DNA from: Clostridia bacterium
GTDB lineage: Bacteria; Bacillota; Clostridia; UMGS1810
Direction: 5' to 3'
Length of the DNA stretch: 64,000 nucleotides
NCBI GenBank assembly: GCA_045544515.1
Contig: JAZPZD010000015.1
Coordinates: 32,557-96,556 of the forward strand
Shown: positions 1-64,000 of the stretch, piece by piece
How the letters are laid out: the number at the start of each line of letters is the position of its first letter
Numbering within the stretch: the stretch's first letter is position 1
Made by a program: the position numbers and the translations under genes
The notes under the pieces: model-generated
The model's input: only the letters and a program-made list of their open reading frames with translations
What the model was told of the DNA's origin: nothing
The model's database searches: none

Positions 1-825
1 AAAATACTTATCTACTGCATCGCGGTACGCCTTGACAACCGTTGCAACATAGAGCTCATTCTTTACTCTGCCCTCTATCTTAAAGCTCGTAACTCCCGCT
101 TCTATAAGCTCGGGGATATATTCTATCATACACAAATCCTTGGAATTAAAGATAAATGTGCCCCTTTCGTTTTCAAATACGGGCATATATTCTCCGGGGC
201 GTTTCTCTTCCATTAAATAATACTTCCATCTGCAGGGATGAGAGCAGGCACCCTTGTTGGAGTCCCTGTGGGTCAGATAGTTACTTAACAGACATCTGCC
301 CGAATACGACACACACATAGCACCGTGCACAAAGCACTCTATCTCCATATCGGGATTGGTGTTATCCCGGATCTGTCTTACTTCGTCAAAGGACAAATCG
401 CGTGCCAAAATAACTCTCTTGGCACCGAGCTTGTACCACATAGATGCCGAGGCATAGTTGGTGTTGTTTGCCTGGGTGCTTATGTGAACATCAAGGTTTG
501 GTGCAACCTCTCTTACAATACTAAATGTTCCCAAATCGGATACTATTATGGCATCTGCTCCGAGAGATGCCACTTGCCTTACAAAATCGGGAAACTCCTT
601 TAAATCCTCGTTGTGAGGTATGATATTTGCGGTGATATACACCTTGGCACCGCGTGCGTGGGCAAACTCTATACCCTCTTTTATTTCGTCTAATGTAAAG
701 TTCTTTGCGGCAACCCGAAGCGAAAACGCCTCTCCGCCTATGTATACCGCGTCAGCTCCGTACATTATGGCATATTTTAATTTTGCAAGACTTCCTGCAG
801 GAGCAAGAATTTCGGGTTTATTCAT
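1..825 (-). CDS. peptidase U32 family protein, N-terminal part (TrhP/YrrN-YrrO-like, linked to tRNA U34 5-hydroxylation); runs off the window start
   Basis: Absent from the ORF track because there is no stop in the window. My translation from ATG 825-823 gives MNKPEILAPAGSLAKLKYAIMYGADAVYIGGEAFSLRVAAKNF...ECFVHGAMCVSYSGRCLLSNY...SFKIEGR, a typical U32 pattern. The start overlaps the upstream gene's stop (ATGAATAA). Confidence 0.8.
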   Translation of the reverse strand, partial: MNKPEILAPAGSLAKLKYAIMYGADAVYIGGEAFSLRVAAKNFTLDEIKEGIEFAHARGAKVYITANIIPHNEDLKEFPDFVRQVASLGADAIIVSDLGTFSIVREVAPNLDVHISTQANNTNYASASMWYKLGAKRVILARDLSFDEVRQIRDNTNPDMEIECFVHGAMCVSYSGRCLLSNYLTHRDSNKGACSHPCRWKYYLMEEKRPGEYMPVFENERGTFIFNSKDLCMIEYIPELIEAGVTSFKIEGRVKNELYVATVVKAYRDAVDKYF

Positions 826-1480
826 TGTCTTTTTCCTTTCTGACAGAAATGCTCATTCCGTCTCCTATGGGGATTATTGAGGTTGTGAGGCTTTCGTGCT
901 CGCACAAAAACTTCAAAAACTCTCTTATGTGCTTAACTATTGCAAAGTGCTTTCTCGGAAGAAGCTCATCATTAGCAGTCATTCCCTTGTAGAGAATATT
1001 GTCGCAGATGATTATACCGCCCTCTGAAAGATGCGGAAAGATTACATCAAAATAATATCTGTACTGCGACTTGTTGGCATCTAAAAAAACCATATCAAAC
1101 ATACCGCCAACTGTCTTTATCGTTTCCTCGGCACTGCCCTCAACGAGAGTAATTACATTTTCTTTGCCGGCTTTTTTGATATTTTCGCGGGCAAGGGCAG
1201 CATACTTTTCATCTTTTTCGAGTGTGATTATCTCTCCGCCGTCTTTAAGATACTGCGAAAAAAAGATGGACGAATAGCCTATTGCACTGCCGATTTCCAA
1301 AACCCTCTTTGGTCTTTTGTATTCCAACAGCGATGCCAGAAAAGCCTTTACCTCCCGCTGTATTATGGGTATGTATCTCTCGTCGGCAAAGTCCTCAAGC
1401 TCCTTTAAAAAGCCCGCAGACTTGGGGATAGTATCCACGATATAGTCTACCACATATTTATAGTTTATATTATCTGTCAT
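818..1480 (-). CDS. trmR: SAM-dependent O-methyltransferase family 3 (TrmR/YrrM-like tRNA mo5U34 methyltransferase)
   Basis: 220-aa ORF with the SAM-binding motif VLEIGSAIGYSS. It is translationally coupled to the U32 peptidase gene, as in Bacillus yrrM-yrrN-yrrO. Confidence 0.7.
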   Translation of the reverse strand: MTDNINYKYVVDYIVDTIPKSAGFLKELEDFADERYIPIIQREVKAFLASLLEYKRPKRVLEIGSAIGYSSIFFSQYLKDGGEIITLEKDEKYAALARENIKKAGKENVITLVEGSAEETIKTVGGMFDMVFLDANKSQYRYYFDVIFPHLSEGGIIICDNILYKGMTANDELLPRKHFAIVKHIREFLKFLCEHESLTTSIIPIGDGMSISVRKEKDNE

Positions 1481-1493
1481 AAGTAAAACCTCT

Positions 1494-2123
1494 TTATTTT
1501 TCTATATTCATATAAGTATCGGGCACATCGCCCACAATTACCGCCTCGGATACAACCGCACCCGACGACAAGTCGGATATCTCGTCAAACCCCGGAAGCA
1601 GTGCACCTATATGCACATCAACCTTTACACTTACTCTATGGAGCACCTGATTGATGCCTGCCTGAACAAAGGTGCTCTCGTAGTCTATCGAGGCAATGTT
1701 GCTGGGCACTATGCGAAACTTGATATCAGGGCCCAATCCCGACAAAAACTCCGAACCGAAAAAGTTGCCCAGCGGCACCAAAACCTGATAGTTTTCCTCG
1801 TCATTTAAGTTTTCGAGCGTTTTTGTAGCGATTTCGGATTTTAACCTGTTGGCAACGGGGGCATTTAGTGTAAGCGACACAATCCTGCCCTCCAAATCTC
1901 TGTGGATGTTTACAAGCTCCTCATACGATGCAAATCGGGTGCAGGCATCGTCTATGGCATTGTGGATGGCTCTGCTTGCCACATCCTCCATTTCGGACTG
2001 GGCAACACTTCTTACAGTCCGTATGAAAGTGGCATATGAACAAAAGAAAAAGTACCCCGCCGCAACGAGCACCAAAATAATAAGTATTGTTTTAAACGGA
2101 CTTTTCCTTTTTTTACTACACAT
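1494..2123 (-). CDS. yunB: sporulation protein YunB
   Basis: ORF track 1494..2153. I place the start at the internal Met (MCSKKRKSPF...), preceded by GGGTGA. It has an N-terminal TM helix followed by a YunB-like body (...LVPLGNFFGSEFLSGLGPDIKFRIVP...). Confidence 0.75.
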   Translation of the reverse strand: MCSKKRKSPFKTILIILVLVAAGYFFFCSYATFIRTVRSVAQSEMEDVASRAIHNAIDDACTRFASYEELVNIHRDLEGRIVSLTLNAPVANRLKSEIATKTLENLNDEENYQVLVPLGNFFGSEFLSGLGPDIKFRIVPSNIASIDYESTFVQAGINQVLHRVSVKVDVHIGALLPGFDEISDLSSGAVVSEAVIVGDVPDTYMNIEK

Positions 2124-2301
2124 ATTTTTCACCCATAATATTATATGTAGCAAAAAGAATTACCGTTCATAATATTTTATCACACAATAATAAATATGTA
2201 AATAAAATTTTAATATATGTTTTTTTGCAATTATATTCTTGCACAAAGCTTTATTATGTGGTAAACTAAACTTAATATTATATAAAAGGAGATTTGTTAT
2301 T

Positions 2302-2811
2302 ATGGATACATATTGCGAATATATTATAAAAAGAAAAAAAGGTCCCAAGGAGGCTCTTACCATAGCAGGGATTATAATAGGAGCAATCATACTTTCTCTT
2401 ATATTGCCCTCACTTATTTCTATGGTTCCTGTCATTTCTTTTTTGTCTCCGCTTGTGTGGGTAGGAATTATATGGTTTGCATACAAGCTCATCTCAAGTA
2501 AAAACATAGAATTTGAATATACTCTTACAGGAAGCGACCTCGACATAGACAAGATATTAAACCGTTCATCAAGAAAAAAGGTCATCTCTGTTTCAAAAAG
2601 TGAAATCGGCGTTGTGGCACCCTTGGGCAGCTCCAATCTCCCGCCGCTTAACAATGTGCAAATCATTGACGCCACATCAAACAGACCCGATGCCAACATC
2701 TATGTTATGACAGTAAACAAGGAAAATATGCAGGCTATATACTTTGAGCCTACAGAAAAAATCCTTTCAAATCTCAAAGAAAGAAATCCGAGAAAAGTAT
2801 TTACGGATTAA
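2302..2811 (+). CDS. hypothetical small membrane protein (two hydrophobic helices)
   Basis: ORF track 2239..2811. An AAAGGAG RBS precedes ATG 2302 (MDTYCEYIIKRKKG...). I recognise no family. Confidence 0.5.
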   Translation: MDTYCEYIIKRKKGPKEALTIAGIIIGAIILSLILPSLISMVPVISFLSPLVWVGIIWFAYKLISSKNIEFEYTLTGSDLDIDKILNRSSRKKVISVSKSEIGVVAPLGSSNLPPLNNVQIIDATSNRPDANIYVMTVNKENMQAIYFEPTEKILSNLKERNPRKVFTD

Positions 2812-2821
2812 GGGAAAAGCT

Positions 2822-4102
2822 ATGCCGATAGGTACAGACATTGTACGGATAAGCCGAATGGAAAGGCTTCTTAAAAACGACATACCCCCTCTTGTGTTTT
2901 GCAGCGAAGAGAAAAAATATATCCTTTCCAAAAAGGACAAATGCCAGAGTGCCGCAGGAATGTTTGCGGCAAAGGAAGCCGTATTAAAGGCTATGGGTAT
3001 CGGGATAAGCGTGCCTCTTTCAGATGTGTGTATCGAGCATTCAAAAGGCGGCGTGCCCTCTGTAGCTCTAAAGGGCAAGGCAAAACAAAGGGCAACCGAA
3101 ATGGGCTTTTTGGAATTTGAAGTAAGCATAACGCACGACGGCGACTATGCAATAGCTTCTGCCGTTGCAACCTTTGACAAAAAGCTAAAGCTGTATAACA
3201 CCGCATCAGAAAAGCTAAATGATGCTCCCCCAAACGCAATAACCAAAGAAATTGTTTCCGATATATTAAAGATAAGAAAGCCTGACACTCACAAGGGCGA
3301 TTACGGCAGGGTATATAACCTTGCAGGCTCAAAGGGTTTAACAGGTGCGGCTATTATGTCGTCACTTGCACTATTGTACTGCGGGGCAGGTCTTATTACC
3401 CTCGGCTGTGCTAATGAACTAAACCCGATATTTGAAATTTCGCTAAAGGAAGTTATGACAAAGCCGCTCAAAAGCCGAAACGGCATAATATGCGGCTCCA
3501 ATTCGGCAGAAATCATAAAACAACTTCAAAAATCCGATGTTGCACTGATAGGCCCCGGCCTTGGAAGAAGTGCAGGGATAGATACCATAGTTAAAAACAT
3601 TGTGCTTTCGGACACTTGTCCGTGCGTTATAGATGCAGACGGCTTAAATGCTCTATCCAATAATATAAACGCACTTAAAAACCACAAGATACCGCTTATT
3701 CTTACTCCTCATATCAAGGAGTTTGAGCGTCTCTGCGGTGTCAAAGCGGACAAAATTCTGCAAAATACCGAAATGTACGCATCAACCTTTGCACAAAAAT
3801 TCGGTGTGATACTGGTACTTAAATCTCACAGAACCGTATTGGCTCTCCCGGACGGAAAGGTATATGTAAATATACTGGGCAATCCCGGTATGGCAACAGG
3901 CGGAACCGGTGATGTACTGTGCGGATGTATTGCATCATTTGCGGCACAAGGTATAACATTGGAAGATGCGGCCATTGCAGGAATATATATACATTCTCTT
4001 GCGGCGGATATGGCAGCACTTGAAAAGGGCGAATATTCGCTTACTCCGACAGATATTCTGGAATATCTGCCGTATGCGATAAAATACAGTCAACAGCAAT
4101 AA
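2822..4102 (+). CDS. acpS: fusion protein: holo-[ACP] synthase (AcpS) + ADP-dependent NAD(P)H-hydrate dehydratase (YjeF_C/NnrD)
   Basis: Start MPIGTDIVRISR (AAGGGA RBS). The AcpS motifs IGTDIV and FAAKEAVLKA lie in the first ~115 aa. The C-terminal part has KGDYGRV...PGLG...GNPGMATGGTGDVL, the carbohydrate-kinase-like YjeF_C signature. Confidence 0.85.
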   Translation: MPIGTDIVRISRMERLLKNDIPPLVFCSEEKKYILSKKDKCQSAAGMFAAKEAVLKAMGIGISVPLSDVCIEHSKGGVPSVALKGKAKQRATEMGFLEFEVSITHDGDYAIASAVATFDKKLKLYNTASEKLNDAPPNAITKEIVSDILKIRKPDTHKGDYGRVYNLAGSKGLTGAAIMSSLALLYCGAGLITLGCANELNPIFEISLKEVMTKPLKSRNGIICGSNSAEIIKQLQKSDVALIGPGLGRSAGIDTIVKNIVLSDTCPCVIDADGLNALSNNINALKNHKIPLILTPHIKEFERLCGVKADKILQNTEMYASTFAQKFGVILVLKSHRTVLALPDGKVYVNILGNPGMATGGTGDVLCGCIASFAAQGITLEDAAIAGIYIHSLAADMAALEKGEYSLTPTDILEYLPYAIKYSQQQ

Positions 4103-4125
4103 AATTTAAGGAGATGCATTAAAAT

Positions 4126-5283
4126 ATGCGAACCTGGGCAGAGATTAATTTAGATGCCATAAAAGAAAACTTTGTAAATATAAAAAAGAAAACCTCGTCA
4201 CTTATAATGGCTGTGATAAAGGCTGATGCCTACGGCCACGGTATAAAAGAAGTTGCATCTGTACTGAAGACCGCAGGTGCAAACTACTTTGGCGTTGCAA
4301 CTCCCGACGAAGCTCTGGAATTAAGAAACTTGGGGATTAACCTGCCTATACTGATACTGGGCGTAATATTCAAAGAGGACTATCATAGAATAATAGAGAA
4401 TGACATCTGTATGACGGTGGCCTCGAGGCAGTGTGCTGCAGATATTTCAGACGCCGCACAAAAGGTAGGTAAAAACGCAAAAATCCATATCAAACTCGAC
4501 ACCGGTATGGGAAGAATAGGCTTTCCTGTGGGCATAGATGATAAAAAAGCTGCAGACGATATAGAATATATATCAAAGCTCAAAAACATAGAAATCGCAG
4601 GCATATATTCGCATATGTCCCGTGCAGACGAATACGACAAATCATATTCCAAAGAGCAGCTTAACAAATTTATCAAGCTGTGCTCTCTTGTAGAAGACAG
4701 GGGCATATCAATACCGATTAAACATATAGCAAACTCGGCGGCTTTTCTTACGCTTAAAGAGGCACATCTGGATATGGTAAGAGTAGGAATTTCGCTCTAT
4801 GGTCTTTCTCCCTCGGAGGAAACCGAAACAGACGGCATCTCATTAAAGCCGGCTATGATGTTAAAAACAAAGGTAACACATATAAAAACAATCACCCAAG
4901 ACACGCTAATCAGCTACGGCGGAAACTACAAGGCGGCAAAGGGACAAAAAATTGCCACCATTGCCATAGGCTATGCAGACGGATTTTCCAGAATTCTCTC
5001 GGGCAAAGCCAAGGTCATAGTGTGCGGACAGCTTGCAAATGTGGTGGGCAACATATGTATGGACCAGTGTATGATAGATGTAACCCATATCGACAATATT
5101 AATATCGGCGATGAGGTTATAATATTTGGCTCCGATGGTAATAATACAATTACCGTAGATTCTGTTGCGCATCTGTTGGGCACGATAAACTATGAGATTG
5201 TATGCTCGGTCAGCAGGCGAGTTCCCCGTGCTTACATACACGACAACAAAATCATTGCCGAAATCAACTATCTGTTGCAATGA
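4126..5283 (+). CDS. alr: alanine racemase
   Basis: 385 aa with the PLP-lysine motif AVIKADAYGHG and the C-terminal ...GYADGF...MDQCMIDV pattern. Confidence 0.95.
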   Translation: MRTWAEINLDAIKENFVNIKKKTSSLIMAVIKADAYGHGIKEVASVLKTAGANYFGVATPDEALELRNLGINLPILILGVIFKEDYHRIIENDICMTVASRQCAADISDAAQKVGKNAKIHIKLDTGMGRIGFPVGIDDKKAADDIEYISKLKNIEIAGIYSHMSRADEYDKSYSKEQLNKFIKLCSLVEDRGISIPIKHIANSAAFLTLKEAHLDMVRVGISLYGLSPSEETETDGISLKPAMMLKTKVTHIKTITQDTLISYGGNYKAAKGQKIATIAIGYADGFSRILSGKAKVIVCGQLANVVGNICMDQCMIDVTHIDNINIGDEVIIFGSDGNNTITVDSVAHLLGTINYEIVCSVSRRVPRAYIHDNKIIAEINYLLQ

Positions 5284-5372
5284 TATTCTTTGGCAGAATA
5301 TACATTTGACAATACAGACTAAAGAATATATAATTATTATATATCAAAAAAGCCGGATAGCAGATTGGGGGC

Positions 5373-5657
5373 ATGATTGCTTTGTCGCATCAAAAGAAAA
5401 TTCTCATTAGTTTACCCGATGCACTTCTTACCGAAGTTGACACCCTTGCCACTGCACAAAAAATCAACAGAAGCGAATTTGTAAGAGAAGCTATGCGTCA
5501 TTATGTTGACAAGCAAAAAACTGCCTCTCTTAACGAAGCACTCAAAAAAGGCTACGAGCAAATGGCGGATATCAATATCGAGATTGCCGAACTTTGCATT
5601 AGTGCCGACAACATTCAACAGCAAAGCTACGAGGAAAAATTAGCGGAGTGTGAATGA
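5373..5657 (+). CDS. mazE: ribbon-helix-helix (CopG/MazE/EndoAI-type) antitoxin
   Basis: 94 aa with the RHH motif ISLPDALLTEVDTLATAQKINRSEFVREAMRHYV. It lies directly upstream of mazF and downstream of alr, as in Bacillus alr-ndoAI-ndoA. Confidence 0.8.
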   Translation: MIALSHQKKILISLPDALLTEVDTLATAQKINRSEFVREAMRHYVDKQKTASLNEALKKGYEQMADINIEIAELCISADNIQQQSYEEKLAECE

Positions 5658-5663
5658 TTTTTT

Positions 5664-6002
5664 ATGGTAAAACGAGGAGATATTTTTTACGCGGATTTAA
5701 GCCCCGTGATAGGTTCCGAGCAAGGAGGCATACGCCCTGTGATTGTCGTTCAAAACGACATTGGAAACAAGTACAGCCCCACAGTTATCGTGGCGGCAGT
5801 AACCTCCAGGATCAACAAGGCAAAGATGCCCACGCACATCGAGATAAGTGCACTCGAATACGGTCTTACCAAGGACTCTGTAATCCTTGCCGAACAAATC
5901 CGAACCATAGACAAAAAACGCCTCAAAGAAAAAATCGGGCGTATTGATGATAAACTTATAGAAAAGGTTAACACAGCACTTATGATAAGTTTTGGACTTT
6001 AG
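5664..6002 (+). CDS. mazF: MazF/EndoA mRNA interferase toxin
   Basis: [48 protein letters not shown]... is near-collinear with B. subtilis EndoA as I remember it. Confidence 0.95.
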
Positions 6003-6023
6003 AAACGAAAGGTGGAATTTTTT

Positions 6024-6533
6024 ATGAAAATTCAGTTAAGACACAAACTAATGCTTTTGGTAATTGCAGTTGCAATGGTATTTTCGGCGGTATATGCCCT
6101 TGCAGACCCGGGCGACAATAACGACCCGCTCGTAACTCTGTCCTACATTACCAAGACACTTATGCCCCAGATCGAAGATACAATCGACGAGAAAATCAGC
6201 GATGCTCTGAGAGACTTTAGTCCGTCTTCTTCCAACAATAATAGTTCTGACACTCACAAAACCGATAATACATACCAGATTATCACTGCCAAGGCAGGAC
6301 AGATGTTAATCGGTGACGAGGGCACAGAGATGATTTTGCGTTCGGGCGATGCCACAATAGTTTCCGGTGCACAGGGCGGTGTGTCCGACCTTACTGCAGG
6401 TCTTGACCTTACACAAGGTGCATATGTACCCAAAAACCACCTCCTCTTATCTCCCAGAAAGGACACAAGAGGTATGAACTTTGTTACAGATGCGGTGGTA
6501 ATCGTAAGAGGTTCTTACTCACTTATCAGATAA
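6024..6533 (+). CDS. secreted hypothetical protein (signal peptide)
   Basis: ORF track 6012..6533. AAAGGTGG precedes ATG 6024 (MKIQLRHKLMLLVIAVAMVFSAVYALA). I recognise no domain. Confidence 0.5.
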   Translation: MKIQLRHKLMLLVIAVAMVFSAVYALADPGDNNDPLVTLSYITKTLMPQIEDTIDEKISDALRDFSPSSSNNNSSDTHKTDNTYQIITAKAGQMLIGDEGTEMILRSGDATIVSGAQGGVSDLTAGLDLTQGAYVPKNHLLLSPRKDTRGMNFVTDAVVIVRGSYSLIR

Positions 6534-6548
6534 TTTTTTTAAAAAAGC

Positions 6549-6590
6549 AAAACCCTTTCATTTCCGTTTGGATCTGAAAGGGTTTTTATT
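6549..6590. terminator. bidirectional rho-independent terminator between convergent genes
   Basis: Stem AACCCTTTCA / TGAAAGGGTT flanked by an A-run and a T-run. Confidence 0.6.
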
Positions 6591-6591
6591 T

Positions 6592-7956
6592 TTATTTATT
6601 GCAGAGGCTCTCGCCTATCTTGTATACATCTCCCGCACCAACGGTGAGGATTACATCGCCTTCTTTGGCGTTTTGTTTTATATAATTTTCTATCTCTTCA
6701 AACTCTTTTATATAGATTGCTCCGTCGATTTTTGCTGCAAGGTCCTTGGAATGTACAATGCCTGTATCCTTTTCTCTTGCGGCAAAGATGTCTGTAATTA
6801 TCACATTTTCCGAAAGCGACAGTGCCTTTGCAAAGTCATCCATAAGGCTTATGGTTCTTGTGTATGTGTGGGGTTGGAATATGCACCACTGTCTGTTATG
6901 CTTTACATTGGATAGTGCCTTTAGCGTTGCCTCTATCTCTGTGGGGTGATGTGCATAGTCATCTATTACAAGAGCTCCGTTTACAGTGCCCTTCTTTTCA
7001 AAACGGCGTTTGGTTCCTGTGTACTTTTCAAGTCCCGATTTGATACAGTCAAAATCTATACCCATATTAAGTGCAGCAGCGGTAGTGGCAAGTGCATTTA
7101 GCACATTGTGTATACCAACCACATTAAGTACTATGTGGCCTAACTTTTCGCCATTATTATACACATCGAATTCGGGATAGCCAAAATCCGAATATGTGAT
7201 ATTTTTTGCACAGTAGTCGGCATCTTCAAAACCAAAGGTATACACCTTTGCCTTGGTGTTTTGTGCCGATTTAACTGCATACTCGCTCTCCTTGTTTACT
7301 ACTGCAAAGCCGTCCTCTTCGGGCAAAAGCGAACAAAACGAAGAAAACGCATCTACGATATCGTCTATATCCTTGTAGTAGTCCAGGTGGTCCTCCTCGA
7401 CATTCAGGATTATCGCAATTTTGGGGAAGAATTTGAGGAAGTTTCGCATATATTCACAGGTTTCTGTAAGAAAATACTCGCTCTTTCCTATTCTGAGGTT
7501 ACCGTCTATGCCATCGAGCTTGCCGCCGACCATTATGGTAGGGTCTTTTTTGTCTTCCAGCAGGATATATGCAAGCATAGAGGTTGCGGTGGTTTTGCCG
7601 TGTGTTCCCGCAACGCTTATGGCTGTGGAATAATCCTTCATAATATACCCAAGCATTGTGGCACGGTCTATGAGCTTTATCCCCTTTTGCTTTGCCGCTA
7701 TCATCTCGGGGTTGTCATCATGGACGGCAGAGGTATAGACAACAATATCCTGATTTGTGATGTTTTCTGCTCTGTGGCCTATCTGAACATCGGCACCTAA
7801 ATCTATCAGCTCCTTTACGCTGTCGGACATAGAAATATCCGAGCCCGAAACTTTGATGCCGTTATTTAATAATATCTTGGCAATACCGCTCATACTGATA
7901 CCGCCGATACCTATAAAATGTACATATTTTGTCAATGAAAACACTCCAATAAACAT
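6592..7956 (-). CDS. murC: UDP-N-acetylmuramate--L-alanine ligase
   Basis: HFIGIGGISMSGIA, GTHGKTTATSM and DDYAHHPTEI motifs. The ORF-track N-terminal extension is trimmed to ATG 7956. A TTG at 7935 with a GGAG RBS is an alternative start. Confidence 0.9.
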   Translation of the reverse strand: MFIGVFSLTKYVHFIGIGGISMSGIAKILLNNGIKVSGSDISMSDSVKELIDLGADVQIGHRAENITNQDIVVYTSAVHDDNPEMIAAKQKGIKLIDRATMLGYIMKDYSTAISVAGTHGKTTATSMLAYILLEDKKDPTIMVGGKLDGIDGNLRIGKSEYFLTETCEYMRNFLKFFPKIAIILNVEEDHLDYYKDIDDIVDAFSSFCSLLPEEDGFAVVNKESEYAVKSAQNTKAKVYTFGFEDADYCAKNITYSDFGYPEFDVYNNGEKLGHIVLNVVGIHNVLNALATTAAALNMGIDFDCIKSGLEKYTGTKRRFEKKGTVNGALVIDDYAHHPTEIEATLKALSNVKHNRQWCIFQPHTYTRTISLMDDFAKALSLSENVIITDIFAAREKDTGIVHSKDLAAKIDGAIYIKEFEEIENYIKQNAKEGDVILTVGAGDVYKIGESLCNK

Positions 7957-8089
7957 ATTGATATATAAATTATACACCCTTTTTTCCAAAAAATAAACAC
8001 TTATTTTACTTAAACTGAATATTTTTTCTGTTTTTGCAAATAATACCACTAAACAGAAGCACTAAATCTTCTTGAAAGGACTTGAATTT

Positions 8090-8368
8090 ATGGAAATAAC
8101 AGACATCAGAATAAGACAAATGACAAACGATGCCAAAATGAAAGCGGTGGTATCGGTTACCTTTGACAACTCTTTTGTGGTACACGACATCAAGATTATC
8201 GAAGGCGAAGAAAAGCTTTTCATAGCGATGCCGAGCCGCAAAACCCCCGATAATGAATTTAAAGACATTGCCCACCCCATCAACCCCGAAATGAGAGAAA
8301 CGCTGTCTAATATGATACTCGAAAAATATCACTCCACAATGGTACAGCAGGAGGCAAATGTACTGTAA
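8090..8368 (+). CDS. spoVG: septation/sporulation regulator SpoVG
   Basis: [51 protein letters not shown], with an AAAGGA RBS. Confidence 0.95.
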
Positions 8369-8443
8369 ATAAATTGTTGACAAAATCTCCACTATGATAT
8401 AAAATTTAGGTAATAAACTATCGAAAAAAAGGAGATTTTGTCA

Positions 8444-8827
8444 ATGTCAATTATCAAAGAATTCAAAGAATTTGCATTTAAGGGCAATGTTCTTGATATG
8501 GCTGTCGGTGTTATAATAGGTTCTTCATTTGGTAAAATAGTTACCTCTATAGTAAACGATATTATTATGCCGGCTTGCTCACTGCTTCTTAACAACATAA
8601 AGTTTACAGATTTAAAGATTGCTCTTAAGGGCGACAGTGCAATTATGATAGGTAACTTTATTCAGACCTTTGTTGATTTTATTATAATTTCGGCTTCGGT
8701 GTTTCTTTTTGTTAAACTGATAAACGGCTTTAAGAAAAAACAAGTGGAAGAAGTAAAGGAAGAAGCTCCAAAAGCTCCCACAACCGAAGAGCTTCTTACA
8801 GAAATAAGGGATTTACTTAAAAAATAG
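8444..8827 (+). CDS. mscL: large-conductance mechanosensitive channel
   Basis: MSIIKEFKEFAFKGNVLDMAVGVIIGSSFGKIV. The G of the TAG stop codon is the first base of the IS inverted repeat (see findings). Confidence 0.95.
   Translation: MSIIKEFKEFAFKGNVLDMAVGVIIGSSFGKIVTSIVNDIIMPACSLLLNNIKFTDLKIALKGDSAIMIGNFIQTFVDFIIISASVFLFVKLINGFKKKQVEEVKEEAPKAPTTEELLTEIRDLLKK
8819..8826. repeat. target-site duplication AAAAAATA (left copy)
   Basis: An identical 8-mer abuts the other IS end at 10514-10521. Confidence 0.8.
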
Positions 8828-8853
8828 GCTCTGTTGCCAAGTGTATTGATTTT
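8827..8853. repeat. IS left terminal inverted repeat
   Basis: GGCTCTGTTGCCAAGTGTATTGATTTT compared with the reverse complement of the right end, GGCTCTGTTAGCCCACTGTATTGATTTT. Confidence 0.8.
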
Positions 8854-8920
8854 ATATCCCTACACTCCAAACTCTTTGAAGTGTAGGGATTAATCTCAAT
8901 TCTATTTCAGTCAATTTAAA

Positions 8921-9340
8921 TTAGTATCTATATTCTGCTCCTATCAAAACACCACTTAATTTATCAACATAAAAAACCATAGGGCCTAACAATCCATCTT
9001 GTGTTGTATTAAAAGTGATTTTATATAAGACTTTCCCAACAATATCAATTTTATCTTCAAAATAATATAGTGATGGCTGTGTATCAAATACTACTTCTTC
9101 AATTTTAGGATTATCAAAGTTTGTAATTGTTTCAATGCTTTTTTTGTCAAGTTTTTTCTTGACATTTTCTATTGCTGTTTGCGGAGTTATTTCAACAGGC
9201 GGAACATACTGTTTGCCCCAAGTTGAAAATACAACAGGTTCATTGTTATCCATTTTTTTATGGTCAATCACATATAAAGAGCCAAAAATCACAAATAGCA
9301 CCAACAAAGCTATGCCCATAATAAAAAGCAATCTTTTCAT
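8921..9340 (-). CDS. IS passenger gene: membrane-anchored small protein, possibly PepSY-like
   Basis: 139 aa with an AGGAGG RBS and N-terminal anchor MKRLLFIMGIALLVLFVIFGSL. The C-terminal ...FYVDKLSGVLIGAEYRY is reminiscent of PepSY-type domains (weak call). Confidence 0.55.
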   Translation of the reverse strand: MKRLLFIMGIALLVLFVIFGSLYVIDHKKMDNNEPVVFSTWGKQYVPPVEITPQTAIENVKKKLDKKSIETITNFDNPKIEEVVFDTQPSLYYFEDKIDIVGKVLYKITFNTTQDGLLGPMVFYVDKLSGVLIGAEYRY

Positions 9341-9402
9341 GTTTTATTCCTCCTTGTTCCTGAAAGGTATTGTATCAACAATGTTATCTCTTGTTAATTC
9401 TA

Positions 9403-10410
9403 TTATACTTGAAAACTGTTATAAATCAAGTCTTTGGACTTATTATGCCTACTAACCCCTTGAGTTTTCTCTTCCCAATTAAACCAGTACATATAATTAG
9501 CAAGGTATTTTGTGGCAACACCATATTTTCGTTTCATCCATAATTTCAATTTATTATGTAGTGCATTTATATGGTTTATATGATATATACCTTTTTTATG
9601 CTTACCACTATCAATTTGAACAAGGTCAGCATTAACATTTTTCGCAAATTGAATATATGCTCTATGACTGTCGGTACAGATTGTAGAAGATTGTTCAATA
9701 TTATCTTGATATGTGGCATTTAAAGCCTTTGTTGTTATTCTCCCCATACAAATAGGAACAACAACTAAACCACCATTTCTATCAACAGCAGTCGATACAC
9801 AAGTCTGTTCATGGCTGATACCTCTATAATCTATTTCTTTACCTCTTTTGTGAGATTTTCCACTATTTCTTGGTGCAATCCAATGAGGATTACCTTTCTT
9901 GTGGTTGCCCTTGAAACTTTCAGCAAAAAATGTTTCATCCATTTCAAGTACACCCTTGAGAAAATCCAATCCCATATGTTCTATCAATGCTTTTAATATC
10001 TTATGTCTCATAAAGAATGAGGTTTTCAGGGATATACCTAATGCTATTGCTGTTTCTCTCAAAGTCATTTGTTTACACATACAATCAGCATATCTAATCC
10101 AAGTAGATATTGGTAGTTTTGTATTAGCAAAAACTGTTTTGGTAAGTGCATTAAAAGTTTTACTGCAATCCTTACATAAATATCTTTGTATTCCTCTTAC
10201 TTTACCATTCTTAACAATATGCCTTTTGTTACAATGAGGACAAACCAAACCTTCTGCAAATCTTTTATCTGCGATTTCGTCTGTGGATAATTCTGCACCT
10301 ACTACTTCTATATACTCTGCTAAACTGACTGCTAATTCTGTTAATTCTTGATTTGACAACCTATTTGTCAAATCTTTTACCATGTTTTGAATATTATTTG
10401 TTATACTCAT
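9403..10410 (-). CDS. IS1595-family transposase
   Basis: Zinc ribbon CPHCNKRHIVKNGKVRGIQRYLCKDCSKTF followed by an ISXO2-like DDE core (LEMDETFF...ICTDSHRAY). The start is set at ATG 10410 behind AAGAGGTGG. Confidence 0.9.
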   Translation of the reverse strand: MSITNNIQNMVKDLTNRLSNQELTELAVSLAEYIEVVGAELSTDEIADKRFAEGLVCPHCNKRHIVKNGKVRGIQRYLCKDCSKTFNALTKTVFANTKLPISTWIRYADCMCKQMTLRETAIALGISLKTSFFMRHKILKALIEHMGLDFLKGVLEMDETFFAESFKGNHKKGNPHWIAPRNSGKSHKRGKEIDYRGISHEQTCVSTAVDRNGGLVVVPICMGRITTKALNATYQDNIEQSSTICTDSHRAYIQFAKNVNADLVQIDSGKHKKGIYHINHINALHNKLKLWMKRKYGVATKYLANYMYWFNWEEKTQGVSRHNKSKDLIYNSFQV

Positions 10411-10485
10411 TTTTACCACCTCTTAAGGTAGTAAAATAAACTGAGGTCATTTATGCATACATATGATATTTTTATGTCTATTTTA

Positions 10486-10513
10486 AAAATCAATACAGTG
10501 GGCTAACAGAGCC
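10486..10513. repeat. IS right terminal inverted repeat
   Basis: AAAATCAATACAGTGGGCTAACAGAGCC. Confidence 0.8.
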
Positions 10514-10521
10514 AAAAAATA
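10514..10521. repeat. target-site duplication AAAAAATA (right copy)
   Basis: Identical to 8819-8826. Confidence 0.8.
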
Positions 10522-10540
10522 AAGTTAATATCAAATTTTG

Positions 10541-10573
10541 GAGCACGGCCTTTATGTAGGTCGTGCTCTTTTT
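10541..10573 (+). terminator. rho-independent terminator, presumably the original mscL terminator displaced by the IS
   Basis: Stem GAGCACG...CGTGCTC followed by TTTTT, 20 nt beyond the right target-site duplication. Confidence 0.6.
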
Positions 10574-10743
10574 CCAAATTTTGATACTTGAAAAAATTTT
10601 TTTGATATAGTATTATTAGTTTTGTTGGTTGACATAATCTTTGCAAATGCAACCTCTCTGCTTATTACGGGTAGCACTATACAATCGGAGAGGTCTGCAC
10701 AAAAAAGACTATGCAAACTACTAATACAAAAGGAGGATTTTTA

Positions 10744-13308
10744 GTGTCAAAATTCAAAAGATTTGTTTCATCCGTGGCGACAACAGCTCTTTTATTATCA
10801 TCAGCAGCATCTCTCACTTCGTTTGCGGCACTTTCAAACGATGTTGTAGGAAGTGAATACGAAGAAGCTGCCAAGGTTCTTGGAGCATTTAACATAATGG
10901 TTGGCGACGCAGGTACCGGACTTTTCAGACCTAATGACCCTATAAAGCGTTCCGAAGTAACAAAAGTTGCAGTTGCATTAAAGGGCCTCACCCACGCTGC
11001 AAATGCATCAACTTCTTCCAGATTTCCCGATGTATCAAAGGACCACTGGGCAGCAGGCTTTATCAATGTCGGCAGCTCCGAAGGTCTTATAATCGGTGAC
11101 GACCTCGGAAATTTCCGTCCCGATGATCATATAACTTATGCAGAAGCTACAACCATCCTTGTAAGAGCACTCGGCTATGAGCCTCAGGCACAGGCAAAGG
11201 GCGGCTTTCCTACAGGATATCTTCTCACAGGTAACTCCACAGGTCTTACCTCGGGTGTTACAGTTGCTGCTATGAGAAGTTCCAAAGAGATGACAAGAGG
11301 AGCAGTTGCTCTTATGGCATACAACTCTCTTAACATCAATCTTATGGAACAGACAGGCTTTGGCGACAATGCCAAATACGAAATCGTTGACGATACCCTT
11401 CTTACAGGCAACCTCGATGCAAAGCTCATCTCCGGCAGAGTAACAGCAGTCGGAACATCTGCCCTCAAGGGCTTGGGTGTCGAAAGAGGCAAAATCGAAA
11501 TCGACGGCAAGACCTATGACATAGCAGCAGCCGATGTAAGAAATGTACTGGGTATGTATGTAGATGCCTACATTGTAGACAAATCCTCTTCCAGAGACCA
11601 CAACTCCGTAAAAGCCGTAGTTGCATCTCCCGGAAGAAACGATATCACAACCATATTGGCAGATGACATCAACTCTATAACAGATGGCTCATCTTCCAAG
11701 GTGATAACCTACTACAAAAACGGCAAAAAGGTAAAAGTAACCATTCCCAATGACAGTCTTGTTGTATACAACGGAAAGTCTGCATCATTTGACGAGTTAA
11801 AGAAAATAGACTCCGGTTCTGTTATGATATTGGACATCTCCAAAAGCGAAAAAGTCGTCTTTGTAAACGAAACACAGAACTATGTTGTAGACGAAATAAG
11901 CTCCAAATCCAACAAGGTCATAGATAAGTACGGCAAATCCCCCCTTACTTTGGACCCCGAGGACGAGAGCGTAACCTATGTAATCGAAAAGGACAACAAG
12001 AGTATAGAAGCAAAGGACTTAAAAGAGTGGGATGTAATAACCCTTACTATGAGTGCTGACAAGAGCATAATATACGGTGTTGTAATCGAAAGCAAGGTAG
12101 AGGGCATAGTCTCCGAAAAGAACTCCGACGGTGTTACAATCGGCGATAAAACTTACAAAATAGCCAAAAACTACCCCGACGAAATATCCCTTGGCGATGA
12201 GGGTGTATTCTATCTCGACCAGGAGGGCAAGATTGCAGCATTCCAGGAAAAAGATGCTACCGAAAAAGACTACGCATATATCACCAATATCGGTGTAACT
12301 ACAGGTTTTAACAGCAAACTGGAAATAGAAATGCTTACCTTGGACGGCGAAACCAAAAAGTACGACGCCGCATCCAAAATCAAGGTAAACGGCAAGACCT
12401 ATTCAGAACCTTCCAAAGCACTTGATGCCATAGGCGGCAAGGGTCAGCTTGTAACAGCAGAAATTAATGCTGACGGCGAGGTTTCCAAGATAGAAAAAAG
12501 CATATCCTCCGAAGAAATAGACGAGGACAGATTTGTACTCAACTTCTCCGAGGATGATGTGGAATTCACTTCAAAAACAAGCAAGCTCCTTGCAAAGAAA
12601 ATGAATATAAGAGTAGGTGCAAACACAATAGTATTTGATATTCCTGCATCTGCCAAGGACAGCAGCGAATACTCCGTAGCTGACAAGAGCTTCTTTGCAG
12701 ACGGCGAAAAATACAATATTTCTGTGTACGATGTTACAGATGAGCTCACCGCAGGTGTAATCATTGTGACCAACTCCGAAAACAAAGCAAGCGAAGAATC
12801 CGCAGCCGTTGTGGTAGAGAAAATAACCAAATCCAAAGACGAAAGCGGCGATACCATAGAAAAGCTCTATGGCTACAGTAATGGCGAAAGAGTAAGCTTT
12901 ACCTCCGACAAGGATATATTCCGCAAAGGTAGCCTTAACCTTGAAAAAGGCGACATCATTCAGGTAAAAGCTGATGCCAAAGGCAATGCAAAAGCTATAA
13001 GAGTGCTCTTTGACATCGACAAAACGGACAAGGAATTTACAAACGAAATTTCCAAAGATCTCTCCACTCACTACGGAAGAGTTACCAAGAAATTTGCAAA
13101 TTCCTTTAACCTCCAGATAAACGATTCTGCCAATGTAAACCACGAAATCGGAAATGCCAAGGTTTATGTTGTAGATACCGAAAAGAATTCCAACTCCATA
13201 ACTGTTGGTGATGCATCAGATATACAAAAGTATGATGACTCCAAACCCGAAAGAGTATTTGTAAGAGTATACAAGGGCGAAGTTATGGATATTGCAGTGA
13301 TAAGATAA
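10744..13308 (+). CDS. SLH-domain cell-surface (S-layer-type) protein
   Basis: GTG start behind AAAGGAGG, a signal peptide, then three SLH repeats (FRPNDPIKRSEVTKVAV / FPDVSKDHWAAGFI / FRPDDHITYAEATTILVRALG) and a long Ser/Thr/Lys-rich body. Confidence 0.85.
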   Translation: MSKFKRFVSSVATTALLLSSAASLTSFAALSNDVVGSEYEEAAKVLGAFNIMVGDAGTGLFRPNDPIKRSEVTKVAVALKGLTHAANASTSSRFPDVSKDHWAAGFINVGSSEGLIIGDDLGNFRPDDHITYAEATTILVRALGYEPQAQAKGGFPTGYLLTGNSTGLTSGVTVAAMRSSKEMTRGAVALMAYNSLNINLMEQTGFGDNAKYEIVDDTLLTGNLDAKLISGRVTAVGTSALKGLGVERGKIEIDGKTYDIAAADVRNVLGMYVDAYIVDKSSSRDHNSVKAVVASPGRNDITTILADDINSITDGSSSKVITYYKNGKKVKVTIPNDSLVVYNGKSASFDELKKIDSGSVMILDISKSEKVVFVNETQNYVVDEISSKSNKVIDKYGKSPLTLDPEDESVTYVIEKDNKSIEAKDLKEWDVITLTMSADKSIIYGVVIESKVEGIVSEKNSDGVTIGDKTYKIAKNYPDEISLGDEGVFYLDQEGKIAAFQEKDATEKDYAYITNIGVTTGFNSKLEIEMLTLDGETKKYDAASKIKVNGKTYSEPSKALDAIGGKGQLVTAEINADGEVSKIEKSISSEEIDEDRFVLNFSEDDVEFTSKTSKLLAKKMNIRVGANTIVFDIPASAKDSSEYSVADKSFFADGEKYNISVYDVTDELTAGVIIVTNSENKASEESAAVVVEKITKSKDESGDTIEKLYGYSNGERVSFTSDKDIFRKGSLNLEKGDIIQVKADAKGNAKAIRVLFDIDKTDKEFTNEISKDLSTHYGRVTKKFANSFNLQINDSANVNHEIGNAKVYVVDTEKNSNSITVGDASDIQKYDDSKPERVFVRVYKGEVMDIAVIR

Positions 13309-13350
13309 ACCTTATAAAATTATTATATTACCTCCAATAAATATATCAAA

Positions 13351-13388
13351 GGGGCTGTAAAAAATTCGCTTGAATTTTTTACAGCCCC
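13351..13388. terminator. palindromic terminator (CTGTAAAAAAT...ATTTTTTACAG family)
   Basis: GGGGCTGTAAAAAATTCGCTTGAATTTTTTACAGCCCC. Confidence 0.7.
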
Positions 13389-13434
13389 TTGAGTTTTTAG
13401 GGACAGAAAAAATATCTGATTTATAACTTGCAAC

Positions 13435-14127
13435 CTATGCTTGTTTGTTTTTTAATTCTGCATAAAATTCTGCATTTGCAGCATTCACATAAGGAATAAG
13501 GAATAATGTTCCTATACCAAGTGTCAAAACACAAAGAACAAACCATCCGATAAATGAGAATTCTAGCTTAAAGAGTCTCCACTTATTACCCTTCATCATC
13601 TGCTTTGCCTTTTTAAATACATCCTTTGAAGAAATTTCAGCATCATCAGCAAGTATGTAAGGAATGATAGCATATTCATAAGTTTTTATAATTCCGGGAA
13701 TTATAAACAAAATGCTCCATAAAACCACTTTGATACCGGTAATAAATAGTGTGCCGATGTTTCTTCCGTACTTAACTTTGAAACCTGAAAAAGCATCTTT
13801 AAACGAAGGCTTGGAATATGTGTTTTTGATAAAGTAATTGCTAACGCCTACTGTTATTGCGTTTGCCACAAAAATGCCGAACAAAGAGCCGATAATTGCT
13901 GAAAACATCACAACACAGTTAAGAACCAAAGCACCTATTGCCATAGTAGAATCCAATTCATCGGGATTTACCAGACCTAAAACCTCGCCCAGATTCTGTG
14001 CAAACGATACGAAAGAGTTACCGATTGAACCAATAAGTCCGGTAACGAGGATGACAGCAAACGCCATCCAATACTTGCCTTTAAGCGATTCCCATGCTTT
14101 TGCTCTTAATTCTTTTGATTTCAACAT
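13435..14127 (-). CDS. DUF975-family integral membrane protein
   Basis: MLKSKELRAKAWESLKGKYWMAF... and multiple TM helices, the typical DUF975 N-terminus. Confidence 0.65.
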   Translation of the reverse strand: MLKSKELRAKAWESLKGKYWMAFAVILVTGLIGSIGNSFVSFAQNLGEVLGLVNPDELDSTMAIGALVLNCVVMFSAIIGSLFGIFVANAITVGVSNYFIKNTYSKPSFKDAFSGFKVKYGRNIGTLFITGIKVVLWSILFIIPGIIKTYEYAIIPYILADDAEISSKDVFKKAKQMMKGNKWRLFKLEFSFIGWFVLCVLTLGIGTLFLIPYVNAANAEFYAELKNKQA

Positions 14128-14247
14128 ACAAAAATCCTCCTTAGTTAAATTTTGTTATTTTAATGCTATGCATTACAAACTTTAGCTATAACAATTGCAA
14201 AAACAGTACTGATTATTTTCCACTTTTCATACAGACTCTCTCGCTTG

Positions 14248-16269
14248 TTACGGAATATAAACCTTGCTCATATTCACGATAGCTCCGTTTTTGATTACGA
14301 TAGTTGTGTTGTGTGGGGTAAATCTATATTCAATCCCTGAATCGTCTGCAATAAAATCTTTAAAAGAATAGTATTTCGGCTTTGCATCAAGGTCTGACTT
14401 GTCAATATATTCAAATTCTTCGGAAACAGGAAGTGTCAGCTTGCCTACTTCGTAGTATGCTTTTGCATCACTCATTCCTGTTTCGTAATATACGCTGCTA
14501 TCATTTGAAACCAAATCAAATCCACCGTTTTCTTCGCCACCATTGATTCGTACAAGTCCGCTTTCAAGACGCTCAATCTGTGTAACCTTTATTTCTTCAT
14601 TTTTGCGAACAATCACATCATTTTCTTTAAGAAATGCAATATTTCCCGCATCGTAAATCTCATAGGAATAAACGCTTACATCCATCACCGTTTTTCCGCT
14701 TTCATCGAGATACGCACCACCCTTTTCGAGAGAAACCGAGACTTTGCAATTATCAAGATTATTTATATAAAAATCATCCGTCATAGGATATACAACTGTT
14801 GCCTCTTGTTCTGCTCTTACATTTTCTTCTATTAAAAACATACCGTCATCTTCAGTAATAAGTGTCAGCATATTGTTTTTATCAACATAAAAACTTGATA
14901 TATATATTTGTGTTGCGGTTTCAATATCTTCACCCTTTTTCACATGGGCTAAAATCAAACCTGCATTACCTTTTTTAATGCCTTTTACGGTAACCTTGTG
15001 CAAGCCTACAGGATAATACTCAGAATAAATTTCTTCAGGCGGATAATCTGTGTTTTCTTCTGTAATTACGAGTTTGTCGTCTGCATAAGCAAAAACCCGC
15101 CATTCATATCCATCGTAATATTCATATTCAAATACATGTTCAGTTTCGCAGTTATACCTCATATCTACACTAAAAACTTGCGGCTCATACGGAATTTCCA
15201 CGCTTATTACACCAAGTGCAAAAGGTGCAAGTTCTCCCTGATTGAAATATAGCACCACAGAATTTTTGGTGAGATAAAACTGAACATAGCCAAGATATTC
15301 ATTCACATAATCATAGGTATAGATATCTGCAGATTCGGGAGCTATCTCTTTTAATTTGTCAACAAATAAATTTGTTACATATTGGCTCAAAGAAACATCA
15401 AGCATTATTTCGTCAATCACATCTGAAATTGACATTTCAGGTTCATAACTTGTACAAAATGTTCTTGATTCCATCGTTTTTGTTGGGTGCACCCCGCCAA
15501 CATTTATGTATTTGTGATTGATAAATGAGAGATATCCCCAAACTCTGTAAGTTTGTTCAAAAGTAAGTTCAAAAACAAAAGGTGTAAACGCATCTCCCAT
15601 TTCTTTTCTAAGGTTAAGTGCATCTTCCTTCCTGGCTCTTGCTTCTTCCATAAACTTATCTGCATCCCACTCATAATCAAAATTGATTAAATCAAAGCAA
15701 GGGTTCTTATAAGGGTTTTCTATGACAGGATAGTATGCAACTGCTTCTATTAAAACATTGCCGTCATCATCGGTTATGGTTTCTTCGATTTTTTCTGCAG
15801 AAACAGTGTAAGCATTCGCCGGTGAGTAAATGTGAATTGTTTTGGTGTCGCCGTACCAATGAACCTCACACTCAAAGGCTTCTGATATTGCTCTTAAAGG
15901 AACCAAGGTTCTGCTATCCTTAATTTTTGCAGGAACATCAAGTGCTTTTTCTTCGCCATTAAAATACATTTTGTTTTCACCGATTGTAAGAAGCAAATTA
16001 TCATTTGCTCTGCGTGCCAAAACAATCTGTTTTCCATCTTTGGCAGAATAATAAACTGCACAGCCCATGGTTTCAAAAATAGCCCTCATCGGAACCAAGG
16101 TTCTGCCGTTTTCGATTTCCGGCTCTACATCAAAATTTATAATCTTATCATTGTAGAAAACATCTATTTTGTCTTTTTCACCAGACAATTCATCTGCCGC
16201 AAACGCCGTAAACGACGGCAAGCAAATAACAAACGCGATAAATAAACTTAAAAGCCTTTTAGTTTTCAT
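14248..16269 (-). CDS. secreted protein with a copper-amine-oxidase-N-like 'stalk' domain and a DUF3298/RsiV-like domain
   Basis: Start at MKTKRLLSLFIAFVICLPSFTAFA (GGGAGG RBS). The repeated motif GRTLVPMRAIFE / SRTLVPLRAISEAF is followed by ...INVGGVHPTK... Confidence 0.65.
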   Translation of the reverse strand: MKTKRLLSLFIAFVICLPSFTAFAADELSGEKDKIDVFYNDKIINFDVEPEIENGRTLVPMRAIFETMGCAVYYSAKDGKQIVLARRANDNLLLTIGENKMYFNGEEKALDVPAKIKDSRTLVPLRAISEAFECEVHWYGDTKTIHIYSPANAYTVSAEKIEETITDDDGNVLIEAVAYYPVIENPYKNPCFDLINFDYEWDADKFMEEARARKEDALNLRKEMGDAFTPFVFELTFEQTYRVWGYLSFINHKYINVGGVHPTKTMESRTFCTSYEPEMSISDVIDEIMLDVSLSQYVTNLFVDKLKEIAPESADIYTYDYVNEYLGYVQFYLTKNSVVLYFNQGELAPFALGVISVEIPYEPQVFSVDMRYNCETEHVFEYEYYDGYEWRVFAYADDKLVITEENTDYPPEEIYSEYYPVGLHKVTVKGIKKGNAGLILAHVKKGEDIETATQIYISSFYVDKNNMLTLITEDDGMFLIEENVRAEQEATVVYPMTDDFYINNLDNCKVSVSLEKGGAYLDESGKTVMDVSVYSYEIYDAGNIAFLKENDVIVRKNEEIKVTQIERLESGLVRINGGEENGGFDLVSNDSSVYYETGMSDAKAYYEVGKLTLPVSEEFEYIDKSDLDAKPKYYSFKDFIADDSGIEYRFTPHNTTIVIKNGAIVNMSKVYIP

Positions 16270-16491
16270 TTGAATACCTCCCAAATACTTTTTAACCTGT
16301 GCAATTCTTGTCTGATTATGCCACACATATTAAGTGATAAATATATAATATAAAAACCAGTATGACAAACCTATGACAAAGTTTTTTTGCAAAACAAAAT
16401 ACAATACCCGTATGCATTTATAATTTATATACTCAAAAATATAAATCAGACAAGTATTGCATTTCACTTTACAATTGAGGCTTTCTGAACT

Positions 16492-16845
16492 TTATTTAGC
16501 TTTTGGTTTGGAACACACCGCACATATAAATCCAAACACAATAGCCGCCGCTATCCCTGTGCCTGTCCCCGACACACCGCCGCCCAGAACTCCAAGCCAG
16601 CCCTTTTGGTCAACCATCTTTGCCGCACCCTTTGCCAAAGAATAGCCAAAGCCTATGATGGGAACGGTGGCCCCCGCACCTGCAAACTTGACAATAGGTT
16701 CGTATACGCCGATTGCAGTCAAAATTACGCCTGCTACCACATAGCCCACCATTATCCTTGCAGGACTGACCTTGGTTTTGTCTATGAGTATCTGTGCAAT
16801 CATACACAAGATGCCCCCTACCAGAAAAGCATACAAAAATTTCAT
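16492..16845 (-). CDS. spoVAE: stage V sporulation protein AE
   Basis: MKFLYAFLVGGILCMIAQILID...GAGATVPIIGFGYSLAKG, last gene of the spoVAC-AD-AE order. Confidence 0.85.
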   Translation of the reverse strand: MKFLYAFLVGGILCMIAQILIDKTKVSPARIMVGYVVAGVILTAIGVYEPIVKFAGAGATVPIIGFGYSLAKGAAKMVDQKGWLGVLGGGVSGTGTGIAAAIVFGFICAVCSKPKAK

Positions 16846-16846
16846 C

Positions 16847-17872
16847 TCAACCCTCCGAAAAATCCTCATAACTAAGCCCAACTGCGTGTGCAATGCCTAC
16901 AACTGTTTCGCCAAGCTGATATGTCGTAGGGCTCATAAGAGCACCCGTGCACACAAGGAGCATTCTGCCTATGTTTGCCTGTTGCAGTTTTTTGCAAAAA
17001 TATCCACAAAACACACTCGCAGAGCAACCGCAACCGCTTCCGCCCGAATTGGTATTCTGCCTTTCGGGGTCAAATATCATAGACCCGCAGTCCTTGTGAA
17101 TTGCCGAAATATCCACATTTTCTTTTTGCAAAAGCTCAATTAACAGGGTACTTCCTACAATGCCCAAATCGCCGGTTACTATGCAGTCATAATGATTTAT
17201 ATCATATCCCGTATCTTTGAAATGAGCCAGTATGCAGTCTGCTGCGGCAGGTGCCATTGCCGCACCCATATTTGAGCTGTCGGTAACTCCGAAATCCACC
17301 ATTTTTCCTGTGGTTATGCTGTCTACGCATATATGAGATTTTTCGTCTGTAAGAATCAGAGCACCGCTACCTGTAACTGTCCACTGGGCTGACGGAGTAC
17401 GCACTCCGCCGTATTCCAGCGGAAATCGGTATTGCTTTTCGCTCGAGCAAAAGTGGCTTGATGTTGCGGCAAGGACATTTTTGCCGTAGCCTGCATCAAC
17501 CATAACCGAACCGAGCGACATAGACTCCGCCATTGTGGAACAGGCACCATACAGACCGTAATACGCAATCCCCATATCTTTAAGAGCAAAAGAGCTTGCT
17601 GTACATTGATTTAACAAATCACCCGAAAAGGCATAGTCTACTTCGTCAGGGGTAAGAGATGCCCTGGCAAAGACACCTGTTACAGTGTTTTTTAATATAT
17701 TATTTTCTGCCTGTTCCCAGTTTTTTGCCTCAATGTATTCATCATTGTAAACAACATCAAAGTATTTACCAAGCGGGCCCTCGCCCTCAAGCTTGCCTAC
17801 TGATGAATAAAAATTCTTTACATACACGCTTTTATCAAATAAGACAGTCTGTTTTCCTTTTTTAACACCCAT
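16847..17872 (-). CDS. spoVAD: stage V sporulation protein AD (thiolase-like)
   Basis: MGVKKGKQTVLFDK...YYGLYGACST...GGSGCGCSA pattern. Confidence 0.9.
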   Translation of the reverse strand: MGVKKGKQTVLFDKSVYVKNFYSSVGKLEGEGPLGKYFDVVYNDEYIEAKNWEQAENNILKNTVTGVFARASLTPDEVDYAFSGDLLNQCTASSFALKDMGIAYYGLYGACSTMAESMSLGSVMVDAGYGKNVLAATSSHFCSSEKQYRFPLEYGGVRTPSAQWTVTGSGALILTDEKSHICVDSITTGKMVDFGVTDSSNMGAAMAPAAADCILAHFKDTGYDINHYDCIVTGDLGIVGSTLLIELLQKENVDISAIHKDCGSMIFDPERQNTNSGGSGCGCSASVFCGYFCKKLQQANIGRMLLVCTGALMSPTTYQLGETVVGIAHAVGLSYEDFSEG

Positions 17873-17873
17873 A

Positions 17874-18317
17874 TCACATTCCTCCAAAAAGCTTGTAGAT
17901 AAACGCATATATGACCGAGGCGGTTATACCGTATACCAAGACAGGTCCGGCTATTATAAACATCTTTGAGCCTACGCCGGGCACAAGGCCCTCGGTTCTG
18001 TATTCCATAGCGGGCGACACAATGCTGTTTGCAAATCCCGTAATGGGCACAAGTGTCCCCGCCTTGCCGATATTGGCAATCTTGTCGTACACGCCAAATG
18101 CCGTAAGAAGAGCCCCCACCAATATCAAGGTGGCACTTGTAAGTGCAGAGGCATCTGTCTTTTTGATATCGAGCGCTAGGTACCCCTCCAGAATAACCTG
18201 TCCTATAACGCAGATAAGACCGCCTACAACAAACGCCTTTAAAGCGTCTTTAAAGGTTTCGGAATTAGGTGTTGCCTTTTTGACCATACGGTCATATTCT
18301 TTGTTTGAAATATTCAT
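17874..18317 (-). CDS. spoVAC: stage V sporulation protein AC
   Basis: MNISNKEYDRMVKKATPNSETFKDALKAFVVGGLICVIGQ... Confidence 0.9.
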   Translation of the reverse strand: MNISNKEYDRMVKKATPNSETFKDALKAFVVGGLICVIGQVILEGYLALDIKKTDASALTSATLILVGALLTAFGVYDKIANIGKAGTLVPITGFANSIVSPAMEYRTEGLVPGVGSKMFIIAGPVLVYGITASVIYAFIYKLFGGM

Positions 18318-18441
18318 TTTCTATCCCCTTTACCATTGTTCCGTTATCAGCTTTTCCCGAATTGGAAAAGTTCGTCTTTATATACAAAATCAGTGCCGCC
18401 GCCACAAGGACTATTGCAACGAGTATGAATATCTTTTTCAT
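18292..18441 (-). CDS. possible 49-aa single-TM micro-protein upstream of spoVAC
   Basis: Below the ORF-track size cutoff. AAGGAGG lies 6 nt before ATG 18441. Translation is MKKIFILVAIVLVAAALILYIKTNFSNSGKADNGTMVKGIENEYFKQRI. It overlaps the spoVAC start by 26 nt in another frame. Confidence 0.3.
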   Translation of the reverse strand: MKKIFILVAIVLVAAALILYIKTNFSNSGKADNGTMVKGIENEYFKQRI

Positions 18442-18531
18442 AAAAAGCCTCCTTGTGTACATATTATTTTCTACGAATACAAATTTTATTAAAAAAAGAT
18501 GTAACCAAATATGATTACATCTTTTAAAAAA

Positions 18532-20835
18532 TTATTTTTTGTCGTTATTTCTGATTTCTACTCTTCTTATCTTTCCGCTTATAGTCTTTGGCAGTTCATC
18601 TACAAAGTCTACTATTCTCGGATATTTGTAAGGTGCGGTATTGGTCTTGACATATGTCTGAATTTCTTTTTTGAGTTCGTCTGTGCCCTCTTTGCCCTTT
18701 ACAAGAACTATTGTAGCCTTTACAATCTGTCCCCTTATTTCGTCGGGAACTGCTGTGATGGCACATTCCAGAACATACGGAAGCTCCATAATTACATTTT
18801 CTATTTCAAAAGGTCCTATGCGGTATCCCGATGATTTGATTACATCGTCTATTCTGCCCACATACCAGTAGTAGCCCTCTTCGTCCTTCCACGCAAGGTC
18901 GCCTGTGTGATACATACCGTCGTGCCAAGCCTTTTTGGTGGCTTCTTCGTCTTTGTAATACTCTGTGAAAAGACCGGGGGCAATTCTCTTGTCTGTACGG
19001 ACAACGATTTCGCCTGTTTCACCGACTTCCACGCTCTTGCCCTCGTCATTTACTATGTCTATATCATACATTGGGCTGGGTTTACCCATAGAGCCGGGTT
19101 TTGCCTTCATACCTCTCAAGTTTCCTACGGTAAGGGTGGTTTCTGTCTGACCAAAGCCCTCCATAAGCTTTAAGCCTGTTGCCTTTTTCCACTGTTCATA
19201 AACCTCGGGGTTTAGTGCTTCGCCCGCTGTTGTGGAATATTCAATGGTAGACAGGTCGTATTTTGACAAATCCTCTTTGATAAAAAATCTGTACATTGTC
19301 GGAGGAGCACAGAAGGTTGTGATATTGTACTTTTTGAACATTGGCAGTATATCGCCTGCATCAAATCTGTCAAAGTCATACACAAACACAGCCGCCTCGC
19401 AAAGCCACTGACCGTAAATCTTGCCCCAGAGTGCCTTGCCCCAACCTGTATCGGAAATTGTAAAGTGAAGTCCGTCGGGGTTTACATTGTGCCAGTATTT
19501 TGCTGTGATAAAGTGACCAAGCGGATACTTGTGGCTGTGAGCAACAATCTTGGGGTAGCCTGTTGTACCCGAACTAAAGAGCATTATGAGGTGGTCATTT
19601 CCGCAGGCGGTGTCTGCCTTTCTTTCGTATACATCGCTAAAGCGGTACATCTCGCTGTCAAAGCTGTGCCAGCCCTCTCTCTCGCCATGAGAGATAACCT
19701 TGATTTCCACGCTCGGGCATTTTGCTGCCGCATTTTCTGCGTGACGGGCAGTTTCGCCGTCGGCGCTGCAAACGATAGCCTTAACCGATGCAGCGTTAAA
19801 TCTGTATTCAAAGTCGTGCTCTACAAGCTGATTTGTCGCGGGAATTGTGATTGCCCCTATCTTGTGAAGTGCAAGGATAGAGAACCAGAACTCATAGTGT
19901 CTTTTGAGTACCAGCATAACCACATCGCCCTTTTTGATGCCAAGACTTTCAAAGTAGTTAGCTGTCATATTGGAATACTTTTTGAGGTCGCTAAAGGTAA
20001 ATCTTCTTTCTGTTTTGTCTGCAGCAACATGCATCATAGCCACTTTGTCGGGGCATTTTTCTGCAAGAGCATCAACGCAGTCAAAGGCAAAGTTGAATGT
20101 ATCGTCGTTTTTGAAGCTGATTTCTTTAAGACGCTTTTTGTCGTCCTTTACAGTTTCTACAAACTTTTTGTATACAGCGGTTTTGGGCTGTTCTACAACA
20201 ATCTCCTCTTTGGTATGTTCATATGCGGGCTCGCTTATTTCCTCGCCGTGCATTACCATAGCATAGATTTCTACATCGTCTCCGCCTACGGCAACTAATG
20301 CGTGAGGCATGGTACTGTTGTAATAGATTGTGTCGCCCGGTTCGAGCACTTCTACACTGTCACCTATATAGGCCTTGAGCTTTCCGGAGATTACTATATC
20401 AAACTCCTGACCGCTGTGTGTTGCATAATGAGGATTTTTTTCATCCTCTTCACTATACGGGATTTTTACCCAAAACGGCTCTGCAACTTTTTTCTTAAAC
20501 ATTGCCGCAAGGTTTTTGTATGTGTAGCCCTCTCTTCTTGTAATGGGCAGACCCTCGCCTTTTCGGGTTAATTCGTAGCCGGACAGTGTGGGGCTTGAGC
20601 CTTTCAAAAGGTCTGTGGGGTCCACATTAAACGCCTTGGCACATTTGTATATAAATGTAAAGTTAAAATCCCTCTTGCCGCTTTCATATTCCTTGTAATC
20701 ATCTACGCTGACGCCTGTATTTTTTGCCATTTCTTCCACAGAGAGCGAAAGCAATTCTCTCGTTTCTTTAATACGCAGGGCAACCTCCATAAGCTGCTTT
20801 AATTCCTGCGCTTCCATAAATACTTCTCCGTTCAT
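18532..20835 (-). CDS. fusion protein: XRE-type HTH + cupin domain + AMP-forming (ACSM/MACS-like) acyl-CoA synthetase
   Basis: 767 aa. The N-terminus LSLSVEEMAKNTGVSVDDYKEYESGKR is an HTH. HSGQEFDIVISGKLKAYIG...GDTIYYNSTMPHA is a cupin. LFSSGTTGYPKIVAHSH, YHTGD and SSGYRIGPFEIE are adenylate-forming core motifs. Confidence 0.85.
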   Translation of the reverse strand: MNGEVFMEAQELKQLMEVALRIKETRELLSLSVEEMAKNTGVSVDDYKEYESGKRDFNFTFIYKCAKAFNVDPTDLLKGSSPTLSGYELTRKGEGLPITRREGYTYKNLAAMFKKKVAEPFWVKIPYSEEDEKNPHYATHSGQEFDIVISGKLKAYIGDSVEVLEPGDTIYYNSTMPHALVAVGGDDVEIYAMVMHGEEISEPAYEHTKEEIVVEQPKTAVYKKFVETVKDDKKRLKEISFKNDDTFNFAFDCVDALAEKCPDKVAMMHVAADKTERRFTFSDLKKYSNMTANYFESLGIKKGDVVMLVLKRHYEFWFSILALHKIGAITIPATNQLVEHDFEYRFNAASVKAIVCSADGETARHAENAAAKCPSVEIKVISHGEREGWHSFDSEMYRFSDVYERKADTACGNDHLIMLFSSGTTGYPKIVAHSHKYPLGHFITAKYWHNVNPDGLHFTISDTGWGKALWGKIYGQWLCEAAVFVYDFDRFDAGDILPMFKKYNITTFCAPPTMYRFFIKEDLSKYDLSTIEYSTTAGEALNPEVYEQWKKATGLKLMEGFGQTETTLTVGNLRGMKAKPGSMGKPSPMYDIDIVNDEGKSVEVGETGEIVVRTDKRIAPGLFTEYYKDEEATKKAWHDGMYHTGDLAWKDEEGYYWYVGRIDDVIKSSGYRIGPFEIENVIMELPYVLECAITAVPDEIRGQIVKATIVLVKGKEGTDELKKEIQTYVKTNTAPYKYPRIVDFVDELPKTISGKIRRVEIRNNDKK

Positions 20836-20879
20836 AAGTTACCATCCTTTCCAAAGTGCTTCGGCGGTAATTTTTGAAA

Positions 20880-21165
20880 ATAAAAAATTCCGCCTCAAAG
20901 AATCCTTTGAGACGGAATATATATTCCGCGGTACCACTCAAATTGCATAAGTCTTACCTTATGCCACTCACAGACTCCAACAAGTCCTATGCACTAACGC
21001 AGCATCTCTCGGGATACGCCTACTTGGGACAAAGCCCTTTGGGATATCCGGCTCGGAAGTGATGGGTCATTGGGAAGTTCAGTCATTGGCTCGCAGCAAC
21101 CGCCAACTCTCTCAAAACCTTGCAACCCGACCGTCTTCGTCACAGCCTTTCAATATTAAACTATG
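20880..21165 (-). promoter_or_regulatory. T-box riboswitch leader, probable Ile (AUC) specifier
   Basis: Minus-strand read: K-turn GGCUGUGA.../...CCGAGCC, AGAGAG bulge, distal loop GGUUGCUGCGA, specifier loop ...CCC-AUC-A (plus 21061-21063), AGUA-II box, GCGUUAG F-box-like element, T-box GAGUGGUACCGCGG (20937-20927), and terminator CCGTCTCAAAGG...CTTTGAGGCGG plus a U-run. Confidence 0.8.
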
Positions 21166-21170
21166 GGAAC

Positions 21171-21199
21171 ATATTATCACATTTAAAAAACATTGTCAA
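21171..21199 (-). promoter_or_regulatory. sigmaA-type promoter of the T-box leader
   Basis: TTGACA, 17 nt, TAATAT. Confidence 0.5.
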
Positions 21200-21217
21200 T
21201 AGTTTTTCTTAAAAAAA

Positions 21218-21907
21218 TCACTCCAGAATATTTGTGGTAATATAGTCCACACCGCAGGAAATGAGCCTTTTGGCATCGTCTTTGGTATCAACTGTCCAAG
21301 AGTTTACCAAGATACCGTTTTTGTGCAAAAGCCGTACTCTTTCCTTTGTGATTTCCTTATGATATATGTCTATATCCATTTTGTGTTTTTTGAGTTTGTC
21401 AGTAAGATTATCGCTCCATTTGGACACAAGATACTCAAGTGTCAGTTTTGAACTGATTTCCCTTAAAGAAACAAGATTTTCAAAATCGAATGATATAAAA
21501 ACCGTATTGTCCAGATACTTAAGCTCGCGGATTATGTCCACTATCCTTTTGATATCCTTCTTTGGCATATGGTTTTTTATTTCCAGCACGGATTTCTTGC
21601 CGTATTTTTTGCAAATTCTTATGTATTCCGAAAGAGTGGGTATCGTGAGGTCAGAACGGACAGCACCATCACAGGTATCCTTTAACACTATGGTTTTTAA
21701 ATCTTCGTAACTGCTTTTTTCGACAACCATATCCACACCTGCAAGGCGTTTAAGGTTGTCATCGTGAAAGATAACAAAGCTGCCGTCGGCACAAAGGTGC
21801 ACATCTGTTTCTATACCCCAGTATGTGCGGTTTGCCGCAGCTACAAAAGCAGAGTTTGTGTTTTCGGTTTCGATACCGCTAAGGCCCCTGTGTGCAATTA
21901 AGTGCAC
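21218..21907 (-). CDS. glycerophosphodiester phosphodiesterase
   Basis: MHLIAHRGLSG...ENTNSAF...GIETDVHL...IFHDDNL (GDPD motifs). Confidence 0.9.
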   Translation of the reverse strand: MHLIAHRGLSGIETENTNSAFVAAANRTYWGIETDVHLCADGSFVIFHDDNLKRLAGVDMVVEKSSYEDLKTIVLKDTCDGAVRSDLTIPTLSEYIRICKKYGKKSVLEIKNHMPKKDIKRIVDIIRELKYLDNTVFISFDFENLVSLREISSKLTLEYLVSKWSDNLTDKLKKHKMDIDIYHKEITKERVRLLHKNGILVNSWTVDTKDDAKRLISCGVDYITTNILE

Positions 21908-21959
21908 ATCTGATTTTTTAATCTTTATTGTATCCGTTTGAAATCAACCTTTCCTGATA

Positions 21960-22349
21960 TTAGTCCAAAAGAGCGTTAAGACTTCCGTTGCCCAGAGCCT
22001 CAAGCATAACCTTTGCTGTGGTTTCGTTGGTAGCAAGGGGTATCTTTTGTACATCGCAAAGTCGCAGCAGTGCAGAAACATCGGGTTCGTGCGGCTGTGC
22101 AGTAAGCGGGTCTCTCAAAAATATTATAAGGTCCAAAGCTCCGTCTGCAAGCATGGCACCTATCTGCTGGTCGCCTCCCAGTGGGCCGCTTTTAAGACGG
22201 CAAATATCCAGTTTGGTCTCGCCCATAATCATTGTTCCTGTGGTGCCTGTGGCATAAAGCTCGTGATTTGCCAGAACATCCTTGTATTTTCTGGCAAGCT
22301 CTATTATCTCCTGTTTCTTTTTGTCATGAGCAATAAGTGCAATTTTCAT
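21960..22349 (-). CDS. mgsA: methylglyoxal synthase
   Basis: [19 protein letters not shown]...LYATGTTG...[11 protein letters not shown]. Confidence 0.95.
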
Positions 22350-22562
22350 AATATAAACCTCTCTTTTGTTATATCCTTATTATATGAATTTAAGTTCAAT
22401 TAATTATATCACAATAACAAGACTATTACAACCTGTTTTTATATTTGCAATATTACAAGAAATGTGCTAAAATGATATATATTTCTTACCTTGGTTTTTC
22501 TGGTAAACCATCAGACTTATGGGTGCAAAAAAAGAGCATCCACAAAATGTGAATGCTCTTTT

Positions 22563-22638
22563 TGGTGCACCATCAGGGACTCGAACCCGGGACACCCTGA
22601 TTAAGAGTCAGGTGCTCTACCAACTGAGCTAATGGTGC
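22563..22638 (-). tRNA. tRNA-Lys (anticodon CUU)
   Basis: Reverse complement folds as a cloverleaf: acceptor GCACCAT/ATGGTGC, anticodon arm CCTGA-CTCTTAA-TCAGG, T-loop TTCGAGT (one C-U mismatch in the T stem), encoded CCA. A terminator hairpin lies just downstream at ~22529-22562. Confidence 0.85.
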
Positions 22639-22715
22639 TTGTCTAATCAACATTGACTATTATACACATTTGGGACAAGTTTGTCAAGCACTTTTTTCAA
22701 AAAAAGGAGAAAAAA

Positions 22716-23849
22716 ATGAACTTTTACGCCATTACAAGTGAATTTAATCCCTTTCATACGGGACACAAATATCTGATTGAGCAAACAAAGAAAAAAACTC
22801 TCACCGATGCAGTAGTTTGCATAATGAGCGGCAGTATGGTTCAAAGGGGCGATGTTGCCGTCTTTGACAAATGGACAAGAGCCAAAGCCGCAGTGCAAAA
22901 CGGAATAGATCTGGTAGTGGAGCTGCCCGTATGCTATGTGTTGCAATCTGCAGATATTTTTGCAAGAGGTGCTGTGGAAATTGCAAATGCTCTGGGCTGC
23001 CAAGGCATAAGCTTTGGCTCGGAATGTACAGACACCTCGCTTATATACAAAATGGCAGAATTAAAGCAAAACGAACCCCCGGAATACAGAAACGCTCTTA
23101 AAAAATATTTAGACAGCGGTCTGGGATATCCTACCGCCTGCGAAAAAGCCGCGAGAGATTTTCTTGGCGAAATTCCCCAAGAAATAACTATGCCAAACAC
23201 TACCCTTGGCATTTCGTATATTTCAGCTATCAAAAAAATAAATCCAAATATCAAAATACACATAGAAAAACGCCTCGGCAGCTATCACAGCGATACAATC
23301 GGAGAAGATTTTGCCAGTGCATCCGCACTTCGCAAAATTTTGCTCTCGGGCGACAAGATACAAGATTATTTGCTATGTACAAATGACGAAATATATGATA
23401 TAAATAACATATCGTCACTAATATTGGGGTTTTTTCGTATGGCAAAAGAGGAATGCCTTAAAAACATTTCGGGTATGGAAGAAGGCCTTGCACTAAGACT
23501 TATCCAAAAAAGCCGCGAAACAGGAAATCTCACAGACTTTTTTGATGCATGTGTAACAAAACGCTACACACTGCATCGAATACGCAGAGTTGTCCTATGT
23601 TCCATTCTTGGCATTACTTCTATCCCATCTGCGTCGTATATAAGAGTTCTTGCTCTTAACTCAACAGGTGCAAAAATTTTGAAACAAGCAAAAGATACCT
23701 GCCCGCTTGAAGTGATAACAAAAATACCTAATTGCAACCAAAAGACAAATCCAATGCTCCTTAAAGACATCCTTTCTACAGACATAGCAGCTTTGTGCGT
23801 GGGAAAGAGTGCTTCTTTGGATTACACAACTACACCGATAATACTATGA
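22716..23849 (+). CDS. tmcAL: tRNA(Met) cytidine acetate ligase (YlbM/TmcAL family nucleotidyltransferase)
   Basis: MNFYAITSEFNPFHTGHKYLIEQ (HxGH-type motif), ...IMSGSMVQRGD...VVELP, with an AAGGAG RBS. Confidence 0.8.
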   Translation: MNFYAITSEFNPFHTGHKYLIEQTKKKTLTDAVVCIMSGSMVQRGDVAVFDKWTRAKAAVQNGIDLVVELPVCYVLQSADIFARGAVEIANALGCQGISFGSECTDTSLIYKMAELKQNEPPEYRNALKKYLDSGLGYPTACEKAARDFLGEIPQEITMPNTTLGISYISAIKKINPNIKIHIEKRLGSYHSDTIGEDFASASALRKILLSGDKIQDYLLCTNDEIYDINNISSLILGFFRMAKEECLKNISGMEEGLALRLIQKSRETGNLTDFFDACVTKRYTLHRIRRVVLCSILGITSIPSASYIRVLALNSTGAKILKQAKDTCPLEVITKIPNCNQKTNPMLLKDILSTDIAALCVGKSASLDYTTTPIIL

Positions 23850-23864
23850 TAAGGACAAAAATAT

Positions 23865-24704
23865 ATGAACTTTGCATTTTACGGGCTACACAAATTCTCA
23901 ATCGTTTTTGCTGATCTTCTCTCCGAGGCGGCAAAGCAAAATACTTCAATAAAGATTACGGGTGTTTTTGCAAGAAACACCACCTCGACGGTAAACGCAG
24001 CAATAAAGATAAACACCAAGGTATATGCTTCATTTGATGACTTGATAAAAGAAGCGGATGTAATTGTTATAGGCTATGGTGATGACAGCCTTGGCGAAAT
24101 CAGTATGCTTTTAAAGGAAAAAGGCGTCAAAAACAAAATTCTGTGCCATTTCAGCACCGAATACAACTCCTCTATACTGTCTTGCGGTACCACCAACACC
24201 TGCTACAGCATCAATTTTCCGTTTTTGTACGAAACTGTCAAAGCATACAAAAGCGTTAATCCCACCATTACCTTTGAAGGCGGCGGAAGAAGGCACGATG
24301 AATTCAAAGCCCTCATGGAAGAAAATCTTAAAAAATGCATCTTCTGCAGCCAAAACTCCAGAGAGCTTTCGCTTATTGCCAAAAGGGCTACAACTGTTCT
24401 GGTGCCGGAAGTGATTGATGTTTTCGAGTTTCTCTATAAAGCTTCGGATATTTACGACAAGGAAGAATACATAAATTTGGTTTTGAAGTCCATCGCCGAC
24501 CGCTTGCGTGAAAAGCCTCTGGGAACAGCATCACCAAAAACAACCGAAGATGGTTTGAAAAAAAACATCCGCGTTTTAAACGCACTTGGTGAACCGGAAA
24601 TGAAAGAGCTCTACAAGCAGTTGGAGCTTTATACCGCGGAAAACACTCATTATAATCAGGAAGATAAGTATAGGATAAGGAAAATACTCAACAAGAAAAA
24701 ATAA
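23865..24704 (+). CDS. hypothetical protein (possibly a degenerate Rossmann/DUF2520-like fold)
   Basis: 279-aa ORF with a RBS. The N-terminal beta-alpha pattern lacks a clean GxGxxG. The function call is weak. Confidence 0.4.
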   Translation: MNFAFYGLHKFSIVFADLLSEAAKQNTSIKITGVFARNTTSTVNAAIKINTKVYASFDDLIKEADVIVIGYGDDSLGEISMLLKEKGVKNKILCHFSTEYNSSILSCGTTNTCYSINFPFLYETVKAYKSVNPTITFEGGGRRHDEFKALMEENLKKCIFCSQNSRELSLIAKRATTVLVPEVIDVFEFLYKASDIYDKEEYINLVLKSIADRLREKPLGTASPKTTEDGLKKNIRVLNALGEPEMKELYKQLELYTAENTHYNQEDKYRIRKILNKKK

Positions 24705-24707
24705 AAA

Positions 24708-24745
24708 GTGACTGTAAAAAATCCGTTTGAATTTTTTACAGCCAC
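24708..24745. terminator. palindromic bidirectional terminator (same family as 13351-13388)
   Basis: GTGACTGTAAAAAATCCGTTTGAATTTTTTACAGCCAC. Confidence 0.7.
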
Positions 24746-24761
24746 TTTGTTCTAATCAAGA

Positions 24762-24998
24762 TTATTTTACAACTATAGCAAGCACAATAGATGTAACGAT
24801 AAAGAGAAATGCTACAACTGCTGTAGCCTTTTCGAGCATACCGTCGAGAGTTCTTGCTTTGTTCTTGCCAAAAAATGTTTCCGCACCGCCACCGATAGAA
24901 CCGGAAAGACCTGCAGATTTACCGGACTGGAGCAAAACAACCAAAACCAACACAAGTGCGAGCACTACATGTATTATAGTAAAAACTGTTTCAAGCAT
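24762..24998 (-). CDS. secG: preprotein translocase subunit SecG
   Basis: 78 aa: ...VLVVLLQSGKSAGLSGSIGGGAETFFG... Confidence 0.9.
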   Translation of the reverse strand: MLETVFTIIHVVLALVLVLVVLLQSGKSAGLSGSIGGGAETFFGKNKARTLDGMLEKATAVVAFLFIVTSIVLAIVVK

Positions 24999-25150
24999 CT
25001 ATGACACCTCCATTTGTATTTCTCATATAAAGGTATTTTATCACAACGGTATATATTTTGCAACACTTTTTTTAACATTATTAAAATTATATAAGTTGCA
25101 TCAGACTATATTTTGTGATACAATAAATAAAAAACAAGCGGAGGTAATAT

Positions 25151-25390
25151 ATGCGTCTTGATAAATATTTAAAGGTTTCCCGCCTTATTAAAAGGAGAAC
25201 TGTTGCGTGTCAGGCGTGCGAGCTTGGCAAGGTTACGCTAAACGGCAAGGTTGCAAAGCCATCTGCTTCGGTCAGCGAAGGCGATACAATCTCAATAACC
25301 CTGGGAGCCAAAACAATTACAGTAAAGGTAGAAAAAATCACGGAGCACGCTTTAAAGGCTGATGCATCCGATATGTACACAGTTTTGTAA
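25151..25390 (+). CDS. yabO: S4-domain RNA-binding protein (YabO/Hsp15-like)
   Basis: MRLDKYLKVSRLIKRRTVA...; first gene of the conserved yabO-yabP-yabQ-divIC-yabR order. Confidence 0.85.
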   Translation: MRLDKYLKVSRLIKRRTVACQACELGKVTLNGKVAKPSASVSEGDTISITLGAKTITVKVEKITEHALKADASDMYTVL

Positions 25391-25407
25391 TACAAGCCGC
25401 CTTTTGT

Positions 25408-25436
25408 GCATATTTATGTAATATAAATATACGAAA
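25408..25436 (+). promoter_or_regulatory. possible sigmaE-type promoter for yabP-yabQ, embedded in a long hairpin
   Basis: GCATATT, 14 nt, ATACGAAA compared with my remembered sigmaE consensus kmATATT-N14-CATACAhT. The -10 match is only partial. Confidence 0.25.
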
Positions 25437-25451
25437 AGGCGGGATTTTTTT

Positions 25452-25754
25452 ATGGAAGAAAAAAGACAAAGTAACAAAGTGCGAACAGAACAAATGCATA
25501 ATCTTATCTTGGAAAACCGAAAGAAGTTAAGCGTATCGGGCATTGAAGAAGTAGAGAGCTTTAACGAAGAAGAAATAATCTTGAGGACCTCATCATCGGG
25601 AGTGCTTGTAATCAAGGGTAAGTGTCTGCATATCAATAAACTAAATGTGGATACCGGCGATGTAAACATTGCGGGCGAGATAACCAATATGGACTATGTA
25701 GATGAGTCTGCCAAGACAAAGGGACCGTCACTGATATCGCGTCTATTAAGGTAA
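25452..25754 (+). CDS. yabP: sporulation protein YabP
   Basis: ...HNLILENRKKLSVSGIEEVESFNEEEIIL... Confidence 0.9.
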   Translation: MEEKRQSNKVRTEQMHNLILENRKKLSVSGIEEVESFNEEEIILRTSSSGVLVIKGKCLHINKLNVDTGDVNIAGEITNMDYVDESAKTKGPSLISRLLR

Positions 25755-25769
25755 CGGCGGTGATATTTT

Positions 25770-26306
25770 GTGGAAATCTCTGCGTCTAATCAGGCATTTG
25801 TTTTTCTGGCAATGGTAGTGTGCGGGTTTGCGTGCGGATTTGTTTTTGACTTTTTCAGAGCAATACGCCGTTTTAAATCAAGCGGCAAAAGGATCGTGGC
25901 AACACAGGACATACTCTTTTGGCTGGCTGAACTTGTAATAGTTTACGAGGTGCTTTTTAAACTCAACTACGCACGCATAAGATTATACGAAGCGATTGCT
26001 CTTGTATTGGGGTCTTTTTTGTATTTTATGACGGTGTCACACTATGCAATATCTATGATGTGCACTCTTGTTGGCTGGGGTGCAAAACTAATCATTGCTG
26101 TTTTTTTACCATTGTACAGATTGGTGTTAAAAACACTCACACCACTTGTAAAAGCAAAGAATTCCATCGTGTGCAAAATAATGAGTTTGAAAATTCATCT
26201 TGTCACCCGTATGCGTAACATCACCCAAAAAATAACCCTGGGCAAAAAACAAGTTGTCCAAAAAGCATCACACCTATTTAAAAAAACCACAAAAAAAGAT
26301 ACCTGA
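25770..26306 (+). CDS. yabQ: spore cortex biosynthesis protein YabQ
   Basis: GTG start, FLAMVVCGFACGFVFDFFRAIRR, multi-TM, and synteny. Confidence 0.8.
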   Translation: MEISASNQAFVFLAMVVCGFACGFVFDFFRAIRRFKSSGKRIVATQDILFWLAELVIVYEVLFKLNYARIRLYEAIALVLGSFLYFMTVSHYAISMMCTLVGWGAKLIIAVFLPLYRLVLKTLTPLVKAKNSIVCKIMSLKIHLVTRMRNITQKITLGKKQVVQKASHLFKKTTKKDT

Positions 26307-26381
26307 ATCAAAAAACATCTTTACATTTTGATATTAATGTTATATAATATTTGTGTATAAACTCTGTGCGGAGGTGAAGGA

Positions 26382-26660
26382 ATGAAAAAGAAAAAAAGAA
26401 ACACCTTTTTCAAAATAGTTATTCTGTTTTCTGTGTGTTTATTTGCAAGTCTTTTTTTCGACAAAATTTCTTCTCTTAAAAGCTATAACAAAGAAATAGA
26501 GGCTCTTAATGCACAGATTGCTGAGCAGGAAGAATACTCTAAACAGCTTGACAAAATAGCCAAGGAATACGCTTCCGACGAATATGTTGAAAAGTATGCT
26601 CGTTCGCTTGGCCTTGTAAAACCAAACGAAAAAATTTTTAAAAACTACAACGAAAAGTAG
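26382..26660 (+). CDS. divIC: septum formation initiator (DivIC/FtsB family)
   Basis: 92 aa, TM helix plus coiled coil (EIEALNAQIAEQEEYSKQL), and synteny. Confidence 0.8.
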   Translation: MKKKKRNTFFKIVILFSVCLFASLFFDKISSLKSYNKEIEALNAQIAEQEEYSKQLDKIAKEYASDEYVEKYARSLGLVKPNEKIFKNYNEK

Positions 26661-26686
26661 GCTCACAGGGGAGGCTTTTTTACAGT

Positions 26687-27169
26687 ATGCAGCTTGAAGA
26701 GGGTAAGATTGTTACCGGCAAGGTGACGGGTATAACCAAATTTGGTGCTTTTGTAGAATTAGAAGGCGGTATAACAGGTCTTGTACATATATCCGAGATA
26801 TCTCTTGATTATGTAAACGACATAAACGACCACATAAAAATAGGTGACAATGTGGAAGTTAAGGTATTACCCGAAGAAAAAAAGGGTAAAATAGGATTGT
26901 CAATCAAGCAGGCACTAAAAGAAAAGCTTGGGGACAGTGTTCCTGCAAAAAAACCTTTCAAAAAAAGAGAGCCCCGCACTCAAAGAAGTGCACCGCCTGA
27001 TTTTAGTGTTCAGCCGGTGGAATTTTCGTTTGCAAAAGACAGCGATGATATGTCCTTTGAAGATAAATTAAACAAATTCAAACAGACAAGTGACGAAAGA
27101 ATGCACGATATCAAGCGCTCGTTTGAATCCAAGCGAGGAACAAGCCGAAGAGGAAACGGCAATTATTAA
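26687..27169 (+). CDS. yabR: S1 RNA-binding domain protein YabR
   Basis: GKIVTGKVTGITKFGAFVELEGGITGLVHISEIS. Confidence 0.85.
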   Translation: MQLEEGKIVTGKVTGITKFGAFVELEGGITGLVHISEISLDYVNDINDHIKIGDNVEVKVLPEEKKGKIGLSIKQALKEKLGDSVPAKKPFKKREPRTQRSAPPDFSVQPVEFSFAKDSDDMSFEDKLNKFKQTSDERMHDIKRSFESKRGTSRRGNGNY

Positions 27170-27234
27170 TTTTTTGAAAATTTAGTATTGACAAACCGTG
27201 CCTTAAGTGTTATTATAGTAAGGCACGGTGGTAC

Positions 27235-27323
27235 GCCGGAGTGGCGGAACTGGCAGACGCACAGGACTTAAAATCCTGCGAGGGTTAAACTTCGTACCGG
27301 TTCGATTCCGGTCTCCGGCACCA
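27235..27323 (+). tRNA. tRNA-Leu (anticodon UAA)
   Basis: GCCGGAG...CAGGA-CTTAAAA-TCCTG, a long variable arm, ACCGG-TTCGATT-CCGGT, CTCCGGC-ACCA. The promoter TTGACA-17-TATTAT lies upstream at ~27186-27214. Confidence 0.9.
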
Positions 27324-27347
27324 ACTATGCATAGTAAAATTAAATAT

Positions 27348-27424
<77 letters not shown>

Positions 27425-27430
27425 CAACAG

Positions 27431-27458
27431 AAAAAGCACCCATTTGGGGTGCTTTTTT
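27431..27458 (+). terminator. terminator of the tRNA pair
   Basis: AAAAAGCACCC-ATTT-GGGGTGCTTTTTT. Confidence 0.7.
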
Positions 27459-27631
27459 GTTGTACTTGTATAGTGTCAGTAATTTGAACTAATTGCCTTG
27501 TAGGGTTATGAGACCGAAGGGCGAATAACTTGCTTTCGAGCCGAGTGCTGCCGGTGGCAGATGCAGCGAGGCAAGAAAGGGGCAGCGGTCAAATCGGCGT
27601 GCCGACGCTTGCGGCGGCACACAGTCGATTT
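27442..27631. other. orphan intergenic insert with GC-rich hairpins (candidate ncRNA or integration scar)
   Basis: Lies between two copies of CACAACAGAAAAAGCACCC. Stems CTTGC..UUCG/CGAG..GCAAG, CUGCC/GGCAG, UCAAAUCG/CGAUUUGG and GUGCCG/CGGCAC are visible. It is visibly far more GC-rich than its surroundings. Confidence 0.3.
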
Positions 27632-27665
27632 GGGCACCGCAACCCGTAAGGTCGCAGGTATCAAA
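27632..27665 (+). pseudogene. decayed 3' half of an initiator-type tRNA
   Basis: GGGCACCGCAACCCGTAAGGTCGCAGGTATCAAAC aligns with GGGCTCATAACCCGGAGGTCGTCGGTTCAAATCC of the intact gene. It is followed by the same 19-nt flank plus a terminator hairpin. Confidence 0.45.
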
Positions 27666-27713
27666 CACAACAGAAAAAGCACCCCAAAAGGGGTGCTTCT
27701 CTATTAGCCTAAA

Positions 27714-29243
27714 TCAGTCGCCAATCTTTTCTTCCATTTCCTTTTGTACTTCAGGAATAGCTGACAAAATCGGAGCAACATCTTTTCCTTTTATTTTTCT
27801 GTCAATATAGTTTTTGGTAATCTTCATTACTGTTCCCGAAAGAACCACAACGCCGATAAGGTTGGGTATCATCATAAGTCCGTTGAATGTGTCAGAAATA
27901 TCCCAAGCAAGTGACGATGTAAGAAGTGCACCAAACATAATCATAACAAGGTGGATTACCTTGTAAACCTTGATTGTCTTTACGCCAAAGAGGTATTCCC
28001 AAGCCTTTGAACCGTAGTGGTCCCAGCCAAGAACTGTGGTAAAAGCAAAGAGAAGTATTGCAATAGCCACAAACTTACCGCCGATATTTGCAAAGCCAAA
28101 TACTGTGTTGAATGCATCAGCAACAAGTGTTGCATCGCCTGTGATTGTACCCATAGGAGCTGTAATGTCATAAACGCCCGATGTAAGAACTACAAGTGCT
28201 GTAAGAGTACAAACAACCATTGTGTCTGCAAATACTTCAAATATTCCCCACATACCCTGCTGAACAGGTTCTTTTACGCTGGAGTTGGAGTGAACCATTA
28301 CCGAGGAACCAAGACCAGCCTCGTTGGAGAATACTCCACGCTTGAAGCCCTGAACCATAACCTCGCGGATAATAGCACCTGTAACACCGCCGGCAATGGA
28401 AATAGGCTTAAATGCTGTAACAAATATAGCCTTGAATGCAGGAAGTATGTTTGCATAGTTTATGCCAACGATAACAATGCTTCCCAAGATAAAGAGAACA
28501 ACCATAAAGGGAACTACTTTTTCTGCAAATGCAGCAATTCTCTTGAGACCGCCAAGAACTATAAGAGCTGCTATTACAACAAGAACTATGCCGATTATTA
28601 CAGAATAGAGTGTAACACCTTCGTAGAGCGAAATATTTACAAGTGACTGTATGGGGAATGCAGACTCTATGTTTACAACGATTTTGTTAATCTGACCCAT
28701 TGCACCGATACCAAATGATGCAAGAAGTGTAAATATGGAGAAGAGCACTGCCAAAACCTTGCCTATTGTCTTGCAACCTTTTTTGGAGCCAAGACCGTCA
28801 CGGAGATAATACATAGCACCGCCGGACCATTCGCCGTCAGCATTCTTGCGGCGATAGTAGATACCGAGGACATTTTCGGAATAGTTTGTCATCATACCGA
28901 AAAATGCCGCAATCCACATCCAGAAAACCGCACCGGGTCCGCCTATGCAGATAGCTGCAGCAACACCGGCAATGTTACCTACGCCGATTGTAGCAGCAAG
29001 AGCTGTACAAAGAGCCTGGAAAGGGGAAATGGACTTGTCTTTGGAGTGTCCTATAACATCTTTGTTAAAAAGACTTCCGATAGTTTTTCTCCACCAAAGT
29101 CCGAGATGCGAAATCTGGAAAACCTTGGTGATAACCGTTGTGAGTACTCCTGTAAAAAGAAGAAGTACAAGACCGAGAGTTGTCCATACAAAAGTGTTAA
29201 TTTCACCATTGTACTGTTCGAGTGCACTTAAAAATTGTGTCAT
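27714..29243 (-). CDS. alanine/glycine:cation symporter (AGCS family)
   Basis: Start MTQFLSALEQ behind GAAAGGTGG. Contains ...SPFQALCTALAATIGVGNIAGVAAAI..GGPGAVFWMW... Confidence 0.9.
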   Translation of the reverse strand: MTQFLSALEQYNGEINTFVWTTLGLVLLLFTGVLTTVITKVFQISHLGLWWRKTIGSLFNKDVIGHSKDKSISPFQALCTALAATIGVGNIAGVAAAICIGGPGAVFWMWIAAFFGMMTNYSENVLGIYYRRKNADGEWSGGAMYYLRDGLGSKKGCKTIGKVLAVLFSIFTLLASFGIGAMGQINKIVVNIESAFPIQSLVNISLYEGVTLYSVIIGIVLVVIAALIVLGGLKRIAAFAEKVVPFMVVLFILGSIVIVGINYANILPAFKAIFVTAFKPISIAGGVTGAIIREVMVQGFKRGVFSNEAGLGSSVMVHSNSSVKEPVQQGMWGIFEVFADTMVVCTLTALVVLTSGVYDITAPMGTITGDATLVADAFNTVFGFANIGGKFVAIAILLFAFTTVLGWDHYGSKAWEYLFGVKTIKVYKVIHLVMIMFGALLTSSLAWDISDTFNGLMMIPNLIGVVVLSGTVMKITKNYIDRKIKGKDVAPILSAIPEVQKEMEEKIGD

Positions 29244-29278
29244 GGTATGTAACCACCTTTCAAAAATTAATAAAAATA

Positions 29279-29512
29279 GCCGCCACAAATAATGGCGACT
29301 CCGGAATTTAGATGCAGACTATACCTGTGCTGTTATTAAAAGTATCTGCTCCGTCCTTTTGCCTGAGAGATTCGGTTTTTTGATAAAAACCTTGCACCTT
29401 CGGCACCCGTTATGTCGGGATTCTCCGGATTGCCATCGGATTACAGTCCTGCCGGAATATCGGCACCTGAGAGTGTTACTCCTTCGGTAAGGCAAAGCCT
29501 TTTTCCTGCAAC
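29279..29512 (-). promoter_or_regulatory. tandem glycine riboswitch with terminator expression platform
   Basis: Minus-strand read. Aptamer 1: ...GCCUUACCGAAGGAGUAACACUCUCAGGUGCC..GGCAGGAC. Aptamer 2: CCGGAGAAUCCCG..CGGGUGCCGAAGGUGCAAGG..CUCUCAGGCAAAAGGACGGAG. Then GTCGCC-ATTATTTGT-GGCGGC plus a U-rich tract immediately before the RBS. Confidence 0.8.
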
Positions 29513-29657
29513 CTTCATTTAGCTACTTTAATATATTAGCACAAAAAAATACAAAAAGCAACAAAAAATATTCTTTTTGTAAACTTTATACAAGCATAAC
29601 TATAATATTGCCCTCGTATTATACATAAGCTATTACAAATGAAAGGATTGACAGAAA

Positions 29658-31016
29658 GTGAATTTGTTTTTTACACTTGTATCATTTATTAATTCTGCCC
29701 TTACGGACTATGTGCTCATCGTTATGCTTGTGTCGGCAGGGGTGTTTTTTTCTTTTTTGACCCGCTTTGTTCAGGTTCGTTTCTTTAAAACAGGCATCAG
29801 AATGCTATGCTCGGGGCTAAAGCAAAAACAATCATCTCAAAAAGGAATAAACTCCTTTCAGGCACTAATGACCTCTATCGCCGCACAGATAGGCATAGGC
29901 AACATTGTGGGTGTGTGCGGTGCCCTGATCACCGGCGGTCCCGGGGCAATATTATGGATGTGGATAATTGCTTTTTTTGGTATGGCAACAATATACGCCG
30001 AGGCGGTGCTTGCCATAAAAACCAGAAAATGCGAAAAAGACGGCACCTACACAGGAGGCCCCGTCTATTACATAAAAAAAGCATTTCCAAAAGGCTATGC
30101 CGACAAATTCTTTGCCGTATCGGCAATGCTTGCACTGGGATTTATGGGGTGTATGGTGCAGTCCAACGCTATGTGCTCATCTATTTGTCAGGCATTTAAC
30201 ACCGATATTTACACAACTGCCATTGTGATTACCGTATGCTCTGCATTGGTATTTTGGGGCGGGATTAAAAGAATTGCCAAAGTGACCGAAAAAATAGTGC
30301 CATTTATGGCGATGCTGTATATATTCGGATGCCTTGCCGTTATAATATGCAGAATAAAGTATATCCCCGAAACTTTTTGCCTAATAATAAAATATGCATT
30401 TAATCCCAATGCAATAATAGGCGGCAGCCTTGGGGGTGCTCTTAAAATCGCAATAAGTCAGGGTGCAAAGAGGGGGCTTTTTTCCAACGAAGCAGGTATG
30501 GGCTCCACCCCGCACGCCCACGCCTCTGCAAATGTAAAAGATGCGCACACCCAGGGAGTTGCGGCAATGATGGGGGTTTTTGCAGATACCTTTGTAATTC
30601 TTACAATGACAGCTCTGGCGGTCGTATCGACAATGTATGCAGGAGGCGGTCCCCTATCTCAGAATGCTCTGCCAATTTCCTCTTTGGGAATAGACAAAAA
30701 CAATATGATGCAGATATGCGTGGGCACCACCCTTTCAAGCTCTTACCTTGGAAATGTGTTCGTGTCGTTGTGCCTTTCGCTCTTTGCTTTTTCAAGCGTG
30801 ATATGTTGGAACTATTTTGGCAAAATAAATGCAGTATATCTTATGGGCAAAAAAATAGTTCCTGTATATATGCTCCTATCTGCTGTGTCGATTTTCCTCG
30901 GCTCTGTTTTGTCGTCGGACTTTGTATGGGAGATGGCAGATTTATTTACAAATCTTATGGTTATACCAAATGTGCTGTCCCTTTTTGTACTGCATAAATC
31001 GGTTTCCAATAATTGA
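29658..31016 (+). CDS. alanine/glycine:cation symporter (AGCS family), second paralog
   Basis: ...NSFQALMTSIAAQIGIGNIVGVCGALITGGPGAILWMW...; divergent from the first paralog. Confidence 0.9.
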   Translation: MNLFFTLVSFINSALTDYVLIVMLVSAGVFFSFLTRFVQVRFFKTGIRMLCSGLKQKQSSQKGINSFQALMTSIAAQIGIGNIVGVCGALITGGPGAILWMWIIAFFGMATIYAEAVLAIKTRKCEKDGTYTGGPVYYIKKAFPKGYADKFFAVSAMLALGFMGCMVQSNAMCSSICQAFNTDIYTTAIVITVCSALVFWGGIKRIAKVTEKIVPFMAMLYIFGCLAVIICRIKYIPETFCLIIKYAFNPNAIIGGSLGGALKIAISQGAKRGLFSNEAGMGSTPHAHASANVKDAHTQGVAAMMGVFADTFVILTMTALAVVSTMYAGGGPLSQNALPISSLGIDKNNMMQICVGTTLSSSYLGNVFVSLCLSLFAFSSVICWNYFGKINAVYLMGKKIVPVYMLLSAVSIFLGSVLSSDFVWEMADLFTNLMVIPNVLSLFVLHKSVSNN

Positions 31017-31080
31017 TTGTTGACTTTGTAGACCAAAAGTGCTATGATTTAGAAACAATCTTTTCAAAAGGAGGGATAGT

Positions 31081-31995
31081 ATGACTGCACTTATTTTGTC
31101 TTTGCTGATAATAGGATTTGGATTTTTGTGCTTGTGTGCATACTGCTACATATTTGCATTCAGGGTAAGTGCAAGACGGCAATCCAAAGAAGACGAAGTT
31201 CCACCGTCACCTTATAGGGAAAAGGTAATGGAAAACATCAACTCTCTCCTGTTTAAGCCTTTTGAAAATGTGGAAACGCAGTCTTTTGACGGCTTATCAT
31301 TAAAAGGAAGATACTATCACTTTAAAGACGGTGCACCGATTGCGATAATTATGCACGGCTACCGCAGTAACTACTGCCGCGACGGAAACGGCGGTTTCAA
31401 AATTTGTACCAATTACGGACTAAATGTCCTCCTCCCCGACCAGAGAGCACACGGCAAAAGCGGCGGCAAAACCATAACCTTTGGTATCAAGGAACGCTTT
31501 GACTGTGTAAGCTGGACGGATTATTTGATTGACCGTTTCGGCGAGGATACAAAGATTATTCTTGTGGGACTTTCTATGGGTGCTTCTACCGTAATGATGG
31601 CATCGGACATTGCACCGCAAAATGTAAAGGGAATTATTGCAGACTGCGGGTTTTCTTCTCCAAAAGATATACTTACAGAGGTTGCAGAACAGATGAAACT
31701 ACCGCCAAAGGCGGCATACTTTTTTACAAGGCTTTCTGCAAGGATGTTTGGCTCTTTTGACACAGAGGGTGCATCGGCGGTAAAGTCTGTATCAAATACG
31801 GATATTCCCATACTGTTTATTCATGGGGAAAATGATGACTATGTCCCCTGCCATATGAGTAAGACCTGCTTTGATGCGTGCAAAAGCGAAAAGTATCTCT
31901 TGACAGTGCCAAACGCATCGCACGGTATGAGCTACTATATTGATACAGATAAGTATACCGATATGGTTAATGAATTTCTGGATAAGGTATTATAA
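31081..31995 (+). CDS. alpha/beta hydrolase (membrane-anchored, S33/BAAT-like)
   Basis: N-terminal TM helix, HGYRSN, nucleophile elbow GLSMGAS, ...IHGENDDYVP...HG. Confidence 0.8.
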   Translation: MTALILSLLIIGFGFLCLCAYCYIFAFRVSARRQSKEDEVPPSPYREKVMENINSLLFKPFENVETQSFDGLSLKGRYYHFKDGAPIAIIMHGYRSNYCRDGNGGFKICTNYGLNVLLPDQRAHGKSGGKTITFGIKERFDCVSWTDYLIDRFGEDTKIILVGLSMGASTVMMASDIAPQNVKGIIADCGFSSPKDILTEVAEQMKLPPKAAYFFTRLSARMFGSFDTEGASAVKSVSNTDIPILFIHGENDDYVPCHMSKTCFDACKSEKYLLTVPNASHGMSYYIDTDKYTDMVNEFLDKVL

Positions 31996-32027
31996 TGGTT
32001 TTAAAAATTGTGTCAAGGGGTGATTTG

Positions 32028-32234
32028 ATGCGATTAAAAGAAATAAGGAAAGAAAAAGGCATTTCTCAACTTAAATTGGCTATAGAATTAAACACTAATC
32101 AAAATACAATAAGTAGGTATGAAACTGGTGAACGAGAACCAGGAATAAATGAACTTATTAGAATTGCTGATTATTTTAACATATCAATTGATTATCTTTT
32201 GGAAAGAACTGATAATCCTCATATACAAAAATAA
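32028..32234 (+). CDS. XRE-family HTH transcriptional regulator (68 aa)
   Basis: MRLKEIRKEKGISQLKLAIELNTNQNTISRYETGEREPGINELIRIADYF, AAGGGG RBS, AT-rich. Confidence 0.8.
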   Translation: MRLKEIRKEKGISQLKLAIELNTNQNTISRYETGEREPGINELIRIADYFNISIDYLLERTDNPHIQK

Positions 32235-32279
32235 TCTAAATTAATACGGAGTTCGATTCTCCCTGAAGTCAACGCACAT

Positions 32280-32306
32280 AAAAAAGATGCCAAAAGGCAT
32301 CTTTTT
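32280..32306. terminator. strong bidirectional terminator, inferred to be the original ssrA terminator
   Basis: AAAAAAGATGCC-AAAA-GGCATCTTTTTT, 2 nt from the distal copy of the ssrA 3' end. Confidence 0.7.
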
Positions 32307-32308
32307 TA

Positions 32309-32323
32309 TGTGGTGGAGACGAG
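32309..32323 (-). repeat. 15-bp direct repeat = duplicated 3' terminus of ssrA (distal att-like site)
   Basis: GTGGTGGAGACGAGG is identical to 35579-35593, which covers the last 14 nt of tmRNA (including CCA) plus one more. Confidence 0.6.
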
Positions 32324-32474
32324 GTGTAACTACACAGTAGCTCGTCAAAAGTATATAGCTAATTGAGGTTATTACGTTTGTCGTAACAGGAATAGCCTCG
32401 AGTGTCATAAAGCATTTTAATTGAAATGATTTTGAGATTTTTGTAATTATTGTATTATTAAGATTATATTGCAC

Positions 32475-32508
32475 AAAACTTACACGCGTGTAAATGCGTG
32501 TAAGTTTT
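32475..32508. terminator. perfect 13-bp hairpin terminator of the AlbA_2-family gene
   Basis: AAAACTTACACGC-GTGTAAAT-GCGTGTAAGTTTT. Confidence 0.65.
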
Positions 32509-32514
32509 AATTGT

Positions 32515-34164
32515 TCATTTCAAAATTTTATATTTTGCAGCACTTGTGTTTCCAGTACGAACTAAAATTTTCTTTTTTTCTAATTTGTTTAGCAAACGAT
32601 ATGCTTGAGGACCCGATACATGCAATAAATCAATAACGTCTTTTCGTGTTATATATTCTTTAGTTTGAGCCAATTTGATTATTAATTCCGTATAGCGAAT
32701 TATATCAATGTCGGTCTGGCGTACATATTGAACAGGATCCTTGTACGCTTTAGCACTTAAAACATATACTCGTCCGCGACCGCTTCCTATGGCATCAATT
32801 ATTCCTGATTCCGCCAGTCTCTCTACTGTTGAACGAAGCTTTGTTTCGGGAATATGACACTCTATGCAAATTTCACTAAGAGACATTCTGCGATTATGCT
32901 TTAAAGTGTTTAACACAAACAAAGCATTAAGCGAAATAGGGGTACTTGATCTTTGTTGTTCCTCTGAAATTAATGCAACCATTTTCTTGTCGGGCATTCC
33001 ACGGGGGATAAACAAACGCACGGATGTTGATGTACTTTCGGAATAATCCGGTAGTTCTCGGCCGTATATAAGAGAACCTTCAAAAATTCTATCAACACCT
33101 CTGCCGGAACGCTCTGCCAATCCAATTCGTTTTAGGTCGTCAGCTAAAACGGGATTCCTACCATGTGGTTCAACGGTTAGTATGTTTTGATATGTGACGC
33201 CTTCTATGAATCCACCGGGATTTGATATAGATAGTCCATCTGCATCAATTCGGACTAAAACTCTTCCTAATTGTGTGTAATCTCGATGTGCAAATGCATT
33301 AACAATTGCCTCTCTTACCGCACGTGGATTGAATTCTGGTACAGATAACCGAAATAGTCCTTGTTCAATTTCTTGCTCGGGATTTCTTGCTGAAACGAAA
33401 TCGATCATTTTTTCAATAGCTAAAAGCATAGGTAAATAAAAAGATTCGTTTGCTGTAACTTCTGTTCCACGCATCATAACAAAGGCTGATTCAGCAGTTG
33501 GAATAAGTTCCTTTATCTTTTCTTTGCGTCCTAATATTAGCATTCCCGTATATGTTGGAATGAGCCGGTCATCTATTGTGACAACAAATTGCATAGCCTT
33601 GTCAAGTTCTTCATCTGTCAACTCCAGGAGATACTTTTCGCCGTTATATGAACGTATAATCCCTCTTAAACGTTCTCGCTCAACAGGGTCCAAATCCTGA
33701 TACTGTGCACCCGGAACAGGCTGTGCAGAAAAATCTAAAAGAGACAATTCGCTTAGGCGTGTCGTTATTTCGTGAGGATACAAAGGAATGTTTTCAGGTG
33801 TTCCGTCTGCCTTTAATCTTCTTCGCTGCATTTTTCCGGAAGATGATGCAACAATACTTCGACTTTTGGGCACATGAATAATTAATGCCATTTTTTCTGT
33901 TTCTACAGAATGTAACGGCTCTATTTGTACAGAAATGGGTGGAACAGTACGGTTTGCAATAAAAGCAGCTAACTGGGTATAATCTCTGTGAGATTCATGC
34001 ACTCCGGTTAGTGTTCCATTATCTTCGACACCGAGATAAACATCTCCGCCATATGTGTTTGCAAAAGCTACTACAGCATCAATCAAATCATTATCGCTGA
34101 GCTTTTTTAAATCGCTTTTAAATTCTATTTCCAGTGTTTCTTTTTCGGGTAAAGTATGACTCAT
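32515..34164 (-). CDS. ATP-binding protein with N-terminal AlbA_2/Schlafen-like domain, HATPase_c_4-like core and C-terminal winged-HTH domains (COG2865-type putative regulator)
   Basis: Start MSHTLPEKETLEIEFKS behind GGAGG. Contains ...AVVAFANTYGGDVYLGVEDNGTLTGV..., ...REAIVNAFAHRDY...NPGGF...GRNPVLADDLKRIGLAERSGRGVDRI..., and a C-terminal HTH-like tail. Confidence 0.7.
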   Translation of the reverse strand: MSHTLPEKETLEIEFKSDLKKLSDNDLIDAVVAFANTYGGDVYLGVEDNGTLTGVHESHRDYTQLAAFIANRTVPPISVQIEPLHSVETEKMALIIHVPKSRSIVASSSGKMQRRRLKADGTPENIPLYPHEITTRLSELSLLDFSAQPVPGAQYQDLDPVERERLRGIIRSYNGEKYLLELTDEELDKAMQFVVTIDDRLIPTYTGMLILGRKEKIKELIPTAESAFVMMRGTEVTANESFYLPMLLAIEKMIDFVSARNPEQEIEQGLFRLSVPEFNPRAVREAIVNAFAHRDYTQLGRVLVRIDADGLSISNPGGFIEGVTYQNILTVEPHGRNPVLADDLKRIGLAERSGRGVDRIFEGSLIYGRELPDYSESTSTSVRLFIPRGMPDKKMVALISEEQQRSSTPISLNALFVLNTLKHNRRMSLSEICIECHIPETKLRSTVERLAESGIIDAIGSGRGRVYVLSAKAYKDPVQYVRQTDIDIIRYTELIIKLAQTKEYITRKDVIDLLHVSGPQAYRLLNKLEKKKILVRTGNTSAAKYKILK

Positions 34165-34195
34165 AAAAACACCTCCAAATAATAATGTTATTAAT

Positions 34196-34224
34196 AGTAT
34201 ATCGCACGCGTGTAAAAAAGTCAA
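34196..34224 (-). promoter_or_regulatory. sigmaA-type promoter of the AlbA_2-family gene with a CACGCGTG palindrome in the spacer
   Basis: TTGACT, 17 nt (TTTTTACACGCGTGCGA), TATACT. Confidence 0.5.
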
Positions 34225-34262
34225 TGCAAACTTACACGCGTGCGAGTTTGTGCGCGTGAGTT

Positions 34263-35351
34263 TTAAAAATTTGCATATTCGAATTTTTTGAAATGAAAAT
34301 ATTTAGTTGTTTGATCCTGTGAATTTTTACATATGTATTTTCCGATTTTTGCATTGTTTTGAATAACATCAAATTCATTAAAATTAACTGTATCCAATTG
34401 TTTTTGAATGGTATTATCCCCAAGAGGGCTTTTGGTTTGATTAAGTAGCACTAAATATAAAATGGGCTTAGGATTAGGAATTTCGCAATAATAAGAAAGT
34501 GATTCTACATGCCTTATACCATCTTTTAAATTTGTTTTATAATAAATAGGAATAAAATAGGAATCGGGCAAAGGATTATCGTTGATTGTAACAATCGCAT
34601 TTTCAGTCGTGTTGAAATCAAACACCATTTTAACATATTTCCTATTGGGATACATGTCTTGATTAACCGAGTTAAATATATTGTCTAATAATTCAATAAT
34701 GCATATTTTAATCTGTCTTTCTTTTTCCGCATTTATAAAATCAGACATTTTGTACTGTTTATCATATAAATCAAAATGATATTCAATATTTAGAAAATAT
34801 TCTGGTGAGAACTTTTCTTTTCCCCATAAAACTAAGTTATGCTTAGCAAAGTTGTCAAATTCTTTATAAAGATTGATAGTTAAATGGAATTTATCACATA
34901 ACTTGGTTATTTGTGGATAACATTTCAATATGCCTAGTATTTTTTTATTATTTAAAAAATCCCATTGCTGATAATTCATATTATAAACAATGTTTAGTAT
35001 TTGGTATAAGCAGTCGTTAATTTCTGAAATATATTGGCAATACATGTGAACATTCTGTTGTACATATGCTCTCCCATCGACATGTAGAGTTCCTATTTTG
35101 TACCCAATGGAGTTGACTATTCCTTCTTTTATTTTTCGACATTCAGAAATTTGTTTGCAAACATCTTCAATAACTATTCTGCTTTGTTCAGCCCAATTCA
35201 AACAATTGAAAATCTTTTTTATATAGGCATCGACATCGGGTATGCGCCAATTTATTGCTTCATTTAAAAAATCTACCTGTTCGTAGTAAGCAATTTGCTT
35301 GTTTAATTCCAATTCTGATATAATAGAATAATCATTAAGAATATCATTCAT
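34263..35351 (-). CDS. hypothetical protein, 362 aa, no recognisable domain
   Basis: Long ORF with AAAGGTGA RBS and its own promoter. Very AT-rich, with Asn/Ile/Lys/Tyr-rich composition. No signal peptide or TM helix. Confidence 0.6.
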   Translation of the reverse strand: MNDILNDYSIISELELNKQIAYYEQVDFLNEAINWRIPDVDAYIKKIFNCLNWAEQSRIVIEDVCKQISECRKIKEGIVNSIGYKIGTLHVDGRAYVQQNVHMYCQYISEINDCLYQILNIVYNMNYQQWDFLNNKKILGILKCYPQITKLCDKFHLTINLYKEFDNFAKHNLVLWGKEKFSPEYFLNIEYHFDLYDKQYKMSDFINAEKERQIKICIIELLDNIFNSVNQDMYPNRKYVKMVFDFNTTENAIVTINDNPLPDSYFIPIYYKTNLKDGIRHVESLSYYCEIPNPKPILYLVLLNQTKSPLGDNTIQKQLDTVNFNEFDVIQNNAKIGKYICKNSQDQTTKYFHFKKFEYANF

Positions 35352-35386
35352 TTGACATCACCTTTTCAAAAGATATAATCAATAAG

Positions 35387-35415
35387 ATTATATCACTAAA
35401 GCTCTATGGTTTCAA
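35387..35415 (-). promoter_or_regulatory. sigmaA-type promoter of the 362-aa gene
   Basis: TTGAAA, 17 nt, TATAAT. Confidence 0.5.
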
Positions 35416-35578
35416 TTGTAAGGGAGTTTTATCTGTTTAATCTCAACAGTATTTTATCGAAAAAATCTAAAATATCTAGTTTAAGCACTACCATCTTAAA
35501 CAAAGACAAACACCGCCTGGCTAGTAAATCTTAGCCAAAGCGGTGTTTCTTGTTATATAGCACTTGGCGTGCTACTGA

Positions 35579-35593
35579 GTGGTGGAGACGAGG
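35579..35593 (-). repeat. 15-bp direct repeat (proximal copy, inside the ssrA 3' end)
   Basis: GTGGTGGAGACGAGG. Confidence 0.6.
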
Positions 35594-35927
35594 AGAATCG
35601 AACTCCTGTCCGAAAATTCATCCATCGGAGGCTCTCCGAGCGCAGTTTGTGGTCAACATTCCCTCAAGTTAAAGCCCACAAACAAGCTTTAAATCTTGGT
35701 AGCTTCATCTTTCATGGTATGCTCAAAGCTTTGCATACTCACGTTCACCACTCGATGACGCTCTTATCCCGACCGTGGTCCTTCAGGTAAGAACGGCTAC
35801 CTGTAATTAGGCAGCGTAAGCTAAATTTTTGTTAGCGTTTAATTTTAAAAGTTAGGCTTGTTAAAGCGGTTCCCGCCGCTGCTCGCTCCTCTGACTTCAA
35901 AACCCCCGTCGAAACCATTGCGTCCCC
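35580..35927 (-). ncRNA. ssrA: tmRNA
   Basis: Minus-strand read: 5' GGGGACGCAATGGTTTCGACGGGGG...; tag reading frame GCT AAC AAA AAT TTA GCT TAC GCT GCC TAA (ANKNLAYAA); 3' ...GGAGTTCGATTCTCCTCGTCTCCACCA. The promoter TTGACA-17-TATACT lies upstream at ~35966-35994. Confidence 0.9.
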
Positions 35928-36027
35928 ATATCAGAAATAAGACGGAAGTCATTTTCCGTCTTATTAGTATACTCATTATTTATATTTTTGTCAATGTAAA
36001 TTGTTGTCAAATAATATTTCTGTAAAA

Positions 36028-36582
36028 TTATTCCTTTATGCTTCCGTCGGGGTTAAATAGCGGAAGCTTTTCAAGATAAATTATATCATCTCTGTCGGCA
36101 GCCTCGCCCTCTGCGAGAATTGCCATCTTGCCCACGATATTTGCCCCTGCCTTTTCTGCAAGAAGCTCCAGACATTTTAAAGATTCGCCTGTGCTTATTA
36201 CATCGTCTACTATAAGAACTCTCTTGCCTTTCAAAGCCTCGGCAGCATCGCCGTCGAGATAGAGCACCTGCGGATGTGCGGTTGTAATGGAATTTACCTC
36301 GGCACTTATTACATCGTGCATATACACCTTGGTTCCTTTTCTGGCAATTATGTAGTTGTCATCGGCGCATTGTCTTGCCATTTCGTAAATAAGCGGTATG
36401 CTCTTGCACTCTGCGGTAAAAAGTATATCATATTCGGGTGCACGCTCCAAAAGAGCCTTGGCAGATGCCTTGGTAATTTCCACATCGCCAAAAAGTATAA
36501 AAGCTGCTATATATAACTCGTCTGCAACCTTGCACAAAGGCAAATAGCGGTTGAGTCCTGCTATATTCATTTTGTATTCCAT
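36028..36582 (-). CDS. type I phosphoribosyltransferase family protein (adenine/xanthine PRT-like)
   Basis: PRPP loop VLIVDDVISTGESL, 184 aa, GGAGGG RBS. Confidence 0.75.
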   Translation of the reverse strand: MEYKMNIAGLNRYLPLCKVADELYIAAFILFGDVEITKASAKALLERAPEYDILFTAECKSIPLIYEMARQCADDNYIIARKGTKVYMHDVISAEVNSITTAHPQVLYLDGDAAEALKGKRVLIVDDVISTGESLKCLELLAEKAGANIVGKMAILAEGEAADRDDIIYLEKLPLFNPDGSIKE

Positions 36583-36638
36583 AATAATCCCTCCAAGATT
36601 AATTTTAATACCAAAGTTTTAAAAAATCAATAGCAAAA

Positions 36639-37766
36639 TCAGAAAAAGAGCCAAGATGTGCTGTTATCCGTAATCAAGGTGTCAAGTCCGTAAAGATAGA
36701 GAATTTTGTTTATGTTCTTTTCATTTATCAGTTTTTTTGCCGAATTTCTGTAATATCTGGTATCTATCATATATATGTTTCTGTAATTGTGTGACAAAAA
36801 CGGTGCCATATTCTGTGCATAGGAATCTCTTATTACAAGCAGATTGCCGCCGTATGAACGAGGGTTGTGTATGTGCACATAGCTGTGGTTTCCGTCAAGA
36901 AACACAGGGTACTTGTCCTTGTTTTTAAGATGCTCTTTAAAAAACACACTATCCGCCGTTTTGCTGTCCTTTTCCTCCAGAGTAACCGTTACACTGTTGC
37001 CGGTACTCCACAGCTCTATGTTGTCCGGCTGTGCAAGGAAGTATCCGCTGCCCGAATATGTTGTTCCGTAAAAATCTCCGTAGGTTTCCACCGTGTAGTC
37101 AGCTTTTAACGGATATTGCATATCATTAAACTCGCAATATGCCTTGTACACCTCATAGCTTCCCTGCGATGTAAGGTGATGGTCTGTGCGGTAGTAAACG
37201 CCCTTGCCCTCGGTGTACGCGTCAAAGAGTACCTTTCTCGTATCCAAAAAGCTTATATCGGGGGTAAGAGAATTTGCTCTTTCAAAGAGTTCATCATCAA
37301 AATACTCTTTGGAAAAACGAGGGAGCTTGTCATCCATTATATATCCTGCCGTCGGGATAATCAGAAGAGTAGAATCTACCCTTACGCTCTCTGTAAACTT
37401 CTGGAAATTTTTCACATTGTTTTCAAAATTGCCGTCGGTATCTTCCTTTGGTGCATTGATAAGATATCCGCCGTCGGCATAATAAATGTCCGAAAGGGCG
37501 TTTTTGCCCATAAGTTTAGAAAAGTAGGCATCCACCCCAACGAAGAAATTCCTTCCTGATATGTGGTCTGCCGCATATTTTTCCAAATCCGACTGAAAAG
37601 TGCCCGAGGCGATACTCTTCCACGAAAATTCGGGAAACTCGGCGAGCACTCTCTTTTCGTTTTCGGAGTAGGTTTTGCCATCCAGGAATGTAAAAAGCGA
37701 CATAATAGCAAGCATACCTATAAACAAAAACGGCAATATGAACTTTAATATATTTGGTTTTTGCAT
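36639..37766 (-). CDS. DHHW-family protein (AlgJ/AlgX/PatB-like accessory of MBOAT O-acetyltransferases)
   Basis: N-terminal TM helix, YYRTDHHLTSQG motif, immediately downstream of the MBOAT gene. Confidence 0.7.
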   Translation of the reverse strand: MQKPNILKFILPFLFIGMLAIMSLFTFLDGKTYSENEKRVLAEFPEFSWKSIASGTFQSDLEKYAADHISGRNFFVGVDAYFSKLMGKNALSDIYYADGGYLINAPKEDTDGNFENNVKNFQKFTESVRVDSTLLIIPTAGYIMDDKLPRFSKEYFDDELFERANSLTPDISFLDTRKVLFDAYTEGKGVYYRTDHHLTSQGSYEVYKAYCEFNDMQYPLKADYTVETYGDFYGTTYSGSGYFLAQPDNIELWSTGNSVTVTLEEKDSKTADSVFFKEHLKNKDKYPVFLDGNHSYVHIHNPRSYGGNLLVIRDSYAQNMAPFLSHNYRNIYMIDTRYYRNSAKKLINEKNINKILYLYGLDTLITDNSTSWLFF

Positions 37767-37775
37767 ATTAATACC

Positions 37776-39155
37776 TCAAAATCGAAAATATAAAAACGGA
37801 TTGTAGCTCTCTGTAACAAGGCTTGCCACACAAATCACAAATCCCACAATACAGAGGATAATTTCTATAATACCTGACTTGTGCTTGACCCGCAGAGTAC
37901 CAAACAGAGCCGCACCCAAGGGCGTTGCACTGATTATTCCTACTGCAAAGGTAAAGAGCCATGGCATAAAGTTAAATTGCAGAGAACCGCTTGGCGTAAA
38001 CATCACCTTGAGATAAGAAAATGCGTCCGCAAATGTGGGACTTGCAAAGAAAATCCACCCCACAACCACTATCAGAAGAGTGTATATATGGCAAATTATC
38101 TTTGGCACTACGGTAAGCAGCTTTCCGACAAAGAGCTTTTCCAAAACGAGCAAAACACCGTAATACACGCCCCACATAACAAAGTTCCACCCTGCACCGT
38201 GCCACAGCCCTGTAAGTGCCCAGACGATGAGGATATTTACTATCTGCCTCAAAATCCCTCTTCTGTTACCGCCGAGGGGAATGTATACATAGTCCTTGAA
38301 CCATGTGCTAAGAGAAATATGCCATCTTCTCCAGAATTCTGTGATACTTCTTGAAATATACGGATAGCTGAAGTTGATGCAAAAGTCGAACCCAAGCATT
38401 TTGCCAAGGCCGCGTGCCATATCGGAATATCCTGCAAAGTCAAAATAAATCTGCAGAGTATATGCAAAAGCACCAATCCACGCACCCAATGTGCCAAATT
38501 CGGCAACAGATGCACAAATCTCATTCCATATCAGACCAAACTGATTGGCAAGAAGGACCTTTTTGGCAAGACCTATAACAAAGAGCTTGACGCCGTTGGA
38601 AAACATCACATAAGATACATGGCGCTCTTTTATCTTTCGCTCAACATCACTGTAACGGACAATGGGTCCCGCAATAAGCTGGGGAAAGAGCGAAATATAT
38701 GCACCAAAATCCACAAGGCTCTTTGAGCTTCGGCAGTCGCCTCTGTATACATCTATCACATAGCTCATAGCCTGGAATGTATAGAACGATATTCCTATGG
38801 GAAGCTCGATGTTTATACCCGAGAGATTTTTAAACCATGGAATGATGCGAAGTGTATCGGCAATGAGCATTGTGTATTTAAAAAAGCCCAGTGCTCCGAT
38901 ATTAAGCAAAATACATAGTGCAAGCATCATCTTGCGTTTGCGGTAGTCCGAGGTTTTGTCTATATACTTTGCCAGATAATAGTTTACTGCGATAGAAGCT
39001 ATCATCAAAAGTACATATACAGGCTCGCCGTACGCATAAAATATTAAGTTTGCCGCAAGAAGAAAAAGATTTCTGAACTTGGGCGGCAAAATGAAGTTTA
39101 CAATCACTACTGTCGGCAAAAACAACAGCAAAAAGACAAGACTTGAAAATACCAT
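37776..39155 (-). CDS. MBOAT-family membrane O-acyltransferase (AlgI/DltB/PatA-like)
   Basis: Start MVFSSLVFLLLFLP. Contains ...FWRRWHISLSTWFKDYVYIPLGGNR... and a conserved His region. Multi-TM. Confidence 0.9.
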   Translation of the reverse strand: MVFSSLVFLLLFLPTVVIVNFILPPKFRNLFLLAANLIFYAYGEPVYVLLMIASIAVNYYLAKYIDKTSDYRKRKMMLALCILLNIGALGFFKYTMLIADTLRIIPWFKNLSGINIELPIGISFYTFQAMSYVIDVYRGDCRSSKSLVDFGAYISLFPQLIAGPIVRYSDVERKIKERHVSYVMFSNGVKLFVIGLAKKVLLANQFGLIWNEICASVAEFGTLGAWIGAFAYTLQIYFDFAGYSDMARGLGKMLGFDFCINFSYPYISRSITEFWRRWHISLSTWFKDYVYIPLGGNRRGILRQIVNILIVWALTGLWHGAGWNFVMWGVYYGVLLVLEKLFVGKLLTVVPKIICHIYTLLIVVVGWIFFASPTFADAFSYLKVMFTPSGSLQFNFMPWLFTFAVGIISATPLGAALFGTLRVKHKSGIIEIILCIVGFVICVASLVTESYNPFLYFRF

Positions 39156-39221
39156 ATAAATCTCCAAAGTAACGAAAGTTGCCGGCATTGACAAATAATA
39201 AATGCGGACAACTTTGTTAGA

Positions 39222-39806
39222 TTATTTTATATATTTACTGTAAATACCCTTGATTTTTTCACAATCGGGCGAAAGGAAGAGAGCCACAAAATTTCCGTTT
39301 CTTTCTACCTTGCATTTTTGAGCGAGGGCATAGTTGTGTGCATCATAGCCCTTGGACTGCTGGGTAAAGGCATCGAGCTTGGTTTCAAAAAGCTCCGCCA
39401 CTTCAGAGGCTGCCTCCTCCGATACTGCCTGTATCATAATTATTTCGTGGGGAAAGGTGCCCGCCATTACCACAAAGCCTGCCGCCTGCGATATATCCGC
39501 GGTATCTACACCGTATATTGCAGATGCCGAGTCAGCATCGAGCGGTGCGGCATCTTCGGCACCTATGGAAGATATGATTTCGTCGCGTATATCTTCGAGA
39601 GATTTTGAAGTTTGTTCTTCCGGCTCTTTTGCATCAGCGGTGTCGTCTTTGATTTCGTCTGACGGCTTATCATCTTTGCTGCCGCCGTATACAACGACCT
39701 TGTCGGATATATCTTCTATCTCGCGGTTGGCTTGCTTTTCGGTGCATGATGTAAACAAAAGGCATACCAACAGCAAAACTGTAATAACAGAAAACGCTCT
39801 TTTCAT
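39222..39806 (-). CDS. DUF4358-like lipoprotein
   Basis: Lipobox LLFTSC, an acidic linker, and a C-terminal ...GFVVMAGTFPHEIIMIQA... pattern. A common neighbour of MBOAT/DHHW pairs. Confidence 0.6.
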   Translation of the reverse strand: MKRAFSVITVLLLVCLLFTSCTEKQANREIEDISDKVVVYGGSKDDKPSDEIKDDTADAKEPEEQTSKSLEDIRDEIISSIGAEDAAPLDADSASAIYGVDTADISQAAGFVVMAGTFPHEIIMIQAVSEEAASEVAELFETKLDAFTQQSKGYDAHNYALAQKCKVERNGNFVALFLSPDCEKIKGIYSKYIK

Positions 39807-39822
39807 CTTACTATCCTCTCAA

Positions 39823-41241
39823 TCATATTCTGGGTGCATGAGTTTTGAGATATTCCACCCACGCCTTGTCTGCTTCAAAATTAAAGTGAATACCCATATC
39901 CTTGGGGTCACTGCAATATTCTTTCTTTAAATATCCCTCTTTGTCGGACACAGCCTGTGCCGAATTTACATAGTACCAGCCGTATCTGTTGCACATTTCG
40001 AGGAGCTTTGAATTATAGTCATATATGATATTGTTATTTAATGTGGGCTTGTATATGGGGCTGTCCTTTGTCATAGGTGTAACAGACTGGATGATAATCT
40101 GTGCATCAGGGGATTTTTCAAGGATTTTCCATATGAGGTTTTCCATATCCCTTACACATTCATCAAAGCCAAACCCAAGGCTGTTTATGCCAAGCATAAC
40201 ATACACCTTTTTGGCACCGCATTTTTTAACCGCGTCCTCTACGGTAAGCTTTTCGCCTTTGTATACGGGGTGCTTGGACTCATTGGTAACTGCCCAGTGT
40301 GCGTTCAACGGGCTAAGACTTCCTGCACAGAGGAATGTAGCCTTGCCAAGAGCCTTGCTCGATGCACAATAGAACTGCAACGACATAGAAACAGAGTCGC
40401 CTACAAAGGCGGCATCGTCAAAGTAAGATACATCTACAGTCTTGCCCTCACTCACATACGCCTCAAAATCGCCGTCGGGTGTGGGGAGTCTGTCGCTCTT
40501 GCTGCCCTTGATATATTCTATATAATAAGGTGTGTATGCACCGTATTGTGTACTTACAAATTCCCTGCCGTAAGGGGCACTTTTCAAAGTGAATATTTTA
40601 TACACCATCGACGCAAGTTCGCCTCGTGTAACGCTGTCAAAGGGTTTGAAATAATTGTTTCCGTCGCCCTCTATGATACCTGCAAGTTTTGCCGATACAA
40701 CATAGGAACGGGCATACCTCGAAACTGTAAGAGAATCGTTAAACGGCTTTGCATCGCCTATGACAGACGGTTTTATATCCATATATTCCAGAAAACGCAC
40801 AACTATTGTGCAAAGCTGCTCCTTGGTGGCTTTTTCAAGCGGTTTAAAAAACTGTTTGTCTGCACCTTTTACAATACCATTGGCATACGCCCAGGATATC
40901 GGGGTGTGATATGTATAGTCTTTTGGCACATCATCAAACGGAATTTCGTCCGAAACAGATACATCCTTGCCCATTGTCCTGGCAAGATTATAAAGATAAA
41001 GGACAATGTCCCGCCTTTTGGCACTCTCATCTCCCCGAAAATCGCTCTCGCCCGGTATAACCGAGTTTTTGTATAGTGTTGTAACCTCATCATAGAACCA
41101 ATCATCTTTGTCTATATCGGTAAAGACTGTGTATACCATTTCGCAGTTACCTTCGTCAGATTTTATGAAATTGCAGGATAATATCATTGTAAACACAATA
41201 CAAATTGTCACAATTACTTTGAGAAAAAGCTCTTTTCTCAC
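39823..41241 (-). CDS. SLH-domain protein with C-terminal SGNH/GDSL hydrolase (acetyl-esterase/transferase) domain
   Basis: Three SLH repeats (FTDIDKDDWFYDEV / FDDVPKDYTYHTPISWAY / FNDSLTVSRYARSYV) followed by the FVGDSVS (GDS) block. Confidence 0.8.
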   Translation of the reverse strand: MRKELFLKVIVTICIVFTMILSCNFIKSDEGNCEMVYTVFTDIDKDDWFYDEVTTLYKNSVIPGESDFRGDESAKRRDIVLYLYNLARTMGKDVSVSDEIPFDDVPKDYTYHTPISWAYANGIVKGADKQFFKPLEKATKEQLCTIVVRFLEYMDIKPSVIGDAKPFNDSLTVSRYARSYVVSAKLAGIIEGDGNNYFKPFDSVTRGELASMVYKIFTLKSAPYGREFVSTQYGAYTPYYIEYIKGSKSDRLPTPDGDFEAYVSEGKTVDVSYFDDAAFVGDSVSMSLQFYCASSKALGKATFLCAGSLSPLNAHWAVTNESKHPVYKGEKLTVEDAVKKCGAKKVYVMLGINSLGFGFDECVRDMENLIWKILEKSPDAQIIIQSVTPMTKDSPIYKPTLNNNIIYDYNSKLLEMCNRYGWYYVNSAQAVSDKEGYLKKEYCSDPKDMGIHFNFEADKAWVEYLKTHAPRI

Positions 41242-41420
41242 TATAAATCACCATTTTTCTAATAAATTCGCAACTATATTATTGTATCATAACGCACATA
41301 CGGTGTCAATGAATAATACGACAAATTTCGAACAAATTACAAAGAATTCTTGCTGATACAAGTAACATATTGCAAAGCTCAAACATAGTATAAAACAAAC
41401 CGTAGAAAAGTGGTGTACTG

Positions 41421-42203
41421 ATGTTATCTGTAGTATTAAACGGTATGTTTTTGCCATTGATAGGAACTACTGTGGGCTCTATGTGCGTGTTTTTTATAAA
41501 AGATACCTTGTCAAAGAAAATCGAACGCTCTCTTCTGGGATTTGCGGGAGGCGTGATGATTGCCGCATCTGTGTGGAGCCTCATTATACCGTCTATTGAG
41601 TCAAGTGAGCATTTGGGATTTTTCTCCTTTGTGCCTGCTGTAGCGGGATTTTGGATTGGGGTAATCTTTCTTCTTGCTGTAGACAGATTTATACCTGTGA
41701 TATATAACAATTCCGAAAATACCGACGGCAAAAGAGGCTCTTTTGAAAAGACCTATATGCTCATTTTTGCAGTTGTGCTGCACAACCTGCCCGAGGGTAT
41801 GGCGGTGGGTGTGGTTATCTCTGCGTTTTTAAACGGAAACAGCGATATTTCGGCTGTTACGGTAATAACTCTGGCACTGGGTATTGCCATACAGAACTTT
41901 CCCGAGGGGAGCATCATCTCGATGCCTCTTGCCGCAAATGGTGTAAAAAAGAAAAAAGCCTTTCTGTACGGCTTTTTGTCGGGAGTTGTGGAGCCTGTGG
42001 GGTGCATTGCGACCATTGTTTTTGCCCATTTTGCAGCACCGATGCTTCCGTATCTGCTGTCTTTTGCGGCGGGGGCGATGGTGTTTGTGGTTATAAAAGA
42101 GCTCGTGCCCGAAATAATCGAAGAGGATAGTTACCGCATTGGCACAATTATGTTTACACTTGGTTTTACTCTTATGATGGCTCTTGATGTGGCTCTGGGA
42201 TAA
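41421..42203 (+). CDS. ZIP-family divalent metal transporter (ZupT/GufA-like)
   Basis: HNLPEGMAVGV and IQNFPEGSII motifs, 8 TM-like segments. Confidence 0.9.
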   Translation: MLSVVLNGMFLPLIGTTVGSMCVFFIKDTLSKKIERSLLGFAGGVMIAASVWSLIIPSIESSEHLGFFSFVPAVAGFWIGVIFLLAVDRFIPVIYNNSENTDGKRGSFEKTYMLIFAVVLHNLPEGMAVGVVISAFLNGNSDISAVTVITLALGIAIQNFPEGSIISMPLAANGVKKKKAFLYGFLSGVVEPVGCIATIVFAHFAAPMLPYLLSFAAGAMVFVVIKELVPEIIEEDSYRIGTIMFTLGFTLMMALDVALG

Positions 42204-42523
42204 TGAAGGTGCTGCAAAAATTTTGCAGCACCTCAGACTGTCGAAAAAGAACGCACCGCAAAGTGAATATAAAAAATCAATGCTCATTAGTAAGGAATAT
42301 TATAATAATTACTTATGAGCATTTTTTTATGTAGCTTTTGTCATAAATGCCAAAAGCTAATATTTTATACACTTTGCTTACTTCGTCATCGCTCATTGCC
42401 GTACTTTTGTACTGCCTGCTTCGCGCTTCCTCGTCTGCGTCCATTTTCGTTCGTCTCATCAGCGTGTCGACTTTATCGACACGCTGATGTGCTGCAAAAA
42501 ATTTTTTACAGCACCTTTTATAA

Positions 42524-43090
42524 TTATATGTTGTATCCCAAATCAAACGCCTTGAGATTAACCTCGAGGAATTTGGGGGGAACAGTGGTCTTTATTGTTT
42601 CTACCCATTTTTCATAAGCGATATCGGTGTTTTTCGCCATAACGCCGATAAGAACAACATTAACCGCCTTGATGTTGCCTGCCTCTTTGGCAAGAGAGAG
42701 AGCATCTATTACACTTATATCCAGCTTTTCGCTGATTTTCTGCTCGATATTTTCGGGGTACTTCATAGCACCTGTAATTACGGGCATAGGATTGATGTTT
42801 TGTCCGTTTGCAATGAGCTTGCCGCCTTCTTTGAGATACGGAATTGCTCTGTATGCCTCGAGCATTTCAAAGGCAAGAATAATATCTGCCTCGCCCTCAT
42901 CGATTATAGGCGAATAAACCTTGTCGCCGTACTTTACATAGGTTACCACGCTTCCGCCTCGCTGGCTCATACCGTGTACCTCGGAAACCTTTACATCGTA
43001 GCCTTCGTTTATTACTGTATTTCCTAAAATTCTGCTGGCAAGAAGAGTACCCTGACCGCCAACGCCTACTATCATAATATTTTTAGTCAT
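42524..43090 (-). CDS. iorB: indolepyruvate:ferredoxin oxidoreductase subunit beta
   Basis: MTKNIMIVGVGGQGTLLASRILG..., 188 aa, AGGAGG RBS, follows iorA. Confidence 0.85.
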   Translation of the reverse strand: MTKNIMIVGVGGQGTLLASRILGNTVINEGYDVKVSEVHGMSQRGGSVVTYVKYGDKVYSPIIDEGEADIILAFEMLEAYRAIPYLKEGGKLIANGQNINPMPVITGAMKYPENIEQKISEKLDISVIDALSLAKEAGNIKAVNVVLIGVMAKNTDIAYEKWVETIKTTVPPKFLEVNLKAFDLGYNI

Positions 43091-43103
43091 TTCTTTTGTC
43101 CTC

Positions 43104-44837
43104 CTACTCTTCTTTTTCTATTGCACCAAACGGGCAAACATTTACGCAAAGTCCGCAGCCGTTGCACTGGGTTGCATCTATTACAACTTTGTCATCTTTG
43201 ATGCTTATTGCAGGACAGCCAAGCTTCATACACATCTTGCAGTTTTTGCACTTGTCGGTAATAGTGCAGTGTCCTATATATTTTACACTCTTTAAAAGTG
43301 CGCAGGGTCTCTGGGCTATTATTACAGAGGGTTCTTCCCTTTCTACCTCGGTCTTTACAACCTTTTCAAATTCCTTTACATCAAAGGGGTCGCAAACTAC
43401 AACATGATCTATACCCACAGCCTTGCAAAGAGCAACGAGGTTAACCTGCTTGGTTTCTTCGCCTCTTATTGTGTAGCCTGTGGTGGGGTTATCCTGGTGG
43501 CCTGTCATACCTGTTATGGAGTTATCCAGGATTATTACGGTGTTATTGCCCTTGTTGTACACGATATCCACAAGACCTGTGATACCCGAATGCATAAAGG
43601 TGGAGTCGCCTATTACAGAAACGAGCTTTTTGTTAAACTCGCTGCCTCTCGCCTTTGCCATACCGTGAGCCGCACTTACAGATGCTCCCATACAGATGGT
43701 GGTATCAACCGACTGCAGAGGCGCTACTGCACCTAATGTGTAACAGCCTATATCGCCCGAAACCACAAGACCGAGCTTCTTTAGTACATAGAATGTTCCT
43801 CTGTGAGGGCATCCTGCACACATAACAGGCGGTCTTACGGGGATTGGCTCATCTATTGCGGCCTTGGAGGGTGCATCTTCATTAAGAACTGCCTTTTTAA
43901 TCATATTGGGGGTGTATTCGCCAAGGAGTGTAAACACATCTTTGCCTGTAACATCAAGACCGAGAGCTTTGCAGTGGTCCTCAATTACGGGGTCTAATTC
44001 TTCTATAACATATACCTTGTCATATTTGTTGGCAAAGTCTATAATCTTCTTTTCGGGCAGCGGATAAACCATACCGAGCTTCAAGAAGTCCGCCTTGTCG
44101 CCGAGGGCTTCTTTGGCATACATATATGCAACACCTGCTGTAATTACGCCAATCTTTGAGCCGTTTTCTTCTACACTGTTAAGGGGTGTGGTTTCTGCAA
44201 ATTCTTTTAACGCCTTTATTCTGTCTTCTACCACAACATGACGCTTGATAGCATTTGCAGGCATCATTACAAACTTGCCTATGTTCTTTTCGTAGTCCTT
44301 AACCTGTGCATCTTTTCTTTCGCCAAGTTCCACTAAACTCTGCGAGTGCGAAACTCTGGTGGAAAGACGGATAAATGCAGGTGTGTCAAACTCTTCCGAA
44401 AGTTCAAACGCCATACGGGTGTATTCCTTACATTCCATAGAGTCGGCAGGCTCGAGCATCATAATCTTCGATGCCTTGGCATAGTGTCTGGAATCCTGCT
44501 CGTTCTGTGACGAGTGCATACCGGGGTCGTCTGCAACACAAAATACAAGTCCGCCGTTTACACCTGTGTAGCTTACGGTAAACACGGGGTCTGCCATTAC
44601 ATTAAGACCTACATGCTTCATACAGCTCATAGCTCTTGCTCCGCCGATTGATGCACCTATTGCAACCTCTGCGGCAACCTTTTCGTTGGGTGACCACTCT
44701 GCATATATTTCTTCAAACTTTACTATTTCTTCTGTTATTTCTGTACTTGGAGTACCGGGATATGATGCAACAACATTTACCCCCGCCTCATACGCGCCTC
44801 GCGCTACGGCAGCGTTACCGAGTAACAATTTTTTCAT
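43104..44837 (-). CDS. iorA: indolepyruvate:ferredoxin oxidoreductase subunit alpha
   Basis: 577 aa. TPP-type 2-oxoacid:Fd oxidoreductase body (GDIGCYTLG, GDSTFMHSG) plus C-terminal 2x[4Fe-4S] motifs CKNCKMCMKLGCP / CNGCGLCVNVCP. Confidence 0.9.
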   Translation of the reverse strand: MKKLLLGNAAVARGAYEAGVNVVASYPGTPSTEITEEIVKFEEIYAEWSPNEKVAAEVAIGASIGGARAMSCMKHVGLNVMADPVFTVSYTGVNGGLVFCVADDPGMHSSQNEQDSRHYAKASKIMMLEPADSMECKEYTRMAFELSEEFDTPAFIRLSTRVSHSQSLVELGERKDAQVKDYEKNIGKFVMMPANAIKRHVVVEDRIKALKEFAETTPLNSVEENGSKIGVITAGVAYMYAKEALGDKADFLKLGMVYPLPEKKIIDFANKYDKVYVIEELDPVIEDHCKALGLDVTGKDVFTLLGEYTPNMIKKAVLNEDAPSKAAIDEPIPVRPPVMCAGCPHRGTFYVLKKLGLVVSGDIGCYTLGAVAPLQSVDTTICMGASVSAAHGMAKARGSEFNKKLVSVIGDSTFMHSGITGLVDIVYNKGNNTVIILDNSITGMTGHQDNPTTGYTIRGEETKQVNLVALCKAVGIDHVVVCDPFDVKEFEKVVKTEVEREEPSVIIAQRPCALLKSVKYIGHCTITDKCKNCKMCMKLGCPAISIKDDKVVIDATQCNGCGLCVNVCPFGAIEKEE

Positions 44838-44853
44838 ATAGCTTATCCTCTCT

Positions 44854-46491
44854 TTATTTTATTTCGTTCTGCTTTGCTACGACACTCTCGCCGCAGTAAA
44901 TCTGTCTTAACTTGGGTTTTTCTATCTTGCCTGTGGGGTTTCTGGGAACATCGGCAAAGATAACCTTGTGCGGTCTTTTGTATCTGGGCAGATCCATACA
45001 GAAATCTGTGATTTCTTCTTCTGTTAACTCTACCCCTTCTTTTGCCTGAATGATTGCCGCAGCAATTTCGCCAAGTCGTGCATCGGGAAGTCCTATTACG
45101 GCAACATCGCTTATTTTGTCGTGCTTTCTTAAAAAGTCCTCTATCTGTACGGGATACAGGTTTTCCCCGCCCGAGATGATAACATCTTTCTTGCGGTCTA
45201 CAAGGTAGATAAAGCCGTCTTCGTCTTCGGATGCCATATCTCCTGTAAAGAGCCAGCCGTCACAGAGCACCTCGTTTGTTGCCTTTTCGTCTTTGTAATA
45301 TGCAGTCATTACGCCGGGGCCTTTGACAGCAAGCTCGCCTACATCGCCTTTTTTGACTTCGTTTCTGTTTTCGTCAACTATTTTGGTCTGCCAGAGATAT
45401 CCCGGCTTGCCTATTGCACCTACCTTGTGCTCATTTTCCATACCCAAGTGCACACATCCGGGTCCGATAGACTCGGACAGTCCGTAGTTGGTGTCGTACA
45501 TATGATTTGGAAAGTAGGATTTCCATCTTCTTATAAGGCTGGGGGGAACAGGCTGTGCACCTATGTGCATAAGACGCCACATAGAAAGGTCATAGTCCGA
45601 AAGATTGATTTCTTCTCTTTCTATTGCATCCAATATATCCTGTGCCCATGGAACCAGAAGCCACACGATAGAGCATTTTTCATCGGACACTGCCTTCAAA
45701 ATCCACTCGGGCTTGATACCCTTTAAGAGCACCGCCTTGCCGCCTACCAGAAAGCTGCCGAACCAGTGCATCTTGGCTCCTGTGTGATACAGGGGCGGTA
45801 TGCAAAGGAACACATCGTCTTTGGTCTGTTTGTGGTGGTCCTGCTCTGTCATTGCCGCGTGGACAAGGCTCTGGTGTTTATGAATAATAGCCTTGGGGAA
45901 ACCCGTAGTTCCCGAAGAAAAATATATTGCGGCATAGTCGTCATCTGTAAGCTTGATTGCAGGGCTCTTTGACGAGCAGTACGCAACAAGCTCATCATAG
46001 CTCTCTGCAAATGTGGGGCAATCCTCTCCCAGATAAAGCCACATCTTGACACGCTTTACCTTCGAGCAAATCTGCTCTACTCTGCCTGTAAATTCGGGTC
46101 CGAAGATGATAGCATCGGCATCGGCAAGCTCCAGACAATATTTGATTTCGTCTGCGGCATATCTGTAATTAAGCGGTACCGCCATAGCACCTGTTTTGAG
46201 TATTCCGAAATATATAGGCAGCCACTCTATGCAGTTCATAAGAAGTATGGCAACCTTGTCGCCTTTTTTGATACCTCTTGTTAAAAGGAAGTTTGCAAAG
46301 CGGTTTGCCTGCTTATTAAACTCACTCCAGGTGATTTCCTTTCTGTACGCCTCTCTGGGGTTTGTTTCAATAAGTGAATACTCCCTCCAGGTCATTGGAG
46401 ACTGTTTTTCCAGTTTGGGATTTATCTCCACAAGGCTGACATCATTGGGATAAAAATCTGCGTTTTTTTGTAGAATTTCTGTAATAGGCAT
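44854..46491 (-). CDS. AMP-forming acyl-CoA ligase (FadD/4CL-like class I adenylating enzyme)
   Basis: YFSSGTTGFPKAIIHKH, YHTG, TGDMASEDEDGFIYLVDRKKDVIISGGENLYP, PRNPTGKI. Confidence 0.85.
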   Translation of the reverse strand: MPITEILQKNADFYPNDVSLVEINPKLEKQSPMTWREYSLIETNPREAYRKEITWSEFNKQANRFANFLLTRGIKKGDKVAILLMNCIEWLPIYFGILKTGAMAVPLNYRYAADEIKYCLELADADAIIFGPEFTGRVEQICSKVKRVKMWLYLGEDCPTFAESYDELVAYCSSKSPAIKLTDDDYAAIYFSSGTTGFPKAIIHKHQSLVHAAMTEQDHHKQTKDDVFLCIPPLYHTGAKMHWFGSFLVGGKAVLLKGIKPEWILKAVSDEKCSIVWLLVPWAQDILDAIEREEINLSDYDLSMWRLMHIGAQPVPPSLIRRWKSYFPNHMYDTNYGLSESIGPGCVHLGMENEHKVGAIGKPGYLWQTKIVDENRNEVKKGDVGELAVKGPGVMTAYYKDEKATNEVLCDGWLFTGDMASEDEDGFIYLVDRKKDVIISGGENLYPVQIEDFLRKHDKISDVAVIGLPDARLGEIAAAIIQAKEGVELTEEEITDFCMDLPRYKRPHKVIFADVPRNPTGKIEKPKLRQIYCGESVVAKQNEIK

Positions 46492-46517
46492 AAGTCTTTA
46501 TGTCCTTTCAAATTTAT

Positions 46518-48062
46518 TTACTCGCCGAGAGATTTCTTGGCAAAAACCACAACCTCGCGGTCATAACATACAAACATTTCTTCTGTCTTTTGTGCGTCCA
46601 TTTTAGGTGTAACAAGGCTCACTATCGGCACTATTACAAGGCCGCCGAGCATTGCTATAACACCGCAGTTAATGGGAGACTGGAGTATAACGGGAAATGC
46701 GGGTCTAAACAGCATATTAAGTATCATTATACCTGCACCGAATACAAAGCTTATCCATACAGACGCTTTGGTTGCCTTTTTCCAGTACAAGCCATATAAG
46801 AACGGTGCTAAAAATGCCCCTGCCAAAGCACCCCAGGATATACCCATCATATCGGCAATGGCACTTAATTTGTCTTTGTTAAGTGCAATATATGCAGATA
46901 TTACAATGAATACTACTATGAGAACTCTCATTATGAAAACCTGTTTTTTGTCTGTCATATTCTTTACAATGTGGTCTTTTAAAAGGTCCAGTGTAAGAGT
47001 GGAACTCGACGCCAGTACAAGTGAAGAAAGTGTAGACATAGATGCCGAAAGCACCAGTATTATAACAACTGCAATGAGTATATCGGGAAGTCCCGAAAGC
47101 ATTGTGGGAATAATTGCATCAAATCCGCCCTCGATAGAGCCATCGGCAAGAAATGTTAGTTTGTCTGTAAAGAGTCTTCCGAAACCGCCGAGGAAATAAC
47201 AACCTCCTGCAACGACAAGAGCAAACACTGTGGAAATGATTGTACCCTTGGTGATATCCTTTTCGCTCTTTATGGCGTAGAACTTCTGCACCATCTGCGG
47301 AAGTCCCCAGGTGCCAAGCGATGTGAGTATTACTACAAACAAAAGATTTAACGGGTCGGGTCCGAAGAATGAATTAAAAGCACCCGGTGCCATACCCTCT
47401 CCCTCAATCTGTGCAAGTCCGTTTAAGGAAGCTATAAAACCTCCGTTTTTGGAAAGGACTGCAGCAATAACAGCAACAATTCCAAAGAGCATTATGATAC
47501 CCTGGATAAAGTCATTGATTGCAGTTGCCATATATCCGCCTGCTATAACATAGATACCCGTAAGTACTGCCATAATTATTACGCACATAGAGTAATCTAT
47601 GCTTGGAAACGCCATAGAGAAAAGTCTGGAAAGACCGTTGTACAGCGATGCGGTGTACGGTATAAGGAATACAAAAACTATAACCGATGCCGCGATTTTT
47701 AGTGCAGGACTTAAGAACCTTTTGCCAAAGAATTCGGGCATTGTGGCACTGGATAAGTGTTGGCTCATAAGTCGTGTTCTTCTGCCTAATACTATCCAGG
47801 CAAGAAGAGAGCCCAAAACGGCATTGCCTATGCCTATCCAGGTTGACGCTATGCCGAACTTCCAGCCAAACTGACCTGCATATCCTACAAATATAACAGC
47901 GGAAAAATACGATGTTCCGTATGCAAAAGCGGTAAGCCAGGGACCTACCGAACGGCCGCCTAACACAAAACCGCTGACATCTGTGGAATTCTTACGGCAG
48001 TAAAGCCCTACCGCAATCATAACCGCGAAGAAAACAATGAGTAAACCTAATTTCAGTAACAT
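46518..48062 (-). CDS. sodium:solute symporter (SSS) family transporter
   Basis: Start MLLKLGLLIVFF behind AAAGGGTGG. About 13 TM helices. ...GGRSVGPWLTAFAYGTSYFSAVIFVGYAG... is typical of SSS. Confidence 0.85.
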   Translation of the reverse strand: MLLKLGLLIVFFAVMIAVGLYCRKNSTDVSGFVLGGRSVGPWLTAFAYGTSYFSAVIFVGYAGQFGWKFGIASTWIGIGNAVLGSLLAWIVLGRRTRLMSQHLSSATMPEFFGKRFLSPALKIAASVIVFVFLIPYTASLYNGLSRLFSMAFPSIDYSMCVIIMAVLTGIYVIAGGYMATAINDFIQGIIMLFGIVAVIAAVLSKNGGFIASLNGLAQIEGEGMAPGAFNSFFGPDPLNLLFVVILTSLGTWGLPQMVQKFYAIKSEKDITKGTIISTVFALVVAGGCYFLGGFGRLFTDKLTFLADGSIEGGFDAIIPTMLSGLPDILIAVVIILVLSASMSTLSSLVLASSSTLTLDLLKDHIVKNMTDKKQVFIMRVLIVVFIVISAYIALNKDKLSAIADMMGISWGALAGAFLAPFLYGLYWKKATKASVWISFVFGAGIMILNMLFRPAFPVILQSPINCGVIAMLGGLVIVPIVSLVTPKMDAQKTEEMFVCYDREVVVFAKKSLGE

Positions 48063-48096
48063 TTTTACCACCCTTTCTAAAATTCAGGGCGAAAAC

Positions 48097-48385
48097 AAAA
48101 AAATCCCGCCCTCAAGAAATAAATCCAGAGGACGAGATATAATCTCGCGGTACCACCTCAGTTTATCGGTTTCTCACAAAACCGACCTCATCAGGTACTA
48201 AATAATACCTTAGTTCTATAACGGGAACTCCCGTTGCAGCCTACTTGGACAAACGCCCTTTTGGTGCACTGCTCGCAAGATGTATTCGGATATGCCATCG
48301 TCATTGCCTCGCACCACCCGGCAACTCTCTCCAAACTCAAAACACGCCTACTTGTTCTCGGTCATCGCATTTTCTTATGAAATTA
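48097..48385 (-). promoter_or_regulatory. T-box riboswitch leader, Tyr (UAC) specifier
   Basis: Minus-strand read: K-turn UGCGAUGA/CGAGCA, S-turn AGUA/GAA, AGAGAG bulge, distal loop GGGUGGUGCGA, specifier loop GAA-UAC-A (plus 48282-48284), AGUA-II box, CCGUUA F-box, T-box GGUGGUACCGCG (48157-48146), terminator CTCGTCCTC...GAGGGCGGG plus U7. Confidence 0.85.
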
Positions 48386-48390
48386 AATAA

Positions 48391-48419
48391 ATTCTACCAC
48401 ACAAAACACCCAAAGTCAA
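48391..48419 (-). promoter_or_regulatory. sigmaA-type promoter of the Tyr T-box operon
   Basis: TTGACT, 17 nt, TAGAAT. Confidence 0.55.
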
Positions 48420-48452
48420 GATGTTTATGCAAAAAAAGTTGTTTTTTGTTTG

Positions 48453-49469
48453 TTATTCCGTTCTTACAAAGCTATCGGAAATCTCTTCTACATACAATTC
48501 ATATGCGTCGGTGTACTCCTTGGGGAATGCCATCTCAAAATAACGGATATATTCATCAACATAGCACATCTGATAGTAGCATATGCCGTCTTTTTCCATA
48601 TTGAGAGCAAACCAGTCCTCGCCCAGGGTATCATACAGATTGACACCGCCGATGTCCGATTTGGTATTTGCCAGAACCTCGTCTGCACTTAACTTGTTTG
48701 AGTTTTTCATAGCACCGATATCGATATACGCACTCTTGTCCTTGGCAACATAACGAAGTCTGTCGCCAAAGTCGTTTTTGAATTTGAAATCCGAAGGAAG
48801 TGCACACTTGTAATTAAAATCACCGTTTGTAAGGGTGGTGTAGCTCCTGTCGGCATTGCCGGGGGTTAGTCCGTATGCAAATTCAAAGTCGGCAGAGGAA
48901 TTTTCGTCGGATTCTGCCTCCATAGAGTTTTCTTCTTTATCTTTATCTTTCTCTTTATCTTTATCGGGAGCTTCCTCGTCCTTTGTGTCTTGGGATTTCT
49001 TTTGCTCATTGTTTGTGATATCCTGCGAAGTAGAAAGCTCTTCTCCCTCGGTGTTTTCGCTATTCATACTGTTTATCGCAACAAAGCCCAGTATCGTAGC
49101 GAGGGCTATTACCACAACAACCAAAAAGGCTATTATAAATATAAACACATTTTTTTGATTGGTATTCTTCTCTCGGGGGACATCAGTTTTTGCCCTTTGG
49201 GGTGCACTTGCAGCTTGCTTTCTGGGTGCTGTTTCGGCAGGCTTGACGCTCTTTTTCTGCGTCGGCGGGGTCTCCCTTTTGGGACTTGGGGCGTCGTTTG
49301 AAGCGTATACCCTTTCATAATCCTTTATTGTAGGTATTGCCATAGTCTTGCCCAATGTGTCGCCCAAGCTGTCATTTTTTGTTTCGCCTATGTAACTTCC
49401 GCATTCACCGCAAAAAACCGTGCCGTCATCATAGGTTTTGCCGCATTTCGGACATATCATATCAAACAC
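48453..49469 (-). CDS. zinc-ribbon membrane protein with acidic low-complexity linker and unknown C-terminal domain
   Basis: MFDMICPKCGKTYDDGTVFCGECG, one TM helix, a KDKEKDKDKEE tract, 338 aa. Confidence 0.6.
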   Translation of the reverse strand: MFDMICPKCGKTYDDGTVFCGECGSYIGETKNDSLGDTLGKTMAIPTIKDYERVYASNDAPSPKRETPPTQKKSVKPAETAPRKQAASAPQRAKTDVPREKNTNQKNVFIFIIAFLVVVVIALATILGFVAINSMNSENTEGEELSTSQDITNNEQKKSQDTKDEEAPDKDKEKDKDKEENSMEAESDENSSADFEFAYGLTPGNADRSYTTLTNGDFNYKCALPSDFKFKNDFGDRLRYVAKDKSAYIDIGAMKNSNKLSADEVLANTKSDIGGVNLYDTLGEDWFALNMEKDGICYYQMCYVDEYIRYFEMAFPKEYTDAYELYVEEISDSFVRTE

Positions 49470-49484
49470 TCCGTTTCAAATAAA

Positions 49485-49874
49485 TCATTCCAGATTTTTG
49501 CCGCAATTTGCACAAACCTTGGCATCGGGCTCATTTACCTGTCCGCAGATACACGCATCGGCATCAGTAGATGTGCCTTTTTCGTTATCTATTTCTTCAA
49601 TCTTTGCTCTGTATTTTTTTATGAGGTCATTTCGGCTGCATATTTCCTCAAGATAACTCATATAGTCGGCTCTGGGAATATCGCCTTCGGGATTTAAAAC
49701 ACACCAGTTATAGAGTTTAACTCCGATTTCGCTGGAGATATCCTTGATTTCATTTTCCAGCTTTTTTATAGAAGACTTGAGCCTGGTCTTTTTGATAGCA
49801 GCCTTTGAGCCTGTACCTACTGTCTTTAAGCCACTATTTATTCCTGATATAATTTTATTTGTAAAATCTGACAT
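49485..49874 (-). CDS. hypothetical coiled-coil protein with C-terminal zinc ribbon
   Basis: 129 aa, ...CICGQVNEPDAKVCANCG; 15 nt upstream of the previous gene. Confidence 0.5.
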   Translation of the reverse strand: MSDFTNKIISGINSGLKTVGTGSKAAIKKTRLKSSIKKLENEIKDISSEIGVKLYNWCVLNPEGDIPRADYMSYLEEICSRNDLIKKYRAKIEEIDNEKGTSTDADACICGQVNEPDAKVCANCGKNLE

Positions 49875-50018
49875 ATATACCCTCCAAAAACTTTATTTCA
49901 TATTAATAATAATACAAACCGTGTGTTTTGTCAATTAGTATACTGTCGTTTCATTTGGCTTGAATTAAAAATGGTTTTGTGGTATAATTAACATATATTT
50001 CTATCGGAGGGTGATTAT

Positions 50019-51074
50019 ATGACAAAAATTGATATTTTCTCGGGATTTCTCGGTGCGGGAAAGACTACACTTATTAAAAAACTTATAACAGAAGCCTACA
50101 AAGGCGAAAAACTGGTCCTTATAGAAAACGAATTCGGACAGATAGGCATAGACGGGGCATTTATGCAGGATGCAGGCATCGAAGTTACCGAAATGAATTC
50201 GGGCTGCATCTGTTGCTCGCTTGTGGGAGACTTTGGCGAGGCACTTAAAAAAGTCCTTACCGAATATGCCCCCGACAGAATACTCATTGAGCCCTCGGGC
50301 GTGGGTAAGTTAAGCGATGTAATCCGTGCTGTAGAAAACATTGACGCCAAGGATGCCGTTCTTAATTCCTTTACAACTGTTGCAGATGTAAACAAATGCA
50401 AGATGTATCTTAAAAACTTTGGGGAATTTTTTGGCGACCAGATTGAAAACGCCGCAACCATAGTACTTAGCCACACACAAAAAGCAAACGGCGAAAAGAT
50501 TGAAGAATGTATCAAACTTTTAAGAGAGCACAACCCCTCTTGCGTTATTGTTACAACTCCGTGGGACAGCATATCGGGCGAGGCGCTCCTTGACGCTATG
50601 GAAAACAGAGACACCCTTGAAAAAGAACTCGAAAATTTAAAAAACGAAGAGGTGTGCCCCCTTTGCAACCACCATCACGAGCATCACGACCACGACTGTG
50701 ATTGCCACGAGTACGAGCATCACCATCACGACTGCGATTGCCACGAGCATGAGCATCACCATCACGACTGTGATTGCCACGAACACGAGCATCATCACCA
50801 TCACGCAGACGAGGTTTTTACAAGCTGGGGCAAAGAAACCGCAAAGAAATTTACCAAAGAAGATATACAAAAGGCTCTCACCGAACTTTCAAACTCCGAA
50901 AAATACGGCACAATCCTCCGTGCGAAGGGCGTTGTGGCATCGGAGGATAGCTTTATCCACTTTGATTATATCCCCGGCGAAATCGACATACGCGAAGGCT
51001 CCCCTGCGGTAATCGGCAGACTTTGTGTAATAGGCGCCGACATAAGCCAAGAGGCACTTGACAATCTTTTCTAA
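50019..51074 (+). CDS. COG0523-family (CobW/ZigA/YeiR-like) metallochaperone GTPase with His/Cys-rich insert
   Basis: P-loop GFLGAGKTT, CxCC motif GCICCS, a HHDCDCHExEHH x3 stretch, a CobW_C-like tail. The promoter TTGAAT-17-TATAAT with an extended -10 TG lies upstream. Confidence 0.85.
   Translation: MTKIDIFSGFLGAGKTTLIKKLITEAYKGEKLVLIENEFGQIGIDGAFMQDAGIEVTEMNSGCICCSLVGDFGEALKKVLTEYAPDRILIEPSGVGKLSDVIRAVENIDAKDAVLNSFTTVADVNKCKMYLKNFGEFFGDQIENAATIVLSHTQKANGEKIEECIKLLREHNPSCVIVTTPWDSISGEALLDAMENRDTLEKELENLKNEEVCPLCNHHHEHHDHDCDCHEYEHHHHDCDCHEHEHHHHDCDCHEHEHHHHHADEVFTSWGKETAKKFTKEDIQKALTELSNSEKYGTILRAKGVVASEDSFIHFDYIPGEIDIREGSPAVIGRLCVIGADISQEALDNLF
50691..50798 (+). repeat. 3 x 36-bp in-frame tandem repeat encoding HDCDCHE(Y/H)EHHH
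   Basis: Units at 50691-50726, 50727-50762 and 50763-50798 differ at only a few positions. Confidence 0.9.
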
Positions 51075-51090
51075 AACGAGGTGAATTTTT

Positions 51091-52038
51091 ATGGCATCAC
51101 AAATACCGCTGTATGTTTTTACAGGCTTTCTGGAAGCAGGAAAAACCAAAGCAATACAAGAAACACTGCAGGACAAGAGATTTCATAACGGCGAGAGGAC
51201 TTTGCTTCTCCTTTGCGAAGAGGGAATAGAAGAATATGACCTTTCGCGGTTTTGCGGAGGCAATGTTTTTTTAGAAAAGGTAGAAAACGAAGAGGATTTG
51301 AGCGAAAGCTATCTTCTTTCGCTCCAAAAGAAACACAAGATAGAAAGAGTTATTGTGGAATACAACGGAATGTGGCTATTAAATTCCCTCTACAACAACC
51401 TGCCCGAAAAGTGGTTTGTATATCAGGAAATTTTGTTTGCAGATGCTGCGACTTTTGTAAACTACAATGCCAATATGCGTCCCTTTGTGGTGGACAAGTT
51501 TACCAATGCGGAGCTCGTTGTGTTTAACCGTTCAGACAGCTCCACCGACAAAGACGAATTCCACAAAATAGTAAGGGGGATTTCCAGAAGATGTGCCATA
51601 TCATATGAATTGGAAGACGGCACTATGGAATACGACGACAAGGAGGATCCCCTCCCCTTTGACATCGACGCCCCTGTAATAGAAATCAAAGACCGCGACT
51701 ATGCACTGTGGTTCAGAGATATGGCAGAGGATATGAAAAAATACATCGGAAAGACTGTTAAGTTTAAGGGCATCGTAGCCGTAAGCGACAAATTTGCTCA
51801 AGGTACTGTTGTATGCGGCAGACATGTTATGACCTGCTGTGTTGACGATATTGAGTTTAAGGGAATGGTGGCAATTCTGCCAGAGGGTACTACCCTTAAC
51901 AATCGCGACTGGGTAACGGTGACCGCCCTTTTTACACGCGAATACCACAAGCTCTACAGGTCAAAGGGCCCTGTGCTAAAGGTAACGGAGGTCGTACAAA
52001 GCGAAAAACCAGAGCAAGAGGTTGCGACTTTTTATTGA
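51091..52038 (+). CDS. COG0523-like P-loop domain fused to a Cys-Cys-Asp (DUF1980/YcgQ-like) C-terminal domain
   Basis: Walker A GFLEAGKT but no CxCC motif. The C-terminal ...GRHVMTCCVDDIEFKG... resembles the TIGR03943/DUF1980 motif as I remember it. Confidence 0.55.
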   Translation: MASQIPLYVFTGFLEAGKTKAIQETLQDKRFHNGERTLLLLCEEGIEEYDLSRFCGGNVFLEKVENEEDLSESYLLSLQKKHKIERVIVEYNGMWLLNSLYNNLPEKWFVYQEILFADAATFVNYNANMRPFVVDKFTNAELVVFNRSDSSTDKDEFHKIVRGISRRCAISYELEDGTMEYDDKEDPLPFDIDAPVIEIKDRDYALWFRDMAEDMKKYIGKTVKFKGIVAVSDKFAQGTVVCGRHVMTCCVDDIEFKGMVAILPEGTTLNNRDWVTVTALFTREYHKLYRSKGPVLKVTEVVQSEKPEQEVATFY

Positions 52039-52114
52039 TTTTTGTTTTAACAAAAAGCGTACTGATTTTTTCAGTACGCTTTTTCTGGAAGAGCCAAACG
52101 GTTTAGATGGCACT

Positions 52115-52459
52115 CTAATTGTTATTTTTCTTTGCTGTATTTATAGATGAAACAAGTATCTTTTTCAATTCAATACAATTTTCAAGAATGCTGTTATCAT
52201 CATAATATCCGCTTTCTATAAGCAGCTCAATCCAATATTCACTCTCCGAACACTCTTTTAAAGCGATTTGCAGTTTAGCAATAAAATCGTTTTTACCGTG
52301 TCCGTAAAACGCTTCTCTGATATTTGCACCTATGCTTGTACCACTGCGAATAAGTTGATTTGTAAGTACACTTTCCCTTTTTTCGCTTTTTACTTTATTA
52401 CAAACTTTAATTATATCTAATGCAAACTGTTTTGATTTTGTAAGCAACGGACTTTCCAT
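52115..52459 (-). CDS. four-helix-bundle protein (23S rRNA intervening-sequence protein family)
   Basis: Start MESPLLTKSKQFALDIIKVCNKV behind AAAGGAG. Contains ...LIRSGTSIGANIREA...ESEYWIELL..., typical of the family. Confidence 0.75.
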   Translation of the reverse strand: MESPLLTKSKQFALDIIKVCNKVKSEKRESVLTNQLIRSGTSIGANIREAFYGHGKNDFIAKLQIALKECSESEYWIELLIESGYYDDNSILENCIELKKILVSSINTAKKNNN

Positions 52460-52628
52460 AAATTTTCTCCTTTTAATCAAACTCGCTTTTGCGAGTTTGC
52501 ACCTTACCTCTTCCTTATTCACTATCACTTATTACTTTCCAAAAATCGACAAGGCTTTTTAGGGAAAAGTGAATAGTGAATAGGTAATAAGTAAAATCGA
52601 CAAGATTCTGTCGAACCTTGTCGATTTT

Positions 52629-52705
52629 TGGTAGCGGCAGACGGATTTGAACCATCGACACTGCGGGTATGAACCGCATGCTCTAGCCAACTGAGCTATG
52701 CCGCC
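52629..52705 (-). tRNA. tRNA-Met (CAU), elongator type
   Basis: Reverse complement is GGCGGCATAGCTCAGTTGGCTAGAGCATGCGGTTCATACCCGCAGTGTCGATGGTTCAAATCCGTCTGCCGCTACCA. Confidence 0.9.
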
Positions 52706-52813
52706 ATATTTAGTTGTTGTGTCAAACGACTTACCTATTATATTATATTTTCCTTAACTTGTCAAGATATTTATGAAAAAATTTTATTTTATGGAATTTT
52801 TTTAAAAACAGTA

Positions 52814-52857
52814 TTGACAAAGCAGAAAACATACTGTATTATTTGTATTAATACAGT
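52814..52857 (+). promoter_or_regulatory. promoter plus palindromic operator of the GntR-ABC operon
   Basis: TTGACA-17-TATTAT. A 9-bp inverted repeat ACTGTATTA-N7-TAATACAGT (52833-52857) overlaps the -10. Confidence 0.5.
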
Positions 52858-52879
52858 TGATACAGAAAGGAGTGAGCTG

Positions 52880-53248
52880 ATGCTTCATCTCGATTATGGC
52901 GACCACAGACCCTTATATGAGCAGATAAAGGAAAAACTAAAGGAACACATCATTGGAGGAATATTACAGGAACACGACAAAATCCCATCGGTGAGAGAGC
53001 TTGCGGCAAATCTTGCAATAAACCCCAACACTATCCAAAAGGCGTACAAAGACCTGGAAAACGAGGGCTACATTTACTCCCAAAAGGCCAAAGGCAGTTT
53101 TGTAAGTCCGAGAGAAAATGCAACAGACACCATAGATATCTCTGCCATAGAGGAAGCTCTTGTATCCTCGGTAAAGGAGCTTAAATTTTTGGGCAAAAGC
53201 AAAGAGGATATCATTTCGATTATAGAAAAAGTGTACAAGGAGGACTAA
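52880..53248 (+). CDS. GntR-family (YtrA-subfamily) transcriptional regulator
   Basis: MLHLDYGDHRPLYEQIKEKLKEHI...KIPSVRELAANLAINPNTIQKAYKDLENEGYI. Confidence 0.85.
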   Translation: MLHLDYGDHRPLYEQIKEKLKEHIIGGILQEHDKIPSVRELAANLAINPNTIQKAYKDLENEGYIYSQKAKGSFVSPRENATDTIDISAIEEALVSSVKELKFLGKSKEDIISIIEKVYKED

Positions 53249-53251
53249 AAG

Positions 53252-54151
53252 ATGATAAAAGCAACCGATGTTGTAAAAACCTTTGACGGTTTCAAGGCAT
53301 TAGACGGCGTTACACTAAATGTAAAAAAAGGCTCTGTCTATGGTTTAGTCGGACCTAACGGCGCCGGAAAGACAACGCTTATAAAGCACCTTACGGGTAT
53401 ATACCAAAGTGACTCTGGCTCTGTTACCATAGACGGACAAAGCATATACGAAAACGAAGATACCAAGAAAAAAGCCATATACATAGGCGACGACCTGTAT
53501 TTCTTCCCGTCGTATTCCATAGAAGATACGGCAAAATTCTACAAAAGGATATACCCCGCCTGGAGCGACGAAGTGTACGAGAGCTTAAAGGATGTCTTTA
53601 AGATAGATACAAAAAGAAAAGTAAAAAGGCTCTCAAAAGGTATGCAAAAGCAGGTTGCATTCTGGATGGGACTTTCCGCTATGCCAAAGGTACTTATATT
53701 AGACGAACCCGTAGACGGTCTGGACCCTGTAATGCGAAGAAATGTATGGAAGATAATAGTTCAGTTTGTAGCGGAATACGAAACAACTGTTCTTATATCC
53801 AGCCACAACCTGAGAGAGCTCGAAGACATATGCGACCATGTGGGCATTATGTACGAGGGAAAGGTGGTACTGGAAAAATCCCTCGACGACATCAAAGGAA
53901 ACATACACAAAATCCAGCTTGCATTCGATGGCGAATTTCCCCCAGAGATATACGAAAAAGCCGAAATTCTCCACAAAGAAACAGTGGGCAGAGTTCACAC
54001 CGTAATAGCAAAAGGAGTTTCCGATAATCTCGAAGAAGTTTTTGGATCGTTTAAACCGCTTCTTTGCGACATAATTCCGCTTTCGCTGGAGGAAGTATTT
54101 ATTTACGAATTGGGAGGTATGGGATATGAGTTTAAAAACATCATTATTTAA
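53252..54151 (+). CDS. ABC transporter ATP-binding protein
   Basis: GPNGAGKTT, LSKGMQKQ, LILDEP. Confidence 0.9.
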   Translation: MIKATDVVKTFDGFKALDGVTLNVKKGSVYGLVGPNGAGKTTLIKHLTGIYQSDSGSVTIDGQSIYENEDTKKKAIYIGDDLYFFPSYSIEDTAKFYKRIYPAWSDEVYESLKDVFKIDTKRKVKRLSKGMQKQVAFWMGLSAMPKVLILDEPVDGLDPVMRRNVWKIIVQFVAEYETTVLISSHNLRELEDICDHVGIMYEGKVVLEKSLDDIKGNIHKIQLAFDGEFPPEIYEKAEILHKETVGRVHTVIAKGVSDNLEEVFGSFKPLLCDIIPLSLEEVFIYELGGMGYEFKNIII

Positions 54152-56060
54152 CAAAGCAATATTTTTGTCCGACATCAAAAGATACTGGTGGCTTTGCCTT
54201 GCAAATACACTTCTTATCATTCTTTGCTGTGTTGTTCCTGTATATGATACATGTGTAAACCATCCCTTTTACTCATACGGAGCCAAACCCACCTGGATGG
54301 GACTTGGCATTGTTATAAACATAGTCTTTGCCTTGGGAACCGGCACAATACTGCTTTCGTATATGCACTTTAACAGCTCGGTTTCCACAATGCACTCTCT
54401 GCCCGTTAAACGAAGTGCAATATATGTAACCAAGATGCTCACCGCACTTTTGTTTATTATCGTGCCGATTGCAGTTTCGTCAGTTCTATTTATATTTATT
54501 ACATCGTACGGACACTTTGGTGTTTGCGACATCCTCAAATGGCTCTATCAGGGAATAGTGTATGCACTTTTGATACTCTCTCTTACTGCGATTGTAAATA
54601 TGATGACAGGAAACCCCATAGGCACAATAGTATTTACGGTAGGCTTTGCACTTGTGCCGATTGTTTTAATCGCCCTTTTGGACACGGTGTTTTCGGGAGA
54701 GGTATACGGGTATTTCGGAAGAATTGACAATTTTGCACAGTATATCTACATAGGCGAAAACGGGCTTTTGACCAAAGAGTACGGATTTATATACCCCATA
54801 CTATCCATTGCATTTTTGGCGGGTGCATACCTGCTATATAAGTTCAGAAAGAGCGAAAAACACAGCGAGGTGATTTCTTTCAAATTCCTTGTACCGCTTT
54901 TTATCGGTATAATCTCTTCCGTTGCAAGCGGAATGAGTTTTGTGTACTTTAGTGAATTTCTCGGTATTCACAGCATTTTTACAATTATCCCCTTTGGTGT
55001 TTTGGGCACGCTCGTGGCTTTTATGGTGTACAAAAAATCCGTTTCGCTAAAGGGAACATTAAGACCTGTAGCTATTTACCTTGTATGTATACTCTGCTTT
55101 ATAGGCTCTGTGAAATTTGACCTTACGGGATACGAAAGACGCCTGCCCCCGCTATCCGATATACAAAGCGTTTCCATAGAGCAGATAAAATACTCACCCT
55201 ATGACAATGTGCCCGAATTTACAAGTGAAAAGGACATACAAAATGTGCTCAAACTCCATCAGCATTGCATAGATATAAAAGAAGACAGTTCCAGAGGCTT
55301 TTCCGATGTGTATATGCCGATTTGCTATACGCTAAAAAACGGCAAGCAGATTTTCAGAAAATACGATCTGAACTACGAAACCGACGAGGCATTCTTAAAA
55401 CCTCTGTTTGAAACAAGAGAATACAGAATATCAAAATTTCCTCTCATAGACGGAAAGAAAAGAGACTTTACGCAGATAAGTATTTCGGACAGACGCTTTG
55501 CAAATGAAACATATTTGACCCTTTATCCCGACAACGAGGATATGGAAAAAATCCTCTCATCACTAAAAAAAGATATGTCCAATGCAACATATGAGGATTT
55601 GACACAAAGGCGTGGCATATCACCTGTAAGGATTTCTGTGTCGTGGAATGAGGAATTTAAAAACGAAAACACAGATACGGAGCCCAAGGTTGAAACCCGT
55701 TCTAATTCCGATACCTTCAGCGTGTATTCTTCGTATATAAACACTATTGATATTTTAAGCAAACTGGGTTACTATGACGCTGTTCCAAAGGTGAGCGACA
55801 TTGCGTTCCTGACCATATCTGTAAGGAGCACTATGGACGACAAGGAGGTCACATCCTGCGATGTGACTGACACCCGGGAGATATCTCAAATCTACAGTAT
55901 ATATGAGGATATGCTCTCGGGCAAGCACTACAGAGAGTACGGACAAAACACAATAGATGTGTATCTTACATACACTCTTAATAACTCTCATGTGTTTGAC
56001 ATTTCGTGCACATACGACCGCGAGGCACTGCCGAGTGAACTAAAAAAATATATTCAATAA
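54126..56060 (+). CDS. multi-TM membrane protein, putative permease partner of the ABC ATPase, with large C-terminal soluble domain
   Basis: 644 aa, about 8 hydrophobic helices in the first ~330 aa. Overlaps the ATPase gene's stop. Confidence 0.55.
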   Translation: MSLKTSLFNKAIFLSDIKRYWWLCLANTLLIILCCVVPVYDTCVNHPFYSYGAKPTWMGLGIVINIVFALGTGTILLSYMHFNSSVSTMHSLPVKRSAIYVTKMLTALLFIIVPIAVSSVLFIFITSYGHFGVCDILKWLYQGIVYALLILSLTAIVNMMTGNPIGTIVFTVGFALVPIVLIALLDTVFSGEVYGYFGRIDNFAQYIYIGENGLLTKEYGFIYPILSIAFLAGAYLLYKFRKSEKHSEVISFKFLVPLFIGIISSVASGMSFVYFSEFLGIHSIFTIIPFGVLGTLVAFMVYKKSVSLKGTLRPVAIYLVCILCFIGSVKFDLTGYERRLPPLSDIQSVSIEQIKYSPYDNVPEFTSEKDIQNVLKLHQHCIDIKEDSSRGFSDVYMPICYTLKNGKQIFRKYDLNYETDEAFLKPLFETREYRISKFPLIDGKKRDFTQISISDRRFANETYLTLYPDNEDMEKILSSLKKDMSNATYEDLTQRRGISPVRISVSWNEEFKNENTDTEPKVETRSNSDTFSVYSSYINTIDILSKLGYYDAVPKVSDIAFLTISVRSTMDDKEVTSCDVTDTREISQIYSIYEDMLSGKHYREYGQNTIDVYLTYTLNNSHVFDISCTYDREALPSELKKYIQ

Positions 56061-56100
56061 AAAATCGGGGCGATGAAATCATCGCCCCGATTGAACTTTT

Positions 56101-56346
56101 GGGGATAGGAAAATAAGATGCAGAATAAGCGAACTGAACCGAAGCAAGCGTGATTGCGAGGGGGACCCGACGGCGTACAAAGGTACGCCGAGAGGTGAAG
56201 TTCGTTTAGAGCTTATAGGCTAAAAATTCAAGAAAGCTGCAAAAATTGCAGCTTTCTACATAAATTTAGTGTTTTTCTGATGTTTTTAAACTGTAAGATG
56301 TCATAAGTCAAGCCTATAAGCGTTCTGCGCTTTATTTTACATCCCC
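56101..56346. repeat. nested inverted-repeat element interrupted by an 85-nt GC-rich insert
   Basis: Left arm GGGGATAGGAAAATAAGATGCAGAA + GCTTATAGGCT pairs with right arm AGCCTATAAGCGTTCTGCGCTTTATTTTACATCCCC. There is a central hairpin at 56231-56257. The insert at 56126-56210 has its own terminal inverted repeats. Confidence 0.5.
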
Positions 56347-56350
56347 AATT

Positions 56351-56506
56351 TTATTCTTCATCAAATGCGTCTTTACCCAGACCGCAAGTCGGGCATACCC
56401 AATCCTCGGGTACATCCTCCCATGCTGTGCCGGGAGCTACGCCGTTGTCGGGGTCACCTAACGCCTCGTCATAAACATAACCGCAAGGGCAAACATATTT
56501 TTTCAT
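56351..56506 (-). CDS. rubredoxin
   Basis: Below the ORF-track cutoff. [51 protein letters not shown] has two CxxCG knuckles, with a GGAGG RBS. Confidence 0.85.
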
Positions 56507-56556
56507 AACTAAAAACCTCCTTTTTATAATATATTAACCATAAATCCAAAAATTAT

Positions 56557-57300
56557 TTAAAGCAGTTTTGCAAGAAAGCTCTGAAGTCTTTCGCTTTTTG
56601 GCGACTGAAAGATTTCGTCAGGGGTGCCCCTCTCTATTATTTGTCCGCCGTCCATAAACACAACCTCGTCTGCAACCTCTCTGGCAAAACCCATCTCGTG
56701 AGTTACCACAATCATTGTCATACCCTCTTTGGCAAGCTCTTTCATAACATCAAGAACCTCGCCGACCATTTCGGGATCGAGTGCCGATGTTGGCTCGTCA
56801 AAGAGCATAACCTCGGGAGCCATACAAAGTGCCCGAACAATAGCTACTCTCTGCTTTTGTCCGCCCGAAAGCTGTGCAGGATAGGCATCAGCTCTGTCTG
56901 CAAGACCTACTCTTTCAAGTAGTTCCATAGCTTTCTTTTCGGCTTCTTCCTTGGATATTTTGAGAAGCTTTACTGGAGCTATTGTAAGGTTTTTAAGTAT
57001 TGTCATATGCGGAAAGAGATTAAACTGCTGGAAAACCATCCCCATTTTTCTACGCATAAGGTTGATATCCGTCTTTGCAGCCAAAATGTCTGTGCCTTCC
57101 AGAAGGATGTGTCCTTCGGTGGGTTCCTCCAAGAGATTGAGCGAGCGAAGAAGTGTGGATTTTCCGCTACCCGATGGGCCGATTATTACCACAACTCTGC
57201 CCTTTTGGAACTCTATGGAAACATCGTCTAACGCTTTTACACTGCCGTCCAAATAATGTTTCTTTAAATTCTGTACACTTATAAGAGAATTATCTTTCAT
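56557..57300 (-). CDS. polar amino-acid ABC transporter ATP-binding protein (GlnQ-like)
   Basis: Start [46 protein letters not shown]. Confidence 0.9.
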
Positions 57301-58675
57301 TGTTTCTAAGTCTCCTTTCAAGTATACCGACCAGTCTGGAAAGACCCAGTACCATAATAAGATAAATAACAGCCACTGCCACAAGCGGCATAAACGGACT
57401 GTATGTTGCCGAACGGATTGCATTACCTGCATACATAAGGTCGCCCAGACCTATGTAGAAAGCAACCGAGGTTTCCTTTAACAGTACGACAAATTCGTTG
57501 GCAAGTGCGGGCAGTACCGCCTTGAATGCTTGCGGAAATACTATGTACATCATAGTCTGCATATAGTTAAAGCCAAGGCTTCTGCCTGCCTCTATCTGTC
57601 CGTCGTCTACGCTCATAATTCCGCCTCGGACAATCTCGGCAACATATGCACCCGAGTTAAGACCAAAGCACACAACCGCCGACAAAAACTTGTCCACGCC
57701 AAGCGGCATAAATATAACAAAGTAGATAATCATTATCTGCACAACGGCAGGCGTTCCTCTGATTACTGTGAGATAAATCTGTGCAACAGAGTTAAAAAAC
57801 TTAAGAACGATGCCGTGCTTGGTGGTTTTTAAATATGTGCAGCGTACAAACGCCACAAGAAAGCCCAGGATTATACCGATAATAAGAGCACAGAAGGTGA
57901 GCTTTATCGTAACCCACAGACCTTTGAAGATGGTTTTCCATCTGTCGTGCTTTAAAAAGTTTATCTCAAAGTCCTTTTTGATGCTGTTGTATATCTTGGC
58001 AATACCCTCCTTGGTTTCGGGTTTTTGGGTGCTTATGCGTGCCTCAAAGCATTCCACAAAGCCCTTGTTTACATTAGTGGAGAGAATGTCTTTTTCTTCT
58101 GTTTTGCCATCGGGGGTAGTTACGGTTATCTTCTTTATCTTCTTTACTTCTTCTTTGATATCCGTTATACCGCCGTATACCGCATTTACCGCCTCATCGG
58201 AGGTGTATATTTTAAATCCGTCCTTGGTTTCGTAGATAACCAGATTGACATTTTTGGTAATCTTTTTAGCATATTCAAGAGAGCTTACAATCTGCTGTTC
58301 AAACTCCATCTTAAAATCAAGCGACGACTTAAACATTGTGCCGTTCTTTTTCTTAACATCAGCAGCAAGATATGTATTGTACGAGGGCGAAACTGTTCCG
58401 TAAACATCAAGAGTTTCCACAAGACAGTTTAGGGTAATGTCCTTTTCGTCGCCATACGACATATCCGTTACTTTTATTTGGTTGTTATCGGCGATATATT
58501 TTAGCGTATTGGTAACTGCAATGGCGTCGAAACCCGAATTTACTATTTTCTCTGCCTCGCTTTGCGAAATTTCGCCCGCATATGTTGAAGTGCGGATTTC
58601 GTATACACAACCCAAAACAACTATCGCCGCAATAAAGACTGCTATAATACTATATATCAGCTTCTTTTTGTTCAT
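57290..58675 (-). CDS. polar amino-acid ABC permease (HisM/GlnP type) with ~230-aa N-terminal extracytoplasmic extension
   Basis: The C-terminal half has the EAA-type permease core (...[20 protein letters not shown]...). The N-terminus is a TM anchor plus an unknown domain. Confidence 0.8.
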
Positions 58676-58767
58676 TTCTTCACAATCCTTTGAAATTTCT
58701 TACAATAAAATATACTGCAAGAACAGTATAACTATCCTTGCAGCATAATTTGTATAGTTTAAAAAAA

Positions 58768-59526
58768 TTATTCAGCCTTGATGTACTCGGCAATGATTTC
58801 GTCTATTTTGCCCGCTGCTGTAAGCTTTTCTAAAGCTGCATTGATTTTGTCAAGAAGCTCTGTGTTCTCCTTGGAAATAGCTATTGCATAGTCTTCTATA
58901 GCATATTCTGTGTCGAGAATTACAAGACCTTCGTTGTCTTTTACAAATGCCTTTGCAGGTTCATTGTCGATGATAACTGCATCAACATCTCCGCCCTTTA
59001 ATGCGATAACTGCGTCTGCACCCTTGGAGTAGCTTATAACATTGTCCTCGCCGTAGTCGTCTTTGGAATAGATATCGCCTGTTGTTCCGAGCTGTGTACC
59101 GATCTTCTTGCCTTCTAAATCATCAAGAGATTTGATATCGGAATCTTCATTAACGATAACAACCTGCACACCTGTAGCATAGCTGGAGGTAAAGTCTACC
59201 TCTTCCTTACGCTCGTCGGTAACTGTCATACCAGCCATACCAAAGTCAACCTCACCCTTCTGAACAGAAGTGATGATAGAATCAAATTCCATGTCAACTA
59301 TTTCGAGTTTTGCACCGATTTCTTCTGCTATTGCACCTGCAATGTCAACATCGATACCCTTGAATTCTTCGCCCTCTTTGTATTCATATGGAGGGAAAGC
59401 TGCATTTGTACCCATTTTGATTACAACTTCTTCCTCGGCTGTGTCCTTTTCACCGCAGGAGGTTAAAACTGCAGCACAGGATAATACAAGTGCAAAAACT
59501 AAAACCAATGATAATAACTTTTTCAT
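58768..59526 (-). CDS. amino-acid ABC substrate-binding lipoprotein (SBP_bac_3)
   Basis: Start MKKLLSLVLVFALVLSCAAVLTSC (lipobox). Contains ...GTNAAFPPYEY...GIDVDIA... Confidence 0.85.
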   Translation of the reverse strand: MKKLLSLVLVFALVLSCAAVLTSCGEKDTAEEEVVIKMGTNAAFPPYEYKEGEEFKGIDVDIAGAIAEEIGAKLEIVDMEFDSIITSVQKGEVDFGMAGMTVTDERKEEVDFTSSYATGVQVVIVNEDSDIKSLDDLEGKKIGTQLGTTGDIYSKDDYGEDNVISYSKGADAVIALKGGDVDAVIIDNEPAKAFVKDNEGLVILDTEYAIEDYAIAISKENTELLDKINAALEKLTAAGKIDEIIAEYIKAE

Positions 59527-59694
59527 TTTCTTATCTCCTTTTTTAATATATTGCATAAATACTATGCATAAATTTCTATTTGAATTATATCCCAATTAAT
59601 CCCTTTTGTCAACTGTTTGAGTGATTTAGGCATTACTTTTTGCATTTTATGTATAAAAACAGTGCATAAAAATGTTTTTATGCACTGTTTTTAA

Positions 59695-61080
59695 TTAATC
59701 GGGAATTTCTTCGCCAAGAACTATTGTTATTTTCTTATTCTGACCTTGTCTGTAAATCTCAAGCTCAAACTTGTCACCGGGCTGGTGTTTATTCTTTATC
59801 TCATTGATTTCTTCTACTGTTGCAACCTTTTTGCCATCACATTTTACTATGATATCGCCAATCTTGACACCGCCCATATATGCGGGGGAGTCGGGTGTCA
59901 TACTGGAAACATACACACCCACAACAAGATTGTACGCCTTGGCGTCCTCTTCGGTTACAGCTCTTCCGCCGATACCGATTACAGGTCTGCCTGTTACATA
60001 ACCTCGGTCTATAAGGTCGGAAATTATCGGTTTTGCCTCGTCTATGGGGATAGCAAATCCAAGACCTTCAAGAGTTGACGAAGAAATCTTTGCGGTGTTT
60101 ATTCCTATAAGGTGTCCGTAGGCATTAACCAGTGCACCGCCCGAATTACCAGGGTTAATTGCAGCATCGGTCTGTATGAGGTTGAGCTGCTTTTCTTCTA
60201 TGGTAACACTTCTGTTAAGACCGCTTATTATACCCTGAGTGGTAGTGCCTGCAAATTCCTGACCCAGAGGGTTTCCTATTGCAATGGCGGTATCTCCTAC
60301 TCTTAATTCCGAGCTTTTGCCCATCTGTGCAAAGGTAAGCCCCTCTGCCTCTATCTTTAAAACTGCAAGGTCTGTTCTCGAATCTGTACCGATGAGCCTT
60401 GCCTTGTATTCCTCGTTGGTGTTTAAGATGACAATTATCTCATTTGCACCTTCTACAACATGGTTGTTGGTAACGACATAGCCGTCCTTGCTTATTATTA
60501 CGCCCGAGCCGCTGCTCTTCTCCACCTCGGAGCCCGAACCGCCGCCGTAAAACCCAAAGCCAAAACCGTAGGGGTTAGTAGTCACCTTTGCCTTGTTTAT
60601 AATTCCTACAACAGCAGGGCCCACCTTGTCTACAATCTCGGGTGTGGAAAGTGCATCTGCCTTGGAAGATGCAACTATTGCATTGGCAACAACCTTGCTG
60701 CCCTTGGTTTCCTTTTGGGGCTGTTTTGCGTCATTGTCATTTTTTATATTAGACGAAATATAGTTGGCAAGCCTCGGAACATATACCGTACCCGAAACGG
60801 ATACCGCTGCAGTAAGTACGATTGCAAGCACAAAAGCATATACAGGGATATGTCTTTTTTTCTTCTGCTTTATGTTGGTATTATAGAATGTAGTTGTCTG
60901 CGAGCAGCCGCCATTATCAGAAAAATCTCCATAGGAGTTTCCCGATGTGTTATAGTCTGCGGTGCTCTCATATACACCGTCGGTATCGTTATATGAAAAG
61001 CTCTCGTTTTCCTGTGTCTTTGCACGGTCACTTTCTATGTTGTTTTCAAAATCGTCTTTGAACCATTTGTAATCGTCCAT
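59695..61080 (-). CDS. htrA: HtrA/DegP-family serine protease with PDZ domain
   Basis: TM anchor, TNNHV, TDAAINPGNSGGAL, and a C-terminal PDZ domain. Confidence 0.9.
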   Translation of the reverse strand: MDDYKWFKDDFENNIESDRAKTQENESFSYNDTDGVYESTADYNTSGNSYGDFSDNGGCSQTTTFYNTNIKQKKKRHIPVYAFVLAIVLTAAVSVSGTVYVPRLANYISSNIKNDNDAKQPQKETKGSKVVANAIVASSKADALSTPEIVDKVGPAVVGIINKAKVTTNPYGFGFGFYGGGSGSEVEKSSGSGVIISKDGYVVTNNHVVEGANEIIVILNTNEEYKARLIGTDSRTDLAVLKIEAEGLTFAQMGKSSELRVGDTAIAIGNPLGQEFAGTTTQGIISGLNRSVTIEEKQLNLIQTDAAINPGNSGGALVNAYGHLIGINTAKISSSTLEGLGFAIPIDEAKPIISDLIDRGYVTGRPVIGIGGRAVTEEDAKAYNLVVGVYVSSMTPDSPAYMGGVKIGDIIVKCDGKKVATVEEINEIKNKHQPGDKFELEIYRQGQNKKITIVLGEEIPD

Positions 61081-61158
61081 AATAAGACCTCCTTACATCT
61101 CTGTTAATTACATACTACCACACTAATTTGAATAAACTGTGAATAAAATGTGAAAAGT

Positions 61159-62580
61159 TTAGAAAACTGATTTTTTTAGTGTAAACACAAAGCGGGTGTA
61201 CTCGTCGGGTTTGCTCTGTACGGTTATCTTTTCGCTGTGCATATGAATAATACGCTTTACTATATAAAGTCCCAGTCCCATACCAGTGCGGTCTTCACTT
61301 CGGGATTTGTCCGCTTTGTAAAATCTGTCCCATATAAACTGCATTTCTTCGGGATTTATTCCCTTGCCCGTATTGGTAACAGAGATTACGGCTTTTTCCT
61401 TTTTGTCCTCAATATCCACAGAGATTTTTCCGCCACTTGGCGTAAACTTAACGGCGTTGTTGATAAGATTGATAAGCACCTGCGTTATCATATCCTTGTC
61501 CGCGTTTACCATTATTCTGTCGGCATCCATATTTACGGATACATCAATGTCCTTGGGGGTAATCATCATTTCGAATTTCAACAGTGCAAGGCGCACAAGC
61601 TCATTTATGTCAAAATCCGTCTTTTCCGCCTTTGCTTCACCGCTTTCCATACGGGAAACCTGCAAAAGATTGGTTATAAGCCGCGACAGCCTCTTGGACT
61701 CGGACAGCACTACCTCCAGATATTCGTCTTTTGCATCATCGGGGATTGTGCCGTCTATAATCCCCTCGACAAAGCCCGATATCGTGGTAAGCGGTGTTCT
61801 TAATTCGTGCGATACATCGGATATAAAGCCTTGTCTTAAACGCTCCAGATTGTCGAGTGAAGATGCCATATTGTTGATGTTCTGTGCAAGCTCACCCAAC
61901 TCGTTATTAACCGAATATTCCACTCTTTTTTTGAAATTGCCCTTGGAAAACTCCGTAACCGCCATGCTGATTGACTTGATGGGATTGGTAATTCTTAAGG
62001 ACAGCATATAAAACAGTGCCGCCGCAAAAACAGTGGACAAAATAACGATAATTATCATCTTGTTTGCCAAAAAAGCATACATACTTCGTATTTCGGGCAC
62101 AAGCTGATTGAACATTACACCGCCGAAAACCTCTCCGCCGTACATAAGCGGTGCACCGACAGTTAAAATCTTTTCGCCTTTTTCGCTTATATAAATATCT
62201 GTTGCAACGATATTTTTCCCTTTCAAAACAGGTTTAGTCACCTTTTCGTTTGTTCTCTCAAAGGAATTTTTGGGAGTGTCGGGAGAGGTGTCTGCAACCA
62301 CAAAGCCGTTGCCGTCAAAGACCGTAACCATCGATTGAGTATTGTAACTCACGGTGTCTATCATACTCTGAAACATAAAATCCGTAGCATCGCTCTGGTT
62401 TATAAGTGCATAATGCGTAACTTCCTCAATTTCCGACACATTGCGGGTAAGCATCTTAACTTTTTCGTTTACGGCTATTCTCTCTAAATATGTGGTAAAA
62501 TACACCGTAAAAAATATAAGCGTAAGTCCCACCACAAGAAAGCTCCCTATGACAAGATTGCCGAATATACTTTTTTTCAA
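61159..62580 (-). CDS. sensor histidine kinase (HAMP-HisKA-HATPase)
   Basis: FISDVSHELRTPLT H-box and the N/G boxes NLINNAVKF...GMGLGLYIV. Confidence 0.9.
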   Translation of the reverse strand: MKKSIFGNLVIGSFLVVGLTLIFFTVYFTTYLERIAVNEKVKMLTRNVSEIEEVTHYALINQSDATDFMFQSMIDTVSYNTQSMVTVFDGNGFVVADTSPDTPKNSFERTNEKVTKPVLKGKNIVATDIYISEKGEKILTVGAPLMYGGEVFGGVMFNQLVPEIRSMYAFLANKMIIIVILSTVFAAALFYMLSLRITNPIKSISMAVTEFSKGNFKKRVEYSVNNELGELAQNINNMASSLDNLERLRQGFISDVSHELRTPLTTISGFVEGIIDGTIPDDAKDEYLEVVLSESKRLSRLITNLLQVSRMESGEAKAEKTDFDINELVRLALLKFEMMITPKDIDVSVNMDADRIMVNADKDMITQVLINLINNAVKFTPSGGKISVDIEDKKEKAVISVTNTGKGINPEEMQFIWDRFYKADKSRSEDRTGMGLGLYIVKRIIHMHSEKITVQSKPDEYTRFVFTLKKSVF

Positions 62581-62581
62581 A

Positions 62582-63268
62582 TTATTTCACCTCAAATTTG
62601 TACCCTACGCCCCAAACGGTCTTGAGCGACCAGGTATCGCTTACACCCTCGACCTTTTCTCTTAACCTTTTTACATGAACATCCACAGTACGCGAGTCGC
62701 CAAAATACTCATATCCCCACACCTCGTCCAAAAGCTGATCGCGGGTAAACACCTTGTTGGGATGAGAGCACAAATAATGCAAAAGTTCCAATTCCTTTGG
62801 CGGAATTTCGGTCACTTTGCCGTCGATTTTGAGTTCGTATGTACTCATATTTATAGACAGCTTGTCAAAGGTTATTTCGTCGTCCTGGATATCATCAGCC
62901 TCAAAGCGTCTCAAAACCGCCCTCAATCTTGCGATTAGCTCCTTTGGTTCAAACGGCTTTACGACATAGTCGTCTGCACCCAGCTCCAGACCTACTATCT
63001 TGTCTATGGTTTCGCCCTTGGCAGAGAGCATTATCACAGGTGTTTTGCTGTTTTGACGGATTTTTTTCAAAACCTCTATTCCATCGAGTTCGGGCAGCAT
63101 AATGTCAAGAATTACTGCACAGGGCTTTGCCTCTTCTATTACGGCAAGAGCCGTTTTGCCTGTAAATGCACACTTTACCTCAAAGCCTTCCTTAACAAGA
63201 TAAAGTCTTACAAGCTCGCATATATTTTTGTCATCATCTACAATTACAACAGTATTATTAACACTCAT
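62582..63268 (-). CDS. OmpR-family response regulator
   Basis: Start MSVNNTVVIVDDD, ...ILDIMLPELDG..., and a C-terminal winged helix ...TVWGVGYKF. Confidence 0.9.
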   Translation of the reverse strand: MSVNNTVVIVDDDKNICELVRLYLVKEGFEVKCAFTGKTALAVIEEAKPCAVILDIMLPELDGIEVLKKIRQNSKTPVIMLSAKGETIDKIVGLELGADDYVVKPFEPKELIARLRAVLRRFEADDIQDDEITFDKLSINMSTYELKIDGKVTEIPPKELELLHYLCSHPNKVFTRDQLLDEVWGYEYFGDSRTVDVHVKRLREKVEGVSDTWSLKTVWGVGYKFEVK

Positions 63269-64000
63269 TTTTCGCCGCCTCCTTTTCTTCGGATTTACCA
63301 GCATTTATCAGATTAATTACTATAATAGCTGCCACAGGGCCGAGTATCATACCTATGATGCCTATCAGCTTTAGCCCTATATACATCGACATAAGAGTTA
63401 CCAGAGGGTGTATGCCAAGCTGTCCGCTAAGAACCCTCGGCTCCAGAAACTGCCTTGTAAGAAAGACCACACCGTATATGGCAAAAAGTCCTATCGCCCT
63501 TGCGTAGTCGCCTGATATAAGGCAAACAACTGCCCAAGGGTTTAATATTATACCTGTGCCCAGAACGGGTATGGCATCCAAAAAGCCGATTATCAGTGCA
63601 AGCAAAAACGCAGTTCTTATATCCAATACAATAAACCCTGCCAGAAGTATACAAAATACCACACACATTATGATAAGCTGGGCTTTTATATATCCGCCGC
63701 ACGCCTTGGAAAAGCTATCCTTGGCACTTTTGATATACAAAAGTTTGTCCGAGGGGATAAACCTCTTTAATTCCTTTTTAAAGCCCTTGCTGTCATAGCT
63801 TATAAAGTAAACCGCCAGTATAAATACGATTGTAAATACTATTGCTCCGGGCACCTTTCCTGCAGCTCCGCCTATCTTTGACACTGCGGATTTAATAGCG
63901 GGCATAAGTATTCCCGCGGTGTCCTTGCCAAGAGCATCTGCAAACCTTACGGCATAGCCTCTTACCGCTTTTGGCAGAGTGTCTATCATATCCCATACAA
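63258..64000 (-). CDS. AI-2E/PerM-family (YtvI-like) membrane transporter, C-terminal part; runs off the window end
   Basis: The reading frame stays open upstream of the ORF-track Met to position 64000. Contains ...LEPRVLSGQLGIHPLVTLMSMYIGLKLIGIIGMILGP... Confidence 0.75.
   Translation of the reverse strand, partial: VWDMIDTLPKAVRGYAVRFADALGKDTAGILMPAIKSAVSKIGGAAGKVPGAIVFTIVFILAVYFISYDSKGFKKELKRFIPSDKLLYIKSAKDSFSKACGGYIKAQLIIMCVVFCILLAGFIVLDIRTAFLLALIIGFLDAIPVLGTGIILNPWAVVCLISGDYARAIGLFAIYGVVFLTRQFLEPRVLSGQLGIHPLVTLMSMYIGLKLIGIIGMILGPVAAIIVINLINAGKSEEKEAAKNEC

Follow-up and report, generated by a model that had tools for sequence, protein, structure and literature searches.

Why would a T-box riboswitch stand in front of a gene for an acyl-CoA synthetase, and why is this synthetase fused to an XRE-type helix-turn-helix (HTH) and a cupin? 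These questions are raised by a single gene on the minus strand of a 64-kb stretch of clostridial DNA, which was analysed as a whole and is called the window below. The best explanation of the locus, to which we give a probability of about 0.62, is that a short branched-chain acyl-CoA synthetase, encoded by a monocistronic gene, is under the control of a T-box riboswitch that is specific for Ile and acts by transcription attenuation. A first-pass annotation had arrived at an Ile specifier, the activation of a branched acid, a genuine fusion and a BirA-like regulator. The specifier and the fusion stand, and so does branched-acid activation, as a reading suggested by homologues and gene contexts. 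The BirA-like regulator gained no positive support.

Table 1 Features of the locus, in window coordinates
Feature	Position	Strand	Evidence
Promoter, sigma-70-type: TTGACA, 17-nt spacer, TAATAT, TG extension before the -10 box	21171..21199	-	Consensus scan, 10/12 matches
Full-length T-box leader, Rfam RF00230	20905..21152	-	cmscan
Stem I: K-turn, specifier loop, AGAGAG bulge, distal loop	21050..21147	-	Rfam alignment
K-turn, UGUGA / CGA	21140-21144 / 21053-21055	-	Rfam alignment, 40-sequence Stem I alignment
AGAGAG bulge	21107-21112	-	Rfam alignment, 40-sequence Stem I alignment
Specifier AUC (Ile), then A at 21060, then GAAG/CUUC helix	21061..21063	-	Rfam alignment, orthologues
Conserved T-box sequence AAUUUGAGUGGUACCGCGG, antiterminator 5' side	20925..20943	-	Sequence, Rfam alignment
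Intrinsic terminator of the leader: 14-bp stem AUUCCGUCUCAAAG/CUUUGAGGCGGAAU, then U-tract	20877..20918	-	Terminator scan
Ribosome-binding site AAAGGA, 9 nt before the ATG at 20835	20845..20850	-	Sequence
Single ORF, 767 aa, HTH-cupin-acyl-CoA-synthetase, monocistronic	18532..20835	-	ORF list, translation, Pfam
XRE-type HTH, aa 21-79	20599..20775	-	Pfam HTH_19 40.9 bits, HTH_3 38.2 bits
Cupin_2, aa 135-192; His140, Glu144, His178 conserved	20260..20433	-	Pfam 40.2 bits
Acyl-CoA synthetase: AMP-binding (aa 258-617) and AMP-binding_C (aa 677-755)	18571..20064	-	Pfam 213 / 76.8 bits
Terminator of the gene: AAGAUGUAA...UUACAUCUU hairpin, then seven U	18491..18523	-	Sequence

The leader and its specifier codon

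The first-pass annotation described a full T-box leader with promoter, K-turn, AGAGAG bulge, distal loop and terminator, and each of these elements was recovered in its place on the minus strand (Table 1). In cmscan the leader scores 94.8 bits (E 1.7e-19) with model positions 1-219 covered, which is only slightly higher than the RF00230 gathering score of 93. A profile built from the orthologous leaders has matches at 64 of the 80 related loci, TGGTACCGCG occurs within 400 nt upstream of the gene at 63 of the 80, and the -35 context ACTATTGACAA is recurrent at many orthologous loci. Furthermore, RNAalifold detected compensatory changes in 16 of the 19 Stem I pairs among 40 orthologous sequences. 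Counting against the main reading, besides the narrow margin of the Rfam score and a non-canonical S-turn (below), the T-box was absent at 11 of the 71 loci with enough upstream sequence.

The canonical S-turn (AGUA 5' and GAA 3' of the specifier loop) was not found in the Rfam alignment of the leader, in agreement with the first-pass annotation. On its 5' side the loop has the sequence GAAGACGGUC, in which 4 nt of the Rfam model are deleted (GAAGACG----GUC); the 3' side reads AUGACCC. Both the missing AGUA and the deletion set this leader apart from known T-boxes. The same variant is kept throughout the orthologous leaders in the Stem I alignment; it is a variant of the loop, and the leader stays in the T-box family. 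Because the S-turn is non-canonical, the AGUA/GAA landmarks do not by themselves suffice to fix the register of the specifier.

The AUC specifier, followed by A, had been called with some reservation and is now strongly supported. In the Rfam model it aligns with the UAC of a Tyr T-box in the same window. ATC is present in 61 of the 62 evaluable orthologous leaders, and the three bases 5' of it vary (CCC, CUU, CCU, CAC, CCA, GCU, UGU, CAA and UCG). AUC plus one base adjoins the covarying helix, which is the canonical T-box position; this one base is C in 17 of the 62 relatives. The T-box of a split-gene version at locus L085 also carries AUC, and paralogous leaders have GUA at the specifier position instead. 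It is hardly conceivable that another overlapping triplet of the loop GACCCAUCA is read (CAU for His, CCA or CCC for Pro, ACC for Thr, UCA for Ser), in which case the gene would respond to a different amino acid. The non-canonical S-turn would leave room for such a shift, but the invariance of A-U-C alone among the 62 leaders, its place one base from the covarying helix as in canonical T-boxes, and the GUA at the same position in the paralogues effectively refute it.

The terminator, whose hairpin and U-tract were placed at 20918-20887, and the T-box sequence have a CCGUCUC segment in common, which makes antiterminator and terminator mutually exclusive, as indicated by sequence, terminator scan and folding. 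The terminator hairpin is present in the MFE and in the centroid fold of the leader. The switch steps are those of the established T-box mechanism, deduced here from the sequence. The sigma-70 promoter would be constitutive, and Stem I would offer AUC to the GAU anticodon of tRNA-Ile. If this tRNA is uncharged, its free 3' end ACCA, with A as the discriminator, would pair with the UGGU in the T-box bulge and stabilise the antiterminator; the 14-bp terminator would then not form, and RNA polymerase would continue into the gene. With charged tRNA, transcription would end at approximately 20877. No tRNA-Ile gene was found within the 64-kb window. The terminator of the gene itself is missing from the consensus-scan list because its stem contains too few G-C pairs.

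The leader resembles the tyrS and ileS leaders of B. subtilis (RF00230) in its K-turn, specifier loop, AG bulge and distal loop, in the UGGUACCGCG T-box bulge, in the mutually exclusive antiterminator and terminator, and in a specifier that ends in C and is followed by a purine. What differs from known T-boxes is the gene under control, an acid-activating CoA ligase instead of an aminoacyl-tRNA synthetase, a biosynthetic operon or a transporter.

The synthetase, its substrate and the fate of the product

The 767-aa ORF had been described as a fusion of XRE HTH, cupin and acyl-CoA synthetase, and all of its Pfam domain matches exceed the curated cut-offs. Its neighbours are unrelated, with a GDPD gene upstream and SpoVAC/SpoVAD downstream. 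The fusion is not an assembly or frameshift artefact: the same Pfam architecture is found in more than 120 full-length database proteins (68-89% identity), and relatives are encoded in at least 595 GTDB species genomes. The three-part enzyme is thus widespread, and it is unstudied. The hosts are anaerobic, spore-forming Clostridia.

The C-terminal 520 residues are classed by sequence as a synthetase of the MacsMa/MbcS type, and the core motifs SSGTTGYPK, YHTGD and PKTISGKIRR are present in the translation. Identity to MacsMa (PDB 3ETC) is 53% over 524 residues, that is, over the whole synthetase (E 2e-198). MacsMa, from Methanosarcina acetivorans, favours 2-methylbutyrate as substrate; it adenylates C3 to C8 acids, including propionate, but completes the CoA step only with 2-methylbutyrate, and its Trp259, together with a Gly replacing Trp416 of Acs, has been named as an acyl-pocket determinant (PMC10455477). 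In the alignment these two positions correspond to W470 and G562, both invariant in 19 homologues. MacsMa differs in being archaeal and in lacking the HTH-cupin module, and no T-box control has been reported for it; T-boxes are a bacterial mechanism.

Among curated families, the best-scoring NCBIfam match of the synthetase is MbcS (NF047394), with 464 bits against an equivalog cut-off of 850, and the protein is best described from this score as a relative of MbcS, not an equivalog. The MbcS of S. aureus is selective for 2-methylbutyrate and isobutyrate and poor on isovalerate (PMC10026030). It is a single-module enzyme, and a mention of a riboswitch was not found in two papers on MbcS. Its acid selectivity is mirrored in the fusion family, which occurs under Ile and Val T-boxes and without Leu T-boxes.

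Paralogues behind GUA (Val) T-boxes were found at five loci (L063, L073, L077, L079 and L080), in four of them in tandem with an Ile copy. The three Val copies that were aligned (L080, L073b and L079b) share 73-77% identity with one another and no more than 70% with Ile copies. In their synthetase part, only G466A and T566S distinguish these three from all Ile copies; the former lies four residues from W470 and the latter four residues from G562. The Ile and Val T-boxes and these pocket-adjacent exchanges lend indirect support to a preference for 2-methylbutyrate or isobutyrate.

Judging from the homologues, the most likely reaction would convert 2-methylbutyrate, ATP and CoA to 2-methylbutyryl-CoA. 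A 2-oxoacid:ferredoxin oxidoreductase encoded elsewhere could then form 2-oxo-3-methylvalerate by reductive carboxylation, and transamination would yield isoleucine. The Val paralogue would play the same role for isobutyrate. The first-pass annotation had likewise proposed that a short branched acid is activated for Ile synthesis when tRNA-Ile is uncharged. We infer the same from the identity to MacsMa and the MbcS match, and further from the Val paralogues and an operon in the same window. There, the Tyr (UAC) T-box at 48125-48374 heads genes for a Na+/solute symporter, a CoA ligase, IorA (752 bits, cut-off 651) and IorB. This operon provides for the uptake, activation and reductive carboxylation of an arylacetate under amino-acid-demand control, and it shows the same acid-salvage logic as proposed for the Ile-controlled gene. 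Two observations fit less well. A VOR-type oxidoreductase was found neither in the window nor consistently adjacent at related loci, which counts against the main reading, and the Congzhengia orthologue sits after a DAHP synthase gene, a poor fit to an Ile-only story.

It is also conceivable, if rather unlikely, that 2-methylbutyryl-CoA, and the isobutyryl-CoA of the Val paralogue, mainly prime the synthesis of anteiso and iso branched-chain fatty acids. Such primers normally derive from Ile and Val, so that scarcity of these amino acids would call for acid salvage. The Ile-controlled gene has no linked oxidoreductase gene, and rumen ruminococci direct branched acids into lipids as well as amino acids. 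Moreover, MbcS, which has the same selectivity, feeds fatty-acid primers and not amino-acid synthesis in S. aureus (PMC10026030), a point against the main reading. The IorAB of the Tyr T-box operon, on the other hand, points to a 2-oxoacid and hence to amino-acid synthesis. Furthermore, T-box regulons are, to our knowledge, almost entirely about amino-acid supply. The two fates are not exclusive because the first step is common to both. Far less probable is an activation of propionate, with propionyl-CoA being carboxylated reductively to 2-oxobutyrate, which would enter the ilv pathway to isoleucine. An Ile-specific T-box would suit this route, and propionate is among the acids adenylated by MacsMa; however, the restriction of its CoA step to 2-methylbutyrate argues against it, and the Val T-box paralogues would be left unexplained.

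The HTH-cupin module

Across the loci compared, the HTH-cupin appears to be an obligate partner of this synthetase lineage, either fused to it or encoded by the gene immediately upstream. Four stand-alone homologues were examined, and each precedes a stand-alone synthetase by 3-125 nt; for one such synthetase, comparison with that of the window gave 57% identity. At L085, the HTH-cupin has a gene of its own, which lies 2 nt from the synthetase gene; both are co-transcribed behind the T-box, and the arrangement resembles that of subunits. Fused or split, the pair of HTH-cupin and MacsMa-type synthetase occurs in several gene contexts, including a glycan-synthesis cluster.

In the cupin, H140, G142, E144 and H178 are invariant among 29 diverse homologues. 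Another 41 sequences, stand-alone ones among them, all share H140, G142, Q143 and E144, with H178 conserved to at least 90%. His140, Glu144 and His178 align with the 2-His-1-Glu Fe ligands of HppE. Alignment and Foldseek both indicate a two-domain fold with a 2-His-1-Glu(Gln)-type site in the cupin, and the probable ligands of the module are a metal and a small molecule. HppE is its top Foldseek match (E 7e-14), and the sequence-profile alignment to it is full-length. HppE, Psf4, HEPD and MPnS, the top Foldseek matches, are non-haem iron enzymes of phosphonate metabolism that combine an HTH-like domain with a cupin, and MPnS has the S-x-E-E pattern of the pseudo-recognition helix in common with the module. 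However, identity to these enzymes is only 18-20%. They act on phosphonates with O2 or H2O2, whereas the hosts here are strict anaerobes and no phosphonate genes were found in the window or at related loci. Membership of the HppE/HEPD/MPnS group was rejected for the lack of a phosphonate context and the anaerobic hosts.

The HTH has an unusual recognition helix, S-V-D-D-Y-K-E-Y-E, with the family consensus [ST]-x-[DE]-[DE]-Y-x-x-x-E. Among 78 homologues, the mean net charge of aa 42-52 is -2.4; that of the HTH region is -4.2. The conserved acidic positions of S-x-[DE]-[DE]-Y, which in XRE repressors hold residues that contact bases, are occupied by K, R, Q or T in 1Y9Q, in a PbsX-family regulator and in the 434 repressor.

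Does this module bind DNA? The first-pass annotation had taken BirA, the biotin protein ligase and bio repressor, as precedent for an HTH-cupin regulator gated by substrate or adenylate. The likeness is one of concept, an adenylate-forming enzyme with an N-terminal DNA-binding fold; there is no homology, BirA being a class II aaRS-like ligase with a winged helix, and DNA binding by the module here is putative and looks doubtful. We found no positive support for the BirA-like regulator, given the acidic helix, the HppE-type match and the lack of an operator at the promoter of the window. More broadly, the protein might be both enzyme and repressor. Its XRE-cupin part would then occupy an operator, at the promoter of its own gene or at others, and leave it once the acid or the acyl-adenylate is bound by the cupin or by the synthetase; combined with the T-box, there would be two inputs to the control, the availability of substrate and the demand for Ile. 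We regard such a dual role as possible but doubtful. HTH_3/HTH_19 and Cupin_2 lie above the Pfam thresholds, an architecture (HTH_3 plus Cupin_2) shared with 1Y9Q, with PauR, PsdR and ErfA of P. aeruginosa and with PuuR of E. coli. The best PDB profile match of the module is 1Y9Q (E 2e-8; Foldseek E 5.5e-13), on which the XRE-cupin transcription factor ErfA has been modelled (PMC7901475). Factors of this type act locally, repressing the enzyme genes beside them, and sense the pathway precursor (PMC7901475). The stand-alone relatives, immediately upstream of stand-alone synthetases, sit as is typical of these 'local functional units'.

Further in favour of a repressor, palindromes cover the -10 box, though only at some T-box-less loci, CTGCAA-N18-TTGCAG in Congzhengia and AGTGCT-N17-AGCACT at L023. 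At the promoter of the window, no significant inverted repeat or operator was found. Unlike known XRE-cupin factors, the module is enzyme-fused and conserves acidic residues in its recognition helix, and the exposed positions of this helix differ between orthologues with the same leader. The subunit-like arrangement at L085 also speaks against a repressor. Moreover, HppE-type enzymes, whose HTH-like domain is not known to bind DNA, match the module equally well. A non-DNA-binding regulatory or accessory role seems somewhat more likely than an operator-binding repressor, and this is the weakest step of our interpretation. Tentatively, the fused XRE-cupin might still be a working sensor, with the branched acid or a metal-acid complex as its ligand, and make the protein a self-regulating 'trigger enzyme'. 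Such an enzyme would either repress its own promoter or have its synthetase gated allosterically.

Meaning for the organism and the family

If the main reading of an Ile-controlled branched-acid synthetase is true, a gut or rumen-type anaerobe would make isoleucine from a fermentation acid. Should the protein also act as a trigger enzyme, two inputs would be needed, Ile demand sensed through the T-box and substrate sensed through the cupin. The HTH-cupin and the MacsMa-type synthetase would then represent a previously unrecognised regulatory-enzymatic unit.

The isoleucine T-box leader and its fusion gene

The elements that the first-pass annotation had described around the gene for the HTH-cupin-synthetase fusion, namely promoter, K-turn, AGAGAG bulge, distal loop, terminator and a single 767-aa ORF, were all recovered on the minus strand (see table). 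The K-turn, AGAGAG bulge, distal loop and T-box sequence AAUUUGAGUGGUACCGCGG are present in both the Rfam alignment and the raw sequence, and the terminator hairpin appears in the MFE and the centroid folds. Four Pfam domains, all above their cut-offs, make up the protein: HTH_19/HTH_3 (aa 21-79), Cupin_2 (135-192), AMP-binding (258-617) and AMP-binding_C (677-755). A hairpin and T-run past the stop codon indicate that the gene is monocistronic. Its neighbours are unrelated, with a GDPD phosphodiesterase upstream and spoVAC/spoVAD downstream. The window also encodes spore genes and SLH-domain proteins, a single mobile-element gene (an IS1595-type transposase), and a glycine riboswitch upstream of one of two divergent Na+/alanine symporter-family genes.

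Features of the window and of related loci from other genomes (L handles)
Feature	Position	Strand	Evidence or remark
Promoter-like site TTGACA-17-TAATAT with TG extension	21199-21171	-	consensus scan
Ile T-box leader (RF00230)	21152-20905	-	Rfam full-length match, 94.8 bits vs gathering score 93, E 1.7e-19
Leader terminator, 14-bp hairpin and U-tract	20918-20887	-	terminator scan
Ribosome-binding site AGGA	9 nt 5' of ATG at 20835	-	sequence
Fusion ORF, 767 aa	20835-18532	-	ORF list, translation
Tyr T-box, specifier UAC	48125-48374	-	118 bits; heads four-gene operon
Na+/solute symporter, Tyr operon	46518-48071	-	
CoA ligase, 545 aa, Tyr operon	44854-46491	-	27% identity to the fusion's synthetase
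IorA, Tyr operon	43104-44837	-	TIGR03336, 752 bits vs cut-off 651
IorB, Tyr operon	42524-43090	-	NF005325, 294 bits vs 230
IS1595-type (ISXO2-like) transposase ORF	9403-10419	-	
Glycine riboswitch aptamer	29343-29438	-	60.2 bits
Na+/alanine symporter-family gene	27714-29288	-	downstream of the aptamer
Second Na+/alanine symporter-family gene	29658-31016		divergent
Leu T-box operon	L027 1614-5588		
5' element	L022 5652-5667 and 5929-5944		
ORF of about 220 aa	L063 5659-6321; L073 10963-11625; L079 10894-11574		3' of Val-type copies
Congzhengia locus	L081/L082 8941-12271		
Split pair and glycosylation cluster	L083/L084 6001-12549		

The concern that the fusion might be an artefact is dispelled by over 120 database proteins, 756-791 aa long, which have all four Pfam domains, are 68-89% identical and are annotated at source only as 'AMP-binding protein'. 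Surveying the architecture and its leaders, as the first-pass annotation had suggested, gave relatives in at least 595 genomes, with one genome scanned for each GTDB species. The best 80 of these at least 595 loci belong to Oscillospiraceae, Acutalibacteraceae, Ruminococcus, Neglectibacter and unnamed Clostridia, from gut and rumen samples. Among the matches listed, the closest relative of the window is a Clostridia MAG (L001), with 84% protein identity.

At its gathering threshold, Rfam found no T-box in 12 loci; L080, which clearly has one, is among these. The 93-bit threshold is too strict for this leader class, and nhmmer profiles and the core motif were used instead. In 63 of the 80 loci, the T-box core TGGTACCGCG lies no more than 400 nt upstream of the fusion gene; among the 71 with enough upstream sequence, it is present in 60 and absent in 11.

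The S-turn of the fusion leader is non-canonical, and for this reason the specifier register was tested by comparison. The Rfam alignment matches GAA-UAC-A of the window's Tyr leader with GACCC-AUC-A of the fusion leader. In a MAFFT alignment, the triplet is ATC in 61 of the 62 evaluable leaders, including that of the window, and GTA in the remaining one, while the three bases 5' of it vary freely (CCC, CTT, CCT, CAC, CCA, GCT, TGT, CAA, TCG). The base following a T-box specifier is usually a purine; here 40 leaders have A, 17 have C, 4 have G and one has T. When 40 distinct Stem I sequences were folded with RNAalifold, the expected architecture came out, with compensatory changes in 16 of 19 pairs, and the triplet and one further base lay directly 5' of a GAAG/CUUC helix, the canonical specifier position. 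The T-box bulge UGGU is compatible with a discriminator A. Because of the triplet invariance, the canonical position and the compensatory pairs, the AUC specifier, previously put forward as a less secure call, can now be considered secure, and the fusion leader is established as a T-box with an Ile specifier.

A Leu (CUC) specifier for the fusion was rejected; CUC T-boxes occur far upstream in six loci and are part of another operon. This operon lies directly upstream of the fusion gene (about 4.3 kb upstream; L027, L030, L044, L066, L076 and L079). It encodes a LeuA-like protein of about 460-490 aa (HMGL-like and LeuA_dimer), followed by an 820-830 aa protein in which a xylose-isomerase-like TIM barrel is fused to an AMP-binding enzyme, and in L076 and L079 by an Amidohydro_2 protein.

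Predicted substrates of the Ile, Val and Tyr genes

The nearest solved structure to the synthetase is 3ETC, the Methanosarcina acetivorans enzyme MacsMa (E 2e-198; 282 identities in 528 aligned columns, 53%). MacsMa prefers 2-methylbutyrate, the sole acid for which it completed the CoA step (PMC10455477). The top curated NCBIfam model is MbcS, the methylbutyryl-CoA synthetase, at 464 bits and thus under the equivalog cut-off of 850. The Staphylococcus aureus MbcS is selective for 2-methylbutyrate and isobutyrate and poor with isovalerate (PMC10026030). The acids of these two experimentally known relatives correspond exactly to Ile and Val, and match the two specifiers of the family and the absence of Leu; among the loci surveyed, no fusion copy was found behind a Leu T-box. 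The proposal that the fusion activates a short branched acid for Ile synthesis is thereby strengthened, and 2-methylbutyrate is the well-supported candidate substrate, which would serve Ile supply by reductive carboxylation. An AlphaFold2 model of all 767 aa, built with 19 similar sequences, was poor (mean pLDDT 59.8) and was set aside.

Val-labelled copies of the fusion also exist. Three loci (L063, L073 and L079) have tandem copies with one T-box each, the first AUC and the second GUA followed by G. Furthermore, L077 has a GUA T-box past its Ile copy, shortly before the contig end, and the copy found in L080 has a GUA specifier. The GUA copies that were aligned (L080 and the second copies of L073, at 8678-10966, and of L079) share 73-77% identity with each other and at most 70% with the AUC copies, and the AUC copies of L073 and L079 are 74% identical. 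These identities within and between the groups indicate that the Ile and Val copies are old paralogous lineages. In the synthetase, G466A and T566S are the only differences that set the three GUA copies apart from every one of the 57 AUC copies. These residues lie four before W470 and four after G562, respectively; in the 3ETC alignment, W470 is MacsMa Trp259 and G562 is the Gly found where Acs has its acetate-pocket Trp416. Replacement of Gly by Ala next to the acyl pocket would be compatible with a smaller substrate. An ORF of about 220 aa, overlapping or close to the 3' end of the Val-type copies in L063, L073 and L079, may encode a protein that works specifically with the Val paralogue; that of L073 has weak P-loop NTPase matches only, and that of L079 has no Pfam match.

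The second T-box of the window offers a parallel. Its operon is most naturally read as combining uptake and CoA activation with a 2-oxoacid:ferredoxin oxidoreductase, all under tyrosine demand, and leading from arylacetate through arylpyruvate to Tyr. This organism thus puts acid salvage under T-boxes, which supports the same reading of the Ile gene. The first-pass annotation had suggested looking elsewhere in the genome for a vor/kor-type oxidoreductase. The rest of the window has no VOR or POR gene, no oxidoreductase lies beside the fusion gene, and the related loci have no conserved neighbour of this kind, so that the carboxylating enzyme for the branched acyl-CoA was not located.

The HTH-cupin module: enzyme part or repressor

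Across 29 diverse homologues, the cupin always has His140, Gly142, Glu144 and His178. A further 41 sequences, stand-alone proteins among them, all keep H140, G142, Q143 and E144, and at least 90% of them keep H178. A PDB profile search with the module gave two main hits: 1Y9Q (E 2e-8), which combines HTH_3 with a cupin and was deposited as a transcriptional regulator, and the epoxidase HppE (E 6e-6, full-length alignment). His140, Glu144 and His178 stand opposite a His, Glu and His of HppE, which we take to be its 2-His-1-Glu iron ligands. With an AlphaFold2 model of residues 1-215 (pLDDT 88.1), Foldseek retrieved HppE (E 7e-14) and 1Y9Q (E 5.5e-13), as well as HEPD, MPnS and Psf4. Mean pairwise identity is about 58% in the module versus 76% in the synthetase; judged from these alignments, the module evolves faster but is clearly constrained.

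The module also occurs on its own, in proteins of 182-199 aa with 36-48% identity to it, and of the 611 cluster representatives that a full HMMER search retrieved at E <=1e-10, many have a length near 185 aa. Four stand-alone genes were placed on contigs, and each of them precedes, by 3-125 nt, a gene for a stand-alone AMP-binding protein of 548-567 aa; the L083 protein shares 57% identity with the synthetase of the window. Two pairs of this type stand in tandem in L087, and in L085 a T-box with an AUC specifier precedes the pair, whose genes are 2 nt apart. On the evidence of gene arrangement, module and synthetase are one unit, fused or split. In L083/L084, the split pair heads a sugar-nucleotide and glycosyltransferase cluster (FdtA, DegT aminotransferase, a possible acyltransferase and several glycosyltransferases), which suggests that in another lineage the pair supplies acyl-CoA for sugar N-acylation.

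XRE-cupin repressors have been described as a 'local functional unit', in which the adjacent enzyme gene is repressed and its precursor sensed (PMC7901475). The split pairs fit this arrangement, and they also fit a two-subunit enzyme. The recognition helix bears on this choice. It reads S-V-D-D-Y-K-E-Y-E in the window and [ST]-x-[DE]-[DE]-Y-x-x-x-E in the consensus of 78 homologues, with mean net charges of -2.4 for the helix and -4.2 for the whole HTH region. In contrast to this acidic helix, 1Y9Q has S-K-A-M-L-G-Q-I-E at these positions and a PbsX-family regulator S-R-Q-T-I-N-A-L-E; MPnS, an enzyme, has S-I-E-E-I. Net charge is a weak test of DNA binding, as the PbsX-family regulator has about +1 and 1Y9Q about +4 in the aligned fragments. 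The acidic helix and co-transcription behind a T-box, with 2 nt between the genes, make us lean towards the two-subunit enzyme, though not strongly.

In a search for operators, the best inverted repeats of 58 promoter regions were mostly trivial A/T runs. Palindromes over the -10 box were seen only in loci without a T-box (CTGCAA-N18-TTGCAG in Congzhengia, AGTGCT-N17-AGCACT in L023), and no comparable one is present at the window's promoter. The BirA-like enzyme-repressor envisaged for the fusion is thus unsupported so far, given the acidic helix and a promoter lacking an operator-like repeat.

About 28 of the 58 T-box loci have a near-invariant 5' element, AAATTTGAATATCACAAAAAACGA, between the -10 box and Stem I (L019, L021, L022, L026, L027, L030, L036, L046, L048, L058, L076, L078 and others). 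It is complementary to sequence from the terminator U-tract downstream (duplex z-scores -3 to -6), and other clades have the same 5'/post-terminator complementarity with different sequences. This could reflect a long-range helix that encloses the T-box entirely, or two DNA sites in inverted orientation. The conserved 5' sequence ATTTGAATATCACAAA proved complementary to the stretch past the terminator in one clade only. In the window, the complementarity is not significant.

In Congzhengia, the fusion gene stands behind a plain promoter, 32 nt past a DAHP synthase gene. The palindrome covers the -10 box of this promoter, and immediately upstream there is a stand-alone gene for an HTH_3 protein of 99 aa. 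The Ruminococcus-type orthologues without a T-box (L043, L056, L057, L064, L068, L035 and L038) share, about 200 nt ahead of the fusion gene, a promoter followed by a 5'UTR of some 110 nt. This 5'UTR starts with (T)ATGTAAGC, has hairpins and ends with GAAAGGAG(C/A)AGGCTTGCTATG; it has no Rfam match at the gathering threshold and may be a different, undescribed leader. Considering the 11 loci without a T-box, the Congzhengia promoter and the Ruminococcus 5'UTR, the enzyme can also occur without a link to Ile sensing.

T-boxes as labels for probable fermentation-acid salvage

That rumen and gut anaerobes make Ile, Val, Leu and aromatic amino acids from fermentation acids has been known since the 1960s. 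Allison and co-workers reportedly described isoleucine synthesis from 2-methylbutyrate in rumen bacteria in that decade. To our knowledge, the genes for the activation step are poorly defined in Oscillospiraceae and Ruminococcaceae. Full-text searches gave no paper on T-boxes linked to such acyl-CoA synthetases or to IOR operons, and none on genes for branched-acid activation in ruminococci, so that the system looks undescribed in the literature searched. The combination of riboswitch and enzyme-regulator fusion had been put forward as apparently uncharacterised.

The T-box regulon is a known kind of system. What is new is its extension to fermentation-acid salvage, with Ile- and Val-labelled paralogues, and the exposure of a very widespread, uncharacterised three-module protein (at least 595 species). 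T-box specifiers act here as built-in labels, marking the synthetase lineage as Ile, its paralogue as Val and the neighbouring IorAB operon as Tyr. An old physiological observation thereby becomes a set of named genes, whose predicted substrates can be tested in carriers available in culture, for example Neglectibacter timonensis.

Follow-up and report, generated by a model that had tools for sequence, protein, structure and literature searches.

An integrase-less islet at the ssrA gene of a Clostridia bacterium carries a Schlafen gene and a rare candidate defence gene

Introduction

Single-gene HEPN proteins of abortive infection (AbiD, AbiF, AbiJ, AbiU2 and AbiV, as well as AbiA's C-terminal domain) and the family HEPN_Cthe2314 (PF18730) have a helical core with a D..L.QI.NI.[FY] helix, which in HEPN_Cthe2314 is followed after ~50 residues by an [FY]-x-N-x-x-x-H motif (Anantharaman et al., 2013; PMC3710099). 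These Abi proteins are encoded by stand-alone genes of Firmicutes, which occur in defence islands and beside RM operons. Hallmarks of the HEPN superfamily are an all-alpha up-and-down bundle, metal-independent RNase activity and an Rx4-6H motif located where the last core helix begins, with a polar residue behind the R. The anticodon nucleases PrrC and RloC, in which an N-terminal ABC-type ATPase domain is combined with a C-terminal HEPN domain bearing Rx4-6H, are encoded in type I restriction operons, and their proposed logic is to couple a backup effector of the RNase type to restriction.

Prokaryotic Schlafens of the HisKinase-HTH or "Schlatpase"-HTH class (SLFN-GHKL-HTH) combine an SLFN_AlbA_2 domain with a GHKL ATPase domain (HATPase_c_4) and C-terminal winged helices (Perez Taboada et al., Nat Microbiol 2026, PMC13056530; Kuzmenko et al., bioRxiv 10.64898/2026.05.29.728809). 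They are single, mobile genes in defence surroundings, and BREX-linked copies have been described (PMC12839542). No protective phenotype has been published for this class, and HisKinase-type Schlafens that were tested in E. coli did not protect it from the phages of the panel used (PMC13056530). Cleavage of tRNA on a phage trigger, or protection, was shown only for Schlafens of other architectures (Ig-like, DUF262 and pAgo fusions; PMC13056530).

Here, a small islet was analyzed that resembles the integrative islands targeting tRNA and tmRNA genes and their integrase-less remnants (CIME-like elements). It lies in a window of 64,000 nucleotides from a Clostridia bacterium (GCA_045544515.1, contig JAZPZD010000015.1, positions 32,557 to 96,556), which is the whole stretch of DNA that was analyzed and to which all positions refer. 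The initial annotation of the window had proposed that the two genes of the islet form a candidate defence or abortive-infection pair.

Results and Discussion

Anatomy of the Islet

The ssrA (tmRNA) gene was located on the minus strand at 35580..35927 (ARAGORN; Rfam RF00023, 149 bits; tag ANKNLAYAA), and its 3′ end is the insertion site of an islet of ~3.27 kb (a 3.3-kb insert at the CCA end) with two ORFs as cargo. The islet is bordered by a 15-nt direct repeat. The left copy, GTGGTGGAGACGAGG (35579..35593), is the true tmRNA 3′ end and the right copy (32310..32324) is a pseudo 3′ end; the two are 100% identical with a spacing of 3269 nt. In the congeners G012 and G008 the site is empty and the CCA end of the tmRNA is immediately followed by the terminator that is displaced in the window. 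In the window, the displaced native ssrA terminator has a perfect 17-bp stem and is located at 32275..32312 (minus strand). The directly repeated 3′ end of ssrA, together with the empty site in relatives, establishes the tmRNA-associated islet that had been noticed in the initial annotation.

With CIME-like elements the islet shares the precise location of the insertion at the ssrA 3′ end, the short direct repeat, the displaced native terminator and tandem accretion, the latter seen in the congener G009 as a third repeat copy. It differs from them in its size of only 3.3 kb, in a repeat of merely 14-15 nt and in the lack of an integrase, an excisionase and a mobilisation gene. No integrase gene was found at the attachment site, since the ORFs between the repeats (32325-35578) are only those of a 362-aa protein and of the Schlafen protein. 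In another element (L048) a tyrosine integrase adjoins a Schlafen gene with 80% identity to that of the window, which is compatible with a decayed remnant here. Around homologues of the 362-aa gene in L007, L046 and L047, a search for tRNA-Pro attachment sites found no direct repeats of at least 11 nt.

The gene of the 362-aa protein spans 34263..35351 on the minus strand. Its G+C content of 0.25-0.30, compared to ~0.42 in the flanks, bears out the extreme AT-richness described before. The promoter TTGAAA-17-TATAAT (35387..35415, minus strand) is TG-extended and has 11 of 12 matches. The Schlafen gene has a promoter of its own, TTGACT-17-TATACT (34196..34224, minus strand), which overlaps the palindrome TTACACGCGTG; the two genes are thus independently promoted, as had been stated. 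Directly 3′ of the Schlafen stop codon lies a TTACACG-type repeat or palindrome (32475..32508), which also scores as a terminator-like hairpin.

A Swappable Cargo Slot and Two Independent Genes

The comparison with G009 resolved the islet into constant and variable parts. Two blocks are common to both genomes, at 32302-34253 (86% identity) and 35500-35927 (blastn, 92% identity). The latter includes a conserved islet arm (35500..35579, minus strand), in which the terminator scan detected an islet-borne hairpin at 35516-35539. Between the blocks, at 34254..35499 (minus strand), the window carries the 362-aa gene with its promoter, whereas G009 has an HTH gene and the type III Mod and Res genes (N6_N4_Mtase and ResIII; 5.5 kb) in exactly this place. 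The Schlafen genes of the two genomes are 93% identical. The 362-aa gene is therefore the occupant of a swappable cargo slot and the Schlafen gene is the conserved "anchor" of the islet. With the Schlafen gene on one side and the tmRNA end on the other, the 1.2-kb slot, filled differently in the two congeners, makes the islet a minimal and clean case of a defence hotspot.

The proposed pair, in which one protein would sense and the other execute, could be suggested by two defence-type genes lying ~100 nt apart on the same strand of one islet. Its distribution speaks against it. No Schlafen homologue is present in the 12 loci (131 kb) that have a gene of the 362 family, and no gene of that family in the 27 loci (206 kb) that have a Schlafen homologue. 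In addition to this lack of co-occurrence in 39 related loci, each gene has its own promoter, the Schlafen gene of G009 stands beside a type III RM system, and members of the Schlafen family outnumber those of the 362 family by thousands to one. In L021, a near-identical strain (99% identity in the 362-aa gene), the 362-aa gene has a nonsense codon at position 195 beside an intact Schlafen gene that shows purifying selection. The pair is largely refuted by these data and is regarded as highly improbable. Because the families do not co-occur, the islet is described as two independent single-gene modules, unrelated and separately mobile, and not as a conserved two-gene system.

The 362 Family Is Rare and Under Purifying Selection

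For the 362-aa protein, no family match was obtained in Pfam, PADLOC, NCBIfam or PHROGs, in line with the earlier statement that no motif could be assigned. A PADLOC check had been suggested for the islet; it offered no model for the 362 family. The family is very small, with ~30 clusters among billions of proteins. It was found in 0 of 40 relatives and is absent from 50,697 phage records and 72,556 plasmid records (annotated; tblastn), and IMG/VR held no relative.

Among intact copies of the family, dN/dS ranges between 0.15 and 0.28, which shows that they are under purifying selection and that the gene is real. Between the window and the L021 strain the value for the 362-aa gene is 0.89. A further copy, in L006, is truncated.

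A structure model of the 362-aa protein (pLDDT 83, pTM 0.83) shows a soluble two-domain fold. Residues 13-227 are helical with two beta-hairpins; the helical core spans residues ~93-230 and is followed by a variable, beta-rich domain (residues 237-362). The N-terminal part is better conserved within the family (mean pairwise identity 0.39) than the C-terminal part (0.26). The structural check proposed in the initial annotation gave no confident housekeeping homologue and no informative relative either: Foldseek searches of the full model against PDB and BFVD, and of the C-terminal domain against PDB, yielded nothing at E < 0.1, and a profile search of PDB gave chance matches only (E > 0.1). 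The best matches to HEPN toxin folds (7bxo, 6m6u, 8xdj) had TM-scores of 0.40-0.48 on the target with a probability of at most 0.3.

A Putative Divergent HEPN-Like Helical Core

A doubtful HEPN-like stretch, FDNFAKHNL, had been pointed out previously. In alignments it indeed falls on the [FY]RNxxxH motif of genuine HEPN_Cthe2314 proteins, in the same register: at a relaxed threshold only, FDNFAKH aligns with FRNNIVH. The aligned residues are D166-N167-F-A-K170-H171. H171 is kept in 26 of 26 family members and N167 in at least 90% of these 26, and K170, D92, E211 and R237 are invariant. PF18730 matches two of the 26 members, both divergent and in the same register, with E-values of 0.007 and 0.016, both below the 27.1-bit cut-off of Pfam. 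In a profile-profile comparison (hhalign), the helical part of the 362 family matched HEPN_Cthe2314 with a probability of 55-70% (64-70% at E 4e-5 to 7e-5, score 42.6), compared to a score of 14.3 for the reversed control and of 19.8 ± 3.7 (maximum 29.9) for 40 block shuffles; the confident stretch is one helix region, residues ~97-152.

The similarity extends to the helix with the D..L.QI.NI.[FY] pattern and to the distance of ~50 residues between this helix and the motif. Like the HEPN Abi genes, those of the 362 family are stand-alone genes of Firmicutes that occur in defence islands and beside RM operons, and with lactococcal Abi genes they share a strongly AT-rich composition and a rare and patchy occurrence. 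The main difference is the motif itself, [DN]NxxKH. The arginine of the canonical HEPN motif Rx4-6H is replaced by Asp or Asn across the family, and an invariant Lys precedes the His. Furthermore, the 362-aa protein exceeds the known HEPN proteins in size: it has an additional helical hairpin plus beta-hairpin at the N-terminus, another beta-hairpin that follows the motif as an insertion, and a C-terminal beta domain of 125 residues without a fold match. From the profile comparisons, there is moderate support for regarding the conserved helical part as a divergent HEPN-like domain. HEPN families without Arg but with His exist (PMC3710099). Without the catalytic arginine of the canonical motif, the domain could have no catalytic function.

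This leads to a different reading of the protein, as a non-catalytic accessory of mobile elements or of restriction, e.g., a regulator that binds RNA or nucleotides and is built on a HEPN scaffold that has lost its activity, and not an effector. The family-wide replacement of the arginine is in favour of this reading, as are known inactive HEPN domains with binding roles, such as MtlR and MNT-fused forms (PMC3710099), and a regulatory or modulating role would be possible at the five loci of a distant clade that abut type I RM operons. The conserved residues K170-H171, N167, D92, E211 and R237, however, argue for a preserved active or binding site, and in the window the gene stands alone, has a strong promoter and adjoins no restriction system. 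Lactococcal-type Abi genes are known for an extreme AT content, for rarity and for decay into pseudogenes. The 362 family resembles them in all three, which also speaks against a mere accessory, and this reading is considered unlikely.

Two other assignments were tried. A Fic/Doc reading, based on a DGR/KHN likeness, was dropped for want of profile support and because of the different motif order. PD-(D/E)xK and HD readings were dropped because the fold is helical with a single invariant His.

Genomic Context and Proposed Role of the 362-aa Protein

The neighbourhoods of the 362 family are frequently of the defence type. AbiA (E 1e-229), PDC-M59A and Fic were found beside the gene in L003, AbiEi/AbiEii and type I RM genes in L004-L006, PDC-S01 and type I RM genes in L061, AbiEi in L046 and an RdrA-like gene in L002. 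In the distant clade, the immediate neighbour of the gene is hsdM at four loci (e.g., L080, where the gene is directly upstream of it) and hsdR at one (L079, where the gene comes directly after it). Only toxin-antitoxin-type genes (Zeta, PemK) were seen in L059/L060, beside serine recombinases. As the sample is small (~14 loci, some of them related), these neighbours amount to guilt by association.

No defence gene is near the family member in L001, L007 and L047, which have ordinary neighbours only (e.g., Peptidase_S41, TrmO, catalase). Together with the absence of any fold or family match that would constrain the function, these loci could indicate a housekeeping or structural protein or a phage-derived moron, with coincidental surroundings. 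The absence from relatives, phage and plasmid records and IMG/VR, the patchy distribution, the location in tRNA/tmRNA-adjacent islets and the recurrence next to Abi and RM genes make such an unrelated function quite improbable.

As an explanation of the whole locus, we therefore lean, at slightly better than even chances, towards an integrase-less islet of 3.27 kb with two independent single-gene modules, in which the 362-aa protein, from a very rare family without annotation, would act by itself in abortive infection or defence. Its N-terminal helical part would be a divergent HEPN-like effector with Asp/Asn for Arg, retained Asn and His, and an invariant Lys next to the His. The poorly conserved C-terminal beta domain would serve as the sensor or specificity part, and on activation the protein would damage RNA or otherwise arrest the cell; activity as an RNase, sensing by the beta domain and an effect on phages are all inferred.

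An accessory immunity or addiction module had been suggested for the islet. Its accessory nature was confirmed, with defence-type surroundings where relatives could be examined; the addiction part is unsupported. A toxin stabilising the islet would need an antitoxin, for which a small RNA or peptide from a divergent promoter (35352-35379) could be considered. This promoter matches the consensus at 12 of 12 positions and lies on the other strand; it and the 362-aa gene's own promoter stand back-to-back. A transcript of ~170 nt is predicted from it, with good folding (z -3.8) and, at its end, a hairpin that can serve either strand, and a 42-aa ORF is located at 35406-35534. The z-score is, however, largely due to the tmRNA terminator hairpin, and in L004, L059 and L061 the gap to the upstream gene is only 21-66 nt, which leaves no room for a divergent element. 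No antitoxin-like protein is encoded beside the 362-aa gene; the module contains no other ORF of at least 50 aa, and only the 42-aa ORF lies on the opposite strand, unlike type II systems with their adjacent, co-transcribed small antitoxin gene. The islet also has no integrase or replication function to stabilise. An addiction toxin is accordingly very unlikely.

Within the favoured defence reading, the distant clade invites comparison with PrrC and RloC, since its members are likewise found beside hsdM and hsdR. The 362-aa protein differs from these nucleases in having no N-terminal ABC/P-loop ATPase (no ATPase family was matched in Pfam, PADLOC, NCBIfam or PHROGs) and no canonical Rx4-6H motif, and no restriction system adjoins the copy in the window. 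We tentatively suggest, at somewhat less than even confidence, that the 362 family is a previously undescribed single-gene anti-phage family with a HEPN-derived [DN]NxxKH effector and a beta sensor of unmatched fold, one clade of which would be coupled to type I restriction operons as a backup like PrrC and the other would be a free cassette in tRNA/tmRNA islets. If the family proves protective, it would be a new and very rare family within the HEPN-type Abi repertoire of gut and rumen Clostridia. It would further provide a natural example of a HEPN site working without arginine and a new RM-linked backup effector. Current ideas are not overturned by this.

The Schlafen Gene

The longest ORF of the neighbouring gene, 32515-34224 (minus strand), encodes 569 aa from a TTG, as initially annotated. 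The ATG at 34164 is the likely start because of the GGAGG site upstream and the resulting length of 549 aa, which equals that of homologues. The gene at 32515..34164 (minus strand) thus encodes a prokaryotic Schlafen of the SLFN-GHKL-wHTHx2 type, and the AlbA_2/Schlafen-like domain, GHKL-like ATPase and two wHTH domains described earlier were all recovered: SLFN_AlbA_2 (PF04326, E 4.3e-16), HATPase_c_4 (PF13749, E 1.7e-14), HTH_24 (E 4.5e-7) and MarR_2 (E 2.6e-5), the last two at the C-terminus. The Ex4(E/D)xK motif defined for SLFN_AlbA_2 (PMC13056530) is intact in its Ex4ExK form as E9-TLEI-E14-F-K16 (549-aa numbering).

By domains and motif, the protein is assigned to the published SLFN-GHKL-HTH class, with which it also shares its nature as a single mobile gene in defence surroundings. 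It differs from the described members in being the anchor of a small ssrA islet whose neighbouring slot is swappable. From characterised relatives, a role as tRNA-cutting effector is predicted by analogy, in which the GHKL ATPase would drive oligomerisation and the winged helices would sense nucleic acid or anchor on it. Since the class is the commonest among bacterial Schlafens and functionally still untested, this natural cassette, compact and complete with promoter and flanking repeats, is a convenient test object. Matches to the protein at E ≤ 0.001, mostly distant, were found in 17 of the 41 genomes searched (the window's own included), and the only close copy among them is that of the congener G009.

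Structure of the islet at the ssrA locus

The islet lies on the minus strand behind the tmRNA gene ssrA (35927–35580), which is followed by an arm of 80 nt that contains a terminator hairpin (35539–35516). The 362-aa ORF (35351–34263) is preceded by a TG-extended promoter, TTGAAA-17-TATAAT (35415–35387), and the Schlafen ORF of 549 aa (34164–32515) by its own promoter TTGACT-17-TATACT (34224–34196), so that each gene has an autonomous promoter. The Schlafen ORF most likely begins at the ATG at 34164, which is preceded by a GGAGG site. A TTACACG-type repeat/palindrome separates this ORF from an exact second copy of the 15 nt at the ssrA end (32324–32310) and a perfect 17-bp terminator hairpin (32312–32275). 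The G+C content across the 362-aa gene was 0.25–0.30, compared to approximately 0.42 in the surroundings. Since these elements are present on the minus strand between 32.3 and 35.9 kb and the G+C content drops there, the ORFs, promoter, low G+C content and tmRNA islet had been described correctly in the initial annotation.

In the congener genomes G012 and G008, the CCA end of the tmRNA is directly followed by AATAAAAAACACCC...GGGTGTTTTTTT, with no insert between them. The same terminator was found in a near-identical strain (L021), displaced by 3.27 kb and located behind the repeat copy. The islet is an insertion at the ssrA end. The ORF scan revealed no integrase gene in the islet, and in another element (L048) a Schlafen gene with 80% identity to the 549-aa one adjoins genes for a tyrosine integrase, Mob and TnpV; therefore, the simplest origin of the islet would be a decayed remnant of an integrase-bearing element.

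In the corresponding locus of the congener G009 (L020; G009:C14), the ssrA 3′ end is present in triplicate (8022–8035, 8240–8253 and 15790–15803), which shows that islets have accreted there in tandem. Compared to the window, the orientation of the tmRNA-islet block relative to the PRT-DHHW genes is reversed at this locus. A 24–30-nt insertion that is missing from L021 lies in the window at 32235–32274, with the XRE gene on one side and the displaced terminator on the other; it includes GGAGTTCGATTCTCC (32248–32262), the ssrA T-arm in inverted orientation.

On the plus strand, a promoter with a perfect match to the consensus (TTGACA-16-TATAAT, 12/12; 35352–35379) is positioned back-to-back with that of the 362-aa gene. 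The predicted transcript of about 170 nt (35386–35560, plus strand) runs to the tmRNA-side terminator hairpin, has a fold z-score of −3.8 and includes a 42-aa ORF (35406–35534). At other loci of the 362 family there is no room for such an element, as the gene abuts its upstream neighbor.

Distribution of the two islet genes

The 362-aa gene and the Schlafen gene had been proposed as a defense or abortive-infection pair, a proposal that depended on the two families occurring together elsewhere. Using tblastn, no Schlafen homolog was found in 12 loci (131 kb) with a 362-family gene and no 362-family gene in 27 loci (206 kb) with a Schlafen homolog; for the 362 family the count was 0 of 40 relatives. 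The G009 islet shares 32302–34253 (86% identity) and 35500–35927 (92% identity) with the window, and the slot has been swapped: an HTH gene, a type III methylase and a Res helicase-nuclease stand in place of the 362-aa gene. In L021, where the flanking genes are 94–98% identical to the window, the 362-aa gene is 99.1% identical and carries a stop at codon 195, with 8 of 10 differences altering the protein (dN/dS 0.89). In this strain, the Schlafen gene remains intact. The pairing was rejected because of the lack of co-occurrence in the 12 and 27 loci, the slot swap and the nonsense allele, and the two genes are independently distributed. The reading as defense candidates is reasonable for each gene separately.

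Characterization of the 362-aa protein family

The family is tiny: a set of 1.8 billion proteins contained 34 representatives at 50% identity, and a set of 5.8 billion contained 28 clusters. None of these has a Pfam match or name. No relatives were detected among annotated phages, annotated plasmids or IMG/VR. Intact copies show dN/dS values of 0.15–0.28. The ORF is a real gene; it is under purifying selection and has occasionally been inactivated. In addition to the L021 allele, an inactivated copy was found in L006 (8001–8923), where the family member is broken into ORFs of 237 aa and 69 aa.

The confident structure model (pLDDT 83, pTM 0.83) consists of helices at residues 13–227, two beta-hairpins and an eight-stranded beta domain at residues 237–361. 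Searches of PDB and BFVD for similar folds gave nothing significant for either the whole model or its C-terminal domain. The mean pairwise identity is 0.39 in the N-terminal part versus 0.26 in the C-terminal part. P38, D92, Q117, I121, K170, H171, E211, R237 and F354 are invariant, and R94, N100, D113 and N167 nearly so.

For 26 aligned members scanned against Pfam, two divergent ones (P0024 and P0033) matched HEPN_Cthe2314 (PF18730) in the same register with E-values of 0.007 and 0.016, neither of which reaches the curated cut-off. Profile-profile comparison of HEPN_Cthe2314 with the family resulted in a probability of 64–70% (E 4e-5 to 7e-5) and a score of 42.6, compared to 14.3 for the reversed template and 19.8 ± 3.7 (maximum 29.9) for 40 block-shuffled templates. 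Confidence in the alignment is confined to the D..L.QI.NI.[FY] helix. When the alignment was extended at a relaxed threshold, FDNFAKH fell on FRNNIVH, and the residues between helix and motif numbered 54 versus 56 by hand count. The FDNFAKHNL stretch, initially regarded as doubtfully HEPN-like, therefore corresponds to the HEPN motif.

True HEPN_Cthe2314 members taken from genomes contain [FY]RNxxxH, whereas the 362 family has Asp/Asn instead of the arginine, keeps the Asn and His and carries an additional invariant Lys. HEPN families with the His but without the Arg have been described, for which other conserved basic residues were proposed as substitutes, and non-catalytic HEPN domains are likewise described (PMC3710099). 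Based on these sequence comparisons, HEPN ancestry of the 362-aa protein is fairly probable; that it has retained RNase activity may be considered less so. The unannotated family is, provisionally, best filed as a new, non-canonical HEPN/Abi-type member.

Genomic context of the 362-family genes

A recognized defense gene was found within a few kb in roughly two-thirds of the independent contexts, which in this small sample is an association only. One family gene is flanked by a Fic gene and AbiA (E 1e-229) with PDC-M59A adjoining (L003), while others adjoin AbiEi just behind tRNA-Pro (L046) or lie 84 nt behind tRNA-Pro (L007). In L059 and L060, three serine recombinases precede the gene, and Zeta and PemK toxins are encoded in the vicinity. 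No defense-related neighbor was found in L001 and L047.

A more distant clade (27–32% identity) is repeatedly joined to type I restriction operons, again as an association in a small sample. Its genes were found on a mobilizable element downstream of AbiEi/AbiEii and 43–74 nt before hsdM (L004, L005, L006), 43 nt before hsdM following PDC-S01 (L061) or at the same distance in L080, and 28 nt after an hsdR with N-terminal DUF4145 in a phase-variable type I restriction locus (L079, 1–7955). The order in the latter is hsdS, tyrosine recombinase, half hsdS, hsdR and the family gene.

The 362-aa protein may be a stand-alone abortive-infection-type protein. Its variable C-terminal domain would sense a phage cue and the conserved helical domain would then be unleashed, probably against RNA. 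By analogy to PrrC, the restriction-linked clade could serve as a backup to restriction.

In L002, the family gene is near an 873-aa RdrA-like ATPase (PADLOC E 8e-12), after which comes a protein of >900 aa that shows a faint adenosine-deaminase signal; the two (5042–9480) are a possible RADAR-like pair. A 388-aa protein without Pfam or PADLOC match, encoded behind the three serine recombinases of L059 (7814–8980) and L060 (823–1989), ends 21 nt before the family gene and could be a local partner or simply separate cargo.

Characterization of the Schlafen gene

The Schlafen protein contains SLFN_AlbA_2 (E 4e-16), HATPase_c_4 (E 2e-14), HTH_24 and MarR_2 domains, and its N-terminal E-TLEI-E-F-K corresponds to the catalytic Ex4(E/D)xK motif of Schlafen RNases (PMC13056530). 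It is a member of an already known class, the "HisKinase-HTH" architecture of 19.2% of prokaryotic Schlafens (PMC13056530), alternatively named "Schlatpase" supradomain with C-terminal HTH (bioRxiv 10.64898/2026.05.29.728809) and widespread next to BREX loci (PMC12839542). The family is very large (>4,600 matches at E < 1e-20 among just 8,000 candidates scored), and close relatives occupy many differing mobile contexts, including one with AbiEi upstream (L026). In a Schlatpase-pAgo fusion, GHKL ATP binding drives tetramerization into the active nuclease (bioRxiv 10.64898/2026.05.29.728809). Other Schlafen fusions were protective, while the tested HisKinase fusions were negative on the phage panel used (PMC13056530). 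Acting separately from the 362-aa protein, the gene product may be an ATP-dependent, oligomerizing tRNase. Its winged helices would serve to bind nucleic acid, for which the TTACACG repeats on either side of the gene are conceivable targets.

Both sides of the gene carry TTACACG(C)-type units and the CACGCGTG palindrome (32475–32508 and 34228–34249; approximately 8270–8330 in L020). Downstream of the stop codon, the window and L021 have two units each, compared to three in G009. On the upstream side, the copy shares positions with the −35 element of the Schlafen promoter and is thus a candidate operator.

Between the near-identical strains the gene is a mosaic (window 32515–34164; L021 2478–4127). 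The dS was 0.065 at residues 1–190 and 0.56–0.94 at residues 191–549, and dN/dS was 0–0.07 along the whole gene. The divergent block extends past the gene to the repeat copy at 32325, and the sequence comparison suggests that a recombination breakpoint lies within the gene, at around 33600.

Follow-up and report, generated by a model that had tools for sequence, protein, structure and literature searches.

Which amino acid does a T-box leader serve when the genes behind it encode a solute symporter, an acyl-CoA ligase and a two-subunit 2-oxoacid:ferredoxin oxidoreductase, and in which direction do these enzymes run? A T-box is unusually informative for such a question, because it names the amino acid that the genes serve and shows that they respond to its shortage. 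The operon lies on the minus strand of a 64,000-nucleotide stretch of a Clostridia genome, which we analysed as a whole and call the window. We propose that it probably serves to salvage 4-hydroxyphenylacetate to tyrosine and that it is induced by tyrosine starvation.

The leader and the operon

The features of the locus, in the order of transcription of the operon, are the following.

48391..48419, minus strand: sigma-70-type promoter TTGACT-17-TAGAAT with a TG-extended -10 element (10/12 match)
48125..48374, minus strand: T-box leader with Stem I, Stem II/IIA-B region, Stem III and antiterminator (Rfam: RF00230)
48281..48287, minus strand: 3' side of the specifier loop, GAA-UAC-A, from the covariance-model alignment
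48146..48157, minus strand: T-box core GGUGGUACCGCG, read in the sequence and in the RF00230 alignment
48096..48138, minus strand: intrinsic terminator hairpin with U7, from folding
46518..48062, minus strand: SSS symporter gene with an ATG at 48062 (Pfam SSF, 189 bits)
44854..46491, minus strand: AMP-forming acyl-CoA ligase gene of the FadD13/FadD5/feruloyl-CoA/4CL class (Pfam AMP-binding and AMP-binding_C)
43104..44837, minus strand: iorA, alpha subunit of an indolepyruvate (arylpyruvate):ferredoxin oxidoreductase (TIGR03336; Pfam POR_N, TPP_enzyme_C and Fer4)
42524..43090, minus strand: iorB, beta subunit of the same enzyme (NF005325; Pfam POR, 144 bits)
42452..42514, minus strand: two tandem hairpins just 3' of the iorB stop codon, from folding
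41421..42203, plus strand: convergent ZIP transporter gene

The Rfam covariance model of the T-box family matches the leader over its full length (model positions 1-219 at 48374..48125, minus strand) with 118.2 bits and E=1.6e-25, the gathering score of RF00230 being 93. In Stem I we read the GAUGA/CGAG K-turn region, the AAGUA...GAA S-turn, the AG bulge GGAGAGAG and the distal loop GGGUGGUGCGA, and the F-box is CCGUUA. The specifier positions are GAA at 48287-85, the tyrosine codon UAC at 48284-82 and A at 48281. The antiterminator fold shows a 7-nt bulge, and the UGGU bulge of the T-box core is complementary to the tRNA 3' end ACCA. The competing hairpin at 48138-48103 has a folding energy of -20.5 kcal/mol (z=-4.67), was equalled in stability by none of 200 shuffled sequences and is followed by U7. 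Its 5' arm shares CUCGUCCUC with the 3' arm of the antiterminator, and the two folds are mutually exclusive. The covariance score, the Stem I architecture and the antiterminator with a UGGN bulge set against a terminator confirm, on the sequence level, that the leader is a canonical transcriptional tyrosine (UAC) T-box. The sequence-only reading that preceded this work had described a complete leader with a UAC specifier, and both points hold: each element it listed is present, and the covariance model places UAC in the specifier position here as well as in 60 orthologous leaders. No tRNA-Tyr gene was found in the window.

The intergenic gaps between the SSS gene, the ligase gene, iorA and iorB are 26, 16 and 13 nt, exactly as first read, and the terminator-like matches within the operon (10, compared to 8.1+/-2.7 in shuffled sequences) are at chance level, in agreement with the claim that there is no internal terminator. 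For the SSS gene, the list of open reading frames gives an in-frame GTG start at 48071. The tandem hairpins behind iorB (-37.4 kcal/mol, z=-9.4) probably mark the end of the transcript, facing the ZIP gene; as they have no U-tract, the terminator function at 42514-42452 is one that we infer only. Two further minus-strand ORFs, at 41829-42287 and 41306-41731, were considered as members of the operon and rejected. Both are antisense to the ZIP gene and have no family matches, so the unit consists of exactly four genes.

Conservation in related genomes

We compared the operon with 80 species-level loci of uncultured gut and rumen Oscillospirales, sampled by a ligase at least 82% identical. The gene order ligase-iorA-iorB is kept in nearly all of them and a T-box is present in 59. 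AAUAC is invariant in 60 of 60 aligned leaders from different species, and the 5-bp helix one base past the codon occurs in at least eight different pair combinations with compensatory changes. In about ten loci (L009, L011, L017, L032, L034, L038, L057, L072, L074 and L075) there is no transporter gene and the T-box stands directly before the ligase gene, which indicates that the ligase and the oxidoreductase, and not merely a transporter, are the tyrosine-regulated core. The initial claim that the T-box controls the ligase-iorAB unit is thus backed by the relatives. Variants with phenylalanine or tryptophan specifiers, which had been expected, did not turn up: all 59 related T-boxes are tyrosine T-boxes, and none of the 60 leaders, which come from close relatives, carries another codon.

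The regulation is not universal: in 16 related species the promoter and the operon are the same, but a T-box is missing. The relatives preserve a homologous promoter, TTGACTTT...TGTGnTAAAAT. A palindrome-like motif in the T-box-less loci, CTTTAAC-GC-GTTAAA, was considered as a repressor operator and rejected: TTGACTTT...CTTTAATGTGnTAAAAT also precedes the T-box in the loci that have one and is the conserved promoter, the T-box-less loci simply having no leader. In L037 and L039 a leader of about 300 nt lies upstream of the ligase gene; for it, even a threshold of E<=1 brought up no credible match in Rfam, and the short ORF in it is not rich in tyrosine codons.

Substrate of the transporter

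Against the NCBIfam models the SSS protein reaches 205 bits with PutP, 151 with PanF, 65 with MctC and 25-40 with ActP, all below the respective cutoffs. The suggested link to the phenylacetate permeases of the SSS family could not be upheld: with just 25-65 bits to the ActP/monocarboxylate branch it is PutP/PanF-like, and it can be placed in the SSS superfamily only, not in the ActP/Ppa/MctC-like branch of phenylacetate and acetate permeases. Most likely it would import 4-hydroxyphenylacetate, the alternative substrate being tyrosine.

In that alternative the enzymes would perform the salvage as proposed, the symporter would be an importer of tyrosine, an amino acid, and 4-hydroxyphenylacetate would enter the cell in another way. 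The best score is indeed to a proline symporter and not to the carboxylate branch, but the second best is to a carboxylate carrier, the pantothenate symporter PanF, and all scores lie far below the cutoffs. Most relatives have the gene, about ten do not, and in others its place is taken by paralogues of 42-66% identity, so it is dispensable or exchanged in many of them, and amino-acid transporters under T-box control are common (PMC2494555). Arylacetates, being anionic at gut pH, need a carrier, however, and the place of the gene as the first of the operon, beside the ligase gene, fits the supply of a substrate. We consider tyrosine import unlikely.

The ligase and the oxidoreductase

The ligase (545 aa) matches PF00501 with 253 bits and PF13193 with 49 bits and thus has the N-domain and the mobile C-domain of class I adenylate-forming enzymes. 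Its best relatives in the PDB are FadD13, FadD5, feruloyl-CoA synthetase and 4CL (E 1e-73 to 1e-48). No NCBIfam model reaches its curated cutoff, the best matches being FadD-type subfamilies, and an exact-sequence look-up returned no record. Orthologues with 82-95% identity were found only in uncultured Oscillospiraceae/Acutalibacteraceae-type MAGs, and iorAB adjoins them wherever downstream sequence exists.

PaaK is the known type of arylacetate-CoA ligase, with AMP-binding and AMP-binding_C_2 domains, a length of about 430-450 aa and a match to TIGR02155. The ligase of the window is not of this type: besides its length, it carries AMP-binding_C (PF13193), and a PaaK model does not appear among the best 25 of its 107 NCBIfam matches. 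In most relatives the operon continues beyond iorB with a separate gene for a true PaaK (536 bits to TIGR02155), a kind of gene absent from the window, and with one for an ACT-pair protein. This extension connects the cluster with the chemistry of arylacetates and with allosteric control of the amino-acid type. It also makes the substrate of the FadD-like ligase less self-evident than had been assumed. We predict that it is a 4-hydroxyphenylacetate-CoA ligase, and given the PaaK of most relatives it could use another substrate.

IorA scores 752.4 bits with TIGR03336 (cutoff 650.9) and IorB 294.5 bits with NF005325 (cutoff 230), both above the curated equivalog cutoffs. The TPP and 2x[4Fe-4S] domains of IorA correspond to the two-subunit IOR architecture. 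By these models and domains the pair is shown to belong to the IOR family; the direction of the reaction is addressed below. Known IORs accept phenylpyruvate, hydroxyphenylpyruvate and indolepyruvate as substrates (PMC13285125), so that a sensor for tyrosine alone is no proof of a chemistry for tyrosine alone.

The operon might accordingly be a general aryl-acid salvage system for phenylalanine, tyrosine and tryptophan whose IOR and ligase or ligases would accept phenylacetate and indoleacetate as well and which is merely wired to a tyrosine sensor. This breadth would suit the range of the known IORs and the second, PaaK-family ligase in the operons of most relatives. It is harder to reconcile with the uniform UAC specifiers and with the window operon, which has no PaaK; moreover, gating by tyrosine only would cut off the salvage of phenylalanine and tryptophan whenever tyrosine is replete. 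We regard it as improbable and keep to a pathway for tyrosine.

Direction of the pathway

Antitermination by uncharged tRNA is established for the T-box family. In the proposed tyrosine pathway, transcription from the TG-extended promoter would end at the leader terminator as long as tRNA-Tyr is charged. When it is uncharged, its GUA anticodon would base-pair with the specifier UAC, its free ACCA end would do so with the UGGU bulge, and this pairing would stabilise the antiterminator and allow read-through. The Na+/solute symporter would then bring in 4-hydroxyphenylacetate, the AMP-forming ligase would convert it to 4-hydroxyphenylacetyl-CoA, and IorAB would use reduced ferredoxin and CO2 in the reverse reaction to form 4-hydroxyphenylpyruvate. 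There is no linked aminotransferase gene at the operon, and the last step to tyrosine would fall to a housekeeping aminotransferase encoded elsewhere.

The anabolic direction fits the logic of the T-box, the AMP-forming type of the ligase and published reasoning, in which an IOR beside an AMP-forming ligase was argued to be biosynthetic (PMC13285125); as a prediction it is well supported, its chemistry being the one expected from the gene families. It is very improbable that the operon is catabolic, with the IOR oxidising tyrosine-derived 4-hydroxyphenylpyruvate and the ligase or transporter handling the product in an oxidative Stickland-type fermentation: IORs are reversible and are used oxidatively in Pyrococcus and B. 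thetaiotaomicron, but a T-box activates its genes during a shortage of the cognate amino acid, the opposite of what tyrosine degradation needs, and the characterised catabolic arylpyruvate clusters conserve ATP through a phosphate acyltransferase and a kinase or through ADP-forming ligases, not AMP-forming ones (PMC13285125), with neither Pta nor kinase genes among the genes of this operon.

The host clade consists of uncultured Oscillospirales from the gut of herbivores and humans. Arylacetates abound in these habitats, where the salvage physiology was first seen by isotope labelling.

An isoleucine/valine T-box system

The second T-box of the window has an isoleucine (AUC) specifier and precedes a gene for an MbcS-like ligase. 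The substrates activated by MbcS are 2-methylbutyrate and isobutyrate (PMC10026030). Relatives of this locus have isoleucine or valine specifiers, L084 having one of each in tandem, and several of them adjoin genes for VOR-type oxidoreductases. The T-boxes of the relatives are missed at the Rfam gathering threshold and were detected by an E-value threshold, with 66-90 bits and E values of 1e-12 to 1e-18. The combination of an Ile/Val T-box with an MbcS-like ligase, in part with a VOR, is an independent parallel, which supports the general logic proposed for the tyrosine operon.

Comparison with known systems

Rumen labelling work of the 1960s showed that phenylacetate, 4-hydroxyphenylacetate, indoleacetate and branched short-chain acids are reductively carboxylated to amino acids. 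In bacteria, we know of no regulated locus that has been assigned to this salvage of amino acids. The sequence-only reading knew of no genetically defined locus for the physiology, which has to be corrected: the archaeon M. maripaludis makes aromatic amino acids from aryl acids by way of an IOR (MMP0713/0714; Porat et al., as cited in PMC4162585). The likeness to our operon lies in the two-subunit IOR and the route from arylacetate through aryl-acetyl-CoA and arylpyruvate to the amino acid. The archaeal pathway is genetically defined; it serves all three aromatic amino acids and has no T-box and no linked SSS or FadD-type ligase. The pathway is thus already known, and the novelty lies in the T-box control and the gene set.

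The Bacteroides clusters of iorAB with a PaaK-type AMP-forming ligase resemble the operons of our relatives, most of which keep iorAB-paaK-ACT. They have no amino-acid-sensing riboswitch, whereas in the operons here a further ligase gene, of the FadD/4CL class, and an SSS gene lie upstream; in the window operon PaaK-ACT was lost or never present. Classical tyrosine T-boxes, such as those of B. subtilis tyrS and of the tyrosine biosynthesis operon and phenylalanine-4-hydroxylase of the B. cereus group, share the UAC specifier and the logic of tyrosine supply (PMC2494555), but the genes behind them encode a tRNA synthetase, enzymes of the shikimate pathway or a hydroxylase and not a module for ferredoxin-dependent reductive carboxylation. 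The HpdDEFG-HpdJ-HpdK system of C. scatologenes interconverts the same three compounds, 4-hydroxyphenylpyruvate, 4-hydroxyphenylacetyl-CoA and 4-hydroxyphenylacetate, yet it runs in the opposite direction with a VOR-like four-subunit enzyme, has a phosphotransacylase and a kinase in place of an AMP-forming ligase, and is induced by growth on tyrosine.

A T-box linked to an IOR or another 2-oxoacid:ferredoxin oxidoreductase was not found in the literature searched, although an older mention may exist, and the earlier reading, which knew of no described T-box-controlled ior operon, agrees with this. Of the earlier interpretation, then, the tyrosine T-box, its control of ligase and iorAB and the fit to an anabolic role stand; the link of the SSS protein to phenylacetate permeases, the Phe/Trp variants and the lack of a defined locus are unsupported or overstated.

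For the IOR operon the T-box provides evidence both on direction (anabolic) and on specificity (tyrosine), and it points to a new ligase subfamily and a transporter as candidates for biochemical study. Taken with the Ile/Val system, this suggests a general route to the substrates of salvage ligases through specifier codons. We give an even chance to the wider idea that T-box specifiers label a family of modules for carboxylic-acid-to-amino-acid salvage in uncultured gut Firmicutes, with an SSS transporter, FadD-like ligase and IOR for tyrosine, and HTH-cupin-MbcS-like ligases, often beside a VOR, for isoleucine and valine. If it is true, such gut bacteria would routinely use ferredoxin-driven reductive carboxylation to build amino acids from the fermentation acids of their neighbours, the substrate specificity of each otherwise unassignable ligase could be read from its riboswitch, and the physiology of the rumen labelling experiments would gain bacterial genes and a regulation. 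4-Hydroxyphenylacetate is the precursor of p-cresol. The operon also has a bearing on cross-feeding in the gut and on what becomes there of metabolites that matter to the host.

A tyrosine T-box leads a four-gene ior operon

The Rfam scan, which covered the whole window, and inspection of the sequence located the following leader elements:

48419..48391, minus strand: promoter TTGACT-17-TAGAAT with a TG extension (sequence)
48374..48125, minus strand: T-box (Rfam: RF00230), full-length match, 118.2 bits (gathering score 93), E=1.6e-25
48284-48282, minus strand: specifier codon UAC within GAA-UAC-A (sequence)
48157-48146, minus strand: GGUGGUACCGCG (sequence)
48138-48103, minus strand: terminator hairpin followed by seven U (fold)

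The leader is a T-box with a Tyr specifier and all structural parts, as it also has the K-turn region, the AAGUA/GAA S-turn halves, the GGAGAGAG bulge, the distal loop and the CCGUUA F-box. Every element named in the sequence-only reading, from promoter through terminator, is thus present, and Rfam agrees. Folding gave an antiterminator with the classic 7-nt bulge, whose 3' arm is the 5' arm of the terminator; the latter has -20.5 kcal/mol (z=-4.7), and none of 200 shuffles was equally stable. Two zinc-ribbon membrane-protein genes lie directly upstream of the promoter (48453-49874, minus strand) and are syntenic, with 27-51% identity, in the closest relatives (loci L001-L007, L009, L011-L013, L017 and L080).

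Four co-directional genes follow the leader, with gaps of 26, 16 and 13 nt:

Gene 1, minus strand: SSS symporter (Pfam SSF, 189 bits)
Gene 2, minus strand: AMP-forming ligase (AMP-binding and AMP-binding_C)
Gene 3, minus strand: IorA (TIGR03336, 752 bits, cutoff 651)
Gene 4, minus strand: IorB (NF005325, 294 bits, cutoff 230)

Profile matches and gaps bear out the earlier proposal of a T-box-led four-gene unit free of internal terminators, since terminator-like patterns occur within it no more often than in shuffled sequence. Two strong hairpins close the operon in folding. Two minus-strand ORFs 3' of iorB were rejected as members because they have no family match and are antisense to a real plus-strand ZIP transporter gene; the unit is therefore exactly four genes.

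Conservation among relatives

The operon ligase has hundreds of relatives with 83-95% identity, of which the few named ones are Ruminococcaceae, Oscillospiraceae and Acutalibacteraceae MAGs. Scanning a single genome for each species yielded 80 loci whose ligase is an orthologue with 82-92% identity, all from gut MAGs (goat, sheep, deer, cattle, buffalo and human, the last from the Hadza and Nepal). The operon structure is conserved: the order ligase-iorA-iorB is kept almost everywhere, usually with the SSS gene in front. L009 (6561-7904) and L011 (8413-9759), which are closely related, have a 448-aa ORF weakly similar to GH26 between iorA and iorB, genes that otherwise adjoin.

Searching with the window's leader (nhmmer) found the T-box in 59 of the 80 loci. 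Among 60 aligned leaders AAUAC is invariant and the specifier codon is always UAC; the next base is A in 45, C in 14 and U in one. One base past the codon, a 5-bp helix is kept through at least eight pair combinations, including CAGAA:UUCUG, CGGAA:UUCCG and CGCGA:UCGCG, and this covariation leaves a single reading frame for the specifier. The covariance-model alignment gave no different codon, so the UAC assignment proposed from the sequence holds. In about ten loci (L009, L011, L017, L032, L034, L038, L057, L072, L074 and L075) the T-box stands directly upstream of the ligase without a transporter, an arrangement which shows that ligase and IOR are the predicted tyrosine-regulated cargo themselves and not passengers behind a Tyr-regulated transporter.

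The T-box is absent in 16 species with intact upstream sequence; the 12 of these scanned with Rfam had no T-box match at gathering score, and none had the T-box core motif. Most T-box-less loci have the same promoter, directly before the first gene. This promoter, TTGACTTT..CTTTAAnGyGnTAAAAT, directly precedes the SSS gene without a leader in L028 (~3325-3392), L031, L041, L044, L051, L053, L067, L071, L076 and L077. Such sister species with promoter and no leader argue that the riboswitch has been gained or lost inside one closely related clade. The palindrome-like spacer motif was rejected as an operator, because the element also precedes the T-box in T-box-bearing loci and hence is the promoter. 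L037 (~4560-5000) and L039 (~1260-1704), both without SSS, have a different conserved leader of ~300 nt with hairpins, which lies between a strong promoter and the ligase; neither an Rfam match at E<=1 nor a T-box core was found in it.

Substrate and direction of the pathway

In at least 45 loci two further genes start ~30 nt after iorB (e.g. L056 9022-10829; also L001, L002, L008, L010, L013, L016 and L020), a PaaK-family ligase (AMP-binding and AMP-binding_C_2, 536 bits to TIGR02155) and a 140-aa ACT-pair protein. The relatives' iorAB-paaK is the canonical cluster of Bacteroides and archaea, whereas the window's operon lacks paaK, and neither gene was found anywhere in the 64 kb. Their presence is patchy, as some of the window's closest relatives (L004, L007 and L012) are also without both. 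The PaaK extension firmly ties the cluster to arylacetate chemistry, and the ACT protein may point to feedback by an amino acid. The FadD-like ligase is therefore a second ligase, whose substrate is not self-evident.

The SSS protein, 42 to 90% identical between loci, scores 205 bits to PutP and 151 bits to PanF against 25-65 bits to ActP/MctC, and is by these profiles PutP/PanF-like and not ActP/MctC-like. Its earlier likening to a phenylacetate permease is thus valid at superfamily level and no further.

A T-box allows read-through once its cognate tRNA is uncharged, and IORs are reversible and accept all three arylpyruvates. Under tyrosine limitation, 4-hydroxyphenylacetate would be taken up, activated to its CoA ester and reductively carboxylated to 4-hydroxyphenylpyruvate, which an unlinked enzyme would transaminate. 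It is plausible that the SSS protein imports Tyr instead, and also plausible that the operon serves general salvage of three amino acids with a Tyr-only sensor; both vary a single idea. A catabolic operon is not plausible, as catabolic arylpyruvate pathways combine the oxidoreductase with phosphotransacylase and kinase or with ADP-forming ligases, and a biosynthetic role has been argued for an IOR that adjoins an AMP-forming ligase (PMC13285125). Together with the IOR route from aryl acids to aromatic amino acids in M. maripaludis (PMC4162585), this literature supports the biosynthetic direction.

A parallel Ile/Val T-box ligase system

A second T-box in the window precedes another ligase:

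21152..20905, minus strand: T-box (Rfam, 94.8 bits), specifier AUC (Ile) at 21063-21061
20835..18532, minus strand: 767-aa fusion of XRE-type HTH, cupin and AMP-forming ligase, the ORF 3' of the Ile T-box

The best family match of the fusion is MbcS (464 bits, below the MbcS cutoff). S. aureus MbcS selectively activates 2-methylbutyrate and isobutyrate (PMC10026030). Ile and Val are precisely the two amino acids with carbon skeletons matching these acids. A metagenome scan gave 80 relatives, and the closest (L081-L096, L111 and L115) have T-boxes (66-90 bits, E 1e-12 to 1e-18) with AUC (Ile) at the specifier position in 12 leaders and GUC or GUA (Val) in five; the adjacent helix covaries. L084 has two T-boxes (82-334 and 2737-2983), one Ile and one Val, each apparently preceding its own HTH-cupin-ligase copy, and L082 has two tandem cupin-ligase paralogues (3001-5268 and 5682-8012), which looks like duplication with a re-tuned riboswitch specifier.

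In several distant relatives VOR-type alpha (POR_N and PFOR_II) and beta (TPP_enzyme_C) genes adjoin the HTH-cupin-ligase (L085 at 6394-8216, L097, L099, L127, L128, L133, L139, L154 and L159), and L095 (Ile specifier) has a LeuA/CimA-like gene downstream in place of VOR. From the Tyr and Ile/Val cases, one rule therefore appears twice, independently: a T-box for an amino acid controls a ligase acting on the acid with one carbon fewer, followed by carboxylation by a ferredoxin oxidoreductase.

Other RNA features of the window

The gene for a sodium:alanine (AgcS-type) symporter (27714-29288, minus strand) is preceded by a glycine riboswitch aptamer (29343-29438, minus strand, 60 bits), an ordinary, known pairing. 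A tmRNA gene (35580-35927, minus strand, 149 bits) encodes the tag peptide ANKNLAYAA. The window's tRNA genes are tRNA-Lys(CTT), tRNA-Leu(TAA) and two tRNA-Met(CAT), with no tRNA-Tyr.

Novelty and significance

Riboswitch, enzyme and physiology are all known in their own right, and the statement that this physiology had no genetically defined locus was too strong, as an archaeal one exists. In the literature searched we found no description of an ior operon controlled by a T-box (databases such as TBDB may contain such leaders as uncommented entries), of a FadD/4CL-class ligase and SSS as ior operon parts, or of the parallel Ile/Val system, and all three appear to be undescribed. The operon takes a long-known, genetically unassigned bacterial physiology to directly testable genes, and we offer the specifier codons as a guide to the ligase substrates.
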